NCBI GenBank assembly: GCA_030697825.1
Contig: JAUYOW010000146.1
Span: forward strand, 5,978 to 69,977
DNA length: 64,000 nt
Source: Gemmatimonadales bacterium
GTDB lineage: Bacteria; Gemmatimonadota; Gemmatimonadetes; Gemmatimonadales; JACORV01
Reading direction: 5' to 3'
Positions within the stretch are counted from its first letter, which is position 1; every line of letters begins with the position of its first letter. Below are positions 1 through 64,000 of the stretch, piece by piece. The notes beneath the pieces are model-generated. The model worked only from the letters and a program-made list of their open reading frames with translations, was not told where the DNA came from and ran no database searches. The translations under genes and the position numbers were made by a program.

Positions 1-2007
1 GGCGGTGAACGCCTTGGGTCTGAGCGGTATGGGAATGGCTCGTTCGGGCATGCCCTGGCTCAAGAGCAGCTCACGCGCCTGGCGCCTGAGCTCGAGCAGT
101 AACGGGCCCTCGAGTATCAGTGACCGGTCGTCCCAGCCCGGACCGAGGTATTGCTGCCCGACCCCCATCCCCGTGAGGATCGCTTCGCCGCGATACGGAT
201 CATCCTCGGTCACGTCCCGGAACGCGATCTTGCGGTGATCGCGCATGATGTCGTCCGGGTAGCCGAACACGCTCGATATCAGTCCGCCGCCCCAGAACGA
301 CGCGTCGGGGCGGTTGGTGATGTTGACGTGGACCTTGATCCGGTTGTGCAGCCAGCCCTCGCCGTATTCCCTCGCCTCGGCCTGCAACACCCGGGAACGG
401 TCCACGGCCCGGCGCAGCCGGTGCAGCGCGCTGTCCAGGTGGGCGACCTGCCGCGGCTGTGCTTGGCCCAGACTCGGCGAGGCGCGGAGCGGATCCTCCA
501 GAATGCTCATGAGAATGTGCGAGCGGCGCTGCTCGTAGTAGTGCTGGTCCAGGAAGACGAAGAACGACGGCAGAGTGCCGGTCGAGTCGTACGCCTCCAC
601 CCGGTCCGCCAGCGCCGCCAGGTAGCCGTCCACTACCTGAGCGAACGCAGCCGTGTCGAGCCCGCCATCCGTTATCGCCGGAAAGTCGTGGATCCAGAGC
701 ACGTGGTAGTCGCGTGTCTGCCGGATCATCCGCAGCAGCTCCTCGTGGAATCCCAGGTTGGCGACGTAGGAGAGGCGGTTGCGGTCGGTGAATCGCACGC
801 CGGTGGCGCGCTCGATGAGCGCGTCCAGCTCGGCCTGCTCGTCGTGCTCCTCGGGAAGCAGCGCATACTGGAGCGGCAGCCATACCAGCCGCGGATCATC
901 CCATTCCCGTGACGCTCGGCCGCGGATCTCTTCGAGTATCTCGGTCAGGCGCTGGAATACGAACAGCACGGCCTCGGTGCGGTTTTCCGCGACCAGGCCC
1001 GGCGTCGTGACCAGCCGGCCGAAGCGCCCACGGGCCGCGAGACTCAGGTCACTGAGGTTGTCCCGGCGCCGTTGGCGGCCCAACAGGGCGTCGTATGGAA
1101 GGAGCACCTCCGCGAGTACGACCTCGCGGCTGAGCCGGGCGAGCTCGCGGCCGGTCGCTGGGTCCCCGGACGCGAGGGCGAAGGCGCGTTCGACCTCCGC
1201 ATGGAAATGGCGGACTTCCTGCTCGGCGCTTCTGGCGGCAAGGTGCCCGCGCATCTCGGCCAGGTATCGCCTGGTCCTGGCCACCGCAACGGCGGCGCGG
1301 CGGCCGTCCTGGTCCAGGAACGGCGCGACTGTCCGCCCGATCCACTCCGCGGAGATCCGAATACCCTCCAGCGCCGCCGCGAGCTCCGGATCGTCCGACC
1401 GGTGGTCGGCCGGCATCCGAAGAGCGCCCGACACCACCACATGACTTCGGACCGGCCGTCCTCTGCCGGCGAGGGGATCGCGGAGCGGCGCGGAGACTCC
1501 GAGCAGAAAGGAGTGGCTCGACAGCGGGTACCAGTCCATGCGTAGCCGCGTACCGCGCGTGAGCAGGCCTCCGCGGCGCACCGGCGTGTGGGAGGTGACC
1601 AGCATATCGACGCTGCCGGTGCGCAGGTTGTACTCCGCTCCGATCCCCGTGCTCAAGTACGGCACTTGCAGCATCCCCCGCACTCCGCCCTCAGGCCGGC
1701 CACGGCGCACGCCGCCCCAGGCCTCTACGCCGACTTCGGCCATTCCGGTGACAGGGTTCAACAGCGAGCGCAACGCTCCGGCTTGGGCACGGGCCAGCAC
1801 GTCGTCGGATGGACCGTCCAGCCAACCACCGGCGCTGACACCCGCTTGCCAGCGCCAGAGTCTGGGCTGGCCGAGCGACGCAGTGCGGCCGCCGGCCTCC
1901 AGCGGGATGGGAACCTGCGAGTACAGTTTGGACGCCGACCAACGGCATGTCGCGGAAAGCGCGACAAGGAATGAAGTGACGACGCGGTGGCCGGTGCGGA
2001 CGCTCAC
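1..2007 (-). CDS. hypothetical protein, partial (C-terminal end lies beyond the left window edge); signal-peptide-like N-terminus
   Basis: Hand scan: the minus frame using plus triplets 1-3, 4-6, ... has no stop (tta/cta/tca) from 1 up to 2145. A GTG at 2007..2005 is followed by the hydrophobic stretch VVTSFLVALSA. The translation is non-repetitive and protein-like (..HDFPAITDGGLDTAAFAQVVDGYLAALADRVEAYDSTG..). It is absent from the ORF track because it has no in-window stop. No family recognised; start uncertain (TTG at 2064 also possible). Confidence 0.6.
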   Translation of the reverse strand, partial: MSVRTGHRVVTSFLVALSATCRWSASKLYSQVPIPLEAGGRTASLGQPRLWRWQAGVSAGGWLDGPSDDVLARAQAGALRSLLNPVTGMAEVGVEAWGGVRRGRPEGGVRGMLQVPYLSTGIGAEYNLRTGSVDMLVTSHTPVRRGGLLTRGTRLRMDWYPLSSHSFLLGVSAPLRDPLAGRGRPVRSHVVVSGALRMPADHRSDDPELAAALEGIRISAEWIGRTVAPFLDQDGRRAAVAVARTRRYLAEMRGHLAARSAEQEVRHFHAEVERAFALASGDPATGRELARLSREVVLAEVLLPYDALLGRQRRRDNLSDLSLAARGRFGRLVTTPGLVAENRTEAVLFVFQRLTEILEEIRGRASREWDDPRLVWLPLQYALLPEEHDEQAELDALIERATGVRFTDRNRLSYVANLGFHEELLRMIRQTRDYHVLWIHDFPAITDGGLDTAAFAQVVDGYLAALADRVEAYDSTGTLPSFFVFLDQHYYEQRRSHILMSILEDPLRASPSLGQAQPRQVAHLDSALHRLRRAVDRSRVLQAEAREYGEGWLHNRIKVHVNITNRPDASFWGGGLISSVFGYPDDIMRDHRKIAFRDVTEDDPYRGEAILTGMGVGQQYLGPGWDDRSLILEGPLLLELRRQARELLLSQGMPERAIPIPLRPKAFTA

Positions 2008-2220
2008 AAAGACTCGGTCGCGGGAGGTTAGGGTAGAGTTATCGTCTGACTCGTGCCTCGGCAAGCTGAACTGGCGTTCGCTTCTCGGTATCCGGGGCTT
2101 CCAGCCGAGCCCTGGTCGCCTGCTGGCGGCCCCCGCCAAGTAGGCCTAGATTGGGCGCTTAGGCGAAACTTTCGGGGGTTGGGGCCGTTGTGATGCGGGG
2201 CTCGGGCCGAGTTTGGGTTT

Positions 2221-2250
2221 CTACACCCTACACCCCACACCCTACACCCT
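2221..2250 (+). repeat. tandem heptamer repeat (CTACACC)x4; four C3-4 tracts, giving a G-quadruplex motif on the opposite strand
   Basis: Sequence is ctacaccctacaccccacaccctacaccct followed by gttttc. It lies 47 nt upstream of the ATG at 2297. A near-identical motif in the same orientation relative to its downstream gene occurs at 48389-48412. Confidence 0.8.
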
Positions 2251-2296
2251 GTTTTCAGGAGCCGTCTCCATCAGCGGTCCGGAAATCCTCATCCCG

Positions 2297-2566
2297 ATGT
2301 CGTTCTTCCTCGTCGCGGGGAGCGTGGGGTTCTCGTTCTCGCCCATCGGCCGCGCCATCGCCCGCCGGCTGGGCGGCGCCGGGCCGGACGGCGAGGCCCA
2401 GCGAGAGGTCGCTGCGCTCCGCGAGGAAGTGGATCAGTTGCGTGGCGAGCTGGCGGAGATGCAGGGACGCGTCGCTGAGCTGGACGACCTGCACAACCGC
2501 CTCGACTTCGCCGAGCGGCTCATTGCCCAGGTGAAGACGAAGGGCGCCTTGCCGGGGGAGAAGTAA
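2297..2566 (+). CDS. small membrane protein with C-terminal coiled coil (paralogue 1 of 3); PspB-like architecture
   Basis: Same frame as track ORF 2213..2566, with the ATG at 2297. Hydrophobic N-terminus FFLVAGSVGFSFSPIGRAIARRL, heptad-like middle region, and the conserved C-terminal motif RLDFAERLIAQVKTKGALPG shared with the next two genes. Confidence 0.65.
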   Translation: MSFFLVAGSVGFSFSPIGRAIARRLGGAGPDGEAQREVAALREEVDQLRGELAEMQGRVAELDDLHNRLDFAERLIAQVKTKGALPGEK

Positions 2567-2568
2567 GG

Positions 2569-2859
2569 ATGCCGGTCGAGATGGTCGTCCAGGAAGTCCT
2601 GACGGCACTGATCGTGGGCGCGACCTTTGTCGGCCTCGCGTTCAGCCCGCTCGCCCGCGCGCTCGGCAACCGCATCATGCACGGTAAGGTTCAGCTGCGG
2701 GGCGCCGGCAGTGACGATCCGCGGGTGGACGAGCTGGCGGACGAGGTGTCGGTGTTGCGTCGCCAGATCGGCGACATGCACGAGCGCCTCGACTTCGCGG
2801 AGCGGATGCTCGCGCAGGCGCGCGACAAAGGCGCACTCGGCCCGGGAATGGAGCGCTAG
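2569..2859 (+). CDS. small membrane protein with C-terminal coiled coil (paralogue 2 of 3)
   Basis: Track ORF. TM segment LTALIVGATFVGLAFSPLARAL; motif RLDFAERMLAQARDKGALGPG. It starts 2 nt after the stop of paralogue 1. Confidence 0.75.
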   Translation: MPVEMVVQEVLTALIVGATFVGLAFSPLARALGNRIMHGKVQLRGAGSDDPRVDELADEVSVLRRQIGDMHERLDFAERMLAQARDKGALGPGMER

Positions 2860-2860
2860 C

Positions 2861-3214
2861 GTGCAGACGCCGGCCCCCCAGCTCCCGCCCATGCCGCCGA
2901 TGCCGCCGGAGTTCCACGGGATCATGACGGGGGACGACATCGTCACGATCGTGTTCTTCTCGCTGATGGGAGCCGCGGTCATGGTGTGGCTGGTCGCGCG
3001 CGGACCGATCGGGCACGCCATCGGCGAGGTCATCAAGCGGTGGCTCGGCGGCAGCCGTCAGGACGTGGGACAGCTCGACGACCTCAACCACCGGCTGGAC
3101 GCGATGCAGCACCAGCTTGGCGACCTGGCCGAACGGCAGGACTTCGCCGAGCGGCTGCTGGCCCAGGTGCGCCGCGACAAGGCCCTCCCTGGCGCATCGG
3201 ACGTTGTCGGGTGA
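2861..3214 (+). CDS. small membrane protein with C-terminal coiled coil (paralogue 3 of 3)
   Basis: Tail of track ORF 2627..3214. The GTG at 2861 is preceded by ggag, and an in-frame ATG at 2891 is an alternative start. TM segment IVTIVFFSLMGAAVMVWLVA; motif RQDFAERLLAQVRRDKALPG. Confidence 0.7.
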   Translation: MQTPAPQLPPMPPMPPEFHGIMTGDDIVTIVFFSLMGAAVMVWLVARGPIGHAIGEVIKRWLGGSRQDVGQLDDLNHRLDAMQHQLGDLAERQDFAERLLAQVRRDKALPGASDVVG

Positions 3215-3262
3215 AATATTCAGGCACGGCGGCGCGTACGGGCCTTACCGGAAGGAGCAGTC

Positions 3263-3658
3263 ATGGTCACACGTGAAGACTTGGAGAGCTTCATCGCTCG
3301 CCTCGAGACCGATGGCGTGCATTCGCGCGAGGTCGAGCCCGGTCTCTGGGTGCTCACCCAGAACAGTGACGGGCCGGAGGTGGTGGTCCACTTCAACCCG
3401 CCGGTCGCGGTGCTGCGGGTGAAGGTGATGGAGCTTTCCCCCAAGCAGCAGAAGGCCGAGCTGTTCCGGCACCTCCTCGAGCTGAACGCGACGGACATCG
3501 TGCACGGGTCGTACGGGATCGACGGCAGCAACGTCGTCCTTTCCGACACGCTCGAGCTGCAGAACCTCGACTTCAACGAGTTCCAGGCCAGCTACGACTC
3601 GATGATGCTGGCGCTGGCGTCGCACCTCGCGACGCTTGCCCCTTTCCGCCAGGCGTGA
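3263..3658 (+). CDS. YbjN / type III chaperone-like small cytosolic protein
   Basis: Track ORF with a strong RBS (aaggag 8 nt upstream). The 131-aa acidic protein has the pattern ..LLELNATDIVHGSYGIDGSNVVLSDTLELQNLDFNEF.. typical of the YbjN/CesT-like fold. Family assignment is from memory only. Confidence 0.6.
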   Translation: MVTREDLESFIARLETDGVHSREVEPGLWVLTQNSDGPEVVVHFNPPVAVLRVKVMELSPKQQKAELFRHLLELNATDIVHGSYGIDGSNVVLSDTLELQNLDFNEFQASYDSMMLALASHLATLAPFRQA

Positions 3659-3664
3659 GGCGTC

Positions 3665-4450
<786 letters not shown>

Positions 4451-4456
4451 GCGACG

Positions 4457-5581
4457 GTGACGGACGCCGTCCCCTCCACCAGGCGGGCGGTGCCCTTAGT
4501 GCTGGTTCTCCTCGCCGCCGCGGTCCTGCTGCTGCTCTACCGCATCGCGGAACTGATCCTCATCGCCTTCATCGCGGCGCTGATCGCCGTGTATCTGGGC
4601 GGGATAATGGACATCCTGTGCCGGCGCCTGCGGCTGCCGCGGGGGCCGGCGCTGTTTCTCGCCCTGTTCCTGACGCTCGCCGCGCTGTCGGGGATCGGCG
4701 TCCTACTCGCCCCTGCCGTGGCGCAGCAGACCCAGGACCTCATCGCAGCCATTCCGCGTTACCTGACCGAGCTGGACCAGATGCTGCGCGGCCTCGCCGC
4801 GCGCTACCCGCTCTTGAGGCGCACCGGCATCGCCTCCACCGAGTCCGGTCTCGTCACCACGCTCCTCACCGAAACGATGGAGTTCCTGCGCCGCGGCGTG
4901 GTGGGCTACGCCACCGCCACCGGCAAGCTCGTCATTGACGGCATCGCCGTGATGGTCATGGCACTCTACCTGGCCTACCGGCCGTCGCTCTACGCCGACG
5001 GGGTCGTCGCCTTGGCGCCGCCCCGGCACCGCAAGACGGCGCGCGCCATTCTCGCCGACTTGGGCCTGACGCTGCGCGCCTGGGTGGGCGCCCAGCTCCT
5101 CGCCATGGTCGTGCTCGCCCTGTTCACCGGCCTCGGGCTGTGGCTGCTCGACGTCCCGTATTGGCTGGCGTTCAGCATCTTCACCGGTGTCCTCGTGATG
5201 GTGCCGTTCTTCGGCACGCTCGTCTCCACGGTCCTCCCGGCGCTACTCGTTCTGGGAGATCGGGGCGTGCTGCCCGCCCTCGCGGTAGCGTCGGTGGGCG
5301 TGATCGTCCACGTGATCGAGGCCAACCTCGTCCACCCGATCATCATGCAGCACCGGGTGGCGCTCCCGCCGGTGCTCACCATTCTGAGCGTGCTGGTGAT
5401 GGCCAAGATGGGCGGCGTGCTGGGCCTGCTCGTGGCGGTGCCGACTCTCGCCACTGTCATGGTTCTGACCCGGCACATCCTCATTTTCCAGGTTTACAAT
5501 GAAAGCCCCGCGGGTGGGACTCCACACCCGCCCGCGGTCTTGAGGCCGAGCCGCGAAGTGCAGGCTGCAACACCCCCCTGA
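4457..5581 (+). CDS. AI-2E family transporter (PerM/UPF0118)
   Basis: 374-aa polytopic membrane protein. Typical AI-2E features are present (..LYLAYRP.., ..WLDVPYWLAFSIFTGVLVMVPFFG.., ..EANLVHPIIM..). Confidence 0.85.
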   Translation: MTDAVPSTRRAVPLVLVLLAAAVLLLLYRIAELILIAFIAALIAVYLGGIMDILCRRLRLPRGPALFLALFLTLAALSGIGVLLAPAVAQQTQDLIAAIPRYLTELDQMLRGLAARYPLLRRTGIASTESGLVTTLLTETMEFLRRGVVGYATATGKLVIDGIAVMVMALYLAYRPSLYADGVVALAPPRHRKTARAILADLGLTLRAWVGAQLLAMVVLALFTGLGLWLLDVPYWLAFSIFTGVLVMVPFFGTLVSTVLPALLVLGDRGVLPALAVASVGVIVHVIEANLVHPIIMQHRVALPPVLTILSVLVMAKMGGVLGLLVAVPTLATVMVLTRHILIFQVYNESPAGGTPHPPAVLRPSREVQAATPP

Positions 5582-5604
5582 CAACCGACACCCGGCACAT
5601 TTGG

Positions 5605-6672
5605 ATGCTCGACCCCAGGTACCTGATCATCGCCGAAGGCGCCTTCGGCCCTGAGACGTCGAAGACCGCCAACTCCGCCGTGCGCTATCTCCCGGAGCGC
5701 ATCGTCGGAGTTCTGGACAGCGCGGCCGGCGGCCGCACCTGTCAGGAGGTGCTCGGGTTCGGCGGCGGGATCCCTGTAGTGCGGACCATCGACGAAGGGT
5801 TCGCCCTCGGCCCCTCGGCGGTCCTGATCGGGATCGCGCCGGCCGGCGGCCGGCTGCCGCCGGAGTGGCGGGCGTGGATCCTCGCCTCCATCGACCGGGG
5901 GCTGGACGTCTGGAGCGGTCTCCACACCTATCTCACCGACGACGCCGAGCTCGCGGCGCGGGCCGCCTCGAAGGGCGTGACGCTTAAGGACCTGCGCAAA
6001 CCGCCGCCGAAGCTCCCGGTGTCCGACGGCAGGGCCAAGGGGGTGAGCGCGCTCGTCGTCCTGTCGGTGGGAAGCGACTGCAACGTCGGGAAGATGACCG
6101 CGCAGCTCCAACTGGTGCGCGGGCTCGAGGCGCGGGGGCTCCGGACGCGCTTCGCGGCCACCGGGCAGACGGGCATCCTGATAGCAGGATGGGGAATCGC
6201 GGTGGACGCGGTGGTCGCCGACTTCATCGGGGGCGCGGCTGAACAGCTGGTCCTCGAAGCCGCGAACGGAGCGGACGTGGTGCTGGTCGAGGGCCAGGGG
6301 AGCCTCATTCACCCGGGCTACTCGGGCGTGACGCTCGGTCTGCTCCATGGCTCGTGCCCGAAGGCGATGGTGCTCTGCCATCAGAGTTCGCGCGAGTTCA
6401 TCGGCGACTACAGCGGCCGCACACCGTGGCTGCGGATCCCTCCCTTGAGTGAATTGGTGCGCATCTACGAGTCCGCGGCGGCGCCGGTCCAACCATCCAA
6501 GGTGGTCGCCATCGCGCTCAACACGTACGACCTCTCGGACGCCGAGGCGAGGGCCGCGGTGGCGCGCGCCGCGGCCGACACGGGTCTTCCGGCGACCGAT
6601 CCCGTTCGCTTCGATGCGGCGCCGCTGGTTGACGCGATCGCAGCATTCGCGAGGAGCCTGCCCTCCGCGTAA
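5605..6672 (+). CDS. DUF1611 domain protein (DgcN-like, P-loop-related)
   Basis: Motifs VGSDCNVGKMT and LVEGQGSLIHPGYSGVTLGLLHG are characteristic of the DUF1611 family. Confidence 0.8.
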   Translation: MLDPRYLIIAEGAFGPETSKTANSAVRYLPERIVGVLDSAAGGRTCQEVLGFGGGIPVVRTIDEGFALGPSAVLIGIAPAGGRLPPEWRAWILASIDRGLDVWSGLHTYLTDDAELAARAASKGVTLKDLRKPPPKLPVSDGRAKGVSALVVLSVGSDCNVGKMTAQLQLVRGLEARGLRTRFAATGQTGILIAGWGIAVDAVVADFIGGAAEQLVLEAANGADVVLVEGQGSLIHPGYSGVTLGLLHGSCPKAMVLCHQSSREFIGDYSGRTPWLRIPPLSELVRIYESAAAPVQPSKVVAIALNTYDLSDAEARAAVARAAADTGLPATDPVRFDAAPLVDAIAAFARSLPSA

Positions 6673-6673
6673 A

Positions 6674-6697
6674 ACCGCGCCGAAGTGCGGTGTTTTC
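6674..6697 (+). terminator. putative intrinsic terminator after the DUF1611 gene
   Basis: The sequence accgc-gccgaagt-gcggt is followed by gttttc, immediately after the TAA at 6670-6672. The stem is short (5 bp). Confidence 0.4.
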
Positions 6698-6807
6698 GAT
6701 ACCATGCTTTTTCATGACGCTGCTATGTTCGCGCCGCCTCGGAAAACCGGGGCGGCGCGGTGCTTTTCCGCGCCGGTTCTTCCACCTCCGCAACAAGGAG
6801 TCGGCGG

Positions 6808-7107
6808 ATGGGCATCGCAGAGCGGGTACTCGTGTTGGTGGTGGATGGGCCGGTGCGGTTGGCCGCGCGGATCCTGGCTGAGCGCTATCCCGAGGTGTTG
6901 AGCGACGGAGGCTCGCTGAGCGTGGTCATCGACGGACGGGAGACGCCCGAGGGCGTCTTCGCCTTCTGTCGGGAGCGGCGTATCAGCGTGAAGGCCTCCT
7001 GCGTCCTTTCGAGGGTCGCAGCGCATCGCACCGCGGCGGGCGCCTTGCCTACGTCGTCGCCGTTCGGCGCGACGAACCATCCATCTTCTCAGGAGGCATG
7101 GCAATGA
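6808..7107 (+). CDS. hypothetical small protein
   Basis: In-frame ATG at 6808 within track ORF 6760..7107, preceded by aaggag. The N-terminal two-thirds looks globular and the tail is low-complexity. Confidence 0.45.
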   Translation: MGIAERVLVLVVDGPVRLAARILAERYPEVLSDGGSLSVVIDGRETPEGVFAFCRERRISVKASCVLSRVAAHRTAAGALPTSSPFGATNHPSSQEAWQ

Positions 7108-7916
7108 AGAAGGCAGGCATCATGGCGGCCGCGGTGGGCGGGGTGCTCGTCACACTGGCGGTGATCGCGGGCTGCGGGAGGGACATCGGCGGCTCGGCCA
7201 CCGACGTGACCGGGGCCGGAAGCACTCTGACCAATGGATCGAGGATCCGTGGCAGTGTCGTGGAGCAGGTGAGTGCCCTGGTTCCGACGGTATCGTATCG
7301 ACCGGAACCGACCCGGCGCGACTTCTTGGCGGTCGTGCGCAATGGTCAGGCCACGCTCGATGGCGGCGCCATCGCGGTCAGTCGAGGCCTGGCACGAGGG
7401 ACGAGCGACGTGGAGTTCACGGATCGGGAGGGGCGGCACGCGAGGCTGGTGGCCCGCTCGTCCGCTCCGGGCCGGCCGGCCGAAGGGTTCCAGGTGTACC
7501 GGGACGGGCAGCTACTGGTGGACGTCGCGTTTCAGTGGCAGAATCTCAACGGTGCCTGGGTGCTCGGCCAGCGTACCCTCACCGTGTACGATCACGGGCA
7601 GGCGATGCTGCGCCATACCCGGGCTGTGGACGGAGCGACACTGGCGAGTGCTCAGGTCGGCGTACCCCGCTTTGACGGGCAGCGGTCGCTGCTGTCGATC
7701 CTGTTGCCCCAGCGCCTCGAGGCGCAGTGGTATCGTTGCCTGGGCGAGGCCACAATGACCGTCGTGGCCGCGGGGGTCGCGGGTGCCGCAACGGCCGCGT
7801 TCATAGCTGCTCCCAGCCCTGTCACCGCCGCAGCCGTGGCCACCGCGATCGCGTTTTACGACAAGACCATGGACGCGTATCTTGACTGCGTCTACGAGAT
7901 GCCTTCGGACGGGTAG
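7098..7916 (+). CDS. hypothetical lipoprotein
   Basis: The signal peptide plus lipobox reads MKKAGIMAAAVGGVLVTLAVIAGC. aggagg lies at 7091-7096, so the ATG at 7104 is the better-spaced start. Confidence 0.65.
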   Translation: MAMKKAGIMAAAVGGVLVTLAVIAGCGRDIGGSATDVTGAGSTLTNGSRIRGSVVEQVSALVPTVSYRPEPTRRDFLAVVRNGQATLDGGAIAVSRGLARGTSDVEFTDREGRHARLVARSSAPGRPAEGFQVYRDGQLLVDVAFQWQNLNGAWVLGQRTLTVYDHGQAMLRHTRAVDGATLASAQVGVPRFDGQRSLLSILLPQRLEAQWYRCLGEATMTVVAAGVAGAATAAFIAAPSPVTAAAVATAIAFYDKTMDAYLDCVYEMPSDG

Positions 7917-7933
7917 ACTGGGGGGTAGGAACG

Positions 7934-8266
7934 ATGGACAAGAACCTTCTAATCAACGTCGGACTGCTTTCGCTCGGTGGGGCCTTGTTCGGCTATACGC
8001 TGTTTCAGATCGCGGCCCGGCGGATCTCCGCTCGGCAGATCGGCGCTTCTGTCAGCGTGAGTCTGGGCGCGATCCTCGTCGGCTTCTCGTTCATGCCGCA
8101 GTCCGGGGAAGCGGGCACGCTCGTGGGTCTGGCGGGGGCCGTCTGCTTGATTTCGGGATCCCTGCTTACCGTGAGGACGCTGCGCCGCGGGGCGCCGCAG
8201 CTCCCGCCGTCGGAGACCGGCCGCAACGAACTCCCGCGCGGGGACCGGCCGACGCTGGACGGTTGA
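7934..8266 (+). CDS. hypothetical small membrane protein (3 predicted TM segments)
   Basis: Track ORF with hydrophobic segments LLINVGLLSLGGALFGYTLF, VSLGAILVGFSF and LVGLAGAVCLISGSLL. Confidence 0.55.
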   Translation: MDKNLLINVGLLSLGGALFGYTLFQIAARRISARQIGASVSVSLGAILVGFSFMPQSGEAGTLVGLAGAVCLISGSLLTVRTLRRGAPQLPPSETGRNELPRGDRPTLDG

Positions 8267-8301
8267 CCCTGTCCGACGCCACCGGCTAGCTTGGCTGGCC
8301 T

Positions 8302-8931
8302 GTGGTCACCCGCGTGATGTCGATGATGAGAGCGCCCACCGCGGACCCCTGGTCCGCGGTGCGGCGCTTCTTCGTCCGCCTGCTGCACGGCGACGATCTC
8401 CTGGTCGCGCTGCTCCAGGTCGCCGTCATACTCGGCTTTGCGTTGCTCAGCAATCGCATCCTGAAGAGAGTAGCGCGGCGCATCGTCCAGCGCGCCGACG
8501 ACGGCGACCCTAACACGCTGACCGAGCGGGAGCAGCGCGCGCAGACCTTCGCCCAGCTCCTGACGTACACCGGCAACATCGTCATCGGCCTCGCCGCGGT
8601 CCTCGCGATCCTCAGCATCTTCATCGACATCCGTCCGATCCTCGCCGGCGCGGGTGTGGTGGGCCTCGCCGTGGCGGTGGGCGGCCAGACCATCGTGCGC
8701 GATTTCATCACCGGGTTCTTCCTGCTCACCGAGCAGCAGTTCGCGGTGGGTGACCGAGTTCGGATCGGCACGGTCGAAGGCGTGGTGCACCGCATCACCC
8801 TTCGCATGGTGGTGCTCAGGGGCGACGACGGGGCGCTGCACTATGTCGCGAACGGATCGATAAGCGCGGTGAGCAACCTGTCGCATGCGCGGACCGGCGG
8901 GGCGAAACCGCCGGCCGCGGCGGGTCGTTAG
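8302..8931 (+). CDS. mechanosensitive ion channel (MscS family), short form
   Basis: The pore-helix and beta-domain signature is present (GLAVAVGGQTIVRDFITGFFLLTEQQFAVGDRVRIGTVEGVVHRITLR). It is only 209 aa, so the usual C-terminal alpha/beta domain appears to be missing. Confidence 0.75.
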   Translation: MVTRVMSMMRAPTADPWSAVRRFFVRLLHGDDLLVALLQVAVILGFALLSNRILKRVARRIVQRADDGDPNTLTEREQRAQTFAQLLTYTGNIVIGLAAVLAILSIFIDIRPILAGAGVVGLAVAVGGQTIVRDFITGFFLLTEQQFAVGDRVRIGTVEGVVHRITLRMVVLRGDDGALHYVANGSISAVSNLSHARTGGAKPPAAAGR

Positions 8932-8934
8932 GCG

Positions 8935-10557
8935 GTGCCACGGACCCCGAGACTGGTTCGCGTGCTGAAGCACGCGCTCGGCCAAGGGCAGGCCGGCGGC
9001 TCTTTCGCGGCCCGCGGGTTCCTGCTCTCGTGTCTCGGCCTGGCGGCGGCCGGTGGCGTGGCGATGGCCCAGTGCCCCGACGGCACGCCGCCACCCTGCC
9101 GCCGCGCCGCCCGCCCGGCGGCGACGGCCTCGGCGAACACCGTCGCGGTCCTCTACTTCGACAATCTCTCTCGTGACACGTCCGACGCTTATCTCGCCGA
9201 CGGGCTCACCGAGGAGATCACCGCGCGCCTGGGACAGGTGGGCCGCCTGGTCGTCACGTCGCACACCGCCGTGCGGCGGCTGCGGAATGCGGCGACGATG
9301 AGCACGCCGGAGATCGGCCGCGCGCTGAGCGTGAACTATCTGCTCAACGGCAGCGTGCGGCGCTCGGCGAGCCGGCTGCGGGTCACGGTGGAGCTGGTCC
9401 GCGCCTCCAGCGGCGTGCAGGTCTGGTCCAACCAGTTCGACCAGAGCCAGGCGGATCTGCTCGCCATACAGGAGGAGATCGCGGTGGCGGTGGCGGCGGG
9501 CATCGTCGGCCAGCTGCTGCCGGGCGAGCGCGCCACCCTCGAGCGCAGGCCCACCCGCAACGCTGCGGCCTACGACGCCTACCTGCGGGGAAGCCGCGCC
9601 ATCTGGGACGTGGACCCGCGCAGTACCGCGCTGGCAATCGCCGCGTTCGAGACCGCGCTCAGGCTCGATCCCGGCTTCACCGCGGCCCGAGGCCGGATAG
9701 CCTACGCCTATGGATGGGCGTTGAACTGGAACCAGCCGCTGCCCGACATCCCGGTGGAGAGCCTGCCCGCCCGGGCTCAGGCCGCCGCAGACCGGGCGCT
9801 GGCCGAGGATTCCACTTCGGCCGACGCGTGGAGCGGCATGGGGTTCGTGCTCTTCCTTCGCGACCCGCCCGACTATACCGGCGCGCTCGCGGCCATGCGC
9901 CGCGCGGTCGCGCTGGATTCCACCAACGTCTTCGTCCGCCAGAGCAACGCCGTGCTGCTGCGGCGCATGGGAGCCTTTGACGCGGCAGCGGCGGAGTATC
10001 ACCGGGCGATCGAGCTCCAACCCGGCTTGAGCCAGGTGGTCGGCGACCTCGGCTTCATCGCCTACAGCCGGCGGCGCTACCGTGAAGCGGCGGGATGGTA
10101 CGACAGCGCCCTCGCGCTGAACCAGGGGGCGTGGCAGCACCTGACATACCGTGCGCGCATCCGGCTGGAGCTGCGGGACACGGCGGGCGCCCGGCAAGAC
10201 GCCGAGGATGCGGTGCGACTGGTCGCGGTGGCCTCGCGCGCGCTGGCGTTGAGCGTGCTCGCGCAGGTCGAGGCCCGCACCGGGGACAGCGCATCCGCCC
10301 GGGCGCGGCTCGAGCCGCTGCTCGCCCCCGTCGCCGAGGGCCCGGTTTCCGTCCGGGAGGGCTACGAGCTGGCGCTGGCGCTCGTGGCGACCGGGCAGAA
10401 GGACCGCGCGCTCGACGTGCTGGAGCGGGTGCGGCCGCGCGGGGCGTGGCTCTGGTCCTACCTCGTGTTCCCCGGCTTCGACCCGATCCGCGCGGAACCG
10501 CGCTTCGTGAGGGTCTACGAGGAGTCGCGGCCGCCGGGCGCGCCGCGGATGCCATAG
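8935..10557 (+). CDS. TPR repeat protein with N-terminal TolB-like/FlgO-like domain
   Basis: The N-terminal segment TVAVLYFDNLSRDTSDAYLADGLTEEITARLGQVGRLVV..LNGSV is followed by repeated TPR-like A/Y/L-rich helices. GTG start; start uncertain. Confidence 0.7.
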   Translation: MPRTPRLVRVLKHALGQGQAGGSFAARGFLLSCLGLAAAGGVAMAQCPDGTPPPCRRAARPAATASANTVAVLYFDNLSRDTSDAYLADGLTEEITARLGQVGRLVVTSHTAVRRLRNAATMSTPEIGRALSVNYLLNGSVRRSASRLRVTVELVRASSGVQVWSNQFDQSQADLLAIQEEIAVAVAAGIVGQLLPGERATLERRPTRNAAAYDAYLRGSRAIWDVDPRSTALAIAAFETALRLDPGFTAARGRIAYAYGWALNWNQPLPDIPVESLPARAQAAADRALAEDSTSADAWSGMGFVLFLRDPPDYTGALAAMRRAVALDSTNVFVRQSNAVLLRRMGAFDAAAAEYHRAIELQPGLSQVVGDLGFIAYSRRRYREAAGWYDSALALNQGAWQHLTYRARIRLELRDTAGARQDAEDAVRLVAVASRALALSVLAQVEARTGDSASARARLEPLLAPVAEGPVSVREGYELALALVATGQKDRALDVLERVRPRGAWLWSYLVFPGFDPIRAEPRFVRVYEESRPPGAPRMP

Positions 10558-10643
10558 CGCCTTCGCCGATGCCGCCCCGCAGCCCACGACGTGATCGTCG
10601 TGCGCGTGTTGACCCGCCCAGCCGCACGCGGCTAACCTCCACC

Positions 10644-12107
10644 ATGCCGCTCCGCCTCCACAACACCCTCTCCCGCTCCGTCGAGCCGTTCACGCCGCTC
10701 GCGCCGCCCAAGGTCACGCTCTACACCTGCGGCCCCACGGTCTGGAACTATGCCCACATCGGCAACTTCCGGACCTTCGTCGTCGAGGACGTGCTGAGGC
10801 GCTATCTCGCGTACCGCAGCTTCGACGTGCTGCACGTCATGAACGTCACCGATGTGGACGACCGGACCATCAACGCCGCGAACGCCGCAGGCATGCCGCT
10901 CGTCGAACACACGGCACCGTACACCAGAGCGTTCTTCGAGGACCGCGACTACCTGCGCATCCTGCCCGCGCACCACTACCCGGCGGCCACGGGGTTCATC
11001 CCTCATATGGTCGCGCTGGCGAGCCGGCTGCTCGAGAAGGGCGTGGCATACCGGGGTGATGACGGCTCGGTGTACTTCGGGATAGACCGGTTCCCTTCGT
11101 ACGGGCGCCTCTCCCGCCTGGATACGCGCGAGATCAAGGTGGGCGCGCGCGTTTCGAGCGACGAGTACGCCAAGGAGGACGCGCGCGACTTCGTCTTGTG
11201 GAAGGCCGCGAAGCCGGCGGACGAAGCCGTGGGCGCAGCCTGGGACGCGCCGTTCGGCCGAGGGCGGCCCGGCTGGCACCTCGAGTGCTCGGCCATGTCG
11301 CAGCACTATCTGGGCGACACGCTCGACATCCACGCCGGCGGCGTGGACCTCATCTTCCCCCACCACGAGGACGAGATCGCGCAATCGGAGGCCGCGACCG
11401 GCAAGCCGTTCGCGCGGTTCTGGCTCCACGCGGAGTTCCTCACGGTAAGCGGCAGCAAGATGTCCAAGCGGTACGGCAACTTTCTCACGGCCAGAGATCT
11501 CCGCGAGAACGGGGTGGACCCGGCCGCGGTCCGCTACCTCTTCGGCCAGACGCACTACCGGAAGCAGCTCGACTGGAGCGACGCGGCGCTCGAAGGCGCT
11601 ACGGCCGGCGTGCGCCGCCTCGGCGAGTTCCGCCTGCGCCTTGCGAAGGCGCCCGCCGGCGACAGCGCCGAGTGGGATGCGTCCACGGCGACGCTCGAGC
11701 GTAGCTTCGCCGAGGCGATGGACGACGATCTCAACGTGCCGGGCGCGCTAGCGGCGGTGATGGACTTCGTGCGCGCGGGCAACGCGTTGATCGACCGCGG
11801 CGGCGGCGTCTCGACTTCAGCCGTCTCGGTGTTCGATCGCGCCACGGAAGTGCTTCAGGTCGTGCCCGCCGCTACTGAGGTCTCTCTGGGGGGCGCAGTC
11901 CAGCCGACCGGGATGGTTGAGACCTTGATCGTGCCGGCTGAGGTTCGGGAGTTGGCTGAAGCCCGCAAGGATGCCCGGGTCAAGAAGAACTGGCAGCGGG
12001 CGGACGAGCTACGCAAGCTGTTGATCGAGAAAGGCTTCGACGTTCGCGACTCGAAAGACGGCGGCTACGAACTCCGCCGAGTAACTGAGCCTCCCACCAC
12101 GACTTGA
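10644..12107 (+). CDS. cysS: cysteine--tRNA ligase
   Basis: The true start is MPLRLHNTLSR at ATG 10644, inside track ORF 10095..12107. HIGN and KMSKR class-I motifs are present, as is the WHLECS zinc site. Confidence 0.95.
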   Translation: MPLRLHNTLSRSVEPFTPLAPPKVTLYTCGPTVWNYAHIGNFRTFVVEDVLRRYLAYRSFDVLHVMNVTDVDDRTINAANAAGMPLVEHTAPYTRAFFEDRDYLRILPAHHYPAATGFIPHMVALASRLLEKGVAYRGDDGSVYFGIDRFPSYGRLSRLDTREIKVGARVSSDEYAKEDARDFVLWKAAKPADEAVGAAWDAPFGRGRPGWHLECSAMSQHYLGDTLDIHAGGVDLIFPHHEDEIAQSEAATGKPFARFWLHAEFLTVSGSKMSKRYGNFLTARDLRENGVDPAAVRYLFGQTHYRKQLDWSDAALEGATAGVRRLGEFRLRLAKAPAGDSAEWDASTATLERSFAEAMDDDLNVPGALAAVMDFVRAGNALIDRGGGVSTSAVSVFDRATEVLQVVPAATEVSLGGAVQPTGMVETLIVPAEVRELAEARKDARVKKNWQRADELRKLLIEKGFDVRDSKDGGYELRRVTEPPTTT

Positions 12108-12165
12108 CCCACCCCAACGCAAGGTTTATGCTTCAGGGCTCGCGAAGTCCGCAATGGGACAGCGC

Positions 12166-12241
12166 GCTGACGTAGCTCAATCGGTAGAGCAGCTGATTTG
12201 TAATCAGCAGGTTAAGGGTTCGAGTCCCTTCGTCAGCTCCA
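12166..12241 (+). tRNA. tRNA-Thr (anticodon TGT), CCA encoded
   Basis: Cloverleaf folded by hand: acceptor gctgacg/cgtcagc, anticodon arm gctga-tttgtaa-tcagc, T arm aaggg-ttcgagt-ccctt. Confidence 0.9.
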
Positions 12242-12349
12242 GTTAGCCGGGAGGGAGCACGCAGCACCGCAGACCACGCCACCCCGCGTTTCGCGCCGCG
12301 GGGTGGTCTGTTCAGCGGACCAAAAGACGCCAGTGGGATGGGGCGCTGG

Positions 12350-12433
12350 GGTGGGGTGCCGGAGCGGTCAATCGGAGCAGACTGTAAATCTGCCGGCCTT
12401 GCGCCTACGAAGGTTCGAATCCTTCCCCCACCA
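12350..12433 (+). tRNA. tRNA-Tyr (anticodon GTA), long variable arm
   Basis: Acceptor ggtgggg/ccccacc, anticodon arm gcaga-ctgtaaa-tctgc, T arm gaagg-ttcgaat-ccttc. No encoded CCA. Confidence 0.9.
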
Positions 12434-12435
12434 CT

Positions 12436-12508
12436 GCGGGCGTAGCTCAGTTGGTAGAGCGTCAGCCTTCCAAGCTGAGGGTCGCGGGTTCGAGCCCCGT
12501 CGCCCGCT
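12436..12508 (+). tRNA. tRNA-Gly (anticodon TCC)
   Basis: Acceptor gcgggcg/cgcccgc, anticodon arm tcagc-cttccaa-gctga. Confidence 0.9.
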
Positions 12509-12509
12509 C

Positions 12510-12582
<73 letters not shown>

Positions 12583-12621
12583 TGAGACGTCGAGACCGTT
12601 TTTTCATGAGGTGGGGAGCGC

Positions 12622-12774
12622 ATGGCCCGCGAGAACATCATCATGGCGTGCACGGACTGCAAGGAGCGGAACTACTTCACCACCAAGAACCGCCGGAAGC
12701 ACCCCGAGCGTGTCGAGTGGAAGAAGTACTGCCCGCGCTGCAACAAGCACAAGGCGCATAAGGAGACGAAGTGA
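12622..12774 (+). CDS. rpmG: 50S ribosomal protein L33
   Basis: Hand translation gives [50 protein letters not shown] (50 aa, CxxC..CxxC). It is below the ORF-track size cutoff. Its stop overlaps the secE GTG (GTGA). Confidence 0.9.
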
Positions 12775-13052
12775 GCAACTGGCTCACGCTGGCGATCCTC
12801 GTGGCGGCTGTTGCCTTCGCGGGGGCGCTCATGGTATGGCGCGAGCGGGTGCGAGTGGGGGCGCGCGCCTCGGTTGTCTTCCTGGACGAGGTCCGGGGCG
12901 AGATCAAGAAGGTCACCTGGCCGGACCGCCTGCAGCTCAAGAACGCGACGCTCGTGATCCTCGCGTTCGTGGCGATCGTGGCGCTCCTGATCGGCATTCT
13001 GGACATCGCGCTCCAGTTTCTAGTGGTGACGCTGCCCGGACGCCTTTCGTGA
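12771..13052 (+). CDS. secE: preprotein translocase subunit SecE
   Basis: Conserved ..[36 protein letters not shown].., and positioned between rpmG and nusG. Confidence 0.9.
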
Positions 13053-13066
13053 CGGGAGCCGTGACC

Positions 13067-13609
13067 ATGGAGCACCGCTGGTACGCCATACAGACGACCG
13101 CCGGTCACGAGAACAAGGTCCGGTCGCTGATCGAGCGCCGCATCCAGGACGACCCTCGGCCGCCGGAGGAGCGCGCCATCCGCCAGGCGCTCGTGCCGGT
13201 GCAGGAAGTGGTCGAGATCAAGAACGGCAAGAAGGTCAACGTCGAGCGGAAGCTGTTCCCGGGATACGTGCTGGTGGAGATGGTCTCGAACCAGGAGACG
13301 CTCCACGCCGTCAACAACATCCAGGGCGTGATCAAGTTCGTAGGGACCGGGCGTGAGCCCATGCCCCTCAGGCAGGACGAAGTGAATAGGCTCCTCGGCG
13401 TGGAGGAGGCGGTCTCGGAGACGGAACCGAAGGAGGAGATCCCGTTCCTCAACGGCCAGGTCGTCGAGATCATCGAAGGCCCGTTCTCCGATTTCAGCGG
13501 CACCGTCGAAGAGGTGCTGACGGACAAGGGCAAGGTCCGCGTATCGGTGAGTCTGTTCGGCCGGCCGACGACGGTGGAGCTGGATTATCTGCAGTTGAGA
13601 GCCCACTGA
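13067..13609 (+). CDS. nusG: transcription termination/antitermination factor NusG
   Basis: MEHRWYAIQTTAGHENKV.. (NGN domain) and a C-terminal KOW domain (GPFSDFSGTVEEV..KVRVSVSLFGR). This is the internal start of track ORF 12611..13609. Confidence 0.95.
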   Translation: MEHRWYAIQTTAGHENKVRSLIERRIQDDPRPPEERAIRQALVPVQEVVEIKNGKKVNVERKLFPGYVLVEMVSNQETLHAVNNIQGVIKFVGTGREPMPLRQDEVNRLLGVEEAVSETEPKEEIPFLNGQVVEIIEGPFSDFSGTVEEVLTDKGKVRVSVSLFGRPTTVELDYLQLRAH

Positions 13610-13696
13610 GGGTGTAGGATGCTTCTCCCGCGACCGCGCGGGTCATCGCGGCAGCTTGCGGCGGGCATTGCGCCGCGGCGCTAGAGAGAGGGACCG

Positions 13697-14125
13697 ATGG
13701 CACCGAAAAAGATCCAAGCCGTCGTAAAGCTCCAGATCAACGCTGGGGCTGCGACGCCCGCGCCGCCCGTCGGCTCGGCGTTGGGCCCGCACGGGCTCAA
13801 CATCATGGAGTTCTGCAAGCAGTTCAACGCCAAGACGGCCAACCAGCCGGGAATGGTGATCCCGGTGATCGTGACGGTCTTCGTGGACCGCTCCTTCACC
13901 TTCATCACCAAGACGCCGCCGGCGGCGGTGCTGCTCCGCAAGGAAGCCGGCATCGAAAAGGGCTCGGCAACGTCCAACCGGCAGAAGGTAGGAAAGGTTT
14001 CGAAGGCCCAGGTCCGGAAGATCGCGGAGCTCAAGATGCCCGATCTGAACGCGAACGACCTCGACGGCGCCATGGCGATGATCGCCGGGACGGCGCGCTC
14101 GATGGGCATCGAGGTGGTGGACTGA
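13697..14125 (+). CDS. rplK: 50S ribosomal protein L11
   Basis: [33 protein letters not shown].. is the canonical uL11 start. Confidence 0.97.
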
Positions 14126-14814
14126 TGGGCCCGAACGGGAAGCGGTACCGCGCCTCGATCTCCGGCCTCGATCCGGCCGCGCGCTACCAACCGCGCGAGG
14201 CGATCGAGAAGATCAAGGGCGCCAAGCCCGCCAAGTTCGACGAGACGGTGGACATCGCCGTCCGGCTGGGCGTGGACCCGCGCCACGCCGACCAGATCGT
14301 ACGCGGCACGGTGGTGCTGCCGCACGGGACCGGCAAGAAGGTGCGGGTGCTCGTCATCACGCAGGGCGAGAAGGTGAAGGAGGCCGAGGCGGCCGGGGCC
14401 GACTTCGTGGGGATCGAGTACATCCAGAAGATCAAGGACGGCTGGCTCGACATCGACGCGATCGTCGCCACTCCGGATGTGATGGGACAGCTCGGCCAGC
14501 TGGGCCGGGTGCTGGGTCCGCGCGGCCTGATGCCGAACCCGAAGGCCGGGACGGTGTCCATGGACGTGACGAAGGCGGTGCGGGACATCAAGGCCGGCAA
14601 GATCGAGTTCCGCGTGGACAAGACCGGGAACGTGCACGCGCCGATCGGCAAGCTGAGCTTCTCGGTCGAGCAGCTCGAGGCCAACTACCAGGCGTTCATG
14701 GACACGATCGTCCGGGCCAAGCCGCCGGCGGCGAAGGGTACCTATGTGAGGACGGTCGCCGTCTCGAGCACGATGGGCGCCGGCTTCCGCATCGACACGG
14801 GGCTGTATCACTGA
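14125..14814 (+). CDS. rplA: 50S ribosomal protein L1
   Basis: uL1 signature (..[33 protein letters not shown]..). ATGA overlap with rplK. Confidence 0.97.
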
Positions 14815-15338
14815 TGAACAAGACCGACAAGCAGAGCATAGTCACGGATCTGGGTGCCAAGCTGAAGGGCGCGCGCTCGATCTACGTGACGGATTTCCAG
14901 GGGCTCAACGTCGCGCGCGTGAGCGACCTGCGCCGCCGGCTGCGGAAGGCGGGGGTCGAGTATGTGGTGGTCAAGAACACCCTGGCCCGGCGCGCCTTGC
15001 TGGACGCCGCGGTGGGCGGGCTGGACGACCACCTGCACGGCGCCACAGCCCTCGCGCTGACCGCGCAGGACCCGGCGGCCGCGGCGAAGGTGCTGACCGA
15101 GTTCGCCAAGGAGTTCCAGAAGCCCTCGGTGAAGGCGGCGGTGATAGAAGGGCGGGCGGTCACGCCCGCGCAGGTGAAGCGGCTGGCGTCATTGCCGCCG
15201 CGGGAGCAGTTGCTGGCCGAGCTGGGCGCCGCGATGCAGGCCCCGCTGGCCGGGTTCGCGGGGGCGCTGTCGGCCCTCCTGTCGTCGTTTGCTGGCGCCC
15301 TCGAGGCGCTCAAGACGCAGCGCGAGGGCGCTGCCTGA
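14814..15338 (+). CDS. rplJ: 50S ribosomal protein L10
   Basis: uL10-like sequence (..[39 protein letters not shown]..). Confidence 0.95.
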
Positions 15339-15357
15339 TCTGGGAGAAGAGAGACCA

Positions 15358-15753
15358 ATGGCTACCAGCACCGCACTGAGCAAGGACGATATCCTCGAGG
15401 CGATCGGCAGCATGACGGTCGTCGATCTGGCAGACCTGATCGAGGCGTTCAAGACGAAGTTCAACGTGACGATCACCGTCGTTGCGCCGGCAGCCGCCGG
15501 TGGCGCGGGCGCGGGCGCGGCCGCACCCGCCGAAGAGGAACAGACGGAGTTCGCCGTCATCCTCAAGGAAACGGGCGCGAAGAAGATCCAGGTCATCAAG
15601 GTCGTCCGCGAGCTGACGAGCTTGGGCCTGAAGGAGGCGAAGGACCTCGTCGACGGCGCGCCGGCCACGGTCAAGGACGCCGTCAGCAAAGCCGAGGCGC
15701 AGGCGATGAAGGCGAAGCTCGAAGAGCAGGGCGCCACCGTCGAGCTGAAGTAG
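15358..15753 (+). CDS. rplL: 50S ribosomal protein L7/L12
   Basis: ATG at 15358 within track ORF 15289..15753. Ala/Gly hinge, and a C-terminal domain ..[28 protein letters not shown].. Confidence 0.97.
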
Positions 15754-15836
15754 CCGGGCGGTACGCCCAGGATCGCGGAACATGGTCGGTGTATGCCCCC
15801 CACCCGGGGCCTTTTGCGCTGCGCGAAGGATGAGCG

Positions 15837-20330
<4,494 letters not shown>

Positions 20331-20333
20331 CCG

Positions 20334-24608
<4,275 letters not shown>

Positions 24609-24640
24609 GCAGAAGAAAGAGTTGCAGAGTTGCAGGAGAG

Positions 24641-24667
24641 GCGCCCGGCGGGAATCCCGCCGGGCGC
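24641..24667. terminator. bidirectional GC-rich hairpin between convergent rpoC and the small minus-strand ORF
   Basis: Perfect 12-bp stem gcgcccggcggg / cccgccgggcgc with a 3-nt loop (aat). Weak T-runs flank it on both strands. Confidence 0.6.
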
Positions 24668-24704
24668 TTCGGGCTTGCGTACGCCTCGGTGCGGCGGTCG
24701 CGGT

Positions 24705-24964
24705 CTACGGCAGCCGCTGCCCCGGCAGGTCTCTACCGTTCTGGTGCAGGATCAGCGACGTCACCCGCCCGTCAGCGCCCCGCATGAACTCGATCTCCGC
24801 ATCCACCACCCGCAGGAGGAACCGCGTTTCCGACGCGGGGTAGACGCGGAACTTCGGCTGGCCCGTCGCCTGCGCCATCAGCACGCCGTTGGCAGGTGGA
24901 GTTGTTGCGCCTCCAGCGCCGAAGTGAGGAGCAACGCCAGAGCCAGGAGCGCCCTGCGTATCAC
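24705..24964 (-). pseudogene. possible frameshifted small secreted protein (signal peptide in one frame, 57-codon domain in another)
   Basis: The GTG at 24964 overlaps the decarboxylase stop (GTGA). It encodes VIRRALLALALLLTSALEAQQLHLPTAC and then a stop at 24880..24878. The ATG at 24878, in a different frame, gives MAQATGQPKFRVYPASETRFLLRVVDAEIEFMRGADGRVTSLILHQNGRDLPGQRLP, ending at 24705. Confidence 0.35.
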
Positions 24965-26433
24965 GCCGCGACCTCCCGCGCTGCCTTCTTCATCTCGCCG
25001 ATCAGCTCCTCGAGGTGCTCCCAGCGCGTGAGGTAGCTGATCACCATCACCCGGATCGCCCGCTTCCCGACGGTGGTCGTGGCCGAGATCCAGTGCCGCC
25101 GCGACGCGAGCACCCGCTCCACGATCCTGTCCTGCACTGAATGGTACCGCTCCCCGCTCCCCGCTCCCTCTTGTCCCGCGCCAACGTACCGCACCGCCGC
25201 GATCGCCGTATCCACCGGCGTCACCGCCTCCCAGGCCCCGTCCTTGGTCAGCTCCGCGACGAAGCGCTCGGTGAGTGCGACCTGTTGCTCTGCCATCCGG
25301 CCGTAGGCGCGCCGTCCCACCAGTTTCATCGCCATCCAGAGCTTGAGCGCGGAGAAGGGACGCGAGCCCGCCAGCCCGTGGTGGCGGAACTCGATGGACT
25401 TGCCCGTGTCCGGGATGTAGACGTCGTCGGAGGTGAAGGTCTTGAGGCCGGCCTCCGGGTCGCGCGTGAGGACCGCGCCGCACGGGTAGGGCATGAAGAA
25501 CCACTTATGCGGGTCCATGGTGATGGAGTCGGCGTGCTCGATACCCTTCATCCGGGGCCGCAGCGCATCGCTCATCAATCCGCCCGCCGCGTACGCCGCG
25601 TCCACGTGATACCAGAGGCCGAACTCGCGGGCCACCTCGGCGATACGGTCGAGCGGGTCGATGACGCCGTTGCTCGTCACCCCGGCGATGCCGACCACGC
25701 AGAACGGGTTCAGACCCGACGCCAGGTCGAGCGCGATCATCTTCCTGAGGGCTTCGACATCCATTCGCGAGTTGGCGTCCACGGGAACCTTGCGAACGCC
25801 GTCACGCCCACCCAGTCCGATGATGTTGGCGCTCTTCTCTATGGAGAAATGCGCCTCCGCGGAGGCGTAGAGCACGGGGCGCGCCTTCAGGTCCCAGAGG
25901 CCGGCGCGCGTGGTCTCCGGCACGCTGGCCGCGAGCGCCATCTTGAGGGCCGTGGTGTTCGCGAGCGAGCCTCCGCTCGTCAGGCTGCCGAAGCCGGTCT
26001 CCGGCAGGCCCGCGAGCGCGCACAGCCAGCGTATCACCGTCGCCTCGATCGCCGTGGCCGATGGGCCGTGGTGCCAGGCGCCCAGGTTCTGGTTGAGCGC
26101 GGCGGCCAGCGCTTCGGCGAACACGGCGACCGGCAGCGGCGTCGGGTTCATCAGCCCGAAGTAGCGTGGACTCGGAAGGTTGAAGGCGAGGGGGGCGACC
26201 TCGTCCTCGAACCGTCGCATCAGCTCCGGCCAGGCGACCCCGTGCTCCGGCATCGGCTCGCAGAACCGGTCGAACGTCGCTTGGGGCGTGGTGTCCGGGA
26301 TGACGGGGAGGTCCCGGAGCGCCTCGTAGTGTCTGGCGATCCAGTCGGTTACGGCGCGGCCGAGGGCCTGCACGTCGTCGCCTGCGGGATCGAACGGATC
26401 CCGGGGCCCGGGATCCGGTGTCCGGGTCGTCAT
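24961..26433 (-). CDS. PLP-dependent group II amino-acid decarboxylase (DABA/aromatic/glutamate decarboxylase family)
   Basis: Motifs ..SGGSLANTTALKMA.., ..HVDAAYAGG.. and the PLP-lysine motif SITMDPHKWFFMPYPCG. Confidence 0.85.
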   Translation of the reverse strand: MTTRTPDPGPRDPFDPAGDDVQALGRAVTDWIARHYEALRDLPVIPDTTPQATFDRFCEPMPEHGVAWPELMRRFEDEVAPLAFNLPSPRYFGLMNPTPLPVAVFAEALAAALNQNLGAWHHGPSATAIEATVIRWLCALAGLPETGFGSLTSGGSLANTTALKMALAASVPETTRAGLWDLKARPVLYASAEAHFSIEKSANIIGLGGRDGVRKVPVDANSRMDVEALRKMIALDLASGLNPFCVVGIAGVTSNGVIDPLDRIAEVAREFGLWYHVDAAYAAGGLMSDALRPRMKGIEHADSITMDPHKWFFMPYPCGAVLTRDPEAGLKTFTSDDVYIPDTGKSIEFRHHGLAGSRPFSALKLWMAMKLVGRRAYGRMAEQQVALTERFVAELTKDGAWEAVTPVDTAIAAVRYVGAGQEGAGSGERYHSVQDRIVERVLASRRHWISATTTVGKRAIRVMVISYLTRWEHLEELIGEMKKAAREVAA

Positions 26434-26545
26434 GGCGCGGGCAAGCTAGCGGCCTCCGGCTCGGCGTCAAAGTGCCACTCGGTGCCGCGACGGCGCGCGC
26501 GCAGCGCCTGACGCTGGGACCGGCGGGCCAGCGGACTAGGCGCCG

Positions 26546-26574
26546 TTGACAGTTCCCGCTCGCAAGGGCTAGTT
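26546..26574 (+). promoter_or_regulatory. candidate sigma70-type promoter for the PAS-GGDEF-EAL gene
   Basis: A perfect TTGACA at 26546-26551, a 17-nt spacer, then the weak -10 box ctagtt. If it is used, the TTG at 26573 cannot be the start codon. Confidence 0.3.
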
Positions 26575-26608
26575 GGCATGTGGAAGCCTTCAGCGTCAGA
26601 TTCAAGCC

Positions 26609-29314
26609 ATGTTGCCCATGACCCCGATCACGGTTGTATCACTACCCGCTGCACTGGCTGCTGCGGGGTGGTCGGTCGTGCTGCTGGCCCGGCGGGGCGA
26701 TTGGCGCCACCGGCTGCTTGCGGCGGGGCTCCTGCTGCTGGCTCTCGGTCAAGTGGCGTCGCTGGCGTTGCGAACCGAAGCGTGGCTCGGCGGACTGCCG
26801 GCTCTGGGCTTGAGTGTCGTGGCGCTGCTCACCGTGGCACTCCTGGACCGCACCATCTTGCGGCACCGCAGCGTCGAACGGGACTTCGGGGTCGAGAGGG
26901 CCCACCTCGAAGAGCTCTTTGAGCGCTCCCCTGAGGCGATCGCCCTCGTTGACAACGAGGGTGGGGTGTTGCGAGCGAACAGCCGCTTCACCGCGCTGTT
27001 CGGGTACGGCGCTCCCGAGATCTTCGAGCGGTCGATTGACGAGCTGCTTGCGCCGAGCCGGCGCTTTGGGGAAGCGCTTGCGGTCACCCGGCAAATGCTG
27101 GTCGGCGAGAAGGTCAGCTTCGAGTCGGTGTTCCGGCGCAAGGATGGCACACCGGTGGATGTCTCGGTTCTCTGCACACCTGTCATGATGGCGGGTCGGC
27201 AGATCGCGGCTTTCCTCATGTACCGTGATATCACCATGTCCCGGCGAGTCGATGCCGCGTTCAGGCCGCTGGAAAAAGCGGTCGAGAACATGCAGCTCGG
27301 GGTGACGGTCACCGACCTCGTTGGGCGCATCGTGTACATGAATCCCGCGGATGCCGCGATGCACGGCTACTCGGTCGAAGATTTGGTCGGCCGAGACGTC
27401 AGGGTATTCGCAGCCCCGGGCACCGAGAGACGAATGACCCCGGAGCAGATCGAGCAGATGAAGACTTGGCGGCGGGAGACCGTTAACGTTCGCAGGGACG
27501 GCACGCTATTCCCCGTGCACCTGATGTCCGATGTTGTCAGAAACGCCGTGGCGGAGCCGATCGGCGTGGTGACGACCTGCGAGGACATCACGCAACGCAA
27601 GATGGGGGAACGGGCCTTGTGGGAGAGCCAGGAACGGTATTCGCTCGCAGTCCGCGGCGGCAATGACGGATTGTGGGACTGGAATCTGGTGACCAATGAG
27701 GTGTACTACTCCGCCCGGTGGAAATCGATGCTGGGGTACAGCGAGGCCGAGGTCGGTGGCGGCCCCGAGGCATGGCTCAGCAGGGTCCATCCCGACGACC
27801 TCGGGCGAGTCAAGGCCGATCTGGGCGCCCATCGGGAAGATCGCTCTCTGCATTTCGAGAACGAGCATCGGCTCAAGCACAAGGACGGGACCTACCGGTG
27901 GGTGCTGGCCCGGGGGATTGCGGAGCGGGACCCCCAGGGCAAGCCATACCGGATCGCGGGATCATTGACTGACATTACGCAGCACAAGGCGGTGGAGGAG
28001 CAGCTGGTGCGGGAGGCGCTCCACGATACCCTCACCGGGCTGCCCAATCGGGCGTTTCTGACCGATCTACTCGAGCGAGGGCTCAGGCGCAGGAAACGTC
28101 AAAAGGAGTACGCGTTCGCGGCGCTGTTTGTGGATCTGGATCGCTTCAAGGTGGTCAACGACAGTCTGGGTCACGCCGCGGGCGACCAGCTCCTCATGGA
28201 AGTTGGTCGGCGGCTCGAGGAATGCGTGCGCCCCGGCGATGTGGTAGCGAGGCTGGGCGGCGACGAGTTCTGCGTTATGCTGGACGATGTCAAGGACAGT
28301 AGCGACAGCACCCGCGTTGCGGAACGTATCCAAGCGGCGCTCAAGGCTCCGGTTCGAATCGACGGGCGCGACGTTTTTGCGACTGCGAGCATTGGAATTG
28401 CGGTGACCGACGGCGGTATCGCGACGCCGGAGCAGTTGCTGCGGAATGCGGACACGGCGATGTATCGCGCCAAGGCGCGCGGGAAGGCCCGGTTCGAAGT
28501 TTTCGACCGGGGCATGCACGAGCGAGCAGTCGCCGCTTTGCAGCTGGAAACGGACCTGCGGTACGCGCTCGACCACGAGCAGTTTCGGCTGGTTTACCTG
28601 CCGGTGGTGGCGCTCGAGACCCAGCGAATCACCAGCTTCGAGGCGCTCGTCCGGTGGGAGCACCCCGAGCGTGGGTTGGTCCCGCCAGCCGAGTTCCTGC
28701 CTTTGGCCGAAGAAATGGGGCTCATTGTTCCCCTGGGGCGGTGGGTGTTGCGCCAGGCGTGTCGCCAGATGTCGGCGTGGGTCGAGCGCTTCCAGGACAT
28801 GCCGGATTTGTCGGTCAGCGTGAACTTGTCTGCCAAACAGTTGCACCAGACGGATCTCGTCCATCATATCGCCGAAGTGCTCCACGAAACCCGGCTGGAG
28901 CCCGGCAGACTCAAGCTCGAGATCGCCGAGGCGGTGCTGATGGACGATCCGGACCTCCACGTGGCGGTCGTACGTCAGCTGAGCGACCTCGGCGTCCAGG
29001 TGCAGGTGGACGACTTCGGCACCGGCTCGTCCTCCCTGAACTACCTCAGCCGCTTCCAGATCGACACCCTGAAGATTGACCGTTCCTTCGTCAGCAGCCT
29101 GGGCGATCATGTGGAGAGGTCGGCGGTGGTGCAGGCGATCATCACAGTCGCCCGCGAGCTTGGTATCCGGGTGGTCGCCGAAGGTATCGAGACCACTCAG
29201 CAGTCCGATAGGCTCATCACGCTCCGCTGCGAACGCGGACAGGGTTACCTGTACTCGCAGCCCGTCGACGCTGAAAAGGCCGCGGCCCTGTTGCAGGAGC
29301 AGCGTGAGGGCTAG
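26609..29314 (+). CDS. membrane-anchored PAS/PAC-GGDEF-EAL protein (c-di-GMP turnover)
   Basis: Three N-terminal TM helices and three PAS-like blocks. The GGDEF domain has RLGGDEFCVML, and the EAL domain has FEALVRWEHP .. DDFGTGSSSLNYL. Start uncertain: the track uses TTG 26573, and ATG 26609 or 26618 are alternatives. Confidence 0.9.
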   Translation: MLPMTPITVVSLPAALAAAGWSVVLLARRGDWRHRLLAAGLLLLALGQVASLALRTEAWLGGLPALGLSVVALLTVALLDRTILRHRSVERDFGVERAHLEELFERSPEAIALVDNEGGVLRANSRFTALFGYGAPEIFERSIDELLAPSRRFGEALAVTRQMLVGEKVSFESVFRRKDGTPVDVSVLCTPVMMAGRQIAAFLMYRDITMSRRVDAAFRPLEKAVENMQLGVTVTDLVGRIVYMNPADAAMHGYSVEDLVGRDVRVFAAPGTERRMTPEQIEQMKTWRRETVNVRRDGTLFPVHLMSDVVRNAVAEPIGVVTTCEDITQRKMGERALWESQERYSLAVRGGNDGLWDWNLVTNEVYYSARWKSMLGYSEAEVGGGPEAWLSRVHPDDLGRVKADLGAHREDRSLHFENEHRLKHKDGTYRWVLARGIAERDPQGKPYRIAGSLTDITQHKAVEEQLVREALHDTLTGLPNRAFLTDLLERGLRRRKRQKEYAFAALFVDLDRFKVVNDSLGHAAGDQLLMEVGRRLEECVRPGDVVARLGGDEFCVMLDDVKDSSDSTRVAERIQAALKAPVRIDGRDVFATASIGIAVTDGGIATPEQLLRNADTAMYRAKARGKARFEVFDRGMHERAVAALQLETDLRYALDHEQFRLVYLPVVALETQRITSFEALVRWEHPERGLVPPAEFLPLAEEMGLIVPLGRWVLRQACRQMSAWVERFQDMPDLSVSVNLSAKQLHQTDLVHHIAEVLHETRLEPGRLKLEIAEAVLMDDPDLHVAVVRQLSDLGVQVQVDDFGTGSSSLNYLSRFQIDTLKIDRSFVSSLGDHVERSAVVQAIITVARELGIRVVAEGIETTQQSDRLITLRCERGQGYLYSQPVDAEKAAALLQEQREG

Positions 29315-29512
29315 CCGTCCGCCGCCCTCGTTCTTAGCGTCGACCGTCTACTCCCGTCACCTACCGAGCCGCACCACCTGATGTGGCTGGGTCGGCGGCA
29401 GGAACGGGAATCCGGCCGTCACCGCATAGATCGAATTGCCGCAGCGCGCGATCGTCGTCATCGGGTTTGCGCCCGCGATGTAGCGAACGATTGTGCCGGA
29501 CAGAGCGCTCCC

Positions 29513-29541
29513 TTGACCCTTCCTGGCGCCCCGGGTAAGTT
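29513..29541 (+). promoter_or_regulatory. candidate promoter of the str-S10-spc transcription unit
   Basis: TTGACC (29513-29518), a 17-nt spacer, then TAAGTT (29536-29541), about 60 nt upstream of the rpsL ATG. Confidence 0.35.
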
Positions 29542-29600
29542 CCTACGTCTGCGGCCGAAGTGGGCCGCGCGTTTTATCTTGCGCCGTGTGTTGGAGGGCT

Positions 29601-29981
29601 ATGCCGACGATCAATCAGCTGGTCCGGGCGGGCCGGCGGGACGTGGTGAAGAAGGAGAAGGCGCCGGCGCTGCGTGGCAATCCGCAGAAGCGCGGCGTCT
29701 GCACGCGGGTCTATACGACGACGCCCAAGAAGCCCAACTCCGCTCTCCGCAAGGTCGCCCGCGTCCGCTTGACCAATGGGTTCGAGGTAACCGCGTACAT
29801 CCCCGGCGAAGGCCACAACCTCCAGGAGCACAGCATCGTGCTCATCCGGGGCGGCCGTGTGAAGGACCTCCCGGGCGTGCGCTACCACATCGTCCGCGGC
29901 ACGCTGGACGCGGCGGGCGTGAACGAGCGCAAGCAGTCCCGGTCCAAGTACGGGGCCAAGCGTCCCAAGGCCGCCAAGTGA
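29601..29981 (+). CDS. rpsL: 30S ribosomal protein S12
   Basis: [13 protein letters not shown].. start at ATG 29601 with ggaggg upstream; ..[16 protein letters not shown].. is present. Confidence 0.97.
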
Positions 29982-30448
29982 GCCGCCGCCCGCGCAACGT
30001 CAAGCGCACGGTCCCGGCGGACCCGCGCTACGACAGCCAGACCGTATCCAAGTTCGTGAACAACCTGATGCGGAAGGGCAAGAAGTCCACGGCGGAGCGG
30101 ATCTTCTACGGCGCGATGGACACCATCGAGCAGCGTACCGGCCAGCCGGGCGTGAACGTGTTCAAGCAGGCGCTTGCCAACGCGAAACCGGTGGTGGAAG
30201 TGAAGAGCCGGCGCGTCGGGGGCGCGACGTACCAGGTGCCGGTGGAAGTGCGGCCGGAGCGGCGGACGGCCCTCGCTATGCGATGGCTGATCTCCTACAC
30301 CCGGGCCCGCGGCGAGAAGACCATGGGCGACCGGCTCGCCAACGAGCTGATCTCGGCGTCCAAGGGCGAAGGCAACACGATCAAGAAGAAAGAGGACACC
30401 CACAAGATGGCTGAGGCGAACAAGGCGTTCGCCCACTATCGGTGGTAG
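29978..30448 (+). CDS. rpsG: 30S ribosomal protein S7
   Basis: The GTG at 29978 overlaps the rpsL stop (GTGA). ..[32 protein letters not shown].. and the end ..AFAHYRW. Confidence 0.97.
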
Positions 30449-30594
30449 GGGCAAATAAACCCTTAGCGCGAACAATACCGGACCGCTGGTAGAAGCGGTC
30501 CCCGTCCGGCCGGGCATGGCGGACGAGAGCGGAGCGAGACCTGCGGACCCGTCCGCGTACGGTCGCCCCGCATTTTTGCTGAATAAAGGACGCA

Positions 30595-32691
30595 ATGGCA
30601 CGCACGGTGCAGCTCGAAAAATACCGTAACATCGGCATCATGGCCCACATCGATGCCGGGAAGACGACTACGACCGAGCGCATCCTGTACTACACCGGCC
30701 GCACCTACAAGCTGGGTGAGGTGCACGACGGCACGGCGACCATGGATTGGATGGAGCAGGAGCAGGAGCGCGGCATCACGATCACGTCCGCGGCGACCAC
30801 CGCCGAGTGGACGCGCTTTGGCGAAGAGTACCGGATCAACATCATCGACACCCCCGGCCACGTGGACTTCACGGTCGAGGTGGAGCGCTCGCTGCGGGTG
30901 CTCGACGGCGCGGTAGCCGTGTTCTGCGCGGTGGGCGGAGTCGAGCCCCAGTCGGAGACGGTCTGGCGCCAGGCCGACAAGTACGGCGTCCCGCGACTCG
31001 CGTTCGTCAACAAGATGGACCGCGTCGGCGCCGACTTCGACCAGGTGGTGGCGGAGATCCGCCAGAAGCTCGGAGCCAGGGCGTTCCCGGTTCAGTACCC
31101 GCTGGGCCAGGGCGAGCTGTTCACCGGCGTGGTGGACATCGTGCGCCGGGTCGTGATGGTGTACGACGAGGCGTCGCTCGGCCAGAAGTGGCACGAGGGC
31201 CCCGTCCCGGCGGCGCTCCAGGACCGGGTGGAGCAGTTGCGTCACGAGGTTATCGAGGCGTCGCTCGAGTTCGACGACGAGCTGCTCGAAAAGTACCTCA
31301 ACACGCGCGAGCTCTCGGAAGAAGACACCCGGCGCGCGATCCGCAAGGCGACCGTCGCCAACGGCATCGTCCCGGTCTTCTGCGGCGCGGCGTTCAAGAA
31401 CAAGGGCGTGCAGGCGTTGCTGGACGGGGTGGTGGATTTCCTGCCGAGCCCGCTGGAGATCCCGCCGATGGTGGGACACCTCCCGAACCGCACGGAGACC
31501 AAGGCGACGCGCTGCGCCAACGACGAGGAGCCGTTCGCCGCGCTGGCGTTCAAGATCATGACCGACCCGTTCGTGGGCCGGCTGACGTTCATCCGGGTCT
31601 ATTCGGGCGTCCTGAGCTCCGGGTCGTACGTCTACAACTCCACCAAGGACCGGCGCGAGCGGGTGGGCCGGCTGGTGCAGATGCACGCCAACAAGCGCGA
31701 GGAGATCGACGAGGTACGCGCGGGCGACATCGCCGCCGTCATCGGGCTCAAGGACACCAAGACCGGCGACACGCTGGCCTATGAGGACCAGGCGGTCATC
31801 CTGGAGGCGATGCGGTTCCCGAACCCGGTGATCGACGTCGCCATTGAGCCCAAGACCAAGGCGGACCAGGACAAGCTGGCGATCGCGCTCCAGAAGTTGT
31901 CCGAGGAGGACCCGACGTTCCGGGTGCACACCGATCCCGACACCGCGCAGACCATCATCTCCGGGATGGGCGAGCTGCACCTCGAGATCATCGTGGACCG
32001 GATGCGCCGGGAGTTCAAGGTGGACGCCAACGTGGGCCGGCCGCAGGTGGCCTACCGCGAGACGATCCGCCACCGAGTGACGGACATCGAGGGGAGGTTC
32101 GTCCGGCAGACGGGCGGCCGCGGCCAGTACGGGCACGTGGTCATCAACCTCGAGCCGGCCGCGCCGGGCGCGGGGTTCGTCTTCGAGGACCAGATCGTGG
32201 GCGGCTCGATCCCGCGCGAATACATCCGCCCGGTGGAGCAGGGGATCAAGGAAGCGCTCGAGAACGGCGTGCTGGCCGGATATCCCGTGGTGGACGTGAA
32301 GGTCGAGCTGACGGACGGCTCGTACCACGACGTGGATTCGAGCGAGATGGCGTTCAAGATCGCGGGCTCGATGGCCTTCAAGGAGGCCGCGCGGGCCGCG
32401 AAGCCCATCCTGCTTGAGCCGATCATGGACGTGGAAGTCGTGACGCCGAGCGAGTACCTCGGCGACGTGATGGGGGACCTCTCGAGCCGGCGGGGCCGGA
32501 TCGGCGGGATGACGCAGCGCGCTGAGGCGCAGGTCATCGGCGCCTCGGTACCGCTCTCGGAGATGTTCGGCTACTCCACCACGCTGCGCTCGATGAGCCA
32601 GGGGCGCGCGGTGTACTCGATGCAGTTCTCGCGGTACGAGGAAGTGCCGAAGGCAAAGGCCGAAGAGATCATCACCAAGGTAAAGGGTTAA
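30595..32691 (+). CDS. fusA: elongation factor G
   Basis: ..[26 protein letters not shown].. and DTPGHVDF; 698 aa. Confidence 0.98.
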
Positions 32692-32695
32692 TCCG

Positions 32696-33898
<1,203 letters not shown>

Positions 33899-33903
33899 AG
33901 CGA

Positions 33904-34218
33904 ATGAAAGTCGCGGGCCGCATCCGGATCCGACTCAAGGCGTTCGACCACGCCGTCATCGACCAGGCCGCGGCGGACATCGTGCGCGCGGCGGAGAAGA
34001 CGGGCGCGCAGGTCACCGGCCCGATCCCACTGCCCACCAAGCGGCAGCTGTGGACGGTGCTGCGGAGCCCGCACGTGGACAAGAAGAGCCGGGAGCAGTT
34101 CGAGCTGAAGACCCACAAGCGGCTGATCGACATTAACGACTCGCGGCCGCAGACGGTAGACGCCCTCACCAAGCTGGACCTTCCGGCTGGGGTCGACGTC
34201 GAGATCAAGGTGGAGTAG
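33904..34218 (+). CDS. rpsJ: 30S ribosomal protein S10
   Basis: ATG at 33904 inside track ORF 32815..34218; [21 protein letters not shown].. It starts only 5 nt after tuf. Confidence 0.96.
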
Positions 34219-34221
34219 GGA

Positions 34222-34848
34222 ATGGATTCGATCATCGGTCGCAAGCTGGGCATGACCCAGCTGTTCGCCGAAGACGGGACGGTCACGCCGGTCACGGTGA
34301 TCGAGGCGGGACCGTGCCCGGTGGTGCAGGTGCGGCCGGCCCCGGCCCCCGGTGGTCACGCGCGGGTGCAGCTCGGCTTCGGCCAGGCCAGAGCCAAGCA
34401 CGCCAGCAGCGCCGAGAAGGGCCACGCCGCGAAGGCCGGTCTCCCGGCGGCGCCCAAGGTGCTGCGAGAGTTCCCGGCGGCCGGCGACGCCCCGGAGCCC
34501 GGGACGGTGGTCACCGTCTCGGCGTTCACGGTCGGCGAGAAGGTCAAGGTCACGGGCATTTCGAAGGGCCGCGGGTTCCAGGGCGTGGTGCACCGGCACG
34601 GGTTCCACGGCGGTCCCGCGAGCCACGGCAACACGAAGTTCCGGAAGCCCGGCTCGGTCGGGCCCGGCACCGACCCGTCGCGCGTCATCAAGGGCAAGAA
34701 AATGCCCGGTCACATGGGCGCCAAGCAGCGCACCCAGGTAGGGCTCACCGTGGCCAAGGTGGACCCGGAGCGGAACCTCCTCTTCGTGCAGGGGGCGGTT
34801 CCCGGCTCGACGCGCGGGATCGTGACCGTTCGCAAGGAGGGCACGTGA
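34222..34848 (+). CDS. rplC: 50S ribosomal protein L3
   Basis: ..[26 protein letters not shown].. and ..GKGFQGVV-like [13 protein letters not shown].. Confidence 0.97.
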
Positions 34849-35744
34849 GCGCGTTCGAGGTGATGGCCTACACCGCCGAGGGCGCGCGGCGACCGCGTAC
34901 GGTGCGACTCCCCGAGGACCCGTTCGACGGCCGCGTTCACGAGGTCGTGATGCACGAGGCGGTGAAGACGTTCCTCGCCAACCAGAGGCAGGGGACCGCC
35001 AGCACCAAGACGCGCGGCTTGGTCAGCGGCGGTAACCAGAAGCCGTGGAAGCAGAAGGGCACCGGGCGGGCCCGGCAAGGCTCGATCCGGGCGCCCAACT
35101 GGCCCGGCGGCGGCACCGCCTTCGGACCGCTGCCGCGTGACTACCGCCTGGCGCTGCCGCGGAAGGTTCGGCGGCTGGGCCGGCAGTCGGCGCTCAACGC
35201 CCGGGCGCGCGAGCAGGCGCTCTCGGTCATCGAGACGCTCGCGTTCGACGAGCCGAAGACGAAGCGCATGGCCGAGCTGATCCTCCGGATGGGGCTCGGC
35301 GAGCACCAGGTCCTCGTGTTGACGAGCGAGAACAAGCCGAACGTGGTGCGGTCGGCGCGAAACCTCCAGAAGGTGGACGTGATGCGTTATATGGACGCGT
35401 CGACGTACGACATCCTGCACGCGGACGCGGTGGTGATCGAGGAGCCCGCTCTGGGCGCGCTCGAGGCCGGCGCCGAGGCGCCGGCGCAGGAAGCGCCGCC
35501 GCCGTCCCGGAAGCGGGTGCGGGCAGCCGAGCGCGCCGAGACGGCGGAGGCCGCGGCCGCCCAGCCGGAGAGGAAGAAGCCGGCGGCGAAGCAGGCCGCG
35601 CCGGCGAAGCAGGCGGAGAAGCCCGCTGCGAAGCAGGCCGCTCCGGCCAGGAAGGCCGCGAAGCCCGCGGCGAAGAAGGCCGCCCCGGCCAAGAAGGCCG
35701 AGAAGCCCGCGGCGAAGAAGCCCGGCAAGAAGAAGGGGAAGTAG
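34845..35744 (+). CDS. rplD: 50S ribosomal protein L4 with a long Lys/Ala/Pro-rich C-terminal extension
   Basis: The GTG at 34845 overlaps the rplC stop (ATG 34863 is an alternative). The uL4 core reads ..GGNQKPWKQKGTGRARQGSIRAPNWPGGG.. The tail ends with four tandem 13-14-aa repeats, KPAAKQAAPAKQAE and similar. Confidence 0.93.
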   Translation: MSAFEVMAYTAEGARRPRTVRLPEDPFDGRVHEVVMHEAVKTFLANQRQGTASTKTRGLVSGGNQKPWKQKGTGRARQGSIRAPNWPGGGTAFGPLPRDYRLALPRKVRRLGRQSALNARAREQALSVIETLAFDEPKTKRMAELILRMGLGEHQVLVLTSENKPNVVRSARNLQKVDVMRYMDASTYDILHADAVVIEEPALGALEAGAEAPAQEAPPPSRKRVRAAERAETAEAAAAQPERKKPAAKQAAPAKQAEKPAAKQAAPARKAAKPAAKKAAPAKKAEKPAAKKPGKKKGK

Positions 35745-35753
35745 GAGAGCACG

Positions 35754-36053
35754 ATGCCAGATTTCACGCGCACCTTGATCAAGCCGGTCGTGACCGAGAA
35801 GTCCTCGGCGGCGTACGAGAACGCGAAGATCTACACCTTCCGCGTTCACCTGGACTCGTCCAAGCCGGCGATACGCGAGGCGATCGAGCACCTCTTCGGC
35901 GTCACGGTCACCGCGGTGCGCACCATGACCGTCCGCACCAAGGAGCGTAAGGCCGGCGGCATGGGCCGCGGGCGCGCGGGGCGCCGGTCGTCGTGGAAGA
36001 AGGCGATCGTCACCCTCAAAGAGGGCGACGCCATCCAGATCTTCGAGGGTTAG
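35754..36053 (+). CDS. rplW: 50S ribosomal protein L23
   Basis: ..LIKPVVTEKSSAAYENAKIYTFRVHLDSSKPAIREAIEHLFGV.. Confidence 0.96.
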   Translation: MPDFTRTLIKPVVTEKSSAAYENAKIYTFRVHLDSSKPAIREAIEHLFGVTVTAVRTMTVRTKERKAGGMGRGRAGRRSSWKKAIVTLKEGDAIQIFEG

Positions 36054-36056
36054 GCC

Positions 36057-36896
36057 ATGGGCATCCGTCAGTTCAAGCCCGGCACGCCGTCGCAGCGGTT
36101 CCGCATCATCTCCGATTTCGCGGAGATCACGCGGACCACGCCCGAGGAGTCCCTCCTCGAGCCGCTGCGCTCGCAGGGTGGGCGCAACAACCAGGGGCAC
36201 GTCACGACGCGGTACCGCGGCGGCGGCCACAAGCGGATGTACCGGCGGATCGACTTCCGGCGCGACAAGTACGGGGTGCCGGGGAAGGTCGCGCACATCG
36301 AGTACGACCCGAACCGTTCGGCGCGCATCGCCCTCATCCAGTACGCGGACGGCGAGAAGCGGTACATCATCCACCCGCGCGGCCTGCAGGTGGGAGACAC
36401 GGTCAACGCGGGCCCCGGGGCGGACATCCGCCTGGGCAACGCGGTCCCGCTCTCCGAGATCCCGCTCGGCACGACGGTGCACAACGTGGAGCTCAAGCGT
36501 GGGCGCGGCGGCCAGATCGGCCGCGCGGCCGGCGCCGAGATCCAGGTGGTGGCGAAGGAAGGCGCCCACGTCACGCTGAAGCTCAAGAGCGGCGAGGTGC
36601 GGCTGGTGCGCGGCGAGTGCCTCGCGACCATCGGCCAGGTGGGCAACGCCGAGCACGAGCTCGAGAGCGTAGGCAAGGCGGGCAAGTCGCGGTGGCTCGG
36701 GAGGCGCTCCAGGGTGCGCGGCGTGGCCAAGAACCCGGTGGACCACCCCTTGGGCGGCGGTGAGGGGAAGTCCAGCGGCGGCCGGCCCCCGGTCTCGCCG
36801 TGGGGCAAGCCCGAGGGCGTGAAGACGCGCCACAAGAAGAAGGCCAGCACGAAGCTCATCATCCGCGGCCGCAAACGCGGCAAGGCGACGCAATAA
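36057..36896 (+). CDS. rplB: 50S ribosomal protein L2
   Basis: ..[19 protein letters not shown].. and ..[17 protein letters not shown].. Confidence 0.98.
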
Positions 36897-37258
36897 TGGC
36901 ACGCAGCGTCAAGAAGGGTCCGTACGTCGACGAGCGGCTGCTCGGACGGGTCCACGAGATGAACGCGAAGAAGGAGAAGCGGGTCCTCAAGACCTGGTCC
37001 CGCGCCTCCACGGTGACGCCTGATTTCGTCGGGCACACCATCGCGGTCCACAACGGGAACAAGTTCGTCCCGGTGTACGTGTCGGAGAACATGGTCGGGC
37101 ACAAGCTCGGCGAGTTCTCGCCCACCCGGATGTTCCGCGGCCACAGCGGGAGGCTGTCGGCGGACAAGAAGGCGAAGCTGGAGGGCGAGGGCGCCGCGCC
37201 GGCCGCCGCGGCGCCGGCAGCCGCGGCGCCGGCCGCTGGGTCCGGAGGGAAGGCGTAA
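36896..37258 (+). CDS. rpsS: 30S ribosomal protein S19 with an Ala/Pro-rich C-terminal extension
   Basis: The ATG at 36896 overlaps the rplB TAA (TAATG); [16 protein letters not shown].. Residues 95-120 ([26 protein letters not shown]) lie beyond the usual S19 end. Confidence 0.95.
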
Positions 37259-37609
37259 ATGGAAGCGCGCGCGATCCAGCGGACGGTGCGCCAGTCGCCG
37301 CGGAAGATGCGGCTCGTCGTGGACCTGATCCGCGGCCTGCCGGTGAACGAGGCGTTCTCGATCCTGAAGTTCAGCAAGAAGGGCGCCGCGAGGCAGATCT
37401 CGAAGGTCCTGCTCTCGGCGGTGTCGAACGCGCGGGAGCATTCGCTGAAGGGCGACGAACGGCTCGACGAGGACTCGCTCTTCGTCAAGACCGTGACGGT
37501 GGACGAGGGTCCGGCCCTGAAGCGGTTCATGCCGGCGGCGATGGGCCGGGCGACTCCGATCAAGAAGCGGACGAGCCACGTGAAGATCACCGTGGCCACG
37601 AAGGAGTAA
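37259..37609 (+). CDS. rplV: 50S ribosomal protein L22
   Basis: MEARAIQRTVRQSPRKMRLVVDLIRG.. Confidence 0.96.
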   Translation: MEARAIQRTVRQSPRKMRLVVDLIRGLPVNEAFSILKFSKKGAARQISKVLLSAVSNAREHSLKGDERLDEDSLFVKTVTVDEGPALKRFMPAAMGRATPIKKRTSHVKITVATKE

Positions 37610-37612
37610 CTC

Positions 37613-38272
37613 GTGGGACAGAAGACACATCCGCACGGTTTCCGGCTGGGGATCGTCAAGCCCTGGCGCTCCCGCTGGTACGCCAACCGGGACTTCCCGG
37701 CGCTGCTCAAGGAAGACGAGCTGGTGCGCACCTACCTGAAGACCCGGCTCTCGCACGCCGCGATCAGCGACGTGCACATAGAGCGCAAGCCCGGCAAGGT
37801 GCTGGTCACGGTGCATACCGGCCGGCCGGGCGTCGTGATCGGCAAGCGCGGCGCCGAGGTGGACAAGCTCCGTGACGAGCTGGCGCAGCTCACCGGCAAG
37901 GAGATCGGGATCAACGTCGAGGAGATCAAGCGACCGGAGCTCGACGCGCAACTGGTCTCGGACAACGTCGCGCACCAGCTCGCCCAGCGAATCTCGTTCC
38001 GCCGCGCCATGAAGCGGGCGGTGCAGTCGGCGATGCGGATGGGCGCGCAGGGGATCAAGATCAAGTGCGGCGGCCGCCTGGGCGGGGCGGAGATCGCGCG
38101 GGTCGAGGGCTACCACGAGGGCCGGGTGCCGCTGCACACGCTGCGCGCGGACGTGGACTACGCTACCTCGACGGCCAAGACGACCTTCGGCACCATCGGC
38201 GTGAAGGTCTGGATCTTCAAGGGCGAGGTCGTGGAGGATTCCCGCGGCCGGACCTACAGCACGGGGGCGTAG
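37613..38272 (+). CDS. rpsC: 30S ribosomal protein S3
   Basis: [23 protein letters not shown].. with a KH domain. GTG start. Confidence 0.97.
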
Positions 38273-38275
38273 CCG

Positions 38276-38686
38276 ATGCTCGCGCCCAAGCGGGTGAAGT
38301 TCCGCAAGATGATGAAGGGCCGGATGCGCGGCGTCGCGGGCCGCGGGGCGACGGTCGCCTTCGGACATTTCGGCCTGCAGGCGGTCGAGGCTGGCTGGGT
38401 ATCGAACCGGCAGATCGAGGCGTCGCGCGTGGCGATGACGCGGGAGATGAAGCGCGGCGGGAAGCTCTGGATCCGGATCTTCCCCGACAAGCCGATCACG
38501 AAGAAGCCGGCGGAGACGCGGATGGGCAAGGGCAAGGGCAACCCGGAGGGCTGGGTGGCGGTGGTGAAGCCGGGCCGCGTGCTGTTCGAGATCGAGGGCG
38601 TGACCAAGGAGGTCGCGCGCAAGTCGATGGCGCTGGCTTCGGCCAAGCTGCCGATCAAGACCCGCTTCATCGAGCGGGAGGGCTGA
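38276..38686 (+). CDS. rplP: 50S ribosomal protein L16
   Basis: [19 protein letters not shown].. and ..[20 protein letters not shown].. Confidence 0.97.
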
Positions 38687-38688
38687 CG

Positions 38689-38907
38689 ATGGCGCTCGAG
38701 AAGCTGACGATGACGGCAATCCGCGAGATGACGGACGACGAGATCCGCGCCAAGCTCGTGGAGCTCGAGAAGGAGCGGTTCGGTCTCCGGTTCAAGTCGG
38801 CCACCGAGGTGATGGCCAACCCCATGGATCTCAGGACGACGCGGCGCACGGTGGCCCGGCTCAAGACGGCGCTACAGGGCCGCGCGTCGAAGGCGAAGGC
38901 GACATGA
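38689..38907 (+). CDS. rpmC: 50S ribosomal protein L29
   Basis: ATG at 38689 inside track ORF 38065..38907; ..[26 protein letters not shown].. Confidence 0.93.
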
Positions 38908-39173
38908 GCGAGCAGCAGGCGGTGCGTAACCGGCGCAAGACGCGCGTCGGCACGGTGGTGAGCGACAAGATGCACAAGTCGTGCGTCGTGTCTTTCGAGC
39001 GGAGGATCACCCACCCGCTCTACGGGAAGCAGTCAACGCGGACCAAGCGCGTGGTGGCGCACGACGAGGCCAACGACGCGCACGTCGGTGACGTCGTCCG
39101 CGTCATGGAGACGCGGCCGTTGTCGAAGACCAAGCGGTGGCGTGTGGTCGCGGTAGTCGAGCGGGCGAAGTAG
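38904..39173 (+). CDS. rpsQ: 30S ribosomal protein S17
   Basis: ..[32 protein letters not shown].. Confidence 0.96.
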
Positions 39174-39182
39174 GAGGGGGGC

Positions 39183-39551
39183 GTGGTCCAACAGGAGTCG
39201 ATCCTCAAGATCGCCGACAACTCGGGCGCCAAGCGCGCGCTCGTCATCCGGGTCCTCGGCGGCTCGAAGCGGCGTTACGCCGGCCTCGGCGACGTCGTGA
39301 TCGTCGCGATCAAGGACGCGCTGCCCACCGGCACCGTGAAGAAGGGCGAGGTCGCGCGCGCCGTCGTGGTGCGCACCGCCAAGGAGACGCGGCGCAAGGA
39401 CGGCAGCTATATCCGCTTCGACGAGAACGCGGCCGTCATCATCAACGAGCAGAACGAGCCCCGTGCCACCCGCATCTTCGGGCCGGTGGGGCGTGAATTG
39501 CGCGAGAAGCGGTTCATGAAGATCGTGAGCCTCGCGCCGGAGGTCCTCTAG
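39183..39551 (+). CDS. rplN: 50S ribosomal protein L14
   Basis: [36 protein letters not shown].. Confidence 0.97.
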
Positions 39552-39552
39552 C

Positions 39553-39942
39553 ATGCGGGTGCTGGTCCACCAGAAGAATGCGCGGCGCAGCAGGGGTCCG
39601 GTGCGGCCGGAGCGCGCCAGGATGCACATCACCAAGGGCGACCTGGTGCAGGTGATCTCCGGCGACGACAAGGGGAAGCGTGGCAAGGTCCTCCGTGCCC
39701 TGCCCAAGAAGGGCCGGGTGGTGGTGGAGGGAGTGAACATCGCCAAGCGCCACCGGAAGGCGCGACAACAGGGCGAAGAGAGCGCCATCGTATCGTTCCC
39801 GGCGCCCATCGCGGTGTCGAAGGTGATGCTGATCGATCCGAAGCTGGACCGGCCGACGCGGGTGCGCCGGCGGGTGGATCAGGACGGGACGGTCGAACGC
39901 ATCGCGGTGCGCTCCGGCGAGCCGATCCCGCGGAACCGGTAG
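39553..39942 (+). CDS. rplX: 50S ribosomal protein L24
   Basis: KOW motif ..[24 protein letters not shown].. The ATG at 39553 adds 23 basic residues, and ATG 39622 is an alternative start. Confidence 0.9.
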
Positions 39943-39947
39943 GGGCC

Positions 39948-40637
39948 ATGAAAGACGTGAAAGAGTCGAAGGTCGAAGGGTCGAAGGGGTCGAAGAAGCC
40001 CAAGGCTGGTAAGGGCGAGCCGAAGGCCGAGGCGGCCGAGCCGAGGCAGCCCGCGGTCCCGGCCGAGCCGGCGCCGCCGGCCCGGCTCCATCTGCACTAC
40101 GCACAGCACGTGAGGCCGGCCCTGGCGCGCGAGTTCGGGCTATCGAACCCGCACCAGATCCCGAAGCTGGTGAAGATCGTGCTGAACATCGGGTTCGGCG
40201 GGGCGCAGAAGGCGCCCAAGGCACTGGAAGCGATGGTGACGGAGATGAGCGCGATCGCGGGCCAGAAGGCGGTCGTGACCCGGGCGAAGAAGGCGATCTC
40301 GAACTTCTCGCTTCGGCAGGGGATGCCGATCGGCGCGACCGTGACACTGCGTGGCGCGCGGATGTACGAGTTCCTGGACCGCTTCATCAACATCGCGGTG
40401 CCGCGGGTCCGCGACTTCCGCGGGCTGCCGACCAAGAGCTTCGACGGCCGCGGAAACTACACCTTCGGGATCAAAGAGCAGATGATCTTCCCGGAGATCG
40501 ACTACGACAAGGTCGAGCGCATCCACGGGATGGACATAACGATCGTTACGAACGCCAAGCGAGATGATGTGGCCCTGGCGCTGCTGCGGGAGATGGGCAT
40601 GCCCTTCCACGGCGAATCGCCGGTGGTCGTGGGCTGA
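39948..40637 (+). CDS. rplE: 50S ribosomal protein L5 with a Lys/Glu/Pro-rich N-terminal extension
   Basis: The uL5 core begins at ..[38 protein letters not shown].. About 46 residues precede it, and there is no alternative in-frame start codon near the core. Confidence 0.93.
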
Positions 40638-40653
40638 ACCGGACGAGGAGCCG

Positions 40654-40839
40654 ATGGCGAAAAAGTGTTGGATCGAGAGGGCCAAGCGGAAGCCGAAATT
40701 CAGCACCCGGGTGAACACCCGGTGCCAGCGGTGTGGCCGATCGCGCGCCTATCTCCGCAAGTTCGGTCTCTGCCGCATCTGCTTCCGCGAGCTCGCCCTC
40801 CGGGGCGAGATCCCGGGCGTGCGGAAGAGCAGCTGGTGA
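40654..40839 (+). CDS. rpsN: 30S ribosomal protein S14, zinc-binding type Z (61 aa)
   Basis: [61 protein letters not shown]. Confidence 0.95.
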
Positions 40840-40843
40840 GAAG

Positions 40844-40920
40844 CGGGAGCCGGGAGCTGGGAGCCGTACCCTTGGCGCGGGGCCCGGGTCTGGCGCGGAA
40901 GGTCCGGCTCCCGGCTCCCG
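40844..40920 (+). promoter_or_regulatory. large intercistronic stem-loop between rpsN and rpsH
   Basis: The 17-nt arm cgggagccgggagctgg (40844-40860) pairs with ccggctcccggctcccg (40904-40920), with 16 Watson-Crick pairs and one G-U pair. The arm is itself (GGGAGCY)x3. The enclosed 43 nt contain a direct repeat, tggcgcgg x2, and gggccc. Confidence 0.6.
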
Positions 40921-40956
40921 GCCGAGACGTTCGCTGTTCACAAGGAGTTCGCTAGC

Positions 40957-41355
40957 ATGAGCATGACCGATCCCGTCGCAGACATGCTGACGCGCATCCG
41001 CAACGCGTGTCTTGCCCGGCACCGCCGGGTGGACATCCCGGTCTCCAAGCTGAAGACGGAGATCGCGAAGCTGCTGCGCGACAACCACTACATCCAGGAG
41101 TTCCAGGTACTGGATGACGGCCGGCACGGCCTGCTGCGCGTATACCTGAAGTATCACGACGGCGACCAGCCGGTGATCCGCGAGCTGAAGCGGGTTTCGA
41201 CGCCCGGCCTGCGCCGGTACGTCGGGGCGCGGCAGATCCCGCGGGTCCGCAACGGCCTGGGCATGGCCATCCTCAGCACCCCTAAAGGGCTGATGACGGA
41301 CCGCGATGCCCGTACCGCGCACCTGGGCGGCGAGCTGCTCGCCGTGATCTGGTAG
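40957..41355 (+). CDS. rpsH: 30S ribosomal protein S8
   Basis: MSMTDPVADMLTRIRNA.. with caaggag as RBS. Confidence 0.97.
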   Translation: MSMTDPVADMLTRIRNACLARHRRVDIPVSKLKTEIAKLLRDNHYIQEFQVLDDGRHGLLRVYLKYHDGDQPVIRELKRVSTPGLRRYVGARQIPRVRNGLGMAILSTPKGLMTDRDARTAHLGGELLAVIW

Positions 41356-41363
41356 GGGGCGGC

Positions 41364-41903
41364 ATGTCGCGCATCGGCAGGAAGCCCGTTCCGCTGCCCC
41401 AAGGCGTCACCGCCTCCGTGAGCGGCACGACCATCGCGGTGAAAGGCCCGAAGGGCGAGCTCACGCGCACGCTGCACCGCGAGCTTTCGGTGGCGGTGGA
41501 GGGGAGCGAGGTCCGGTTGAAGCGGCCCACGGACTCCTCGAAGCACCGGGCGCTGCACGGGCTCTCACGGACGCTCGTGGCCAACATGGTCGAGGGCGTG
41601 ACGAAGGGGTATGAGAAGACCTTGGAGATCCAGGGCGTCGGCTACAAGGCGGAGACCAAGCCGTACGGGCTCAACCTCGTCGTCGGCTACTCCCACTCGG
41701 TCGAGTTCAAGGCGCCGCCGGGGATCAAGCTGACGGCCGACCAGCCCACGGTCGTGAAGGTCTCGGGGAGCGACAAGGAGCTGGTGGGGCAGGTCGCGGC
41801 CAACATCCGCGCGGTCCGGCCTCCCGAGCCGTACAAGGGCAAGGGGATCCGGTATCAGGGCGAAAAGGTCCGGCGGAAAGCCGGCAAGACGGGGGCGAAG
41901 TAG
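41364..41903 (+). CDS. rplF: 50S ribosomal protein L6
   Basis: MSRIGRKPVPLPQGVTASVSGTTIAVKGPKGEL.. Confidence 0.97.
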   Translation: MSRIGRKPVPLPQGVTASVSGTTIAVKGPKGELTRTLHRELSVAVEGSEVRLKRPTDSSKHRALHGLSRTLVANMVEGVTKGYEKTLEIQGVGYKAETKPYGLNLVVGYSHSVEFKAPPGIKLTADQPTVVKVSGSDKELVGQVAANIRAVRPPEPYKGKGIRYQGEKVRRKAGKTGAK

Positions 41904-41904
41904 C

Positions 41905-42276
41905 GTGAGGCGCATCAGGAAGCCGAAGACCGCAGAGCAGCGCCGCGCGCGGCGCCACGTGCGCGTCCGGCGCAAGGTCCAGGGGACGACGGAGCGGCCG
42001 CGGCTCGTGGTCTTCCGTTCGCTCAAGCACATCTACGCGCACCTCGTTGACGACACGAAGGGCCGCATGCTGTTCGGCGTGGCGGACCGGTCGGACGGGG
42101 TGACGGCGACGGACAGCGGCAAGGTAGCGAAGGGCTTCGCGGTGGGCCTGGCGCTCGCCGAGCGGGCCAAGAAGGAAGGGATCACCCGGGTGGTCTTCGA
42201 CCGCGCGGGTTACGCCTATCACGGACGCGTCAAGGCGGTCGCCGAGGGCGCTCGCAAGGGCGGATTGGAGTTCTAG
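41905..42276 (+). CDS. rplR: 50S ribosomal protein L18
   Basis: ..RRHVRVRRKVQGTTERPRLVVFRSLKHIYAHLVDD.. GTG start. Confidence 0.96.
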   Translation: MRRIRKPKTAEQRRARRHVRVRRKVQGTTERPRLVVFRSLKHIYAHLVDDTKGRMLFGVADRSDGVTATDSGKVAKGFAVGLALAERAKKEGITRVVFDRAGYAYHGRVKAVAEGARKGGLEF

Positions 42277-42279
42277 GGA

Positions 42280-42840
42280 ATGGCACGAGATCAGCAGCGC
42301 GAACCCCGCCGTGACCGGCGCGACCGCGAGTCGGAGCTCATCGAGAACGTGGTGGCCATCAACCGCGTCGCCAAGGTCGTGAAGGGCGGCCGGCGTTTTA
42401 GTTTCAACGCGCTGGTCGCCGTCGGGGACGGCGACGGGCACGTCGGAGTCGCGACGGGCAAGGCGAACGAAGTGAGCGAAGCGGTGCGCAAGGCCGTGGA
42501 GGCGGCGCGCCGAAAGATGCTCACCGTGCCTCGCGTCGGCGGGACCATCCCGCACGAGGTCACCGGCACGCTGGGCGCGGGGAGGGTCTTCCTGAAGCCC
42601 GCCTCGCCGGGGACCGGCGTGATCGCGGGCGGTCCGGTGCGGGCCGTGCTCGAGTGCGCCGGCATCCACGACATCCTGACCAAGAGCCTGGGGAGCAACA
42701 ACCCCCACAACATGGTGCGGGCCACGGTGGACGCGCTGAGCCAGCTCGTGACGGTGCGCCAGGTGGCGCGCGAGCGGGGCGTGGATCCGGACTCGCTGGG
42801 CTACCGGCCGCGGCAAAGCGAGGTCGCGCATGCCGGGTAG
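42280..42840 (+). CDS. rpsE: 30S ribosomal protein S5
   Basis: ..[33 protein letters not shown].. Confidence 0.97.
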
Positions 42841-43045
42841 GACGAAGGCCCCGGCCTCGGCCCGCCTGCGCGTCGAGCAGGTGCGGAGCGGCATCGGCCG
42901 GCCCGCGAACCACCGGCGGACGCTGGAGGCCATCGGGCTGCGGCACCACCAGGACGTGGTGGTCGTGAACGACACGCCGTCGATGCGCGGCATGCTGTTC
43001 CAGGTGCGCCACCTTGTAAAGGTCGCGCCGGTCCAGGAGGGTTGA
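42830..43045 (+). CDS. rpmD: 50S ribosomal protein L30
   Basis: ..[44 protein letters not shown].. Confidence 0.92.
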
Positions 43046-43503
43046 TGGAGGAGAAGACGATCGAGCGCGTGACGCTGCACTCGCTTCGCCCCGCCAAGGG
43101 CTCGACCCACGTGGCCAAGCGGCTCGGCCGCGGGCCGGGCTCGGGCACGGGCAAGACTGCCGGCAAGGGCCACAAGGGCCAGAAGGCGCGCTCCGGCGGC
43201 CATGTGCGGCCCGGCTTCGAGGGCGGCCAGATGCCGCTCATCCGGCGCGTCCCCAAGCGGGGCTTCACCAACCCCTTCAAGGTCCGCGCGCAGGTGGTGA
43301 GCCTGGCGGCGCTCGCCGACCTCGCCGGTCGCGAGGTCACGGCGGCCGCCCTGAGGGAGGCCGGCCTGGTCCAGCACGCTGACCGGCCGATCAAGCTGCT
43401 CGCCGATGGCGACGCCCCGCAGGGTCTGGTCGTGAAGGGTCTTGCCATGTCGGCGTCCGCGCGCGCCAAGATCGAGGCGGCCGGCGGGCGAGTCGAGGAG
43501 TAA
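43042..43503 (+). CDS. rplO: 50S ribosomal protein L15
   Basis: ..[39 protein letters not shown].. Confidence 0.96.
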
Positions 43504-43506
43504 GCG

Positions 43507-44820
43507 GTGACCGCGCCGCAGCTGCCGAACCCCTTCAAGATCCCGGAGCTGAAGGAAAAGCTCCTCTTCACCCTGCTGTGCCTGCTGCTCTACCGCATCG
43601 GCGCCCACATCACCGTGCCGGGGGTGGACGCGCAGGCCACGATCGATTTCTTCCGGAACCAGGGAAGCCAGTCGCTGTTCGGCGTCTACAACCTGTTCGT
43701 CGGCGGCGCCCTCTCCAAGGCCACGGTGTTCGCCCTCGGCATCATGCCGTACATCTCGGCGAGCATCTTCTTCCAGATCATGGGCGCGGTCTTCCCCACG
43801 ATCGAGCGCCTCCAGAAGGACGAGGAAGGCCGGAAGAAGATCACTCAGTGGACGCGCTACCTGACCATCGGACTCGCGGCGGCGCAGGCCTACGGCATCA
43901 CGCTCTTCCTCGAGTCCCTTCAGGGCGCCGTGCCGCACCCGGGCTTGGGCTTCCGCATCGCCACCGCGTTCACGATGACCGTGGGCGGCGTATTCATCAT
44001 GTGGCTCGGTGAGCAGATCACCGAGCGAGGGATCGGCAACGGGATGAGCCTGCTGATCTTCTTCTCGATCATCGAGCAGGCGCTGCCCGCCACCCTGCGG
44101 ACCATCGAGTCGCTCAAGGTCGGCGCGCTGACGTTCCCCGGCCTGCTGGCGCTCCTGGTGGCCATGGTCCTGGTGGTGTGGTTCACCGTGGCCATCACCG
44201 TCGCGGCCCGGCGCATCCCCATCCAGATCCCGCGCAAGGTGATGGGGCGCGGCCGCATCCGCGAAGGCCAGAAGTCGTTCATCCCGCTCCGCATCAACTC
44301 CGCGGGCGTGATGCCGATCGTCTTCGCTCAGTCAATCATCATCGTGCCCGGCACGATGGTCCAGTTCTCCAGCATCGGCTTCCTGCGGGACCTCTCGGAG
44401 CTGTTCCAGCCGACCTCGTGGGTCTACTACGTGGCCTACACCGCGCTGATCGTCTTTTTCACGTTCTTCTACACGGCGATCATCTTCAACCCGGTGGATT
44501 TGTCGGAGAACCTCAAGAAGCAGGGCGGGTTCATCCCCGGCGTGAAACCCGGCTCGCGTACCGCCGAGTACATCGATCACGTGCTCTCCCGGATCACGCT
44601 ACCGGGGTCGCTCTTCCTGGCGACCATCGCGATCCTTCCCATCGTCCTGCTGGACCGGTTCGGAGTGCCGTTCGCCTTCGGCGGGACGGGTCTCCTCATC
44701 GTGGTCGGCGTGGCGCTGGACACCGTGCAGCAGATGCAGCAACATATGATCCTGCGGCAGTACGACGGGTTCATGAAGCAGGGCAGGGTCCGGTTCCGTG
44801 GGAAGCAGAGGTTCATGTGA
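43507..44820 (+). CDS. secY: preprotein translocase subunit SecY
   Basis: ..IPELKEKLLFTLLCLLLYRIGAHITVPG.. with 10 TM segments. GTG start. Confidence 0.97.
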   Translation: MTAPQLPNPFKIPELKEKLLFTLLCLLLYRIGAHITVPGVDAQATIDFFRNQGSQSLFGVYNLFVGGALSKATVFALGIMPYISASIFFQIMGAVFPTIERLQKDEEGRKKITQWTRYLTIGLAAAQAYGITLFLESLQGAVPHPGLGFRIATAFTMTVGGVFIMWLGEQITERGIGNGMSLLIFFSIIEQALPATLRTIESLKVGALTFPGLLALLVAMVLVVWFTVAITVAARRIPIQIPRKVMGRGRIREGQKSFIPLRINSAGVMPIVFAQSIIIVPGTMVQFSSIGFLRDLSELFQPTSWVYYVAYTALIVFFTFFYTAIIFNPVDLSENLKKQGGFIPGVKPGSRTAEYIDHVLSRITLPGSLFLATIAILPIVLLDRFGVPFAFGGTGLLIVVGVALDTVQQMQQHMILRQYDGFMKQGRVRFRGKQRFM

Positions 44821-44824
44821 GACG

Positions 44825-44932
44825 GATAGGGGAGTTATGGGAGTGTGGGGAGTGAGGGGAGAGAGGGGAGTGAGGGTGAGCCCTTTCTCCCCCTTCTTCC
44901 CTAACTCCCCTTTCTCTCCTATCTCCCCTATC
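44825..44932 (+). repeat. 108-bp purine-arm/pyrimidine-arm palindromic element in the secY-adk spacer (G4- and hairpin-prone)
   Basis: Perfect 10-bp terminal inverted repeat: gataggggag (44825-44834) and ctcccctatc (44923-44932). The left half has six G3-4 tracts (GGGGAGT-like units) and the right half has six C-tracts (CTCCCC-like units). Confidence 0.75.
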
Positions 44933-44963
44933 TGTCGTAGTCGCCCCACCCAAGAGGGCCGCC

Positions 44964-45524
44964 ATGTACGCAATGATCCTCGGAGCCCCCGGCTCCGGCA
45001 AAGGCACGCAGGGCAAACTCCTCGCCGAACACCTTGGCGTTCCGCAGGTGTCCACCGGCGACCTGATCCGCGCCGCGATGAAACAGGGCACTCCGCTGGG
45101 AGTGAAGGCCAAGGGGTACTATGACCAGGGCCTGCTCGTCCCCGACGAAGTGATATTCGGGCTGATCCAGGAGATCCTCGACTCGCCGGCGGCGGCGAAG
45201 GGCGTCCTGATGGACGGCTTCCCCCGCACCATCCCGCAGGCCGAGGCCGTGGACCGGATGCTGGCGGTGAAGCACGCCAAGGTTGACCGAGTGGCACTGC
45301 TCGAGGTAGATGAGGAAGAGCTGGTGCAGCGGCTCCTGGGGCGGGCGGCCAAGGAAGGCCGCAGCGACGACAACCTCCAATCCATCCGGCAGCGCCTCAA
45401 GGTGTATCACGCGCAGACGGCGCCTCTCATCGCATATTACGATGGCCAGGGCGTGGTTCACCGGGTGGCGGGGAGCGGCGGCGTAGACGAGATCCAGGGA
45501 CGCATGAGGGAGGCTGTGAGGTAG
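44964..45524 (+). CDS. adk: adenylate kinase (short-lid form)
   Basis: P-loop ILGAPGSGKGTQG and ..VSTGDLIR.. The lid lacks the Cys4 zinc motif. Confidence 0.95.
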   Translation: MYAMILGAPGSGKGTQGKLLAEHLGVPQVSTGDLIRAAMKQGTPLGVKAKGYYDQGLLVPDEVIFGLIQEILDSPAAAKGVLMDGFPRTIPQAEAVDRMLAVKHAKVDRVALLEVDEEELVQRLLGRAAKEGRSDDNLQSIRQRLKVYHAQTAPLIAYYDGQGVVHRVAGSGGVDEIQGRMREAVR

Positions 45525-46279
45525 TGATCACGGTGAAGTCGGCGCGGGAGATCGAGACGATGGCGCGCGCGGGCCGGATCGTGGCCGGCGTGCTGGACCT
45601 GGTCCGGTCGCGTGCCGTCCCCGGCTCCTCTACCTGGGAGCTCGACCGCATCGCGGAGGAGTTCATCCGCTCGCACGCCGGGGCGACGCCGTCGTTCAAG
45701 GGCCTGTACGGGTTCCCCGCGACCCTCTGCACCTCCATCAACGCCGAAGTCGTCCACGGCATCCCCGCCAAGAGGCGCGTCCTGGTCGATGGCGACATCG
45801 TCAGCGTGGACGTCGGCGTGTGCGTGGGCGGCCTGCACGCCGACAGCGCGATCACCGCGACCGTCGGCGAGGTCTCGCCGGCCATCCTCGCGCTCCTCGA
45901 AGCCACGCGGCGGGCCTTGGCGGCGGGGATCGGAGCGGCGCGGGCGGGCGCGCACGTGGGCGACATCGGCTTCGCGGTGCAGCACGTGGCGGAGAGCGCC
46001 GGCTATTCGGTGGTTCGCGAGCTGGTAGGCCACGGGATCGGCGCGCAGTTCCACGAGGAGCCGCAGGTGCCCAACTTCGGCCGGCCCAAGCACGGCGCCC
46101 GCCTCATCCCCGGCATGACCATCGCCATCGAGCCCATGATCAACGTCGGTGGCCCGGAAGTGCGCACCCTCGGCGACCGCTGGACCGTCGTGACGCAGGA
46201 CGGCTCCCTCTCGGCCCACTTCGAGCACACCGTCGCCATCACCGAGAACGGGGCGAGGATCCTGACCACGGCGGGCTGA
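45524..46279 (+). CDS. map: type I methionine aminopeptidase
   Basis: ..VKSAREIETMARAGRIVA.., ..HGIP.., ..DIVSVDVG.. and ..HFEHTVAITENG.. GTG start overlapping the adk stop. Confidence 0.95.
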   Translation: MITVKSAREIETMARAGRIVAGVLDLVRSRAVPGSSTWELDRIAEEFIRSHAGATPSFKGLYGFPATLCTSINAEVVHGIPAKRRVLVDGDIVSVDVGVCVGGLHADSAITATVGEVSPAILALLEATRRALAAGIGAARAGAHVGDIGFAVQHVAESAGYSVVRELVGHGIGAQFHEEPQVPNFGRPKHGARLIPGMTIAIEPMINVGGPEVRTLGDRWTVVTQDGSLSAHFEHTVAITENGARILTTAG

Positions 46280-46283
46280 TCGC

Positions 46284-46309
46284 GGCGCCCCGACCGATCA
46301 GGGGGCGCC
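46284..46309. terminator. GC hairpin between convergent map and the GNAT gene
   Basis: 8-bp stem ggcgcccc / ggggcgcc with a loop of about 10 nt. No clear T-run. Confidence 0.4.
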
Positions 46310-46346
46310 TCGGGGAAATACCGCCGACCTCATCCTATTGGCAACG

Positions 46347-46868
46347 TCAGGGGGAAGCGGACTCGACGGCATGTGATTCCCTCTTGTATGGGACGAAGCC
46401 GCGACCCAGGTAGTTCGGCAGAGCCGCCGGGCTGTCGAGGGTGCACGTGTGCAGCCAGACCCTCGAGGTGCCGATCTCCCACGCCGTTTCTACCGCGCAA
46501 CTCAACAGGTGCTTCCCAAGTCCCCGGCCAAAGAACTCGCTCAGAAGGCCGAAGAGCGCGATTTCAATGGACTTGTCCGCATCTGTTCGTAACTCGAAGA
46601 ACCCGGCCAACTTACCTTCGTAGCGCATCAGCCACACCCCGAATCCAGGCTGGGTCAGGTACGCATCAAGCTCGTCGTCGCTCCAAACCAGCCGGTCTAA
46701 CCAGTGGCATGCTTCCCCCACCTCCCGGTACAGCGTCTTTGACTGCTCGACGCTGCAACGCGGCACTCGCTCGAGGGTGACCTTGGGATCCTCGAGCTTG
46801 GCAGGCTGAAAAGCCGCGCGGCTGCTGAGTTCCAGGTAGGTTCGGATGACCTCCGTCTTCGGGCTCAT
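46347..46868 (-). CDS. GNAT family N-acetyltransferase
   Basis: The acetyl-CoA binding motif region reads ..IALFGLLSEFFGRGLGKHLL.. (Q/RxxGxG/A). 173 aa. It starts 2 nt after the stop of the upstream gene. Confidence 0.8.
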   Translation of the reverse strand: MSPKTEVIRTYLELSSRAAFQPAKLEDPKVTLERVPRCSVEQSKTLYREVGEACHWLDRLVWSDDELDAYLTQPGFGVWLMRYEGKLAGFFELRTDADKSIEIALFGLLSEFFGRGLGKHLLSCAVETAWEIGTSRVWLHTCTLDSPAALPNYLGRGFVPYKRESHAVESASP

Positions 46869-46870
46869 CC

Positions 46871-48379
46871 CTACCCGCCGACTACCGCTTCGACCATGGC
46901 GGCCGCCCGCTCCGCGTCCCGCGCCACCTCACCGACCAGCCGCTGCGCCTCTTCCGCCATGGGCGCGGCCTCGGATGGGTCGGGCATTCCGACCACGTTC
47001 ACACGCATGTTAAATGCCGCTCCGCGTGCCGCGGCGTGGGCCAGAATGGCCGCTACGCCCGCGTCGGATACCGCATTACGGTTCCCGGCCTCCGCAGCCC
47101 GCGCGGCCAGACCGGCTACCTCCCGGGCCGCCCGAAGCGTTTCGAGGGGCACCAGGGTAGCACCCATCAGGGCGGCCTGGATCGCCGCCTGCCTCTCCGC
47201 GTCGCGGTCCTTGGGGATGGAGTAAGCCGCGCTGACCGCGTCAAAGGCCTTGGAGTCCTCGTCGCCGAGCCGGATCAAGGCTAGGCGCAACGCTTCGGCC
47301 CGCTCGATCATGCCGCGGAATTCGGCGTCCACCTCGGCGTATTTCTTGCGGCCCACGGTGAGCCGCGCCACCATGGCCACGAGCCCAGCCGCCATCGCGC
47401 CGGCCACGGCCGAAACGGTCCCGCCCCCAGGGGTCGGGCTCGCGGACGCGACTGCGTCCATCCATTCGCCGAGCGACGGACCGGCGGACCAGCGCACCTT
47501 CGCCTCCAGCACGTGCTCGGAGACCGGCTCGCGCAGCTTCAGGTGGGCCTCGACCGCCTGGTGCACCGCGCGTTCGGGCACCAGCCCAACGATCTCGCTC
47601 CAGCCGGTGTCGGCGCCGGCTTCGCGTGCCGCCGCCGCCACGGCGTCGAACGCTTCGTGGATCGAGGTCGTGTCGAGGTCCACCAGGTTCATCGAGACCT
47701 GCGGCTCTCCGCCCACGGTGATACCCATGGCCTGGACGGCGGGCAGCCCGCCGCTCGAGGCACGCACCTTCTTCGCGATCGCCTTGGCAAGCGCCTCGTC
47801 GCCGCCCCCGAGGTAGACGTTGTAGGCAACGAGGAACGGCCGGGCGCCCACAGCCGTCGCGCCCGCGGTGGGGTGCATGCGCTTGGGCCCGTAGTCGGGA
47901 TCCTTCTCGAGGTTGGTGCCTATCTCCTCGCGCAGGCCCTCGAACTCACCTTTCCTCACGTCCGGCAGCCGCTCTCGCGATGGCCTCGTGGCGGCGCGGG
48001 CGTACAGGAACACGGGGATCCCCAGCTCCGCCCCTATCCGCTCGCCGAGCCGCCTCGCGAGCGCTATGCAGTCGTCCATGGTCGTCCCGCCGAGCGGCAC
48101 GAACGGGACGACATCGGTAGCGCCCATGCGCGGGTGTTCACCTTGGTGGACGGTGAGGTCGATCCGCTCGCTCGCGGTCTTCACGGCGCGGAACGCCGCC
48201 TCGACAGCCGCGTCCGGCGGCGCCACGAACGTGAACACCGACCGGTTGTGATCGGCGTCCGCCTGGACGTCGAGCAGCCGGACGCCGGAAACGGACAGGA
48301 GTGCGGCACGCAGGGCAGCGAGCGTGGCGGCGTCTCGGCCTTCGCTGAAGTTGGGCACGCATTCGACGAGATGGGTCAT
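46871..48379 (-). CDS. bifunctional glutamate formimidoyltransferase / formimidoyl-THF cyclodeaminase (FTCD-like fusion)
   Basis: The N-terminus LVECVPNFSEGRD.. is the formiminotransferase hallmark. The C-terminal ~190 aa (..SPTPGGGTVSAVAGAMAAGLVAMV..) is the cyclodeaminase domain. Confidence 0.88.
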   Translation of the reverse strand: MTHLVECVPNFSEGRDAATLAALRAALLSVSGVRLLDVQADADHNRSVFTFVAPPDAAVEAAFRAVKTASERIDLTVHQGEHPRMGATDVVPFVPLGGTTMDDCIALARRLGERIGAELGIPVFLYARAATRPSRERLPDVRKGEFEGLREEIGTNLEKDPDYGPKRMHPTAGATAVGARPFLVAYNVYLGGGDEALAKAIAKKVRASSGGLPAVQAMGITVGGEPQVSMNLVDLDTTSIHEAFDAVAAAAREAGADTGWSEIVGLVPERAVHQAVEAHLKLREPVSEHVLEAKVRWSAGPSLGEWMDAVASASPTPGGGTVSAVAGAMAAGLVAMVARLTVGRKKYAEVDAEFRGMIERAEALRLALIRLGDEDSKAFDAVSAAYSIPKDRDAERQAAIQAALMGATLVPLETLRAAREVAGLAARAAEAGNRNAVSDAGVAAILAHAAARGAAFNMRVNVVGMPDPSEAAPMAEEAQRLVGEVARDAERAAAMVEAVVGG

Positions 48380-48388
48380 GAAGAGAAA

Positions 48389-48412
48389 GGGTGTAGGGTG
48401 TAGGGTTTAGGG
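48389..48412 (+). repeat. tandem heptamer repeat GGGTGTA GGGTGTA GGGTTTA GGG (canonical G4 motif)
   Basis: Four G3 tracts separated by 4-nt loops. It lies 10 nt upstream (on the gene's antisense strand) of the FTCD start at 48379. The last tract is part of the small hairpin gggtgc-aga-gcaccc (48410-48424). Confidence 0.8.
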
Positions 48413-48427
48413 TGCAGAGCACCCGTG

Positions 48428-49201
48428 TCAGGCGTCCGGGACGGCCTGCAAGATACCCAGGAGCCAGCGATGGATGGCGGGGTTGCCCGCGACGACGGGT
48501 CCGTGGCGCAGCACCGCGTCGTCGCCGCCCAGGTCCGTCACCAGGCCGCCAGCCTCGCGCACGATCAGCGTCCCGGCCGCGACGTCCCACGGCGCCAGCA
48601 TCAGCTCCCAGAAGCCGTCGAACCGGCCCGCCGCCACGTCGCAGAGATCGAGTGCCGCCGACCCGGGGCGCCGAACGCCGGCGGAGCGGGCGAGAATGGC
48701 TGCGAACTGCCGCTGATAGCGAGGGAGCAGATCGGCGAACTTGAAGGGGAAACCCGTGCCGATCAGCGCGTGCTTCGGATCCTGGATGGAAGAAACGGCG
48801 ATGGGCGCGCCGTTCTGGAACGCCCCGCCGCCGCGAGTGGCGTGATAGCGGATCCCGGGCGGGACGTGCTGGACCACTCCGGCCTGGATCTCCCCGTCCG
48901 TCACCGCGGCTATCGAGACCGAGTAGTAGGGGAAACGGTGGAGGAAGTTCGTGGTGCCGTCGAGCGGGTCCACGATCCACGCCAGCCCCCGGGGCAAGGA
49001 GTTTGGCGTCAACTCCTCGCCGACGACCCGACTGTCCGGTGCCGCCACCAGCAGCGCCTCCGCGATGAGTCGCTCCGCCTCCCGATCCACTTCGGTGACG
49101 AAATCCGCCCGGCCTTTCTCCGACCACCGTTCCGGGCCAAGGCGGCCCTCTTGCCCGCGCAGGAACTCGGCGGCTTGATCGGCCGCAAGTTGCGCCATCA
49201 T
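48428..49201 (-). CDS. suhB: inositol monophosphatase family protein (SuhB-like)
   Basis: Motifs ..DFVTEVDREAE.. and ..WIVDPLDGTTNF.. The track start at 49270 would overlap divergent trpS, so ATG 49201 (MMAQLAAD..) is preferred. Confidence 0.85.
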   Translation of the reverse strand: MMAQLAADQAAEFLRGQEGRLGPERWSEKGRADFVTEVDREAERLIAEALLVAAPDSRVVGEELTPNSLPRGLAWIVDPLDGTTNFLHRFPYYSVSIAAVTDGEIQAGVVQHVPPGIRYHATRGGGAFQNGAPIAVSSIQDPKHALIGTGFPFKFADLLPRYQRQFAAILARSAGVRRPGSAALDLCDVAAGRFDGFWELMLAPWDVAAGTLIVREAGGLVTDLGGDDAVLRHGPVVAGNPAIHRWLLGILQAVPDA

Positions 49202-49263
49202 CAAGAGTTGGGCCGCTTCGTGCTTCACTTGCCACGCCCCCGGGCCATCCTTACCTTGCCCCC

Positions 49264-50292
49264 ATGTCACGCGTATTCAGCGGAATCCAGCCGTCCGGCG
49301 AGCTACACATCGGCAACTACCTCGGCGCGGTTCGCTACTGGGTCGAGCTTCAGGACCAGTTCGAGTGCATCTTCAGTATCGTCGACCTGCACGCTATCAC
49401 GCAGCCCTACGATCCCGCAAACCTACCCGAGCGCACTCTTGAAATGGCAGTCGGGCTGCTGGCCGCGGGTCTCGACCCGGCCAAGTGCACACTGTTCGTG
49501 CAGTCGCAGGTGCCCCAGCATGTGGAGCTCATGTGGATCTTCAACACCGTGACGCCCGTCGGGGAGCTCGAGCGGATGACCCAGTACAAGGAAAAATCCG
49601 CGTCACTCGAAAGCATTCCCGCCGGGCTGCTCAGCTACCCGATTCTTCAGGCTGCGGACATTCTCCTGTATCAGGCCGGTCAGGTGCCAGTCGGCGAGGA
49701 CCAGGTGCAGCACCTTGAGCTCGCGCGTGAGATCGCCCGGCGCTGGAACGCGCGGTTCGGCGATCCCTTCAGGTTCCCGGAGCCGATTGCGCTGCTCACC
49801 GGCACCAAGCGTATTCTCGGACTTGACGCTCGTGCGAAGATGTCCAAGAGTTTGGGCAATACCATCGGCCTGCTCGACACCCCGGAAGCGATCTGGGAGA
49901 AACTGCGGCCAGCCATAACCGATCCCGCTCGTAAGACTCGCAAGGACGCCGGCGAGCCGGAGAGGTGTCCCGTGGTTTACCAGCTGCACCGCGCGTTCTC
50001 TCCGCCGGAGGTCGTCGCGGAGGTTGAGCGCAACTGCCGCTCTGCTGGATGGGGCTGTCTCGACTGCAAGCGCGTGCTGGCCGATCACGTGATCGCCGAG
50101 CTGGCGCCGATTCGGGAGCGTGCGCTGGCGCTGAAGCAGAGGCCCGATGACGTGTGGGACATCCTGGACGCGGGCGCCAAGCGGTGCCGGAAGCTGGCTG
50201 AGGAAACGCTGTCGCTCGTCTATCCCCAGATGGGAATCTCCCGTGGAGACCGCCGGTTCCTTTATTTGGGCGCCACGGCGTCCGGCGTGTAG
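49264..50292 (+). CDS. trpS: tryptophan--tRNA ligase
   Basis: ..SGIQPSGELHIGNYLG.. and the KMSKS motif. Confidence 0.95.
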   Translation: MSRVFSGIQPSGELHIGNYLGAVRYWVELQDQFECIFSIVDLHAITQPYDPANLPERTLEMAVGLLAAGLDPAKCTLFVQSQVPQHVELMWIFNTVTPVGELERMTQYKEKSASLESIPAGLLSYPILQAADILLYQAGQVPVGEDQVQHLELAREIARRWNARFGDPFRFPEPIALLTGTKRILGLDARAKMSKSLGNTIGLLDTPEAIWEKLRPAITDPARKTRKDAGEPERCPVVYQLHRAFSPPEVVAEVERNCRSAGWGCLDCKRVLADHVIAELAPIRERALALKQRPDDVWDILDAGAKRCRKLAEETLSLVYPQMGISRGDRRFLYLGATASGV

Positions 50293-50318
50293 ATTACAGC
50301 TTACCCTCAAGGGGCTTC

Positions 50319-51488
50319 ATGGAGAAGATCATCCAGGCGGCGGTCGAACGTGGCGCTTCCGACCTGCACATCAAGGCGGGGGACGTCTTCCGGGCGCGGA
50401 TCGACGGCAAGCTGGTGCCGTTGACCAAGCAGCGGCTGACGCCGGAGCAGACCAAGGCCATCGCCTTGCGGTTCATCCCCAACGAGGAGGACCGGGCGCG
50501 CATCGACAAGATCCAGGACTACGACTGCTCCTGGGGTGCGCCGGGCATCGGCCGGTTCCGCGTCAACATCCTGAAGCAGCGCTCCTCGTTCATGGTCGTG
50601 ATGCGGGTGATCCCGTTCGAGGTGCCGACGTTCGAGCAGCTGCACCTGCCGGCGGTACTCGCTCACATCTCCGCGGCCGAACGCGGGATGATACTCGTCA
50701 CCGGCGTGACCGGCAGCGGCAAGAGCTCCACGATGGCGGCGATGATCAACCACATCAACCGCACGATGCAGAAGCACATCGTGACGCTCGAGAACCCGAT
50801 CGAGTTCCTGCACCGCGACCTGACGTCCAGCCTCACGCAGCGGGAGATCGGCACCGACACCGAGAGTTTCCGCACCGGGCTTCGCGCGGCGCTGCGGCAG
50901 GACCCGGACGTGGTCCTCATCGGGGAGATGCGCGACCCGGAGACCATCGACACGGCCATGAAGGCTTCGGAGACGGGTCACCTCCTCCTCTCCACGCTCC
51001 ACACGCCCGATGCCACCACGACCATCTCCCGGATCATCGCCATGTTCCCGCCGGAGGAGCAGGCCATCGTCCGGGTGCGGCTGGCAGACGCGCTGCACGC
51101 GGTGATCTCGCAGCGGCTGCTGCCGCAAAAGAACGGCCACGGGCGTTGCGCGGCGCTCGAGGTGATGCTGGTGACGGCTACCATTCGCGACCTGATCCTC
51201 GACCCGAACCGCACCTCGGAGATCAAGGAGTTCATCTCCGAAGGACGCGAACAATACGGGATGCAGACGTTCGACCAGCACCTGATGGATCTCGTCCAGG
51301 CGGATGTCGTCAACTACGATACGGCGGTCGCCAACTCCTCCAATCCGTCGGACTTCGAGCTGCAGATGAAGACCTTCGCGCGCAGTTCGCGCCTGTCCAC
51401 GCCCAAGATGAAGGCGCCCGCCGCGCCCACCGAGCCGGACAAGCCCATCGGTTTCACGGACGATCTCTCGAGCATGCTCCCGCCGTGA
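50319..51488 (+). CDS. pilT: type IV pilus retraction ATPase PilT family
   Basis: ASDLHIKAG.., Walker A GVTGSGKSST, ..IGEMRD.., ..TGHLLLSTLHT.. Confidence 0.9.
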   Translation: MEKIIQAAVERGASDLHIKAGDVFRARIDGKLVPLTKQRLTPEQTKAIALRFIPNEEDRARIDKIQDYDCSWGAPGIGRFRVNILKQRSSFMVVMRVIPFEVPTFEQLHLPAVLAHISAAERGMILVTGVTGSGKSSTMAAMINHINRTMQKHIVTLENPIEFLHRDLTSSLTQREIGTDTESFRTGLRAALRQDPDVVLIGEMRDPETIDTAMKASETGHLLLSTLHTPDATTTISRIIAMFPPEEQAIVRVRLADALHAVISQRLLPQKNGHGRCAALEVMLVTATIRDLILDPNRTSEIKEFISEGREQYGMQTFDQHLMDLVQADVVNYDTAVANSSNPSDFELQMKTFARSSRLSTPKMKAPAAPTEPDKPIGFTDDLSSMLPP

Positions 51489-52390
51489 GGCCGCAGGGCC
51501 TGCACGGGGTCATCGCCCCCATACCTACTCCGTTCGACCCGGAGACGGGCGACGTGGCACCGGTCGCGCTGCGGCACGCGACGCGCGCACTGCTGGCGCA
51601 GGGGCTCGACGGCATCGCGGTCGCCGGCTCCACCGGCGAAGGGGAGCTGCTCGACGCCGACGAGCGCGTGAAGCTGGTGGAGTGGCTCCGGGACGTCGTG
51701 CCCGACGACAAGTGGCTTATCGCCGGCGCCGGCGCGGAGTCCACTCGGGCGACGGTCCGCGCCTGCCGCGAGGTCGCGGCGGCCGGGGCGGACGCAGCCC
51801 TGGTACGGCCGCCCTCCTACTACGGCTCGGTGCTGGCGGCCGCGGCGCTGGCCGAGCATTACGTCCGGGTGGCCGACGCGAGCCCGGTGCCGGTCATCGT
51901 TTACAACATCCCCAAGTACACCCACGTGATGCTCCAGGACAGCGTGCTGCGCGCCGTCGCCGAGCACGAGCGGATCGTGGCGTTCAAGGACTCGTCCGGC
52001 GATCTCAAGGTGCTCGCTGGTTTTCGGGCCGCGGCGCCGCGGCTCGCCCCTCTGATGGGGAGTGGGTCGCTCTTCTACCCGGCGCTCGAGCTGGGCGCGG
52101 CGGGCGGAATCCTGGCCGTCGCGTGCTTCGCCGCCGAGGCGTGCGCCGCGCTGTACGCCGCGTTCCGCGCTGGCGACCGGGAGACCGCTGGCGCCTGCCA
52201 GGAACGGCTGACGCCGCTCGCCCGCGACATCGTTGGCGCGTTCGGACCGGCCGGCATCAAGGCGGCCATGGATCTGGTCGGCCTGCCGGCGGGTCCGGTG
52301 CGCCCGCCGCTCGCGGCCCTGGACGCGCGGCAGCAGGCCAAGGTGGCCGAATGCCTCGCCCAGGCCGGCGTCCTGCGCGTCGCGGCCTGA
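51485..52390 (+). CDS. dihydrodipicolinate synthase family class I aldolase (DapA-like)
   Basis: The GTG at 51485 overlaps the pilT stop (GTGA) and begins the tail of composite track ORF 50147..52390. ..VAGSTGEGELL.. and the Schiff-base Lys context ..VAFKDSSGD.. Confidence 0.85.
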   Translation: MRPQGLHGVIAPIPTPFDPETGDVAPVALRHATRALLAQGLDGIAVAGSTGEGELLDADERVKLVEWLRDVVPDDKWLIAGAGAESTRATVRACREVAAAGADAALVRPPSYYGSVLAAAALAEHYVRVADASPVPVIVYNIPKYTHVMLQDSVLRAVAEHERIVAFKDSSGDLKVLAGFRAAAPRLAPLMGSGSLFYPALELGAAGGILAVACFAAEACAALYAAFRAGDRETAGACQERLTPLARDIVGAFGPAGIKAAMDLVGLPAGPVRPPLAALDARQQAKVAECLAQAGVLRVAA

Positions 52391-52406
52391 GGAGGACGGC
52401 GGCATC

Positions 52407-53690
52407 ATGTTCGGTGCGGGCACGCGCTGCCTCGTCGTGGTGGGGGCGCAGTGGGGCGACGAGGGCAAGGGCAAGGTCGTGGACGCGCTGGCCGAGCACG
52501 CCGATCTCGTGGTGCGCTATCAGGGAGGCGCCAACGCGGGGCACACGGTAGACGCGCCCGACGGCGAGTTCGTGCTGCACCAGATCCCCTCCGGCATCCT
52601 GCATCAGGCGACGAAGTGCGTGATCGGCAACGGGGTCGTCCTCGATCCCGAAACGCTGTTTCACGAGATCGACGCGCTCCGCGGGCGTGGCGTGACCGTC
52701 GAGGGCCGGTTGGTGGTCAGCGACCGCGCCCACCTGGTTCTCCCTTACCACAAGCTGCTCGACGCCGAGAGCGCGCGCAGCAAGAAGATCGGCACTACGG
52801 CCCGCGGCATCGGTCCGGCGTACGAGGATAAGTACGGGCGGCGCGGTGTCCGCGTCGGAGACCTGCGGCACCCCGAGATCGTGGCCAAGCTGGTGGAGGC
52901 CGGCGTCCAGCGCGCCAACGACCTGTTGGGGCTGGCGGGGTCGGTGAAGCGCTGCCACGCGGCGGAGATCGTCGCCATGCTGGCAGGTATGGCGCCCCGG
53001 CTGCTGCCGTTCGTGTCCGACGCGGGCAGGCTCGTGACGGACACCCTGAGGGATGGCGGCAACGTCCTGCTCGAGGGCGCGCAAGGCGCTCTCCTCGACG
53101 TGGACCACGGCACCTACCCGTTCGTGACCTCGTCGAGCACCACCGCCGGCGGCGCCGCGGTGGGCGCGGGCATCGGCCCCACGGCGATCGACGCCGTGCT
53201 CGGCGTCGTCAAGGCGTACACGACGCGCGTGGGCAACGGCCCGCTCCCGACCGAGGCGGAGGTGACCGAAGGCGAAAGGCTGCGCACGCTGGGCGGCGAG
53301 TACGGCGCGACTACCGGGCGCCCGCGCCGCTGCGGCTGGTTCGACGCGATGGTGGTGCGCTACTCGGTGCGCGTGAACGGCCTCACCGGGCTCGCGGTGA
53401 CCAAGCTCGACGTCCTCGATTCGTTCGAGCAGCTGTCCGTCTGCACGCACTACCGGCTCGGCGGCGAAACGCTGGACGACCTGCCTGACAACGTCGCGGC
53501 GCTCGCGGAAGTGGAACCGGTGTATGAGCTCCTTCCCGGCTGGCGCCAGCCGACCGGCGAGGCCCGCACGCTCGCCGCCCTTCCCCGGGAGGCCCGCGCC
53601 TACCTCGACCGCCTCGAGGCGCTGGCAGGCGCCCCCATCCGCTACGTGGGCGTGGGCACCAAGCGCGAGCAGCTGATCGAAGTGCAGTGA
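52407..53690 (+). CDS. purA: adenylosuccinate synthase
   Basis: ATG at 52407 after gaggagga. ..VVGAQWGDEGKGKVVD.. and ..GGANAGHTV.. Confidence 0.96.
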   Translation: MFGAGTRCLVVVGAQWGDEGKGKVVDALAEHADLVVRYQGGANAGHTVDAPDGEFVLHQIPSGILHQATKCVIGNGVVLDPETLFHEIDALRGRGVTVEGRLVVSDRAHLVLPYHKLLDAESARSKKIGTTARGIGPAYEDKYGRRGVRVGDLRHPEIVAKLVEAGVQRANDLLGLAGSVKRCHAAEIVAMLAGMAPRLLPFVSDAGRLVTDTLRDGGNVLLEGAQGALLDVDHGTYPFVTSSSTTAGGAAVGAGIGPTAIDAVLGVVKAYTTRVGNGPLPTEAEVTEGERLRTLGGEYGATTGRPRRCGWFDAMVVRYSVRVNGLTGLAVTKLDVLDSFEQLSVCTHYRLGGETLDDLPDNVAALAEVEPVYELLPGWRQPTGEARTLAALPREARAYLDRLEALAGAPIRYVGVGTKREQLIEVQ

Positions 53691-56212
53691 GGGTGCTCTT
53701 GAAGGTGCTGTCGGGAGTCGCCGCGGTCCTCGTCGTCGTGGCCGTGGTGGTCTCGTTGGTTCTCTTCCGCTCGATACCTCCCCTGGACGGCAAAGAGTCG
53801 TTGCCGGCGCTCTGCGCGCCGGTCGAGGTGCTCTGGGACAGCCTCGGCATCCCGCACCTCACGGCAGCGTCGGACGCGGACGCGCTGAAGGCGCTCGGAT
53901 ACCTCCACGCGCGCGATCGGCTGTGGCAGATGGAGACCCTCCGCCGCACCGCCGAGGGGCGGCTGGCCGAAGTGCTGGGACCCGCCGCCCTCGGCCTCGA
54001 CCGGTTCCTGCGCTCGCTCGACATCCCGCGCGCCGCGGCCGCGAGCCTGGGCACGATAGCGCCCGAGGCCCGGGCGCTCGCCGAAGCCTACGTGGCGGGC
54101 GTGAACCAGTGGATCTCCCACCACACGCGGCCACTTCCTCTCGAGTTCCAGCTCTTGCGCTTCGCCCCGGAGCCGTGGACGATGCAGCAGGTGGTCGAGG
54201 TGGCACGGGTGATGTCGTGGGACCTGGTGAGCGCGCGGCTCGAGCTGAACCTCGCGCGGGCGGCGGCGCGCCTGGGCCCGGAACGGGCGCGCGACCTGGT
54301 CCCGCTGTACCCGGACAGCGCGCCGGTCATCCTGGCGCCGGGGACTGCTACGTGGAAAGACGGGCGGCAGACGCGCAGACGCGCAGACGCGCAGTCGGTG
54401 GGCGGGCGGCAGTATTCGGTTGAACGGCAGTGGCTCCCGAGCCACCTGCTCGCCGAGCGGGAGGTCCCGGAGATACCGCCGTTGGCGGCGGAAGTTCTCG
54501 ACGCGGTGACCATGACGCGGGCGTCGAACTCCTGGGTGATCGGATCGTCGCGCTCGCGCTCGGGCAAGCCCATCCTGGCCAACGACCCGCACCTCCGGCT
54601 CAGCGCGCCTTCGCTGTGGTACCTCGCGGTCATCGAGAGCCCTCGCCTGCACGTCGCCGGCGCCACGATCCCCGGCCTGCCGGCCGTGATCATCGGGCAC
54701 AACCGGCGCATCGCCTGGGGGCTCACCAACGGGTCGGTGGACGACGTGGACTACGTGATCGAGCGGCTCTCGGCGGACTCCTCTCGCGTGCTCACGCCTG
54801 ACGGGTGGGCGCCGGTGGAGGTGGTCCGGGACTCGATCCGGGTTCGCGGTCGTCAGGCGGTCCCGTTCACGCTGCGGCGCACGGCGCACGGCCCGATCGT
54901 GGACGAGGCCGCGCCCGACTCGGGCTGGACCCACGCGCCGTCGGACAGCGCCGCGCCCGTGACCGTGCTCGCGATGCGCTGGAACGGGCAGGACCCGAGC
55001 GACGAGCTCACGGCGCTGATCGGCGTGGACCGCGCGGGTTCGTGGACCGACTTCCTCGCCGCCGTCTCCGGGTTCAAATCGCCCGAGCAGAACTGGATCT
55101 ACGCCGACGTGGACGGCAACATCGGGTACACCGCGAGCGGCGCGGTGCCGGTTCGGCGGTCGGGGGTCGGTCTCCTCCCGACACCGGGCTGGACCGACGA
55201 GGGGAGGTGGGAGCGGTACCTGGACTTCGACGAGCTGCCCCGCGCGTTCAATCCGCCCGATGGTTTCATCGTCACCGCGAACAACCGGGTGATAGGCCCC
55301 GAGTACCCGCACTTCCTGGCGCAGGACTGGGACCTCGGCTACCGGGCGGCACGAATCCGGGAGATGCTCGTACCGGGCGGTCCTTTCACCGCCCTGGACG
55401 TTGGACGCATGCAGCTGGACACGGTGGACGTCTTCGCGCGATGGGCCAGGCGCCTAGCCGCGGACGCCGCGGCGACCGCGGGCCGGCAGGACCTGGCTGA
55501 GCGGCTGCGCGCGTGGGACGGCACGATGGGATCCGACCGGACGGAGCCGACGCTCTTCTACGTCTGGTACCGGGATCTCCAGCGCCTTACGTACGAGGAC
55601 GAACTCGGTGGCTATGCGCCTTCGGGGCCACTGCACCGGTGGTTGCGCGCGGGCGGAAGCCCGTGGTTCGACGACATCAGGACGCCCGAACGCGAGGACC
55701 TGGCGGCGCTTTCCGCCCGCGCGATGCGCGAAGCGCTGCCGGTAGCCGAGGGTGTGAAATGGGGCGACGCGCACGTCACCGTGTCACAACACGCCCTCGG
55801 CGGCTTCGGGCCTCTCAACCGCCTGCTCGGCCTGAACCTCGGGCCGGCGCCGCGCGCCGGGTCGCTCTACACCGTGGATGTCGCCGACTTCGGTTCCTTC
55901 GCGCCGCCGTTCGTGAACACCCATGCGGCATCGTTCCGGCAGGTCGTGGATCTGGCGGACGTGGAGGCCGGGCGGATGATCGCGACCACGGGACAGTCGG
56001 GTAACCCGCTGGCGCGGCGATATCGCGACCAGAGCCGGCGGTGGTGGCGGGGGGAGTTGTGGGAGGTGCCGCTGGACCGCGAGCGGGTGGCGGCCGTCGG
56101 CACCCTGCATCTGACACCGCTGTCGCTATCCGCCCTATCCGCTCTATCCGTCTATGGTGTCACTCCCTCCGCGGCGCGCTCCACCAGCTGCGTCTCGACT
56201 AGCCGGCGGTAG
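53687..56212 (+). CDS. penicillin acylase family Ntn-hydrolase (possible acyl-homoserine-lactone/beta-lactam acylase)
   Basis: Signal/TM N-terminus, ..GYLHARDRLWQME.., and the nucleophile context ..TRASNSWVIG.. The last ~20 codons cross a 9-bp tandem repeat and overlap the convergent ABC gene, so the true C-terminus is uncertain. Confidence 0.85.
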   Translation: MRVLLKVLSGVAAVLVVVAVVVSLVLFRSIPPLDGKESLPALCAPVEVLWDSLGIPHLTAASDADALKALGYLHARDRLWQMETLRRTAEGRLAEVLGPAALGLDRFLRSLDIPRAAAASLGTIAPEARALAEAYVAGVNQWISHHTRPLPLEFQLLRFAPEPWTMQQVVEVARVMSWDLVSARLELNLARAAARLGPERARDLVPLYPDSAPVILAPGTATWKDGRQTRRRADAQSVGGRQYSVERQWLPSHLLAEREVPEIPPLAAEVLDAVTMTRASNSWVIGSSRSRSGKPILANDPHLRLSAPSLWYLAVIESPRLHVAGATIPGLPAVIIGHNRRIAWGLTNGSVDDVDYVIERLSADSSRVLTPDGWAPVEVVRDSIRVRGRQAVPFTLRRTAHGPIVDEAAPDSGWTHAPSDSAAPVTVLAMRWNGQDPSDELTALIGVDRAGSWTDFLAAVSGFKSPEQNWIYADVDGNIGYTASGAVPVRRSGVGLLPTPGWTDEGRWERYLDFDELPRAFNPPDGFIVTANNRVIGPEYPHFLAQDWDLGYRAARIREMLVPGGPFTALDVGRMQLDTVDVFARWARRLAADAAATAGRQDLAERLRAWDGTMGSDRTEPTLFYVWYRDLQRLTYEDELGGYAPSGPLHRWLRAGGSPWFDDIRTPEREDLAALSARAMREALPVAEGVKWGDAHVTVSQHALGGFGPLNRLLGLNLGPAPRAGSLYTVDVADFGSFAPPFVNTHAASFRQVVDLADVEAGRMIATTGQSGNPLARRYRDQSRRWWRGELWEVPLDRERVAAVGTLHLTPLSLSALSALSVYGVTPSAARSTSCVSTSRR
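56126..56157 (+). repeat. 3.5 copies of a 9-bp tandem repeat (CTATCCGNC)
   Basis: ctatcc occurs at 56126, 56135 and 56144, and ctatgg at 56152. The array sits at the junction of convergent genes, and the last unit contains the ABC-transporter stop codon. Confidence 0.7.
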
Positions 56213-57921
56213 ACCGCGCTGGTCTCGAGCAGTTCCGCATGCCGGCCGGCGGCCGCAATGCCGCCGCCGTCGAGCACGGCGATCCGGTCGGCCGCGAGCA
56301 CGGTGCTGAGCCGGTGGGCGATGATCAGGGTGATGCCGTCCGGGCGCCCGTAGCGCAAGCCTTCGGCGACCGACCGCTCGGTGGGGCTGTCGAGCGCGCT
56401 GGTCGCTTCGTCGAGAATGAGGATCTGAGGCCGCGTCACGATCGCCCGCGCCAGAGCGAGACGTTGCCTCTGGCCGGCCGAGAGCTTCCCGCCGCGCGGT
56501 CCGACGCGGGTGCGGTAGCCGTCGGGTAGGGAGTGAATGAGCTCGTCCAGTCGGGCCGTCTGCGCGGCCTTCGCGACCGCGGGCGACGGGAGGTCACGGC
56601 CCAGCGAGATGTTCCAGTCGACCGGCTCGTCGAAGACGAAGCAGTCCTCGAACACGACGCCCAGGTTCCGCGCGAGCGACGCCCGCGCCACGCGATCCAG
56701 CGGCACACCGTCTACCAGAATCCTGCCCGACTGCGGGGCCCGCAGGCGGACGAGCAGCTGCGCCAGCGTGCTCTTGCCCGACCCGCTGGCTCCCACCACC
56801 GCGACCACCTCACCGCGCCGGAGCTCGAGATCCAGGCCCCGGAGCACCGGCTCGCCCCCGGCATACCGGAACCCAACCTGCTCCACGCTGATCCGCTCCA
56901 CCGGTGAATCCACCGCTTCGGACCCGTCGCGCTCGCCCGACGCGCGATCGCCCAGGAAGGCGAAGACGTTGAGCGTCGCACCCTCCTGCTCGGCCAGCGC
57001 CGACGCCGCCTCGGTGATGGCGCCGAACTGACCCTGGAGGCGGCGCAGCACGAACCCGAGGGCGAGGACCAGCGGCAGATTCCCGAACAGTTGATCCTGC
57101 CAAACGTTGAGCGCCACCAGCAGCGCGCCCAGGAGCACCACCGCGTAGAGCACTTCGGTCGCGGGCTTCACCGCGCTGCGCCAGCGGTGCAGGCCCATCG
57201 CTTCGCGATAGAGCGTCTGGTTCGTGCGGCGGTGGAGCGCCAACCGCTCCCGGCCGACGTCGTAGGCCTGGATCACGTGGAGCCCAGCGGCATCGTCGAG
57301 CACCAGCCGGCTCGAGTCCTCTTCCGCACGCACCATGAGCACCGAGTAGGCTCGAATCCGGCGGCCCGCGTAGGCGATGACACCGAAGCCGATCGCTCCG
57401 AGGACCGCCGCGGCCAGGCTCAGCCGCCACGACAGCAGCACGAGGGCCCCGCCGTAGACCGCCAGCAGCAGCGCGGCGTTCAGCAGCGCCACGAGCGCGG
57501 AGACCCCGGCGACCACCCGCTCGGTCTGCATCGAGAACAGGTTCACGAGCCTCCCCCCGCCGAGGACGGCCAGGTCCGCGTAGCGGGAGGCGTAGAACGC
57601 CTCCGCCAGTGACTCCCGGAGACGAAGGAGCACGCGCAGCTGGAGCCGGGCCGAGAGGACGCCGTTCAGGTAGCAAGCCGCGGCGCGGAGCAGGACGAGC
57701 GCGCCGATCGCGAGGACGATGAGCTGGAGTCTCTGCTCCGATCCTCGCTCGAAGGACTCGAGGAAGGGAACGAGCAGCGTGACCGAGGCCCCTTCGAGCA
57801 GGACGAGCGCCAGCGAAGTGCCGGCGACCGTCGCCGCGGGCCGCTTGAAGCCCCGGAGCGAGGTGATCACCTCTCGAACGTCTTTCCACCGGGAAGCCAG
57901 ACGCTGCGGCAGTCTCATCAC
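56152..57921 (-). CDS. ABC transporter, fused permease/ATPase (lasso peptide exporter candidate, McjD-like role)
   Basis: Six-TM exporter domain. Walker A GASGSGKST, signature LSAGQRQRLALARA, Walker B ILILDEATSALD. The start overlaps the stop of the upstream kinase gene. Confidence 0.9.
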   Translation of the reverse strand: MMRLPQRLASRWKDVREVITSLRGFKRPAATVAGTSLALVLLEGASVTLLVPFLESFERGSEQRLQLIVLAIGALVLLRAAACYLNGVLSARLQLRVLLRLRESLAEAFYASRYADLAVLGGGRLVNLFSMQTERVVAGVSALVALLNAALLLAVYGGALVLLSWRLSLAAAVLGAIGFGVIAYAGRRIRAYSVLMVRAEEDSSRLVLDDAAGLHVIQAYDVGRERLALHRRTNQTLYREAMGLHRWRSAVKPATEVLYAVVLLGALLVALNVWQDQLFGNLPLVLALGFVLRRLQGQFGAITEAASALAEQEGATLNVFAFLGDRASGERDGSEAVDSPVERISVEQVGFRYAGGEPVLRGLDLELRRGEVVAVVGASGSGKSTLAQLLVRLRAPQSGRILVDGVPLDRVARASLARNLGVVFEDCFVFDEPVDWNISLGRDLPSPAVAKAAQTARLDELIHSLPDGYRTRVGPRGGKLSAGQRQRLALARAIVTRPQILILDEATSALDSPTERSVAEGLRYGRPDGITLIIAHRLSTVLAADRIAVLDGGGIAAAGRHAELLETSAVYRRLVETQLVERAAEGVTP

Positions 57922-58865
57922 GAAAGGTCGGCCAGCACGGCCTCGCAGACGGCGGGGAGCAGGGACAGGCTCCGAGGGTAGCTCAGGCGCTTGACCGGCA
58001 CCGCGGCCACCAGCCGGCTGGCGAACGCGAACTGGTTAGCGAGACGGTCCCGGTCCACCACGATCGTATTGAACGAATTCCGGATCACCTCGAGAAACGC
58101 GTCGCGGGCAGAGAGCCGTTCCAGCTCAATGCGCGCTGCCGGGCGGCGACCCGCGGGCGTCGGCTCGGAGAGGACGTAGAGCGCCCGGAGCGGCGCCCGG
58201 CGACGGGACAGCTGCCCGGCGGCGAGGGGGAAAATCTGCTTGGACGTGCCGTTGTTCAACGGTGTCCCGCCCCGCTCAACGCCCAGCACTCGTCGCGAGA
58301 CGCTCGGGAAGAGCTTGAGCCGGGGCATCCCCGGGTGGACCGCATAGCCCGAGGCCGTCGGCTCGAGCGCCATCAGATCGTCGGTGAGGATCGGGAACCC
58401 CAGGCGCAGGAACGCCGCTCCCAGGGTGGATTTCCCGTACCCGCAGTTCCCGAGAAACGCGATCGCCTCTCCGTCGATGACGACGACCGTCCCGTGCAGC
58501 GGCTCCACGCCGAATAGGAGCAGCGAGAACGACAGCACCTGGCCGAGGAGGTACGTGCTGAAGGATTCCGGGGTGGCTCGCTTAAGCTGATGGTACCTGA
58601 TGTCGCGGCCGTCCGCCGAGACCAGGAACTCGAACAGCCCGGTCCACCGCAGGTACGTCGAACCGGTGCGGAGACGGCGGCAGTAGAACCAGTCGCGGCT
58701 CGGCCGGTCGGTGGTTTCCCGCCGAGCAATTCCCTCGAAGCGGGCCGGTTCCCCGACCCGGAGCCTCACATCCGGTCGCCGCGCCCGCTGAACCCGAGGG
58801 CACGGGAGGACGAGAGGGCTCACGAGCGAGAGCCCGTAGAGCCGATAATGCGCTGTCGACCTCAA
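57918..58865 (-). CDS. HPr kinase-like serine kinase (lasso-peptide tailoring kinase candidate)
   Basis: P-loop FLGNCGYGKSTLGAAF followed by PILTDDL, as in the HprK/P C-terminal domain. The TTG start overlaps the precursor stop (TTGA). Confidence 0.75.
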   Translation of the reverse strand: MRSTAHYRLYGLSLVSPLVLPCPRVQRARRPDVRLRVGEPARFEGIARRETTDRPSRDWFYCRRLRTGSTYLRWTGLFEFLVSADGRDIRYHQLKRATPESFSTYLLGQVLSFSLLLFGVEPLHGTVVVIDGEAIAFLGNCGYGKSTLGAAFLRLGFPILTDDLMALEPTASGYAVHPGMPRLKLFPSVSRRVLGVERGGTPLNNGTSKQIFPLAAGQLSRRRAPLRALYVLSEPTPAGRRPAARIELERLSARDAFLEVIRNSFNTIVVDRDRLANQFAFASRLVAAVPVKRLSYPRSLSLLPAVCEAVLADLS

Positions 58866-59038
58866 GCGTTAGTGCCGCTGGCCTTGGTCTTCGGCTTCCC
58901 ACCACCACCGTCGGCCGCGCTGCCGCCCTTAACTCTTGTCAGCGCGCTGATGTCGCCATGCACGGTAAGTTCCGGTGAACGATACGGCTTCTTTTTCCCG
59001 GTGCTCCGCTGGGACTGGCCTTTCTTCCCCTTGTTCAT
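58862..59038 (-). CDS. lasso peptide precursor (58 aa), not in the ORF track
   Basis: Codon-by-codon hand translation gives MNKGKKGQSQRSTGKKKPYRSPELTVHGDISALTRVKGGSAADGGGGKPKTKASGTNA. Residues 19-35 match the lasso leader motif YxxPxLx3Gx5Tx. ATGA overlap with the cyclase stop and TTGA overlap with the kinase start. Confidence 0.8.
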   Translation of the reverse strand: MNKGKKGQSQRSTGKKKPYRSPELTVHGDISALTRVKGGSAADGGGGKPKTKASGTNA

Positions 59039-60993
59039 ACAGTGCTCTCCGAGAGAGGGGTTGGGGGCCGGGCCGGAATTGCGCGCTCCCCGCCCAAGAA
59101 TACCTCAAGCCACACTTCCAAGGCAAACAGATCGGTGAGATCCCAGGTGCCGAGGCAGTCCGGACCCTCGAGCTCCGCGGCGAGGCCGGGAAGCGCGGCC
59201 GCCAGCCGACGCTCGTCAAGGTACCCCAGGCGAGCCGCCAACGAGCCTTGCGACAGCCGAGCGCAGACCTGCCCCAGGTCCCGGCCAATCCCACTGTTCG
59301 CGGCGGCCGTGAAGTCTGCCTTCCACGTTCGAGCGCGCAGCGGCTCGGGGAGGATGCCCCCCATCGCTTCCCGCAGCAGCGCCCGGGGAACGCCGTCCCG
59401 GTTCTGGATTTCTCCCGGCGCAGCCATGAGGAACGCGATGAGGTCACGATCCAGGAACGGGAAGGCCGCGTCCAGCCCGTGCAGCGCGGCGATCTTGTTG
59501 TTCCACTCCATGCAGTGCACGTGATACTTGGACCGGGCTTCCAGATACAGCGATCTCGCGTGGACGGAGTGGAAGCCGTCTCCGAACCACACGGGGCGGT
59601 TTGCGAACCTGAGCGCCCGGCGGCGGAAGGAATCCGAGAACCACGGCCTGGGTCGCTCCGGGCGGGAGATCATTCGGCGCAGCCACTTGAACAGCGGGGC
59701 CGCCGCACGCGGGACATAGTGCCGGGCGACATCGAGCACGAGCCGCCGCCTGAGCACCAGCGTCTCTTCCGGCCCGAAGAACCGCTGGTAGGTCCGGGTG
59801 TGTCGCTGGATCTGTCCGAAATCCAGCCGCCGGAAGAGATCCGCCAGATACGCGGCCGAAAACAGCATCTGGTCGCCCCAGTGCCCCGAGAGCAGCACCC
59901 GCGCGCCGGCCTCTCGGGCCCGAACATGTACTTCGCGGGTCACTCCCCAGAAGTAGTCCATAAAGGGCGCCTCGATGGCCCGCACCTGGTCCTCGGCGCC
60001 CCGGACCACACCGAGCAGAGGCTCGATGGGAATTCGCCCGACCGATACGCCGTACGCCTGCTCGATCTCACGCAGAAAACGCTGCTCGTCGGCCGCGGTG
60101 CCCTCGGCGCCCACGTAGGATATCCCGATCACGCCGGGAGCCGCGGCCCGTCCAGCGCGCCGAAGGGTTTCCGCCTGGCAGAAGATGGAGGATGAATCCA
60201 GGCCCCCGCTCACCGAAACGGCCACCGGGTGAACGGCACGCGTCCGACGCCGCACCGCTTCCGCGAACCGCTCGCGGAATGCTTCGGCGTATTCGCCGAA
60301 CGAGTTCAGGCGGAGCGTGCGGCCCCGGTCGAAATCCCAGTACCGCCGGGCCATCAACCGTTCGGGCGTCACTACGACGAGATGCGCCGGCACGACCGCG
60401 GAGATGCCCGTGAAGCAGGTGATGTCCTGGCGATCGACCGGCCGCGAAGCCAGGAGCAGGTAGTCGGCGAGGCCCTCGTCGTCGGGACGCGCCGGTATCT
60501 CCGGGTGCGCCAGCAACGCCTTGATTTCGGAGGCGAACGCACCCAGCCGGTCGCTGCGGAAGTAGTAGAGGGGGCGAACTCCGATCGGGTCGCGCACCAG
60601 TAGCAGGCGTCGCTGTCGCTCGTCGAAGACCGCCAGCGCGAAATCGCCGTTCAAGCGTCCGGGGAACCGCTCCCCCCAAGCCTCGTACGCCGCGAGCACG
60701 CACGCGGCGTCGCTGACCGTCGGGGGCAGTCGCAGCGCGCCAAGCAGCTCGTCGCGATTGTCGAGCCGGCCGTCCATGACCAGCATGGCGCCGCTGCGAC
60801 CCACGGGCGGCTGGACCTCGCCGGTCTCCTCGGGGGTCACCCACAGGTGCTGCCACGCGAAGCCAGCCGGGCCGGCCACCCGCCGGCCCTCGCCGTCGGG
60901 CCCGCGGTGGCGGAGCGCGGCACTCATGCGGGCCAGCAGCGCATCCTCCGCCGGCCGCGCATCGAGGTTGAACACTCCGACGATTCCGCTCAT
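59035..60993 (-). CDS. asparagine synthetase-like lasso peptide cyclase (C protein)
   Basis: The N-terminus is MSGIVG, with Ser replacing the glutaminase Cys of AsnB. PP-loop SVSGGLDSSS. 652 aa. Cluster context. Confidence 0.85.
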   Translation of the reverse strand: MSGIVGVFNLDARPAEDALLARMSAALRHRGPDGEGRRVAGPAGFAWQHLWVTPEETGEVQPPVGRSGAMLVMDGRLDNRDELLGALRLPPTVSDAACVLAAYEAWGERFPGRLNGDFALAVFDERQRRLLLVRDPIGVRPLYYFRSDRLGAFASEIKALLAHPEIPARPDDEGLADYLLLASRPVDRQDITCFTGISAVVPAHLVVVTPERLMARRYWDFDRGRTLRLNSFGEYAEAFRERFAEAVRRRTRAVHPVAVSVSGGLDSSSIFCQAETLRRAGRAAAPGVIGISYVGAEGTAADEQRFLREIEQAYGVSVGRIPIEPLLGVVRGAEDQVRAIEAPFMDYFWGVTREVHVRAREAGARVLLSGHWGDQMLFSAAYLADLFRRLDFGQIQRHTRTYQRFFGPEETLVLRRRLVLDVARHYVPRAAAPLFKWLRRMISRPERPRPWFSDSFRRRALRFANRPVWFGDGFHSVHARSLYLEARSKYHVHCMEWNNKIAALHGLDAAFPFLDRDLIAFLMAAPGEIQNRDGVPRALLREAMGGILPEPLRARTWKADFTAAANSGIGRDLGQVCARLSQGSLAARLGYLDERRLAAALPGLAAELEGPDCLGTWDLTDLFALEVWLEVFLGGERAIPARPPTPLSESTV

Positions 60994-61009
60994 AGATTAC
61001 ATTATAACA
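60994..61009 (-). promoter_or_regulatory. extended -10 promoter (TGTTATAAT) placed to give a leaderless cyclase mRNA; AT-rich divergent control region
   Basis: The minus strand reads tgt-TATAAT-gtaatct-ATG, so the -10 box ends 7 nt before the ATG at 60993. The surrounding 60994-61014 is conspicuously AT-rich in a GC-rich genome. A TATAAC on the + strand (61003-61008) faces the PqqD-like gene. Confidence 0.4.
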
Positions 61010-61039
61010 GATACTCCGACGCGCGAGCCAAGAGCCTCT

Positions 61040-61351
61040 ATGACTGCCCGCAACATTCCGGACTCGGCCACCGTCGTCGCGGCCGGGGACCTGCTCGCCA
61101 GCGAATTCGGCGCCGAGCTGGTGATCCTCAACCTGCGGGACGGCGTGTACTACGGGATGGAGGACGTCGGCGCGCGCGTCTGGAGCCTCTTGCAACGACC
61201 CGTCACGGTCTCCGCCATCCGCGAGACGCTGGTCGCGGAATACGACGTCGAGCCGGCCCGCTGCGGGCGGGACGTGCGGGCACTGCTCCAGGATCTGGCC
61301 GCGCGCGCCCTGATCGAGGTCCGGGAGAGCGGTGATGGCGCTGTGGCGTAA
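61040..61351 (+). CDS. PqqD-family RiPP recognition element (lasso B1 protein)
   Basis: ATG at 61040 inside track ORF 60758..61351. ..GAELVILNLRDGVYYGMEDVGARVWSLLQRPVTVSAIRETLVAEYDV.. is the typical PqqD pattern. Confidence 0.85.
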   Translation: MTARNIPDSATVVAAGDLLASEFGAELVILNLRDGVYYGMEDVGARVWSLLQRPVTVSAIRETLVAEYDVEPARCGRDVRALLQDLAARALIEVRESGDGAVA

Positions 61352-61799
61352 GCTTCGCACCCTGAGCGCCGCCGACCGCCGCCTCCTCGCGGAAGCGGGG
61401 CTGCTGCTCGTGCTCACCCGGATCGGGCTCTGGCTCCTTCCCTACCCGAAGCTCCGGCGAGTGCTGGACCGGGCCCACCCTTCGGGGCGGGAACCGCCCC
61501 GCGAGTTCCCCAATCGCGTCTCCTGGGCGGTCACCGCCGTCGCGCGCAGGCTTCCGGGAATGACCTGCCTGGTTCAGAGTCTCACCGCACACGCCCTGCT
61601 GCACCGCCGGGGATATCGCGCCGATCTGCGCATCGGCGTCCATGAGCGCGCCAGCCACGCCGCGAGACCCCTCGAGGCCCATGCCTGGGTCGAGTGTGAG
61701 GGCCGCGTCGTGGTGGGGAAGGTCCAGAACCTGGCCGACTACACGGTTCTGACCCCGACCGCGCCGCCAGCTTCTCCCGCCACGCCAGACCCCTCATGA
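61335..61799 (+). CDS. transglutaminase-like lasso leader peptidase (B2 protein)
   Basis: Catalytic Cys context PGMTCLVQSLTAHALL and His context LEAHAWVECEG. It overlaps the B1 3' end (GTG 61332 is an alternative start). Confidence 0.85.
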   Translation: MALWRKLRTLSAADRRLLAEAGLLLVLTRIGLWLLPYPKLRRVLDRAHPSGREPPREFPNRVSWAVTAVARRLPGMTCLVQSLTAHALLHRRGYRADLRIGVHERASHAARPLEAHAWVECEGRVVVGKVQNLADYTVLTPTAPPASPATPDPS

Positions 61800-62935
61800 C
61801 CGCGGTGCTGCCCGCACACCTGGCCGACGGTCTCGCGGCGGTGCTCCGCGGCGAACGGGTCTCCTGGCGCTCGCTCGGCGTGGAACCGGCCGATCTGCTC
61901 GCGGTCTGTGCCGAGGAAGATCTCACCGGCCTGGTGCATCATCAGCTGGGCAACCTACCGGAAATCGGCTGGCCGCAGAGCCTCCGCGACAGCCTGACGC
62001 GCGAAGCCCGAGCGGGAGCGACGCGGGAGCTCCTCCGTCGCAGAGAACTGGTCACGGTGCTCGACGCCCTCGCGGCGCGAGATATCCACCCGATCCTGCT
62101 GAAGGGCACGCCGCTCGCGTACACGGTCTACGAGGCCCCGAGCCTCCGGCCCCGCAGCGACACCGACCTTCTGATATCGCGGGAGCAGACCGATACCGTC
62201 CGCCGCGTCATGACTGGGATCGGCTACTCGGCCACGAACTACTGCGACGGCGAGTTCCTGTTTTGCCAGTTTGAGCTTGGAAAAGAGGACGCGTTCGGCG
62301 TCGGTCACGCCTTCGATTTCCACTGGAAGATCAGCACCCAGTCCGCCTTCGCCGATCTCCTCAGCTATGACGAGCTCTCAGGTGACGCGACGCCCGTCCC
62401 CGCGCTCGGCGCCCACGCGCGCACCGCCGGAGCCGTCCACGCGCTGCTCCTGGCCTGCGTTCATCCGGTGATGCACCACCGAAACGTCGAGCGGCTCGTC
62501 TGGATCTACGACATCCACCTGCTCGCTGCACGGCTCTCGCGCGCCGAGTTCGACCGCCTCGCGGAGCTGGCAGTGCGCAAGGGCGTCGCCGCGATCTGTG
62601 CGCACCAGTTGGCGCTCGCCCGCTCGCGGCTCGGCACCCCCGTGCCCGACGAGGTGATCGCCGCCCTTGCCGCGCCCGGGCGTGAGGCCGAGCGATCGGC
62701 TTCCTACCTGGAGCCTGAGCGGCGGTGGAACGACGAGCTCCTGTCGAATGTCCGGGGATTGCCCCGCTGGACCGATCGCCTCCGCCTGTTGAAGGAAGTC
62801 GCGTTTCCCGCGCCAGGCTACATGCTCCGGGCCTACGGGTTGGACGGAGCCGCCTTCGGAAGCGCCCTGCTCCCCGCCCTCTACGTCCACCGCGGCGTGC
62901 GGGGCATCTGGAAAGTGTTGCGCAACCGCAAATAG
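61796..62935 (+). CDS. uncharacterised nucleotidyltransferase family protein (NTP_transf_5-like)
   Basis: ..PILLKGTPLAYTVYEAPSLRPRSDTDLLISREQTDTVRRVMTGIGY.. matches my memory of this family. ATGA overlap with B2. Confidence 0.7.
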   Translation: MTAVLPAHLADGLAAVLRGERVSWRSLGVEPADLLAVCAEEDLTGLVHHQLGNLPEIGWPQSLRDSLTREARAGATRELLRRRELVTVLDALAARDIHPILLKGTPLAYTVYEAPSLRPRSDTDLLISREQTDTVRRVMTGIGYSATNYCDGEFLFCQFELGKEDAFGVGHAFDFHWKISTQSAFADLLSYDELSGDATPVPALGAHARTAGAVHALLLACVHPVMHHRNVERLVWIYDIHLLAARLSRAEFDRLAELAVRKGVAAICAHQLALARSRLGTPVPDEVIAALAAPGREAERSASYLEPERRWNDELLSNVRGLPRWTDRLRLLKEVAFPAPGYMLRAYGLDGAAFGSALLPALYVHRGVRGIWKVLRNRK

Positions 62936-63109
62936 CCCTGCCCGGCGAGCCCGCTCGCCGACCCGGTCGATTGCCGCCGCGACCGTGACAAAACCCGCTA
63001 TTCCCGGTCATAGAGGCGATGGGCATGCGATCGTGTCTTTCGGGCTGATCCTCGGCGAACGTCCTTGGCCCGAATAGTTGGAACGGCACCAGTGGAGAAA
63101 CTCCGAATC

Positions 63110-63132
63110 GGCGCCGGTTCAGCGCCGGCGCC
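63110..63132. terminator. GC hairpin downstream of the BY-kinase gene
   Basis: 8-bp stem ggcgccgg / ccggcgcc with a 7-nt loop, 8 nt beyond the stop at 63140-63142. Confidence 0.35.
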
Positions 63133-63139
63133 CGCCGTG

Positions 63140-64000
63140 CTAGAAGAGGTGGGCGATCCGCTCGCGGAGGGCCGACAGCGGCCCGCGGCCCGTGGGCTGG
63201 TCCTTGCGGTAGTAGTAGTTGTAGTACTGGTCGCGCGTCTGCTGCACGCCGTTCAAGACCGAGCCGGCGACGCGGGCCTGGACGCGGCGCAACTGGCCGA
63301 GCGCGCGCTGGGCGGCGACCTCCTCCGTCTCGCCGGAGCGCAGGACCAGGATGACGGCGTCGGCCGAGGCGCCGAGCACGGCCGCGTCGGTCACGGCGAG
63401 CGTGGGCGGCAAGTCGAAGATCACCGTGTCATACTGGGTGCGCAGTTGCTCCAGGAGGCGGTGCATCGCCGCCGAGCCGAGCAGCTCCGACGGGTTCGGC
63501 GGCAGCGTGCCGGCCGGCAGGATATCGAGCTTCGGGATCACGTTGGGCCTGATGGCCTCGCGCAGCTGCGCGTTGCCGACCAGCACGTCCGTGAGCCCCG
63601 GCTCCTGCACCAGGTTGAAGGCGCGGTGAATCTGGGGACGGCGCAGGTCCGCGTCCACCAGGAGCGTCGTGGTGCCTTGCTGCGCGAGCGTGACCGCCAG
63701 GTTCGCCGCGGTCGTGCTCTTTCCCTCGCCCGGTCCCGGGCTGGTGGCACAGATGAGCTGTAGCGCCCGCTGTTCGGCATTCACGAAGGTGACGTTGGTG
63801 CGGAGCGCCCGGTAAGCCTCGCTGGACGGATCGTCGGGGCTGGCCAGCGACACCAGGTGGATCGCGCCTCGGCGTCGACCGTCCTTGCGGAGGCCACCGG
63901 CCGAGCGTGTCTCGAGCGGGATCAGGCCGAGGACCGGTATCTCCAGCGCGCGCTCGACGTCCGCCGCGGTCTTGATCGTCTGGTCCAGGTACTCGAGGAA
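63140..64000 (-). CDS. polysaccharide-biosynthesis tyrosine autokinase (BY-kinase / Wzc C-terminal domain), partial; N-terminal part lies beyond the right window edge
   Basis: Walker A SPGPGEGKST, Walker A' LLVDADLRRP, Walker B VIFDLPP, C-terminal Tyr cluster DQYYNYYYRKD. The frame stays open upstream of the track's GTG (63853) to position 64000 (..FLEYLDQTIKTAADVERALEIPVLGLIP..). Confidence 0.9.
   Translation of the reverse strand, partial: FLEYLDQTIKTAADVERALEIPVLGLIPLETRSAGGLRKDGRRRGAIHLVSLASPDDPSSEAYRALRTNVTFVNAEQRALQLICATSPGPGEGKSTTAANLAVTLAQQGTTTLLVDADLRRPQIHRAFNLVQEPGLTDVLVGNAQLREAIRPNVIPKLDILPAGTLPPNPSELLGSAAMHRLLEQLRTQYDTVIFDLPPTLAVTDAAVLGASADAVILVLRSGETEEVAAQRALGQLRRVQARVAGSVLNGVQQTRDQYYNYYYRKDQPTGRGPLSALRERIAHLF

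Follow-up and report, generated by a model that had tools for sequence, protein, structure and literature searches.

A probable gene cluster for a kinase- and nucleotidyltransferase-tailored lasso-type peptide from an uncultured Gemmatimonadales soil bacterium

Organization of the locus

Do seven adjacent genes from an uncultured soil Gemmatimonadales bacterium, sequenced as a metagenome-assembled genome, encode the synthesis of a lasso peptide, a small peptide of knotted shape, and if so, of which kind? The genes lie at positions 56152-62935 of the window, i.e., the whole 64,000-nucleotide stretch of DNA that was analysed. We consider it probable (about 80%) that the locus is intact and encodes the biosynthesis of a tailored ribosomal peptide of the lasso type. 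All seven open reading frames listed in the initial annotation were found intact:

59035-60993, minus strand: C, lasso macrolactam synthetase (cyclase) of the asparagine synthetase fold, 652 aa
58862-59038, minus strand: A, precursor peptide, 58 aa
58934-59038, minus strand: predicted leader of A, residues 1-35
58865-58933, minus strand: predicted core of A, residues 36-58, VKGGSAADGGGGKPKTKASGTNA
58862-58864, minus strand: stop codon of A
57918-58865, minus strand: K, HprK-like lasso precursor kinase, 315 aa, TTG start
56152-57921, minus strand: D, ABC exporter with fused permease and ATPase, 589 aa
60994-61039: AT-rich divergent spacer, 46 nt, presumed site of both promoters
61040-61351, plus strand: B1, PqqD-like leader-recognition protein (RRE), 103 aa
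61335-61799, plus strand: B2, transglutaminase-like Cys leader peptidase, 154 aa from ATG 61335
61796-62935, plus strand: N, PF14907 tailoring enzyme of the nucleotidyltransferase fold, 379 aa

The overlaps of 1-20 nt proposed for each within-operon junction can be read directly from the sequence. The C/A, A/K and K/D junctions overlap by 4 nt each (ATGA, TTGA and GTGA, respectively; the last one is reduced to 1 nt with the ATG at 57918), B1 and B2 by 20 nt (17 nt from ATG 61335), and B2 and N by 4 nt (ATGA). The gap between the two operons is 46 nt only. The arrangement in two divergent, translationally coupled operons that together form a lasso RiPP cluster with a kinase, a nucleotidyltransferase and an ABC exporter is supported. 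B1 is taken to start at ATG 61040, as set from the sequence and the orthologues; a longer B1 reading frame from 60758 was rejected as an ORF-calling artefact. The B2 start codon ATG 61335 is preceded by GGGAG 7 nt upstream, and GTG 61332 is also possible. The spacer contains a TATAAT whose end lies 7 nt upstream of the cyclase ATG, and TAATAT is found at the equivalent spot in related loci (L001, L003, L010, L012 and L013), while a scan of the spacer for the sigma-70 consensus found no full promoter. We infer from these elements that the spacer functions as a promoter region and that the cyclase mRNA is leaderless.

Enzymes encoded by the cluster

When the six enzymes were compared with the Pfam families named for them, five scored above threshold and the kinase gave a weak match below it. 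B1 matches PqqD (PF05402; 8.4e-18, 64.9 bits, cut-off 23.4) and reaches 65.5 bits with the lasso PqqD chaperone model NF033536, below the cut-off of 80. B2 matches Transglut_core3 (PF13471; 5.2e-26), and its proposed role as a lasso leader peptidase is supported by 105.5 bits with the lasso B2 model NF033537 (cut-off 33). In a neighbour-joining tree built with no bootstrap, B2 clusters with the B2 proteins of kinase-encoding clusters, away from the actinobacterial ones. The exporter D contains ABC_tran (4.1e-31) and ABC_membrane (1.8e-12) domains. With ABC matches of less than 38% identity discarded, a D orthologue following K was detected in the closest relatives only (L001-L003 and L010-L012).

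The NTP_transf_5-like nature of N also holds, as PF14907 is matched over the full domain (6.8e-38). The AlphaFold2 model of N (mean pLDDT 90.4) has MenT1 (TM 0.70, target-normalised) and ANT(2'')-Ia (5cfs, 4xje) as the closest solved folds, and the residues K103-G104, D122-x-D124 and D174 are invariant across 39 homologues. Fusions of B2 with N are also found, in the same clade.

The cyclase could, in principle, be a housekeeping asparagine synthetase placed beside unrelated genes by coincidence, in which case the locus would not be a RiPP cluster at all. The protein is labelled 'asparagine synthase' in public records and contains both the Asn_synthase (5.8e-39) and the GATase_7 (4.4e-24) domains. 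However, its N-terminus reads MSG instead of MCG, so that the Cys nucleophile is replaced, and in the alignment with E. coli AsnB (1ct9) the equivalents of Arg49, Asn74 and Glu76 are His, Asp and Arg. The PP-loop SGGLDS is present, within VSVSGGLDSS. The score with the AsnB equivalog model TIGR01536 is 227.6, under the cut-off of 267.1, and among the NCBIfam models the lasso cyclase NF033535 matches best (354 bits, itself under the cut-off of 525). Moreover, all related loci that are long enough show B1, B2, K and a lasso-type precursor alongside the cyclase. The cyclase is therefore predicted to lack a working glutaminase site, in agreement with the initial view that it is not a genuine asparagine synthetase, and the housekeeping explanation is hardly credible.

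The kinase is assigned on different grounds. Its library scores are weak: 16.2 bits (E=0.0077) with Pfam Hpr_kinase_C, whose gathering score is 33.3, and 34.5 bits (1.2e-8) with NCBIfam HprK_rel_A, whose cut-off is 200. Yet the protein fits, with identical spacing, the catalytic pattern H-x14-G-x2-G-x-G-K-S-x15-D-D, which was established by mutagenesis of BsfK (PMC10368454). The corresponding residues (H124, G139, G142, G144, K145, S146, D162 and D163) are invariant or nearly so among 10 orthologues. Ungapped identities to PapoK, BaceK, PsmK, ThcoK and PadeK, computed against the published core fragments of these kinases, are 36-41% over 81-94 aa. The motif and the identity to lasso kinases agree with the HPr-kinase-like assignment made at the outset.

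The precursor peptide

The small open reading frame proposed as the precursor gene is kept between the cyclase and the kinase in about 70 related, syntenic loci; the gene set together with this frame was found again in 9 loci from genomes and about 60 from metagenomes. Codon comparisons of the frame in 14 pairs always gave a higher synonymous difference (pS, 0.44-0.92) than non-synonymous difference (pN, 0.20-0.37), so the frame is under purifying selection. The recurrence across loci and the excess of synonymous changes place the cluster far beyond chance. They also bear on the idea of a locus that has fallen silent or is decaying and no longer gives a product. Nothing specific to this locus speaks for such a state, although related clusters stay silent in heterologous hosts, where no product was obtained from the bsf cluster or from two soil-metagenome lasso clusters. 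Given seven intact reading frames with conserved catalytic residues, the selection on the small frame, the preserved coupling overlaps and the wide distribution of the family, we regard decay as very unlikely.

The precursor passes the lasso leader model NF033521 (20.3 bits, cut-off 19) and remains below the cut-off of 33 with NF033528 (lasso_cyano; 29.1 bits, in a match confined to the leader and core residues 1-5). If cleavage occurs after Arg35, the residues Tyr19, Pro22, Leu24 and Thr34 occupy positions -17, -14, -12 and -2, in the same spacing register as was used for BsfA. The predicted core has Asp at position 8, which suggests a Val1-Asp8 ring; Val1 is absent among the characterised precursors compared. 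The core is rich in Gly and Lys, has no aromatic plug, carries Gly3, Ser5, Thr16 (precursor Thr51), Ser19 and Thr21, and ends in ...GTNA. The product was initially described as not predictable. This is true of the tailoring chemistry, whereas the ring and the core can be predicted from the leader spacing.

The order of steps, the cleavage site and the ring that follow are proposed on the basis of homology to the Pade, Thco, Psm and Bsf systems. The 58-aa precursor would be translated from the strongest ribosome-binding site of the cluster (GGAG about 8 nt ahead of the precursor ATG), and its leader motif Y(-17)xxP(-14)xL(-12) would be bound by B1. The kinase would phosphorylate the precursor while it is still linear, putatively at Thr51, i.e., core Thr16. 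B2 would then cleave after Arg35, two residues past the conserved Thr, and the cyclase would activate Asp8 with ATP and join it to the amine of Val1. The expected product has an 8-residue ring and a 15-residue tail, with an unmodified monoisotopic mass of 1997.03. N may decorate the phosphate, with a hexose if it is PsmN-like, and D would export the product. For Thr16 as the phosphorylation site and for the chemistry of N, it is conservation that provides the argument.

Relation to known lasso systems

The cluster belongs to the known type of lasso clusters decorated by a kinase and a nucleotidyltransferase. The pseudomycoidin cluster of Bacillus pseudomycoides DSM 12442, psmCAKB1B2ND (PMC6993621), has the same inventory (C, A, an HprK-like K, split B1 and B2, a PF14907-type N and an ABC exporter D) and the same C-A-K and B1-B2-N blocks. 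The gene order with the precursor after the cyclase, presumed uncharacterised in the initial annotation, was thus already described as psmC-A-K-B1-B2-N-D. In the Gemmatimonadota locus, unlike that of the Firmicutes, B1-B2-N form an inverted block with divergent transcription, and D is placed behind K. The core of PsmK is 36% identical to the kinase described here over 83 aa, PsmN has the same ANT(2'')-Ia structural neighbours (5cfs, 4xje), and its DxD residues D134/D136 are at a position similar to that of D122/D124 in N. The peptides differ more. The C-terminal Ser of PsmA is phosphorylated and then hexosylated, whereas the last residue of the precursor here is Ala; the ring is Ala1-Glu9 in PsmA instead of the predicted Val1-Asp8; and the PsmA tail is acidic and contains an aromatic residue, in contrast to the cationic Gly/Lys tail here.

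The cluster had been compared to the paeninodin type. It does belong to the kinase-type lasso class, but it is not strictly of the paeninodin type, because the defining C-terminal Ser phospho-acceptor is missing. The members of that type (PadeA/PadeK, ThcoA/K, BaceA/K, PapoA/K and the proteobacterial SyanA/K) share with this locus an HprK-homologue kinase with the His/P-loop/Asp-Asp residues and 37-41% identity over core fragments. Their kinases act on the linear precursor prior to cleavage. Their precursors, however, all end in Ser, the sole acceptor (6 of the 6 characterised kinase-type precursors compared), and N is missing from some of their clusters.

A precedent for a lasso kinase acting away from a C-terminal Ser is BsfK of Bradymonas sediminis FA350, which phosphorylates Ser3 (PMC10368454). 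The bsf cluster likewise has K and N and a precursor without a C-terminal Ser, so that its kinase acts internally, and it shares with the locus the Y(-17)/P(-14)/L(-12) spacing, a ring from residue 1 to Asp8 and the spacing of the catalytic motif. In contrast, the residue here at the position of the BsfK target Ser3 is Gly3, Ile(-2) of BsfA is replaced by Thr(-2), the stretch of similarity between the kinases is shorter (54 aa), and the Bsf B2 is on a separate branch. The traits of the Bsf subtype, Ser or Thr at core position 3 and Ile or Val at -2, are not found in this precursor. The best specific models, NF033528 (lasso_cyano) and NF033535 (lass_lactam_cya), are those of an NCBIfam cyanobacterial lasso family; both the precursor and the cyclase score under the family cut-offs, and that family is itself a predicted one. 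What differs here is the peptide, which lacks both the C-terminal Ser of the paeninodin type and the Ser3 of the Bsf type.

The core family and the putative site of phosphorylation

Soil metagenomes contain a very large number of members of this family, whose precursors form about 1,500 clusters when grouped at 50% identity. The gene set is arranged in two main layouts and recurs in Gemmatimonadales, in Acidobacteriota and in other lineages from soil. Two independent core sets were compiled, one of 81 distinct cores predicted in kinase-linked loci and one of 147 cluster representatives. The acceptor Asp or Glu is at core position 8 in 64 of the 81 and 117 of the 147 sequences. A C-terminal Ser is found in none of the 81 kinase-linked cores and in 15 of the second set, near the Ser background of 7.7%. 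A tail motif [ST][KRH] is present in 73 kinase-linked cores, mostly 7-8 residues past the acceptor, and in 129 representatives of the second set. The Thr or Ser of this motif (Thr in P-x-T-[KR]) is the sole core hydroxyl conserved across the family, which points to core Thr16 as the target of the kinase.

It is possible, however, with the odds somewhat against it, that in the same kind of cluster the kinase has another target, such as a ring Ser or Thr, Ser19, Thr21 or a leader residue, and that P-x-T-[KR] serves threading, export or target binding. BsfK does modify a ring residue, the core described here has Ser5, and position 5 is Thr, Ser or Asn in many relatives. Ser, Thr or Asn are frequent at ring positions 3-7 and could be the kinase target in this member. 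In addition, 'A-S-G' at core positions 18-20 is conserved in the closest clade. On the other hand, position 3 is Gly here and either Gly or Lys in most family members, and neither position 5 nor Ser19 is conserved family-wide. Many cores stop 1-3 residues past T-[KR] and thus have no equivalent of Ser19. The tail Thr accordingly stays our preferred candidate site.

Topology of the product

Gly accounts for 23.5% of core residues, and no aromatic residue is present in 69 of the 81 kinase-linked cores and in 119 of the 147 representatives. As there is no aromatic or bulky residue in the tail, it may be that no true lasso is formed. With a Gly/Lys/Ala/Thr-rich tail that offers no classical steric plug, the cluster may instead make an unthreaded branched-cyclic lariat, or a peptide that is threaded only once a phosphate or a sugar is installed. 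We see this as a real possibility if not the expected outcome. Set against it, a Lys or Arg beside the conserved Thr might suffice to lock an 8-membered ring. In favour of it, pseudomycoidin made without PsmK and PsmN was unthreaded, and bulky phospho-sugar groups were proposed by the authors to act as the lock (PMC6993621). The chemistry of PsmN was observed in E. coli only (PMC6993621).

A more specific and, taken as a whole, unlikely scheme is that in this plug-free, cationic, Gly/Lys-rich family the invariant tail Thr is phosphorylated, a sugar or nucleotide is added to it by N, and the resulting group serves as the tail lock. If true, this would mean a third regiochemistry of lasso kinases and an upkeep of lasso topology that depends on post-translational modification. 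Should the chemistry proposed above for Thr16 and N hold, there would be at least three lasso-kinase regiospecificities (C-terminal Ser, ring Ser3 and mid-tail Thr), and the family, with its thousands of naturally occurring variants, would offer a way to study what the PF14907 'N' enzymes do.

The locus is a routine BGC call, of the kind that standard tools would very probably make; alone it opens no long-standing question, and its value hinges on experiments. No characterised lasso peptide from Gemmatimonadota or Acidobacteriota was found in the literature searched; it is in these dominant and poorly cultured soil phyla that the family is abundant.

Organization of the gene cluster

All seven genes that the initial annotation had assigned to a lasso peptide cluster at 56152-62935 are present and intact in the ORF table of the window, where they form two divergent operons:

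61040-61351, plus strand: B1, PqqD-like leader-recognition protein, starting at ATG 61040
61332-61799, plus strand: B2, transglutaminase-like Cys peptidase, 155 aa; an ATG is also present at 61335
61796-62935, plus strand: N, nucleotidyltransferase (PF14907), 379 aa
59035-60993, minus strand: C, Asn-synthetase-like cyclase, 652 aa, with the N-terminus MSGIVGVF and a VSVSGGLDSS motif
58862-59038, minus strand: A, precursor ORF, 58 codons
57918-58865, minus strand: K, HprK-like kinase, 315 aa, TTG start
56152-57921, minus strand: D, ABC exporter, 589 aa

The overlaps described earlier inside each operon are read directly from the sequence: ATGA at the C/A and B2/N junctions, TTGA at A/K and GTGA at K/D, while B1 and B2 overlap by 20 nt (17 nt if B2 starts at ATG 61335). 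A longer B1 frame (60758-61351, with the first in-frame TTG at 60758) was dropped in favor of ATG 61040 on the basis of the sequence and the related loci, and thus the spacer between the operons, 60994-61039, is 46 nt long. Ribosome-binding sites are visible in the cluster at two places only, ahead of the precursor (GGAG) and ahead of the B2 ATG at 61335 (GGGAG); the remaining cluster genes depend on overlap coupling. A TATAAT in the spacer ends 7 nt before the cyclase ATG, with no Shine-Dalgarno sequence there, and TAATAT stands at the equivalent distance before the cyclase in five relatives (L001, L003, L010, L012 and L013), which suggests that the mRNA of the cyclase operon may be leaderless. 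A consensus sigma-70 scan of 55900-63300 found no promoter, a terminator scan of the same interval gave terminator-like sites at chance level only, and an Rfam search of the whole window returned four tRNAs and nothing else.

Identities of the enzymes

Five of the six Pfam assignments proposed for the enzymes hold: C matches Asn_synthase (5.8e-39) together with GATase_7, B1 matches PqqD (8.4e-18), B2 Transglut_core3 (5.2e-26), N NTP_transf_5 (6.8e-38), and D both ABC_tran and ABC_membrane. The sixth does not, as the match of K to Hpr_kinase_C is weak (E = 0.0077) and falls under the gathering score.

Could C be a genuine asparagine synthetase? Its top NCBIfam match is the lasso cyclase model NF033535 (354 bits, under the model cut-off of 525), and against the AsnB equivalog it scores 227.6, below the cut-off of 267.1. 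When C is aligned with E. coli AsnB (1ct9) by HMMER, Ser stands in place of the nucleophile Cys, and His, Asp and Arg occupy the positions of Arg49, Asn74 and Glu76, the residues of the glutamine site in the AsnB crystal structure. Judging from these replacements and the missed cut-off, C does not work as a glutamine-dependent asparagine synthetase, and the reading as a genuine enzyme of that kind was rejected.

B2 scores 105.5 bits against the NCBIfam lasso B2 model (cut-off 33), in agreement with its proposed role as a lasso peptidase. In a quick neighbor-joining tree built with no bootstrap, B2 of the window and its relatives lie beside the B2s of other kinase-encoding clusters, those of Bradymonadales, Sphingomonadales and Firmicutes, and actinobacterial B2s branch elsewhere; this agrees with the proposal of a common ancestor in PMC10368454.

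A PDB sequence search with N found no relative. Its AlphaFold2 model, built from 39 homologues, has a pLDDT of 90.4 and a pTM of 0.89, and the core neighbors found by Foldseek are MenT1 and ANT(2'')-Ia, including 5cfs and 4xje, which Zyubko et al. gave as templates for PsmN, the nucleotidyltransferase of the pseudomycoidin cluster of Bacillus pseudomycoides (PMC6993621). K103-G104, D122-x-D124 and D174 are invariant among the 39 homologues; the D134A/D136A double mutant of PsmN is inactive (PMC6993621). Six proteins of the same clade as N of the window (P0144, P0175, P0183, P0191, P0221 and P0234; 450-537 aa) are fusions of B2 with N (PF13471 + PF14907), and according to reviews such fusions are found in Firmicutes clusters too. 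These natural fusions argue for a physical partnership of the peptidase and the nucleotidyltransferase.

The precursor family

Against NF033521, the NCBIfam model for lasso leaders, the precursor scores 20.3 bits and clears the cut-off of 19; for NF033528 it falls a little short. In about 70 of the loci listed, a small ORF carrying KKP-Y-x-x-P-x-L-x-V-[HY]-G-D-[IL]-x-x-L-T-x sits between C and K or adjoins them, and it is thus conserved in syntenic clusters of relatives, as the lasso reading of the locus had presupposed. The motif is also present in 14 database proteins, and synonymous differences exceed non-synonymous ones in 14 of 14 pairs of these small ORFs. A search with the precursor profile of 1.84 billion cluster representatives gave 1,499 matches at E <= 0.001.

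With a cut after Arg35, the leader places Tyr at -17, Pro at -14, Leu at -12 and Thr at -2, the same spacing that defined the core of BsfA from Bradymonas sediminis (PMC10368454). This gives a predicted core of VKGGSAADGGGGKPKTKASGTNA, in which position 8 is Asp. The calculated mass of the dehydrated core is 1997.029, which would give an [M+3H]3+ ion at 666.684, shifted to 693.339 by HPO3 and to 747.357 by HPO3 plus a hexose. Core statistics were derived from 81 kinase-linked cores and from a second, independent set of 147 cluster representatives: an acceptor Asp or Glu stands at position 8 in 64 and 117 of them, respectively. Gly and Lys account for 23.5% and 13.1% of the core residues in the 81-core set.

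No second precursor copy was found within the window, which has one; four related loci (L008, L010, L012 and L013) have two separate precursor genes beside the cyclase and kinase, and P0343 is a 133-aa ORF with two tandem leader and core units. P0300, a 382-aa metagenomic protein from outside the window, carries five tandem lasso-leader-like units (PYxxPxLxDHG.....T), each with an acidic core-like stretch, and at its C-terminus a 'chaperone of endosialidase' domain (Peptidase_S74, PF13884, 59.7 bits, residues 276-328); repeated RiPP-like cassettes are here oddly joined to a chaperone domain of the self-cleaving kind.

The kinase and the putative phosphorylation site

Because general kinase models barely detect K, it was compared with characterised lasso kinases, for which a catalytic-core alignment (PadeK, ThcoK, BaceK, PapoK, SyanK, PsmK and BsfK) is printed in the supplement of PMC10368454. 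BLASTP against the published fragments of five Firmicutes kinases gave 36-41% ungapped identity over 81-94 residues, and the match to the BsfK fragment is shorter (54 aa at 46%); a PDB sequence search with K gave marginal matches only, to HPr kinase and dephospho-CoA kinase. Mutagenesis of BsfK showed that H148, G163, K169, S170, D186 and D187 matter for activity (PMC10368454). K has H124, G139, G142, G144, K145, S146, D162 and D163, with spacing identical to that of the BsfK catalytic residues, and its catalytic residues are invariant or nearly so in ten orthologues.

According to reviews, the kinases of paeninodin and its relatives and of SyanA phosphorylate the C-terminal Ser of the linear precursor, the sole feature common to paeninodin-type precursors; all six characterised kinase-type precursor sequences end in Ser. 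The window precursor ends in Ala, and the C-terminus of the family is not enriched in Ser (0/81 kinase-linked and 15/147 independent cores, with a Ser background of 7.7%), so this model was rejected. BsfK provides the case of internal phosphorylation by a lasso kinase, at Ser3 (PMC10368454), and this model was rejected for the window member, whose core position 3 is Gly. With neither acceptor in place, the family, as judged from its sequences, lacks a defining feature of each characterised kinase subtype and keeps the machinery.

A Thr or Ser followed by a basic residue in the tail is the only conserved hydroxyl residue of the family cores. The [ST][KRH] motif is present in 73/81 kinase-linked cores, mostly 7-8 residues past the acceptor, and in 129/147 independent ones (87 at +7). 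We therefore take this residue, core Thr16 (precursor Thr51) in the window, as the most likely phospho-acceptor, with a probability of roughly 40%; the alternatives are residues in the ring or near the C-terminus. The phosphorylation site of this soil clade is probably new.

By homology, B1 would bind the leader and aid K and B2, K would act ahead of cleavage, B2 would cleave after Arg35, C would make the Val1-Asp8 isopeptide bond, and D would export the product. Conservation suggests that Thr16 would accept the phosphate and that N would decorate it; in pseudomycoidin, PsmN is required for adding one or two hexoses to the phosphate (PMC6993621). Aromatic residues are absent from 69/81 kinase-linked and 119/147 independent cores. 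Since the tail lacks a classical plug, it can be speculated that a phospho or phospho-sugar group keeps it threaded; Zyubko et al. raised the idea of modification as a lock for C-terminal modifications (PMC6993621).

Relation to known clusters and genomic neighborhood

The reading of the locus as a kinase- and nucleotidyltransferase-associated lasso peptide cluster is correct. Its genes are intact, catalytic residues and precursor are conserved, and the leader has the BsfA spacing. The order with the precursor after the cyclase had been considered uncharacterised; it is already known from the pseudomycoidin cluster, psmC-A-K-B1-B2-N-D (PMC6993621), from which the window differs by inversion of the B1-B2-N block. 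The locus is thus an uncharacterised form of the established kinase-bearing lasso cluster, and it would very probably be picked up by standard BGC tools. In the literature searched, lasso clusters of Gemmatimonadota appear only in survey-level mentions and no characterised member of the window precursor family was found. The interest sits at the family level, where a very large soil clade shares a distinct cationic core that lacks a plug.

A protein of a Gemmatimonadales MAG matches the cyclase at 100% identity. A scan of genomes turned up nine loci, from Gemmatimonadales, Gemmatimonadota, Acidobacteriota, Terriglobia and Pyrinomonadaceae, and a scan of metagenomes that used the kinase alignment as seed added 80 further loci among the matches listed, of at least 185. 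Mapping of related loci by tblastn revealed two main layouts: divergent N-B2-B1 <> C-A-K(-D) in the closest clade, including the window, and colinear B1-B2-C-A-K-N in many other loci.

Two flanking genes were considered as cluster members, a penicillin amidase (53687-56212, plus strand) and a CpsD/BY-kinase-like P-loop protein adjoining N (63140-63853, minus strand; AAA_31 2.3e-17, ParA, CbiA). Both accompany the cluster only in the nearest relatives, L001 and L003, and were not found in more distant loci with the same cluster, so they are not parts of it. An exopolysaccharide locus probably begins at the CpsD-like gene. The amidase ORF (Penicil_amidase, 7.7e-208; the final ~39 residues extend beyond the domain match) and exporter D are convergent and overlap by 61 nt at 56152-56212.

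A tRNA-Thr/Tyr/Gly/Thr cluster lies at 12166-12582 and is followed by ORFs of 1497 and 1424 aa (15837-24608), sizes expected for rpoB and rpoC; if that identification is correct, the lasso cluster sits ~31 kb from the two ORFs within a core region of the chromosome. The metagenomic locus L057 appears to contain homologues of the kinase, cyclase, B1 and N twice each, oriented in opposite directions (C- B1- K- N- K+ C+ B1- N-) and may represent two adjacent clusters of the window type.

Follow-up and report, generated by a model that had tools for sequence, protein, structure and literature searches.

What do a kinase and a nucleotidyltransferase-fold protein contribute to a lasso peptide, and on which residue do they act? 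The question is raised by a seven-gene cluster at positions 56152-62935 of the window, the 64,000-nucleotide stretch of DNA analysed here. Judged from its sequence, it is a split-B lasso peptide gene cluster of the paeninodin type, from a Gemmatimonadales-like soil bacterium that has not been cultured. Its kinase (K) and its nucleotidyltransferase-fold protein (N) are the already-known tailoring pair of paeninodin-type clusters. The product probably carries a two-step modification, in which a residue is phosphorylated and the phosphate is then decorated.

The cluster is divided between two divergent operons. Genes on the minus strand run in the order C-A-K-D. An Asn-synthetase-like lasso cyclase (C, 59035..60993; PF00733, PF13537 and NF033535, E 1.9e-105) comes first, followed by a 58-aa lasso precursor (A, 58862..59038; NF033528, E 7e-7; NF033521, E 4e-4), an HprK-like lasso-precursor kinase of 315 aa with a TTG start (K, 57918..58865) and, as the last gene, an ABC exporter with fused permease and ATPase (D, 56152..57921; PF00664 and PF00005). 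The plus-strand operon, B1-B2-N, begins with a PqqD-type RiPP recognition element (B1, 61040..61351; PF05402, E 1.4e-18; NF033536, 68 bits). Next is a transglutaminase-like leader peptidase (B2, 61332..61799; PF13471; NF033537, E 2.6e-30 and 105 bits with a cut-off of 33), which starts at GTG 61332 or ATG 61335 and overlaps the end of B1. The split-B lasso enzymes B1, B2 and C are encoded together. The operon closes with a 379-aa PF14907 protein (N, 61796..62935). Start and stop codons overlap by four nucleotides at all C-A-K-D junctions (ATGA at C/A, TTGA at A/K, and GTGA at K/D, where the GTG start of D overlaps the stop codon of K) and at the B2/N junction (ATGA, 61796-61799), which couples N translationally to B2.

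An AT-rich region of 46 bp separates C from B1 (60994..61039) and presumably holds a bidirectional promoter. We infer this function only, because a scan of positions 55900-63300 for sigma-70 consensus sequences and terminators gave no match above chance. When the entire window was scanned for Rfam families and tRNAs, the sole results were four tRNAs at 12.1-12.6 kb; the cluster gave nothing. This layout bears out an earlier note on the locus, which had named an HprK-like kinase and an NTP_transf_5-like protein, placed the kinase between precursor and exporter in one of two divergent operons, and coupled N to B2 through an ATGA overlap. It had also reported that a sulfotransferase is absent, and domain profile searches agree, having found no such domain in the seven cluster genes or in either flanking gene.

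The kinase is recognized by its catalytic residues, its homology and its predicted fold. Against HPr-kinase models K scores weakly (PF07475, 16.2 bits with a cut-off of 33.3; TIGR04352, 34.5 bits with a cut-off of 200). However, PF07475 is a poor test for the lasso-kinase subfamily, because an orthologue of the pseudomycoidin kinase PsmK also falls just under the cut-off (32.4 bits). This orthologue is the kinase from a pseudomycoidin-type Bacillus cluster with a B2 that shares 98% identity with PsmB2, and K is 25% identical to it over 306 aa (E 4e-19). The catalytic motif of K, H...G..G.GKS...DD, is complete (H124, G139, G142, G144, K145, S146, D162 and D163), with spacing identical to that of H148-G163-G166-G168-K169-S170-D186-D187 in the lasso kinase BsfK. 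Seven of the eight residues do not vary among 16 homologues; the eighth, G142, shows conservation of at least 90% (alignments A3 and A4). In Foldseek searches, the AlphaFold model of K (pLDDT 88.7) matches structures of PEPCK (1e-7) and HprK/P (4e-6).

N matches PF14907 (NTP_transf_5) with 131 bits (E 6.8e-38, cut-off 31.2). The N protein of a Bacillus cluster resembling psm falls in the same family (196 bits), as do the K-adjacent N of locus L130 and an N encoded in an exopolysaccharide (EPS) operon, in locus L065. N is a distant homologue of PsmN (18% identity; hhalign probability 85%, E 6e-6), and its Asp122 and Asp124, invariant in alignment A1, align with the essential Asp134 and Asp136 of PsmN. 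In pseudomycoidin, whose C-terminal Ser is phosphorylated, deletion of psmN abolishes hexose adducts of +162 and +324 Da on that residue; these also require PsmK, and a PsmN variant with D134A/D136A has no activity (PMC6993621). PsmN has been known since 2019, from genetic evidence, to be needed for the PsmK-derived phosphate to acquire one or two hexoses (PMC6993621). The earlier note held that this nucleotidyltransferase has no established role. That holds for its chemistry and substrate, the literature reporting no in vitro activity of PsmN (PMC11912497), but not for its genetic requirement in hexose addition. By analogy with PsmN, the group added by N in the window may be a hexose. We offer this assignment tentatively and with less than even confidence; at only 18% identity, the donor and product of N could differ from those of PsmN.

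The predicted structure of N admits another chemistry. Its model (pLDDT 87.4) adopts an NTase fold and lies nearest to MenT1, ANT(2'')-Ia and LnuA in a fold search, whereas a profile search against PDB sequences gave no meaningful match (E 0.49). All three of these enzymes transfer NMP, and a glycosyltransferase motif is absent from N. The protein could thus be a true nucleotidyltransferase that transfers AMP or UMP, either onto the phosphate or straight onto a hydroxyl, with the pseudomycoidin hexose arising through host-dependent follow-up chemistry. The pseudomycoidin authors (PMC6993621) and a later review left the nucleotidylation option open. We regard it as quite unlikely, given that the only species seen on the pseudomycoidin phosphate were those of +162 and +324 Da and that nucleotidylated species were not reported (PMC6993621). 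A literature search found no nucleotidylated lasso peptides.

Among the closest known systems is the psm cluster of Bacillus pseudomycoides DSM 12442 (PMC6993621). All seven gene types of the window cluster (C, A, K, B1, B2, N and D) recur there, with a PF14907 N directly after B2, and with the same catalytic Asp pair in N and DD motif in K. The two differ in that the psm genes form a single operon in a host from the Bacillota. The bsf cluster of Bradymonas sediminis FA350 (PMC10368454) also encodes A, B1, B2, C, D, K and N without a sulfotransferase; the function of BsfN was not observed. Clusters for linear polyphosphorylated peptides (lpp) in Bacillota, described in 2026 (PMC13381572), have neither a cyclase nor B2. 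A SipW-like signal peptidase removes the leader, and the product is linear. In the paeninodin (pade) system and with ThcoK and SyanK, an HprK-like kinase acts on the precursor ahead of lasso formation, by phosphorylation or polyphosphorylation. An N gene is lacking in the pade cluster (PMC6993621). Lasso clusters that carry a sulfotransferase along with K and a nucleotidyltransferase are mentioned in a review (PMC8498205). The suggestion that the present locus is a simpler system for studying N is therefore not upheld, because psm, bsf and lpp also combine K with N in the absence of a sulfotransferase, come from culturable bacteria and are already under study. Evidence for the role of PF14907 enzymes in lasso and related RiPP clusters is genetic and from a single system. 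The window is not uniquely simple, but its clade offers three testable constraints.

The first is a sharply defined candidate acceptor. In the precursor, leader residues 1-35 include Y19-R-S-P22-E-L24, a YxxPxL motif. By the rule that this motif spans positions -17 to -12 (PMC10368454), the core starts at V36 and comprises residues 36-58, VKGGSAADGGGGKPKTKASGTNA. The NF033528 score of the precursor, 29.1, is under the cut-off of 33. The features expected of a lasso precursor are present: YxxPxL at -17 to -12, Thr (Thr34) at -2 and, within the expected range of 7-9 for Asp or Glu, an Asp at core position 8 that is the sole acidic residue of the core. Besides Thr16, hydroxyl residues of the core are Ser5, Ser19 and Thr21.

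Both pseudomycoidin and paeninodin are phosphorylated on a C-terminal Ser. This textbook site does not apply to the window precursor, because its C-terminus (...SGTNA) ends in Ala. Across its family the C-terminal Ser was ruled out as the acceptor, since only 2 of 81 distinct cores end in Ser. Sites can also move among lasso-type kinases, as BsfK and LppK both phosphorylate a non-C-terminal Ser3; BsfK acts on the linear precursor with the assistance of B1 (PMC10368454). The BsfK target lies inside the ring of a peptide with Ile at leader position -2, whereas in the window precursor core position 3 is Gly, leader position -2 is Thr, and a conserved hydroxyl lies in the tail. That hydroxyl belongs to a P-x-[S/T] motif found 6-9 (about 7) residues past the ring Asp or Glu in all 81 distinct cores of the clade. 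This shared tail motif, which is unlike both known phosphorylation sites, is new here. The hydroxyl residue is Thr in 71 cores and Ser in 10, and the residue after it is Arg or Lys in 70 and Phe or Trp in 9. Several related tails, including ones that end in RK, KV or KNANPNQ, have no further Ser or Thr past the motif.

Because the motif is universal in these cores and a C-terminal Ser is so rare, we predict that the phospho-acceptor is the internal Thr16 of the core (precursor residue 51; codon ACC at 58886..58888, minus strand; motif K-P-K-T-K), a site we hold to be somewhat better than an even bet. The replacement of Thr by Ser in ten cores indicates that a hydroxyl, rather than a side-chain shape, is conserved. 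K might instead act on Ser19, Thr21 or ring Ser5, leaving P-x-T-[R/K/F/W] to serve as a steric lock or a target-binding motif. The lasso-kinase sites characterized so far, C-terminal Ser and Ser3, would agree with this, as would the bulky residue that always follows the conserved Thr, which is typical for a lasso plug. We judge it rather unlikely, because the other hydroxyl positions are not conserved among cores, ring positions vary, some cores offer no Ser or Thr beyond the motif, and Ser is the only residue that substitutes for Thr. Conserved Thr and bulky neighbour could also be viewed as a structural plug pair instead of an acceptor site. Precursors ending in HFT[S/N] belong to a second family, separate from that of the window, found in N-linked Acidobacteriota loci (L011, L045, L049, L051, L053, L055, L060 and L071).

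The second constraint is the recurrent association of N with B2. The earlier note had made conservation of N beside B2 in related clusters a test of its reading. The reading survives this test: among well-flanked N-anchored genome loci (5 kb or more on both sides) with an N at least 43% identical, 30 of 32 contain both K and C. N immediately follows B2 in 24 loci and K in 14. For metagenomes, K was scanned with a 10-sequence alignment, since the 16-sequence alignment was too diverse. N occurs in 13 of the 15 K-anchored loci whose flanks reach 3 kb or more on both sides, and in 7 of 7 where they reach 8 kb or more. N genes beside B2, as well as B2-N fusions, have been reported earlier (PMC8498205). 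Full-length B2-N fusions are seen here in P0010, P0041, P0087 and P0100 (L077), and the argument rests on these four; fusions in L022, L036 and L037 call for caution because of frameshifts in long-read MAGs. An apparent K-N fusion in L038, also from a long-read MAG, was discarded because its translation has frameshifted stretches. The recurrent coupling and fusion of N with B2 suggest that N works on a leader-bearing peptide.

The third constraint is genomic context. Next to N, and convergent with it, the window encodes a Wzc-like polysaccharide tyrosine autokinase (63140..64000, minus strand; PF13614 and ParA). The gene is incomplete at the window end and matches residues 506-770 of a 789-aa homologue in L075 with 75% identity. 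The same neighbour is common to L001, L002, L075 and L079; we treat it as conserved context and not as an established component of the system. When tblastn was used to search for EPS markers (Wzc-like kinase, Wzy_C, Bac_transf and GT4 glycosyltransferases), at least one was found within 10 kb in 36 of 71 N-anchored loci. Lasso clusters with N are often embedded in EPS loci in Acidobacteriota, which is a new observation. Comparable embedding in capsular polysaccharide loci was recently noted for the lpp clusters of Bacilli (PMC13381572), and the psm cluster adjoins polysaccharide genes that include a tyrosine autokinase. Such repeated embedding in three phyla points to sugar nucleotides as donors or to glycans as partners.

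This context could also mean that N is mainly an EPS-pathway enzyme that acts on sugars, sugar nucleotides or lipid-linked glycans, leaves the peptide untouched, and is found near lasso genes only through their embedding. The frequency of EPS markers near N fits this explanation. So do distant N homologues inside EPS operons, in the order Bac_transf, FAD-oxidoreductase, N, Wzy_C, Wzc (L061, L065, L044, L058, L059 and L064), where lasso genes are 6-9 kb off or beyond the contig. In addition, deletion of lppN caused no change in a heterologous host, and LppN is without an observed function (PMC13381572). However, hexose adducts on the pseudomycoidin peptide need PsmN in E. coli, outside any EPS locus (PMC6993621), and N is overlapped with B2 in the window and fused to it elsewhere. 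Clusters of the Gemmatimonadales type have only the lone Wzc-like neighbour amid housekeeping genes, and lasso genes accompany N in 25 of 25 EPS-marked, well-flanked N-anchored loci. An EPS enzyme that ignores the peptide is therefore the least probable of the alternatives weighed here.

A pathway with phosphorylation followed by decoration can be proposed from features read directly in the sequence, namely the gene identities, the intact catalytic residues of K and N, the overlap coupling, the conserved pairing of K with N, and the invariant tail hydroxyl. B1 would bind the YxxPxL leader of the precursor. K, with the help of B1 and ATP, would then phosphorylate a tail hydroxyl of the still-linear peptide, most likely core Thr16 within P-x-[S/T]-[R/K]. 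N, which is translationally and probably also physically coupled to B2, would extend the phosphate. By analogy with PsmN, it might add one or two hexoses to give a phosphodiester-linked glycan. B2 would cleave after Arg35, C would close the Val1-Asp8 ring, and D would export the product. We infer both the order of the steps and the action of N on a leader-bearing peptide.

A bolder version, which we consider improbable, has K marking the invariant tail hydroxyl about 7 residues past the ring, at the point where threading of the tail would occur, and N joining its phosphate to a sugar from the surrounding EPS locus, such that the phosphoglycan acts as a steric lock for a tail without an aromatic plug. 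If so, N would be a peptide-phosphate:glycan coupling enzyme of NTase fold, with chemistry loosely like that of LicD or FKRP. In the exporter-less, EPS-embedded clusters of Acidobacteriota, the peptide might then be linked to polysaccharide or prime it. Exporter D is confined to Gemmatimonadales-type relatives, occurring in 4 of 71 N-anchored and 22 of 80 K-anchored loci.

A compact lasso peptide cluster occupies 56152-62935, in DNA of about 70% G+C, and all of its genes can be assigned by Pfam and NCBIfam. A minus-strand operon encodes the cyclase C (59035-60993), the 58-amino acid precursor A (58862-59038), the kinase K that is the subject of study here (57918-58865) and the ABC exporter D (56152-57921). 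Start and stop codons overlap by 4 nt at the C/A (ATGA), A/K (TTGA) and K/D (GTGA) junctions. A 46-bp AT-rich gap separates these genes from a plus-strand operon for the PqqD-type recognition element B1 (61040-61351), the leader peptidase B2 (61332-61799) and the nucleotidyltransferase N (61796-62935). An earlier note described a kinase and a nucleotidyltransferase split between two operons, with B2 and N coupled by an ATGA overlap and with no sulfotransferase. This feature is real and was correctly identified. The overlap is found at 61796-61799, and Pfam and NCBIfam assign no sulfotransferase among the cluster genes.

K falls under the cut-offs of PF07475 (16 bits, Pfam) and TIGR04352 (34 bits, NCBIfam). 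Its assignment as a kinase is backed by three independent tests: homology, catalytic motif and fold match. The kinase of a Bacillus cluster resembling the pseudomycoidin (psm) cluster is 25% identical to K over 306 residues (E 4e-19); that cluster has a B2 sharing 98% identity with PsmB2 and a precursor nearly the same as PsmA. The catalytic-motif spacing of BsfK, from the bsf cluster of Bradymonas sediminis, is reproduced in K by H124, G139, G142, G144, K145, S146, D162 and D163. All of these except G142 are invariant in a 16-sequence alignment, and G142 is conserved in at least 90% of sequences in two other kinase alignments. For the AlphaFold model of K (pLDDT 88.7), the structural matches are PEP carboxykinases of the ATP-dependent kind and the catalytic domains of HprK/P. 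A TTG codon overlapping the precursor stop codon is the preferred start, because the N-terminal YRLYGL segment is conserved. Public gene calls of close homologues (P0241-P0244, P0251) often specify 283 amino acids, starting about 32 residues downstream and losing this segment.

N is a clear member of PF14907 (131 bits), as are the other N genes scanned, from the psm-like cluster (196 bits), a K-adjacent locus (L130, 203 bits) and an exopolysaccharide (EPS) operon (L065, 125 bits). N shares only 18% identity with the PsmN orthologue (pairwise E 2e-4, profile E 6e-6). Residues D134 and D136 of PsmN, whose double mutation abolishes activity (PMC6993621), align with the invariant D122-T-D124 of N. 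The N model (pLDDT 87.4) is a Pol-beta-type nucleotidyltransferase that is structurally closest to MenT1, ANT(2'')-Ia and LnuA and matches FKRP more weakly.

Published work on the psm and bsf clusters and on the linear polyphosphorylated peptide (lpp) clusters of Bacillota makes the earlier statement that N has no established role outdated, at least as regards the genetic requirement for PsmN. In 2019, the C-terminal Ser of pseudomycoidin was found to be polyphosphorylated by PsmK, without which the peptide appears only unmodified, and the one or two hexoses on the phosphate require PsmN (PMC6993621). The alternative that N is a true nucleotidyl-adding enzyme, as its fold might suggest, is unlikely. 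Later papers stress that no in vitro activity of PsmN has been reported and that the choice of linear versus lasso substrate is unsettled (PMC11912497, PMC8498205). The bsf cluster has seven gene types identical to those of the cluster in the window; BsfK, helped by B1, phosphorylates core Ser3, and BsfN has no known function (PMC10368454). For paeninodin-like clusters, a 2026 paper regards K and N as 'typical secondary modification enzymes'; it also reports polyphosphorylated peptides that are linear and are produced with this enzyme pair, LppN being silent in a heterologous host (PMC13381572). Systems with K and N but without a sulfotransferase thus already exist in culturable organisms, and the simpler system proposed in the earlier note is not unique to the window.

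Genome loci anchored on N number 71, mostly from Gemmatimonadales and Vicinamibacterales/Acidobacteriota MAGs. K and C are both present in 41 of the 45 with at least 5 kb on each side, and in 30 of the 32 such loci whose N is at least 43% identical to that of the window. Immediately upstream of N, on the same strand, lies B2 in 24 loci and K in 14. Among 80 metagenome loci anchored on K, N occurs in 13/15 that are flanked by 3 kb or more on each side and in 7/7 flanked by 8 kb or more. A third layout, B1-B2-C-A-K-N, emerged from this second scan; its N shares only 24-34% identity with the window protein. Full-length in-frame B2-N fusions come from several sources (P0010, P0041, P0087 and P0100, the last from short-read assembly L077). 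Both such fusions and the placement of N between B2 and D had been described in 2016, with a review in 2021 (PMC8498205). The counts and fusions found here therefore speak against the refuting possibility raised in the earlier note, that N is not conserved next to B2 in related clusters. One apparent K-N fusion was rejected as a frameshift artefact.

By the YxxPxL rule (PMC10368454), the leader ends at R35 and T34 occupies position -2. The resulting core is VKGGSAADGGGGKPKTKASGTNA, and its only possible ring acceptor is D8. The peptide ends in Ala, so a paeninodin-type site is impossible. In 81 distinct cores pooled from both scans, P-x-[S/T] is present in every one, 6-9 residues (mostly 7) past the ring Asp/Glu. 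Thr supplies the hydroxyl in 71 cores and Ser in the other 10; R/K follows in 70 and F/W in 9. C-terminal Ser occurs in only 2/81, several tails have no further Ser/Thr after the motif, and no second conserved hydroxyl position exists across the 81 cores. Since K is conserved throughout these loci with its catalytic residues intact, the invariant hydroxyl, which is Thr16 in the window (codon 58886-58888), is judged from sequence, with moderate confidence, the best candidate phospho-acceptor. That K modifies some other residue is unlikely. Thr16-type P-x-[S/T] sites would constitute a predicted third acceptor class.

A second precursor family is found in distant Acidobacteriota loci (L011, L045, L049, L051, L053, L055, L060, L071), with cores ending ...GHPN[K/R/M]HFT[S/N] and N located 2-4 kb downstream of the cyclase. 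The C-terminal residue is almost always Ser (HFTN in L011), and the HFTS-ending precursors probably use the classical C-terminal Ser site.

Most likely, B1 would present the leader-bearing precursor, K would then phosphorylate Thr16, and N, coupled to B2, would decorate the phosphate, with hexose by analogy to PsmN. B2 and C would then mature the lasso for export by D. The precursor tail has no aromatic residue, so a bulky phospho-adduct adjoining Lys17 could act as a lock, as earlier speculated for pseudomycoidin (PMC6993621).

The cluster has housekeeping genes and a penicillin-amidase gene to one side and a Wzc-like tyrosine autokinase (63140-64000, minus strand) to the other, an arrangement that is syntenic in Gemmatimonadales relatives. 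For Acidobacteriota, EPS markers (Wzc, Wzy_C, Bac_transf or several GT4 glycosyltransferases) lie within 10 kb in 36/71 N-anchored loci. In L077 the lasso genes sit mid-EPS locus, and polysaccharide genes also flank the Bacillus psm-like locus. In Bacilli, the clusters are known to lie within capsular polysaccharide loci, and the EPS link, published only for that group (PMC13381572), is extended here to other phyla. This association underlies the reading that N joins the peptide phosphate to an EPS-locus sugar, which is improbable. It might also suggest that N is purely an EPS-pathway enzyme, which is unlikely.

Clusters with K and N occur next to or inside EPS loci in Gemmatimonadales, Acidobacteriota and Bacillus (window, L072, L075, L077, L001-L071). 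Distant PF14907 homologues (34-40% identical) in L061, L065, L044, L058, L059 and L064 lie inside an EPS operon ordered Bac_transf, FAD-oxidoreductase, N, Wzy_C, Wzc, with lasso genes 6-9 kb off or past the contig end.

A dedicated ABC exporter like that at 56152-57921 occurs in only 4/71 N-anchored and 22/80 K-anchored loci, so no exporter is seen within 10 kb in most Acidobacteriota clusters. Some Acidobacteriota loci have two cyclase-like genes: L004/L076 (4585-6594, 6926-8863), L006, L012, L013, L019, L024, L029, L033 and L034. One in L076 (669 amino acids) has no Pfam hit on record, and L004 carries two tandem precursor genes. The penicillin-amidase (Ntn-hydrolase) gene (53687-56212, plus strand) is convergent with the exporter gene, overlapping its 3' end by 61 nt, and its synteny holds in L001, L002 and L075, all of them Gemmatimonadales relatives. 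Unrelated to the lasso finding are four tRNA genes at 12166-12582 (plus strand; Thr-TGT, Tyr-GTA, Gly-TCC, Thr-GGT) and, further along the window, SecY and other housekeeping genes.

Follow-up and report, generated by a model that had tools for sequence, protein, structure and literature searches.

Which gene encodes the substrate of the lasso peptide cluster at this locus, and which residue of that substrate might the cluster's kinase modify? The stretch of DNA analyzed here (64 kb, hereafter the window) carries lasso genes in the order C-A-K-D on the minus strand, with B1-B2-N divergent on the plus strand. The lasso cyclase (C, 652 aa, 59035..60993, minus strand) matches Pfam Asn_synthase (5.8e-39) and GATase_7 and scores 353.8 bits against the NF033535 lasso cyclase model, below the cutoff of 525. 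An HPrK/PEPCK-fold peptide kinase (K, 315 aa, 57918..58865, minus strand) is followed by an ABC exporter (D, 589 aa, 56152..57921, minus strand; Pfam ABC_membrane and ABC_tran), which overlaps the kinase stop by 4 nt. The divergent genes encode B1, a PqqD-type RRE (103 aa, 61040..61351, plus strand; Pfam PqqD 1.4e-18; 68 bits against NF033536, cutoff 80; 25% identity to BsfB1, E 8e-12), B2, a transglutaminase-like leader peptidase (155 aa, 61332..61799, plus strand; Pfam Transglut_core3 5.2e-26; 105.5 bits against NF033537 lasso_biosyn_B2, cutoff 33), and N, an NTP_transf_5 nucleotidyltransferase-like protein (379 aa, 61796..62935, plus strand; Pfam PF14907 6.8e-38), which is found at the same position in the homologous loci L001, L003, and L004. 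The first-pass annotation had proposed that a 58-codon ORF between C and K encodes the lasso precursor, and this interpretation is supported by the presence of the RRE, B2, cyclase, exporter, kinase, and NTP_transf_5 partners. The ORF sits between C and K with 4-nt overlaps, while B1 and B2 are divergent and 2 kb away. Judged from its sequence and its relatives, it is very probably the structural (A) gene of a split-B lasso cluster for which a full pathway can be proposed.

Only 46 bp separate the start codon of C from that of B1 (60993-61040; 47 bp in L001), and no sigma-70-like promoter was found in this gap. The two operon promoters must overlap each other or lie within coding sequence. A promoter and terminator scan of 55800-63200 gave no sigma-70-like sites, three terminator-like hairpins, as chance expects, and no attenuator downstream of A; neither the Rfam nor the tRNA scan matched anything within or close to the cluster. 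Facing the ABC exporter in convergent orientation is a penicillin amidase family gene (53687-56212, plus strand; Pfam E 7.7e-208). We considered it as a cluster gene, but it adjoins the cluster in L001, L004, and L005 and is absent from L003, and so it is probably a conserved neighbor outside the cluster. At the other end, the cluster is followed by a P-loop AAA_31/CbiA/ParA-type ORF (63140-63853, minus strand). The L001 gene at the corresponding position has the same Pfam domains and encodes a 788-aa Wzc-like protein, so the window gene is probably longer than this and may pass the window end. Elsewhere in the window are a tRNA Thr-Tyr-Gly-Thr cluster, rpoB, rpoC, fusA, and tuf (12166-12582, 15837-24608, and 30595-33898). 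This core-gene context places the lasso cluster on the chromosome, about 22 kb from the translation/transcription gene block.

The precursor ORF (58862..59038, minus strand) comprises 58 codons plus TGA, and its product, MNKGKKGQSQRSTGKKKPYRSPELTVHGDISALTRVKGGSAADGGGGKPKTKASGTNA, is identical to the translation reported in the first-pass annotation. Both junctions described there are also present: the ATG (59038-59036) overlaps the cyclase TGA (59037-59035) as ATGA, with three bases shared, and the precursor TGA (58864-58862) overlaps the kinase TTG (58865-58863), the earliest start codon available to that ORF, as TTGA. A Shine-Dalgarno-like GGAGAG (59045..59050, minus strand) lies 6 nt upstream of the ATG, within the 3' end of the cyclase gene. 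The identical hexamer lies ahead of the orthologous start in L001 (two copies) and in L004, and the start codon is preceded by GGAGAGG in L003 and by GGAGGGAGAG in L008. GC content by codon position is 0.53/0.58/0.71. Among distant precursor pairs, third-position and synonymous changes are in excess; for instance, the window and L007 precursors differ at 15/15/32 sites (first/second/third codon position), and 20 codons are changed synonymously. Three long ORFs overlap this region (58929..59447, minus strand; 58590..59138, plus strand; 58582..58908, minus strand); we rejected them as high-GC artifacts because they are out of frame with, or antisense to, C, A, and K. The ORF had been called hidden, which holds only for the ORF track used in that first reading, since homologues have already been called as hypothetical proteins by JGI and other gene callers. 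Size cutoffs routinely miss short precursor ORFs, and RODEO-type tools were made for finding them.

The leader peptide, M1-R35 (58934..59038, minus strand), carries the motif YxxPxLx3Gx5Tx exactly as claimed, with Y19, P22, L24, G28, and T34 in place and R35, V36, and D43 where they had been positioned. Y19, P22, and L24 make up the predicted RRE-binding part of the leader (nt 58967-58984, minus strand), and T34 (nt 58937-58939, minus strand) is at position -2, ahead of the predicted cleavage after R35. In a six-frame translation of the 64 kb window, the full motif occurs once, compared to 0.023 occurrences expected per window from 300 second-order Markov simulations. This single match falls within the lasso cluster, and the whole window contains no second full-motif precursor candidate in any of the six frames. 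Four extra matches to the relaxed pattern PxLx3Gx5Tx (21992, 51209, 39717, and 40046) were set aside, as they all lie outside the cluster and chance expects 3.9. Among curated NCBIfam models, the precursor passes NF033521 lasso_leader_L3 (20.3 bits, cutoff 19) and reaches 29.1 bits (E 7e-7) against NF033528 lasso_cyano, below the cutoff of 33. The aligned segment is precursor residues 16-40 for both models; for NF033528, only model positions 2-26 of 35, the leader-proximal part, are aligned, and the window core differs from that of the cyanobacterial family. Of the 15 aligned family sequences, all match NF033528 and 13 match NF033521.

A database search with the precursor peptide yielded 14 homologues, 48-58 aa in length and with E values of 1.6e-6 or better, which are 54 to 93% identical to the query. 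The first-pass annotation had suggested an alignment with small ORFs from homologous clusters, and in the resulting 15-sequence alignment its Y/P/L/G/T positions and the Asp are invariant; altogether, K17, P18, Y19, R20, P22, L24, V26, G28, L33, T34, and D43 are invariant, and P49 and T51 are nearly so. The contigs of the homologues are syntenic with the window, comprising purA, penicillin amidase, D, K, A, C, then B1, B2, and N. In orthologous clusters, the cyclase-kinase gap likewise holds the small ORF; its absence there, or loss of the motif positions, had been named as grounds for abandoning the precursor reading. A small gene is called between C and K in L001, L002, L004, and L006, with 4-nt overlaps in the latter three. 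When one genome per species was scanned for the pattern, family members turned up in Gemmatimonadales (L007, the closest), Methylomirabilota, Nitrospirae, Acidobacteriota, and gammaproteobacterial MAGs. The C-A-K order recurs in L007, a Gemmatimonadales MAG, and in about 30 metagenome loci; the metagenome scan gave 36 further loci, in most of which the peptide gene is preceded by C and followed by K. When a profile was run against 1.84 billion cluster representatives (50% identity clusters), 1499 matched at E <= 0.001, 37 of them at E <= 1e-10. From the best 150 of these 1499, we took the short matches with YxxPxL as a set of 130 distant representatives, in which the leader positions are nearly invariant: Gly at Y+9 is present in 130/130 and Thr at -2 in 122/130.

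Several loci differ in gene copy number or content. In L001 and L002 (JGI Ga0480581_000985 and Ga0480571_000467; 5597-11406), the cyclase gene is duplicated (5597-7555 and 8343-10301), and there are four precursor-like ORFs, which start at 7552, about 7775, 8001, and 10298. Of these, the second copy has a GTG start only and the changes P18S and E23G, and may therefore be decaying. Two tandem diverged precursor genes occupy the cyclase-kinase gap in L018 (3001-3367), L019 (520-886), and L023 (440-809), with C-termini of ...MSIFNK for the first copy and ...NGG[HN]A for the second. The more distant cluster L003 (6517-13568) is without an adjacent ABC exporter; downstream of its kinase are genes for a methyltransferase and several glycosyltransferases, along with a second NTP_transf_5 gene. 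This glycosyltransferase and NTP_transf_5 content may be relevant to the sugar modification proposed below.

The predicted 23-residue core, VKGGSAADGGGGKPKTKASGTNA (58865..58933, minus strand), begins with V36 as core residue 1. D43 (nt 58910-58912, minus strand) is the sole acidic residue after R35, as previously noted, and at core position 8 it falls within the known 7-9 range of ring sizes; it is the predicted isopeptide acceptor. Cleavage after R35 and an 8-residue V36-D43 ring, both predicted from sequence, agree with both family alignment schemes. The dehydrated core has a computed monoisotopic [M+H]+ of 1998.036 and [M+2H]2+ of 999.522; the values calculated for its modified forms are 2078.003 (+P), 2157.969 (+2P), 2240.055 (+P+Hex), and 2402.108 (+P+2Hex). 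There are no aromatic or Arg plug residues in the core, and its four Lys are the sole large side chains; therefore, a stably threaded topology is not assured. The core is Gly/Lys-rich and basic, unlike the acidic core of paeninodin. Some members of the family are extended, their leader LT and xKGGxxxD ring module being 2-6 residues further apart (L032 and L033, 2977-3135; L039, 2677-2832; L009, 2191-2349), and their first acidic residue is at position 10-14 counted from T(-2). This is incompatible with a 7-9 residue ring, so these four members must be cleaved without Thr at -2 or read in another register.

The kinase start must be the TTG that overlaps the precursor stop, because the N-terminus YRLYGLSL.SPL.LPCPR is conserved in orthologues upstream of the shorter gene-caller starts. 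L001 and L004 have GTG at this position. Shorter kinase models (244-283 aa), produced by gene callers on homologous contigs, were rejected since the 30-70 residues upstream are conserved at the protein level. Domain searches (Pfam/NCBIfam) give the 315-aa product a weak HPr-kinase match, and it shares 28% identity with BsfK over 188 aa (E 9e-15), with the H...GxxGxGKS...DD motif aligned. Across 25 kinase homologues, H124, G139, G144, K145, S146, D162, and D163 are invariant. A profile of the homologues has HPr kinase/phosphorylase 1jb1 as its best PDB match (E 2.3e-6). The AlphaFold (AF2) model (pLDDT 89.9, pTM 0.90) retrieves ATP-dependent PEP carboxykinases (PEPCK; E 5e-9) and HPrK/P (E 5e-7) with Foldseek. 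The kinase has at least 768 homologues, several of which are labeled as Gemmatimonadetes MAG proteins.

The nearest known systems combine a lasso cluster with such a kinase. The bsf cluster of Bradymonas sediminis FA350 (PMC10368454) consists of the same genes (A, B1, B2, C, D, K, and N), and its kinase, B1, and B2 are homologous to those of the window. BsfA resembles the window peptide in its YxxPxL leader, Arg at -1, Asp at core position 8, and a C-terminus other than Ser. However, the core sequences are unrelated, and BsfA has Ile at -2, Gly1, and the phosphosite Ser3, while the window peptide has Thr at -2, Val1, and Gly3. The Ile/Val at -2 and the Ser/Thr at core position 3 that mark the BsfA type are thus replaced, by T34, which is invariant in the alignment, and by Gly38; with Gly at core position 3, the bsf phosphosite does not exist in the window peptide. 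The psm cluster (PMC6993621) has this gene set too, and the order psmC, psmA, psmK matches as well. As described in PMC9266682 and PMC6993621, paeninodin (PadeA/PadeK) and pseudomycoidin (PsmA/PsmK/PsmN), both from Firmicutes, share with the window cluster a split B1/B2 and an HPrK-like kinase, which acts on the linear precursor. These papers describe a strictly conserved C-terminal Ser as the phosphosite and rings of Ala1-Asp9 or Ala1-Glu9, whereas the window peptide ends in Ala58 and has a predicted Val1-Asp8 ring, and the window is of Gemmatimonadota type rather than from Firmicutes. Tested against the paeninodin/pseudomycoidin type, the cluster has the HPrK-like kinase with its catalytic His-Lys-Asp-Asp motif (H124, K145, D162, D163), and its peptide has no C-terminal Ser. 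Because the defining substrate features of both phosphorylated subtypes fail, we file the window peptide under neither, although sequence comparison supports its membership in the already known kinase/NTase-tailored split-B lasso peptides.

Could the ORF be a chance, untranslated reading frame in the short cyclase-kinase spacer? Short ORFs are abundant in DNA of 68% GC, and the GC3 of the precursor (0.71) is below the 0.83-0.89 of the neighboring genes, a point against the precursor reading that is due in part to its Lys/Gly-rich composition. Core residue 1 is a second such point, given that Val is unlike the Gly or Ala of characterized cores. Outside the cores compared here, most lasso cores begin with Gly, Ala, Ser, or Cys. 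The residue is Gly in BsfA (PMC10368454) and Ala in pseudomycoidin (PMC6993621), as it is in paeninodin (PMC9266682, PMC6993621). Across the family, the position varies, with Ala in 55, Gly in 23, Val in 13, and Thr in 10 of the 130 distant representatives. Against a chance ORF, conservation of the peptide, motif, Shine-Dalgarno sequence, both gene overlaps, and position extends to loci in Methylomirabilota and Nitrospirae MAGs, the motif expectation is low and a curated HMM is passed, and discounting the ORF would leave an otherwise complete cluster without a substrate gene. We consider a chance ORF extremely unlikely, as this reading is already contradicted by the comparative sequence data. 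If the ORF is a true precursor, its leader/core boundary might still be off by one, such that K37 is residue 1 of a 7-residue ring or R35 is residue 1 of a 9-residue ring. The spacing from T34 to the Asp is not constant across the family: in P0004, L001_10298, and L009, the Asp is one residue closer to the nearest upstream Thr (just before the ring module), and in L032, L033, and L039, 5-6 additional residues separate the leader LT from the xKGGxxxD module. In addition, the Lys at Asp-6 shows stronger conservation than residue 36. Ring size or Thr position must therefore vary within the family. In the window peptide, however, V36 comes first whether T(-2) or an 8-residue ring is held constant, the first acidic residue is at core position 8 from T(-2) in 39/51 distinct family peptides and 92/130 distant representatives, and experiments have established T(-2) as part of what is recognized (PMC10368454). 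A shifted boundary is improbable, and we retain V36 as residue 1.

The remaining question is the kinase target. The lasso kinases PadeK, ThcoK, SyanK, and PsmK modify a C-terminal Ser (PMC9266682, PMC6993621), BsfK phosphorylates Ser3, and every characterized lasso kinase has the linear precursor as its substrate (PMC9266682, PMC10368454). In the window peptide, both of these positions are without a hydroxyl (C-terminal Ala58 and Gly38 at core position 3). The same tendency is seen in the family, where core position 3 is mostly Gly, Lys, or Ala, and peptides ending in Ser make up 0/51 of the distinct close family and 12/130 of the distant representatives. T51 (core Thr16; nt 58886-58888, minus strand) belongs to a KPxT[K/R] motif, and P-x-[ST]-[KR] is present in 38/51 distinct family peptides and 97/130 distant representatives; in L012 and L013, short contigs on which a kinase match is absent, the KPxT[K/R]-type motif is missing. 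With a conserved Thr in this motif and the known sites replaced by Ala and Gly, T51 is the best candidate phosphosite and, judged by residue conservation, the most likely kinase target. We tentatively propose that phosphorylation of T51 represents a third lasso-kinase regiochemistry, in which phospho-Thr, possibly hexosylated, could serve as the steric plug for a Gly/Lys-rich, aromatic-free tail in the Val1-Asp8 ring, within a very large, Gemmatimonadota-centered, uncharacterized family. The precursor could also be real and the kinase not act on T51, with S40, S54, or T56 as the target instead, or the mature peptide as substrate (e.g., in self-immunity). Regiochemistry does differ among known lasso kinases, between C-terminal Ser and Ser3, core position 5 is often Ser/Thr, and in many members the TK is followed by an xSG/xTG. 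Yet S40, S54, and T56 are unconserved, and the short members end two residues past the Thr-Lys/Arg of the tail motif and so are without them; the linear precursors used by known lasso kinases likewise argue against a mature substrate. This makes a target other than T51 somewhat unlikely, and T51 remains our candidate.

Based on lasso biochemistry as summarized in PMC10368454 and PMC9266682, a pathway can be proposed. The PqqD-type B1 would bind Y19, P22, and L24 of the leader, and the HPrK-like kinase would phosphorylate the still-linear precursor, probably aided by B1, as BsfK is stimulated by BsfB1 (PMC10368454). B2 would then cut after R35, reading T34 at -2, and the cyclase would adenylate D43 and join it to the alpha-amine of V36, giving an 8-residue macrolactam with a 15-residue tail. 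In pseudomycoidin biosynthesis, the nucleotidyltransferase-like protein PsmN, itself uncharacterized, is needed to place a hexose onto the phosphate, and the phospho-hexose has been proposed as a possible lock of the threaded fold (PMC6993621). The NTP_transf_5 protein may add a hexose to the phosphate as PsmN does, and the lock idea could apply to the window peptide too. The ABC transporter would export the mature product.

The precursor gene itself will be no surprise to RiPP specialists, but it is a useful lead, as it supplies the missing substrate gene for an otherwise complete lasso cluster. With the substrate gene identified, the product becomes predictable and searchable by mass. Lasso clusters of Gemmatimonadota have been counted by genome mining (PMC11316326), and we found no described Gemmatimonadota lasso product in the literature searched. 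The precursor family is large in environmental data, and it joins an HPrK-like kinase and a PsmN-like protein to precursors that have neither known phosphosite. This combination makes the family well suited for testing site selection by lasso kinases, and also for testing whether a phospho-glycosyl group can stand in for bulky plug residues.

Follow-up and report, generated by a model that had tools for sequence, protein, structure and literature searches.

Sequence comparison identifies the minus-strand ORF at 58862..59038 of a 64,000 nt stretch of Gemmatimonadales DNA (the window) as a genuine lasso-peptide precursor gene of class II type. What is new here is a P-x-[T/S]-[K/R] motif that is nearly invariant in the core peptides of the large, kinase-linked family to which, on the alignments assembled, this precursor belongs; no description of the family was found in the literature searched. 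With moderate confidence, we favour the combined reading that the gene encodes a class II-type lasso precursor, that it is a member of this kinase-linked family, and that its product would be matured by the pathway set out below with T51, the Thr of the motif, as the phospho-acceptor.

The precursor gene and its cluster

The precursor gene (A; 58862..59038, minus strand) runs from an ATG to a TGA stop codon and encodes 58 aa, MNKGKKGQSQRSTGKKKPYRSPELTVHGDISALTRVKGGSAADGGGGKPKTKASGTNA, with MNKGKKGQSQRSTGKKKPYRSPELTVHGDISALTR as leader and VKGGSAADGGGGKPKTKASGTNA as core. Translation of the minus strand confirmed the residue numbering used in the initial annotation (V36, S40, D43, T51, S54, T56 and a C-terminal Ala), and the interval 58862..58933 extends exactly from the V36 codon (GTT, 58931-58933) to the stop. 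The core was described as lacking Phe, Tyr, Trp, His and Arg, which holds for the translated peptide; it has D43 as its sole acidic residue and, despite the absence of those five residues, its tail carries K48, K50 and K52.

Two NCBIfam models match the precursor. Residues 19-39 match lasso_leader_L3 (NF033521) with 20.3 bits, which passes the curated cut-off of 19, and lasso_cyano (NF033528) scores 29.1 bits, short of its curated cut-off of 33. The lasso_cyano match ends at core residue 5, and the core with its tail motif lies outside the NCBIfam model. A database of 5.8 billion proteins contained 14 homologues, with E values from 4e-25 to 2e-6, and the residues M1, K17, P18, Y19, R20, P22, L24, V26, G28, L33, T34 and D43 are invariant in their alignment. 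When 25 codons were compared with the Gemmatimonadales locus L005, 5 were identical, 12 differed synonymously and 8 nonsynonymously, and codon comparison across the homologous loci revealed plentiful synonymous changes at the conserved residues, a pattern that points to an ORF under purifying selection. The ORF is short and has a GC3 of 0.71, as against 0.83-0.89 in the neighbouring genes, as might be expected of a chance reading frame. That explanation was nevertheless ruled out, and its probability is close to nil, because there are homologues in a family conserved across phyla, the HMM score exceeds its cut-off, synonymous substitutions are plentiful, and the position between the cyclase and kinase genes is maintained. 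Scanned for motifs in all six frames, the window yielded the ORF at 58862..59038 and no second precursor.

The cluster is complete, with C-A-K-D on the minus strand and B1-B2-N divergently oriented on the plus strand. The lasso cyclase (C; 59035..60993, minus strand) has 652 aa and is recognized by Pfam Asn_synthase (5.8e-39) and NCBIfam lass_lactam_cya (1.9e-105). The ABC exporter (D; 56152..57921, minus strand; 589 aa) has the Pfam ABC_membrane and ABC_tran domains and is conserved beside the kinase gene in L001, L002, L012 and L014. On the plus strand, B1 (61040..61351) encodes a PqqD-like RRE protein of about 104 aa (Pfam PqqD, 8.4e-18; NCBIfam lasso_PqqD_Bac, 3.5e-18) whose start is probably the ATG at 61040, homologues having 98-103 aa. 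The leader peptidase B2 (61332..61799, plus strand; 155 aa) is transglutaminase-like, with 105.5 bits for lasso_biosyn_B2 (cut-off 33) and a match to Pfam Transglut_core3. It is followed by the gene for a 379-aa NTP_transf_5 protein (N; 61796..62935, plus strand; Pfam PF14907, 6.8e-38).

Genes on the minus strand are tightly packed. The precursor ATG overlaps the cyclase stop codon (ATGA), the precursor stop overlaps the listed kinase start (TTGA), and K and D overlap by 4 nt. A scan for promoters and terminators from 56000 to 63200 gave matches no more numerous than in shuffled sequence. The arrangement of cyclase, B1 and B2 is also present in L001, L002, L004, L012, L014 and L016. Two of these, the metagenome contigs L001 and L002, are syntenic with the window through adenylosuccinate synthase, penicillin amidase, D, K, A, C, B1, B2, N and tyrosine kinase genes but, unlike the window, have two cyclases and four precursors. 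The closest locus from a reference genome is L005, in a Gemmatimonadales MAG, and core-family members are also present in Methylomirabilota and Nitrospirae MAGs (L006 and L007).

Leader, cleavage site and ring

The leader peptide, M1-R35 (58934..59038, minus strand), has a basic N-terminal extension and, at Y19-L24 (58967..58984, minus strand), the YxxPxL motif for recognition by B1/RRE. Numbered relative to V36, Y19, P22 and L24 of this motif, invariant in the homologue alignment, are at -17, -14 and -12. Thr34 (58937..58939, minus strand), also invariant in that alignment, is at -2, where it would be recognized by the leader peptidase, and Thr is present at this position in 147 of the 156 motif-bearing precursors obtained from the best 150 of 1499 profile matches, the 14 homologues and the window peptide. 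The spacing of YxxPxL and Thr(-2) follows the published rule by which lasso cores are delimited (PMC10368454). Applied here, it predicts a core peptide of 23 residues, V36-A58 (58865..58933, minus strand). The comparative data agree, and support a predicted macrolactam ring from V36, core position 1, to D43, core position 8 (58910..58933, minus strand).

Asp or Glu occurs at core positions 7-9 in 148 of the motif-bearing precursors of the same set (127 at position 8, 11 at position 7 and 10 at position 9); 113 of these 148 have Lys at core position 2, and 115 of 142 cores aligned on the tail motif have Gly at core position 4. The spacing rule and the predominance of an acidic residue at position 8 make cleavage before V36 and an eight-residue V36-D43 ring well supported, and the boundary and Val1-Asp8 ring proposed earlier from the Thr(-2) rule therefore stand. 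All known lasso structures have rings of 7-9 residues (PMC12214591), so that cleavage before G38 or G39 was rejected, as the rings would have only 6 or 5 residues. A ring of 7 residues (K37-D43) or 9 residues (R35-D43) would fall within that range; both sizes are represented among the relatives, in 11 and 10 members respectively, and one relative has a K1-D7 core. Such a register is nonetheless very improbable for the window peptide, given the fixed spacing of YxxPxL and Thr(-2), which indicates V36, and the x1-K2-x-G4 pattern conserved among the relatives.

Composition of the core family

A profile made from 15 sequences, the 14 homologues and the window peptide, was searched against a library of clusters at 50% identity and returned 1499 representatives at E<=1e-3, 37 of them at E<=1e-10. 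The analysed set comprised the best 150 of the 1499, the 14 homologues and the window peptide. The leader motif is present in 156 of these, and the 148 relatives referred to here are those of the 156 with an acceptor Asp/Glu at core 7-9. Adding 14 precursors from fetched loci to the 156 gave 170 ring-aligned cores, of which 142 could be aligned on the tail motif. The family appears to comprise no fewer than about 150 clusters at 50% identity and possibly over a thousand. Its consensus core is [A/G/V/T/S]-K-G-G-x-x-x-D-G-x-G-K-P-x-T-[K/R]-(x2 or x7).

The core had been regarded as atypical in three respects: a Val at position 1, a tail without an aromatic plug and Ala at the C-terminus. Within its own family, it is not. 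Among the 148 relatives, drawn from the best 150 of 1499, the 14 homologues and the window peptide, position 1 is Ala in 64, Gly in 24, Val in 17, Thr in 10 and Ser in 10, with Lys, Asn, Arg, Ile, Met and Asp less common and single instances of Pro, Gln and Glu. Val1 is present in several independent members, for example L022-L024 (VKGGTRNDGAGKPRTRLSGGNA), and does not set the window peptide apart. Nor does Val1 mark a departure from characterised lasso peptides, as had been proposed: small residues predominate at position 1, but every residue except Pro has been found there in a large-scale analysis, and Phe1 and Glu1 lasso peptides with a highly tolerant cyclase have been characterised (PMC13632552, 2026). 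The C-terminal residue is Ala in 51 of the same 148 relatives, Gly in 23, Thr in 17, Ser in only 14 and Val in 12. Tails free of Phe, Trp, Tyr and His after core position 8 occur in 122 of the 156 motif-bearing relatives, and 50 of 148 tails are without Arg as well. By these counts, Val1, a tail without a plug and the lack of a C-terminal Ser are norms of a large kinase-linked family, of which the window peptide is a typical member. At position 3, where the window peptide has Gly, Ser or Thr occurs in just 6% of relatives.

For Gemmatimonadota, Val1 or Thr-phosphorylated lasso peptides, the literature searched contained nothing beyond antiSMASH-type counts and the kinase papers already known. 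The Acidobacteriaceae precursors of PMC10368454 belong to a different family, their sequences having no AKGG or PKTK motifs.

The HprK-like kinase and the NTP_transf_5 protein

Directly downstream of the precursor gene, K (57918..58865, minus strand; 315 aa) encodes an HprK-like peptide kinase, recognized by its similarity to BsfK, by its modelled fold and by weak matches to HprK_rel_A and Hpr_kinase_C. The true start may be later than that listed, as some close homologues are annotated with a length of 283 aa. BsfK and the window kinase are 28% identical over 188 aa (E 9e-15), and all eight residues whose importance in BsfK was established by mutagenesis (H124, G139, G142, G144, K145, S146, D162 and D163) are present. 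Among 30 kinase homologues, seven of these are invariant and G142 is nearly so. An AlphaFold model based on this homologue alignment has a pLDDT of 91.1 and a pTM of 0.90. In a fold search with the model, ATP-dependent PEP carboxykinases were the best matches (E about 1e-8; TM 0.5-0.6 on the query), followed by HprK/P (E 3e-6; TM 0.5-0.6 on the target); HprK/P and PEPCK have a P-loop fold in common. A search of PDB sequences with the kinase returned only an insignificant match, to HprK/P (E 0.23).

A kinase homologue lies beside the precursor in 41 of 47 fetched loci, those whose sequence runs on past the precursor gene; the remaining six comprise contigs that are short or truncated close to this gene, and more distant relatives. 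Those homologues that are named are entries for a "hypothetical protein" in Gemmatimonadales or Gemmatimonadetes MAGs. N was found in 17 loci, mostly those with longer flanks. After three antisense ORFs over the cyclase gene were left out of the alignment, G104, D121-x-D123 and D174-x-H176 of N were conserved in 16 of 16 true homologues; searching PDB sequences with N gave no match. With their catalytic motifs intact, and with the modelled fold in the case of K, both enzymes look active.

The initial annotation held that characterised HprK-like lasso kinases act on a C-terminal Ser. This is true of PadeK, ThcoK, SyanK and PsmK, but it is out of date as a general statement, since the residue phosphorylated by BsfK from Bradymonas sediminis is core Ser3, in a precursor with Asp at its C-terminus (PMC10368454).

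A conserved tail motif and the candidate acceptor

The core tail contains the P-x-T-[K/R] motif as P49-K50-T51-K52 (58883..58894, minus strand), with T51 the proposed phospho-acceptor. The strict motif is present in 132 of the 148 relatives, and the few without it still have PKT[F/Y/W/C/L]. The hydroxyl residue of the motif, referred to here as the anchor, is retained in 142 of the 170 ring-aligned cores, as Thr in 124 and as Ser in 18. Of these 142 cores, 119 have Pro at -2 relative to the anchor, 133 have Lys or Arg at +1 and 98 have a spacer of 4 residues from Asp8. The anchor in the window peptide is core Thr16, owing to an additional Gly in the loop. The length of the tail beyond the anchor is bimodal, with 2 residues in 26 members (for example ...TKL, ...TKA and ...TKT) and 7 in 75 members, the window peptide included.

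Four candidate acceptors, S40, T51, S54 and T56, had been listed for the window core, and conservation separates T51 from the others. The equivalent of S40, at ring position 5, is Ser or Thr in 40% of members; in long-tail members, the equivalents of S54 (anchor+3) and T56 (anchor+5) are Ser or Thr in 64% and 17%, respectively. Nine members have cores without any hydroxyl besides the anchor. In three of the nine (L048, L049 and L050), the kinase gene was confirmed to be directly downstream of the precursor, and their kinases are 42-52% identical to the window kinase with the H...GxxGxGKS...DD motif intact. L035, with the core VKGGIRGEPKKNSRL, likewise has a lone anchor hydroxyl and a kinase. 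Where the anchor is the sole core hydroxyl beside a kinase, it should be the acceptor, unless the kinase targets the leader, and by homology T51 would then be the acceptor in the window precursor. We infer that T51, rather than S40, S54 or T56, is the best candidate phospho-acceptor.

Other targets have to be weighed against T51. Characterised lasso kinases use a C-terminal Ser or ring Ser3, not a tail Thr, and the window kinase shares only the 28% identity given above with BsfK. As BsfK phosphorylates a ring Ser, polyphosphorylation is possible for lasso kinases and the S54 position holds a hydroxyl in almost two-thirds of long-tail members, the kinase might act on S40 in the ring, on S54 or T56 in the distal tail, or at several sites. 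This is unlikely, given the low frequency of Ser/Thr at ring position 5 and at the T56 position, the retention of the kinase by short-tail members, which have no S54 or T56 positions, and the nine members in which only the anchor hydroxyl is available. The leader Thr(-2) is as invariant as the anchor and, by conservation alone, stays in contention as the kinase site. The P-x-T-[K/R] motif itself might alternatively have a role in target binding, in export or in folding. In the lanthipeptide route to dehydro-amino acids, phosphorylation is followed by elimination, and phosphorylation of the Thr might similarly be a leaving-group step that leads to dehydrobutyrine rather than the final decoration. 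A dehydroalanine-containing lasso peptide from a hybrid biosynthetic system is named in a reference title of a 2026 review, but there is no lyase-like gene among the cluster genes of the window or its relatives, and the conserved partner of the kinase is N, not a lyase; elimination is accordingly very improbable. T51 in the tail motif remains the preferred acceptor.

Proposed pathway and steric lock

In the proposed pathway, B1 would bind the YxxPxL motif of the leader, and the HprK-like kinase would then phosphorylate the linear precursor, most probably at T51 (core Thr16) in P-x-T-[K/R]. Action on the linear precursor has been demonstrated for PadeK, ThcoK and BsfK, and BsfK is stimulated by B1. 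N would probably extend the phosphate, as suggested by the analogy with PsmN, without which no hexose is added. B2 would then cleave after R35, and the cyclase would link the amine of V36 with the side chain of D43, forming an 8-residue ring around the tail, before export of the product by the ABC transporter D.

The empirical minimum for a lasso tail is two residues (PMC12214591). Short-tail members of the family end two residues past the anchor, at this minimum, so the ring is probably located at or just before T-[K/R], which makes a modified Thr with its flanking Lys or Arg a natural candidate for the lock. As the tail has no aromatic residue, the modified Thr with the flanking Lys is the likeliest steric lock for the window peptide. 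Alternatively, the product may not be a stable threaded lasso but a branched-cyclic peptide, or one that unthreads easily, with a Gly/Lys-rich tail that has no effective lock whatever its modifications. The lack of Phe, Trp, Tyr, His and Arg in the core is consistent with this, and unmodified pseudomycoidin, likewise without bulky tail residues, was isolated unthreaded. It would, however, leave unexplained the strong conservation of P-x-T-[K/R] at a fixed distance from the ring (the 4-residue spacer in 98 of 142 cores), and the retention of both K and N suggests a functional modification. Aromatic residues are also not essential as plugs: in solved lassos, 17 of the 20 residue types occupy the upper plug position and 14 of the 20 the lower, with Lys named as a bulky candidate (PMC12214591). 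We therefore consider a product without a stable thread improbable, somewhat more so than phosphorylation elsewhere in the core, and prefer a threaded lasso locked at the modified Thr.

A broader and more tentative proposal, which we consider possible but rather doubtful, is that an unstudied and widespread lineage in Gemmatimonadota, Methylomirabilota and Nitrospirota has exchanged aromatic plugs for an enzymatically installed lock. This would be a phospho-Thr, possibly glycosylated or nucleotidylated, within P-x-T-[K/R] at the ring, generated by an HprK-like kinase specific for a tail Thr together with an NTP_transf_5 enzyme.

Significance

Lasso peptides tailored by kinases and nucleotidyltransferases have so far been limited to a handful of examples from Firmicutes and Proteobacteria, and a role of the modification as a lock is a proposal of the authors who described pseudomycoidin. 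The family described here provides an acceptor that can be put to the test, the single Thr of a fixed motif and, in some members, the only hydroxyl of the core. It also offers natural series of variants at position 1, with rings of 7 or 8 residues and with short or long tails. If this Thr is the site, the regiospecificity of lasso kinases would extend from a C-terminal Ser and ring Ser3 to a tail Thr, and the family would offer a clean system in which to ask whether a post-translational modification can act as a steric lock, with cyclases that naturally tolerate variation at position 1 and would be useful for engineering.

Comparison with known systems

The clusters for paeninodin and for ThcoA and SyanA, with the kinases PadeK, ThcoK and SyanK, resemble that in the window in having split B1/B2 proteins, a cyclase, an ABC exporter and an HprK-like kinase with the same His/P-loop/Asp-Asp catalytic motif. 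They differ in the acceptor, a strictly conserved C-terminal Ser, whereas the window peptide ends in Ala and Ser is terminal in only 14 of its 148 relatives, and in being from Firmicutes and Proteobacteria rather than Gemmatimonadales.

Pseudomycoidin, from Bacillus pseudomycoides, is similar in combining a kinase (PsmK) and an NTP-transferase-family gene (PsmN) with a tail that has no bulky plug, the likeness of the window N protein to PsmN being one of family description only. The idea of modification as a lock, raised as speculation in the initial annotation, is already in print for this peptide, which is unthreaded when unmodified and for which a phosphate with one or two hexoses was proposed as the lock; PsmN is needed for addition of the hexose, not a nucleotide, to the phosphate (PMC6993621), the evidence being short of direct in vitro activity. 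The pseudomycoidin ring closes between Ala1 and Asp9, and the acceptor is a C-terminal Ser, as compared with the Val1-Asp8 ring and conserved internal Thr motif of the window peptide.

BsfA/BsfK shares with the window a precursor without a C-terminal Ser, a ring closed between position 1 and Asp8 and an N gene, and BsfK provides a precedent for a kinase with a non-C-terminal acceptor. BsfA has, however, Ile(-2), Gly1 and an acceptor Ser3 within the ring, whereas the window precursor has Thr(-2), Val1, Gly3 and its conserved hydroxyl in the tail; with Thr(-2) and Gly3, it falls outside the BsfA type as defined by Ile/Val at -2 and Ser/Thr at position 3. In the palassoptides, as in the window peptide, a residue 1 that is not small is accepted, there by FusC-type tolerant cyclases that form Phe1 and Glu1 products. 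Their gene cluster families are unrelated to that in the window, whose own family varies position 1 naturally, with A, G, V, T, S, K, N, R, I, M and D all represented.

Cluster boundaries and flanking genes

A penicillin-amidase (Ntn-hydrolase) gene on the plus strand (53687-56212) is convergent with the ABC exporter gene (56152-57921, minus strand), with a 61-nt overlap at the 3′-end of the latter. This gene also adjoins the cluster in the metagenome contigs L001 and L002 but, given its absence from the related locus L004, probably does not belong to the lasso cluster. In this one relative (L004:6517-13568), the cluster precedes genes encoding a methyltransferase, a second NTP_transf_5 protein and several glycosyltransferases, an arrangement that may have some bearing on the moiety attached to the phosphate. 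Elsewhere in the window, two consecutive plus-strand ORFs of 1497 and 1424 aa (15837-24608) are probably rpoB and rpoC, and an antisense ORF of 2506 aa (15189-22709) is presumably an artefact of the high GC content.

Precursor and kinase genes

GC at the third codon position is lower in the precursor gene (58862-59038) than in its neighbours, 0.71 versus 0.83-0.89, and the gene has codons that are rare for such GC-rich surroundings, namely TAT, CGT, TCA, CTT, AGA, GTT, GGT and ACT. The TTG at 58865, from which the kinase ORF (57918-58865) starts, overlaps the precursor stop codon. The closest homologues of this kinase share 91-97% identity with it and have annotated lengths of 279-283 aa, spanning 90% of the ORF, so translation may in fact initiate at a codon other than this TTG.

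Three distant members of the precursor family (L030:6013-6135, L031:4289-4411 and L037:2713-2832) have an insertion of 5-6 residues, LVVPPA for example, that separates the leader LT from the ring with its conserved xKxGxxxD pattern. Position -2 relative to this ring is then taken by Pro, or by a Thr at a different spacing, implying that leader and core are joined differently. Repeated units also occur: P0103, P0107 and P0154 are each single ORFs in which two leader-core units are fused, and in P0060 (382 aa) a lasso-leader-like repeat (KKPYxxPxLxDHG...T) is present in five tandem copies, with an unrelated domain at the C-terminus.

The cluster (56152-62935) has one cyclase and one precursor gene, whereas its syntenic counterparts in the close relatives L001 and L002 (5597-11406 in both) have a pair of cyclase genes and a tandem set of four precursors. 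Among these precursors is one with the core KGGKRNDGGGRPKTRVGTG and a seven-residue Lys1-Asp7 ring, the gene for which comes after the second cyclase gene.
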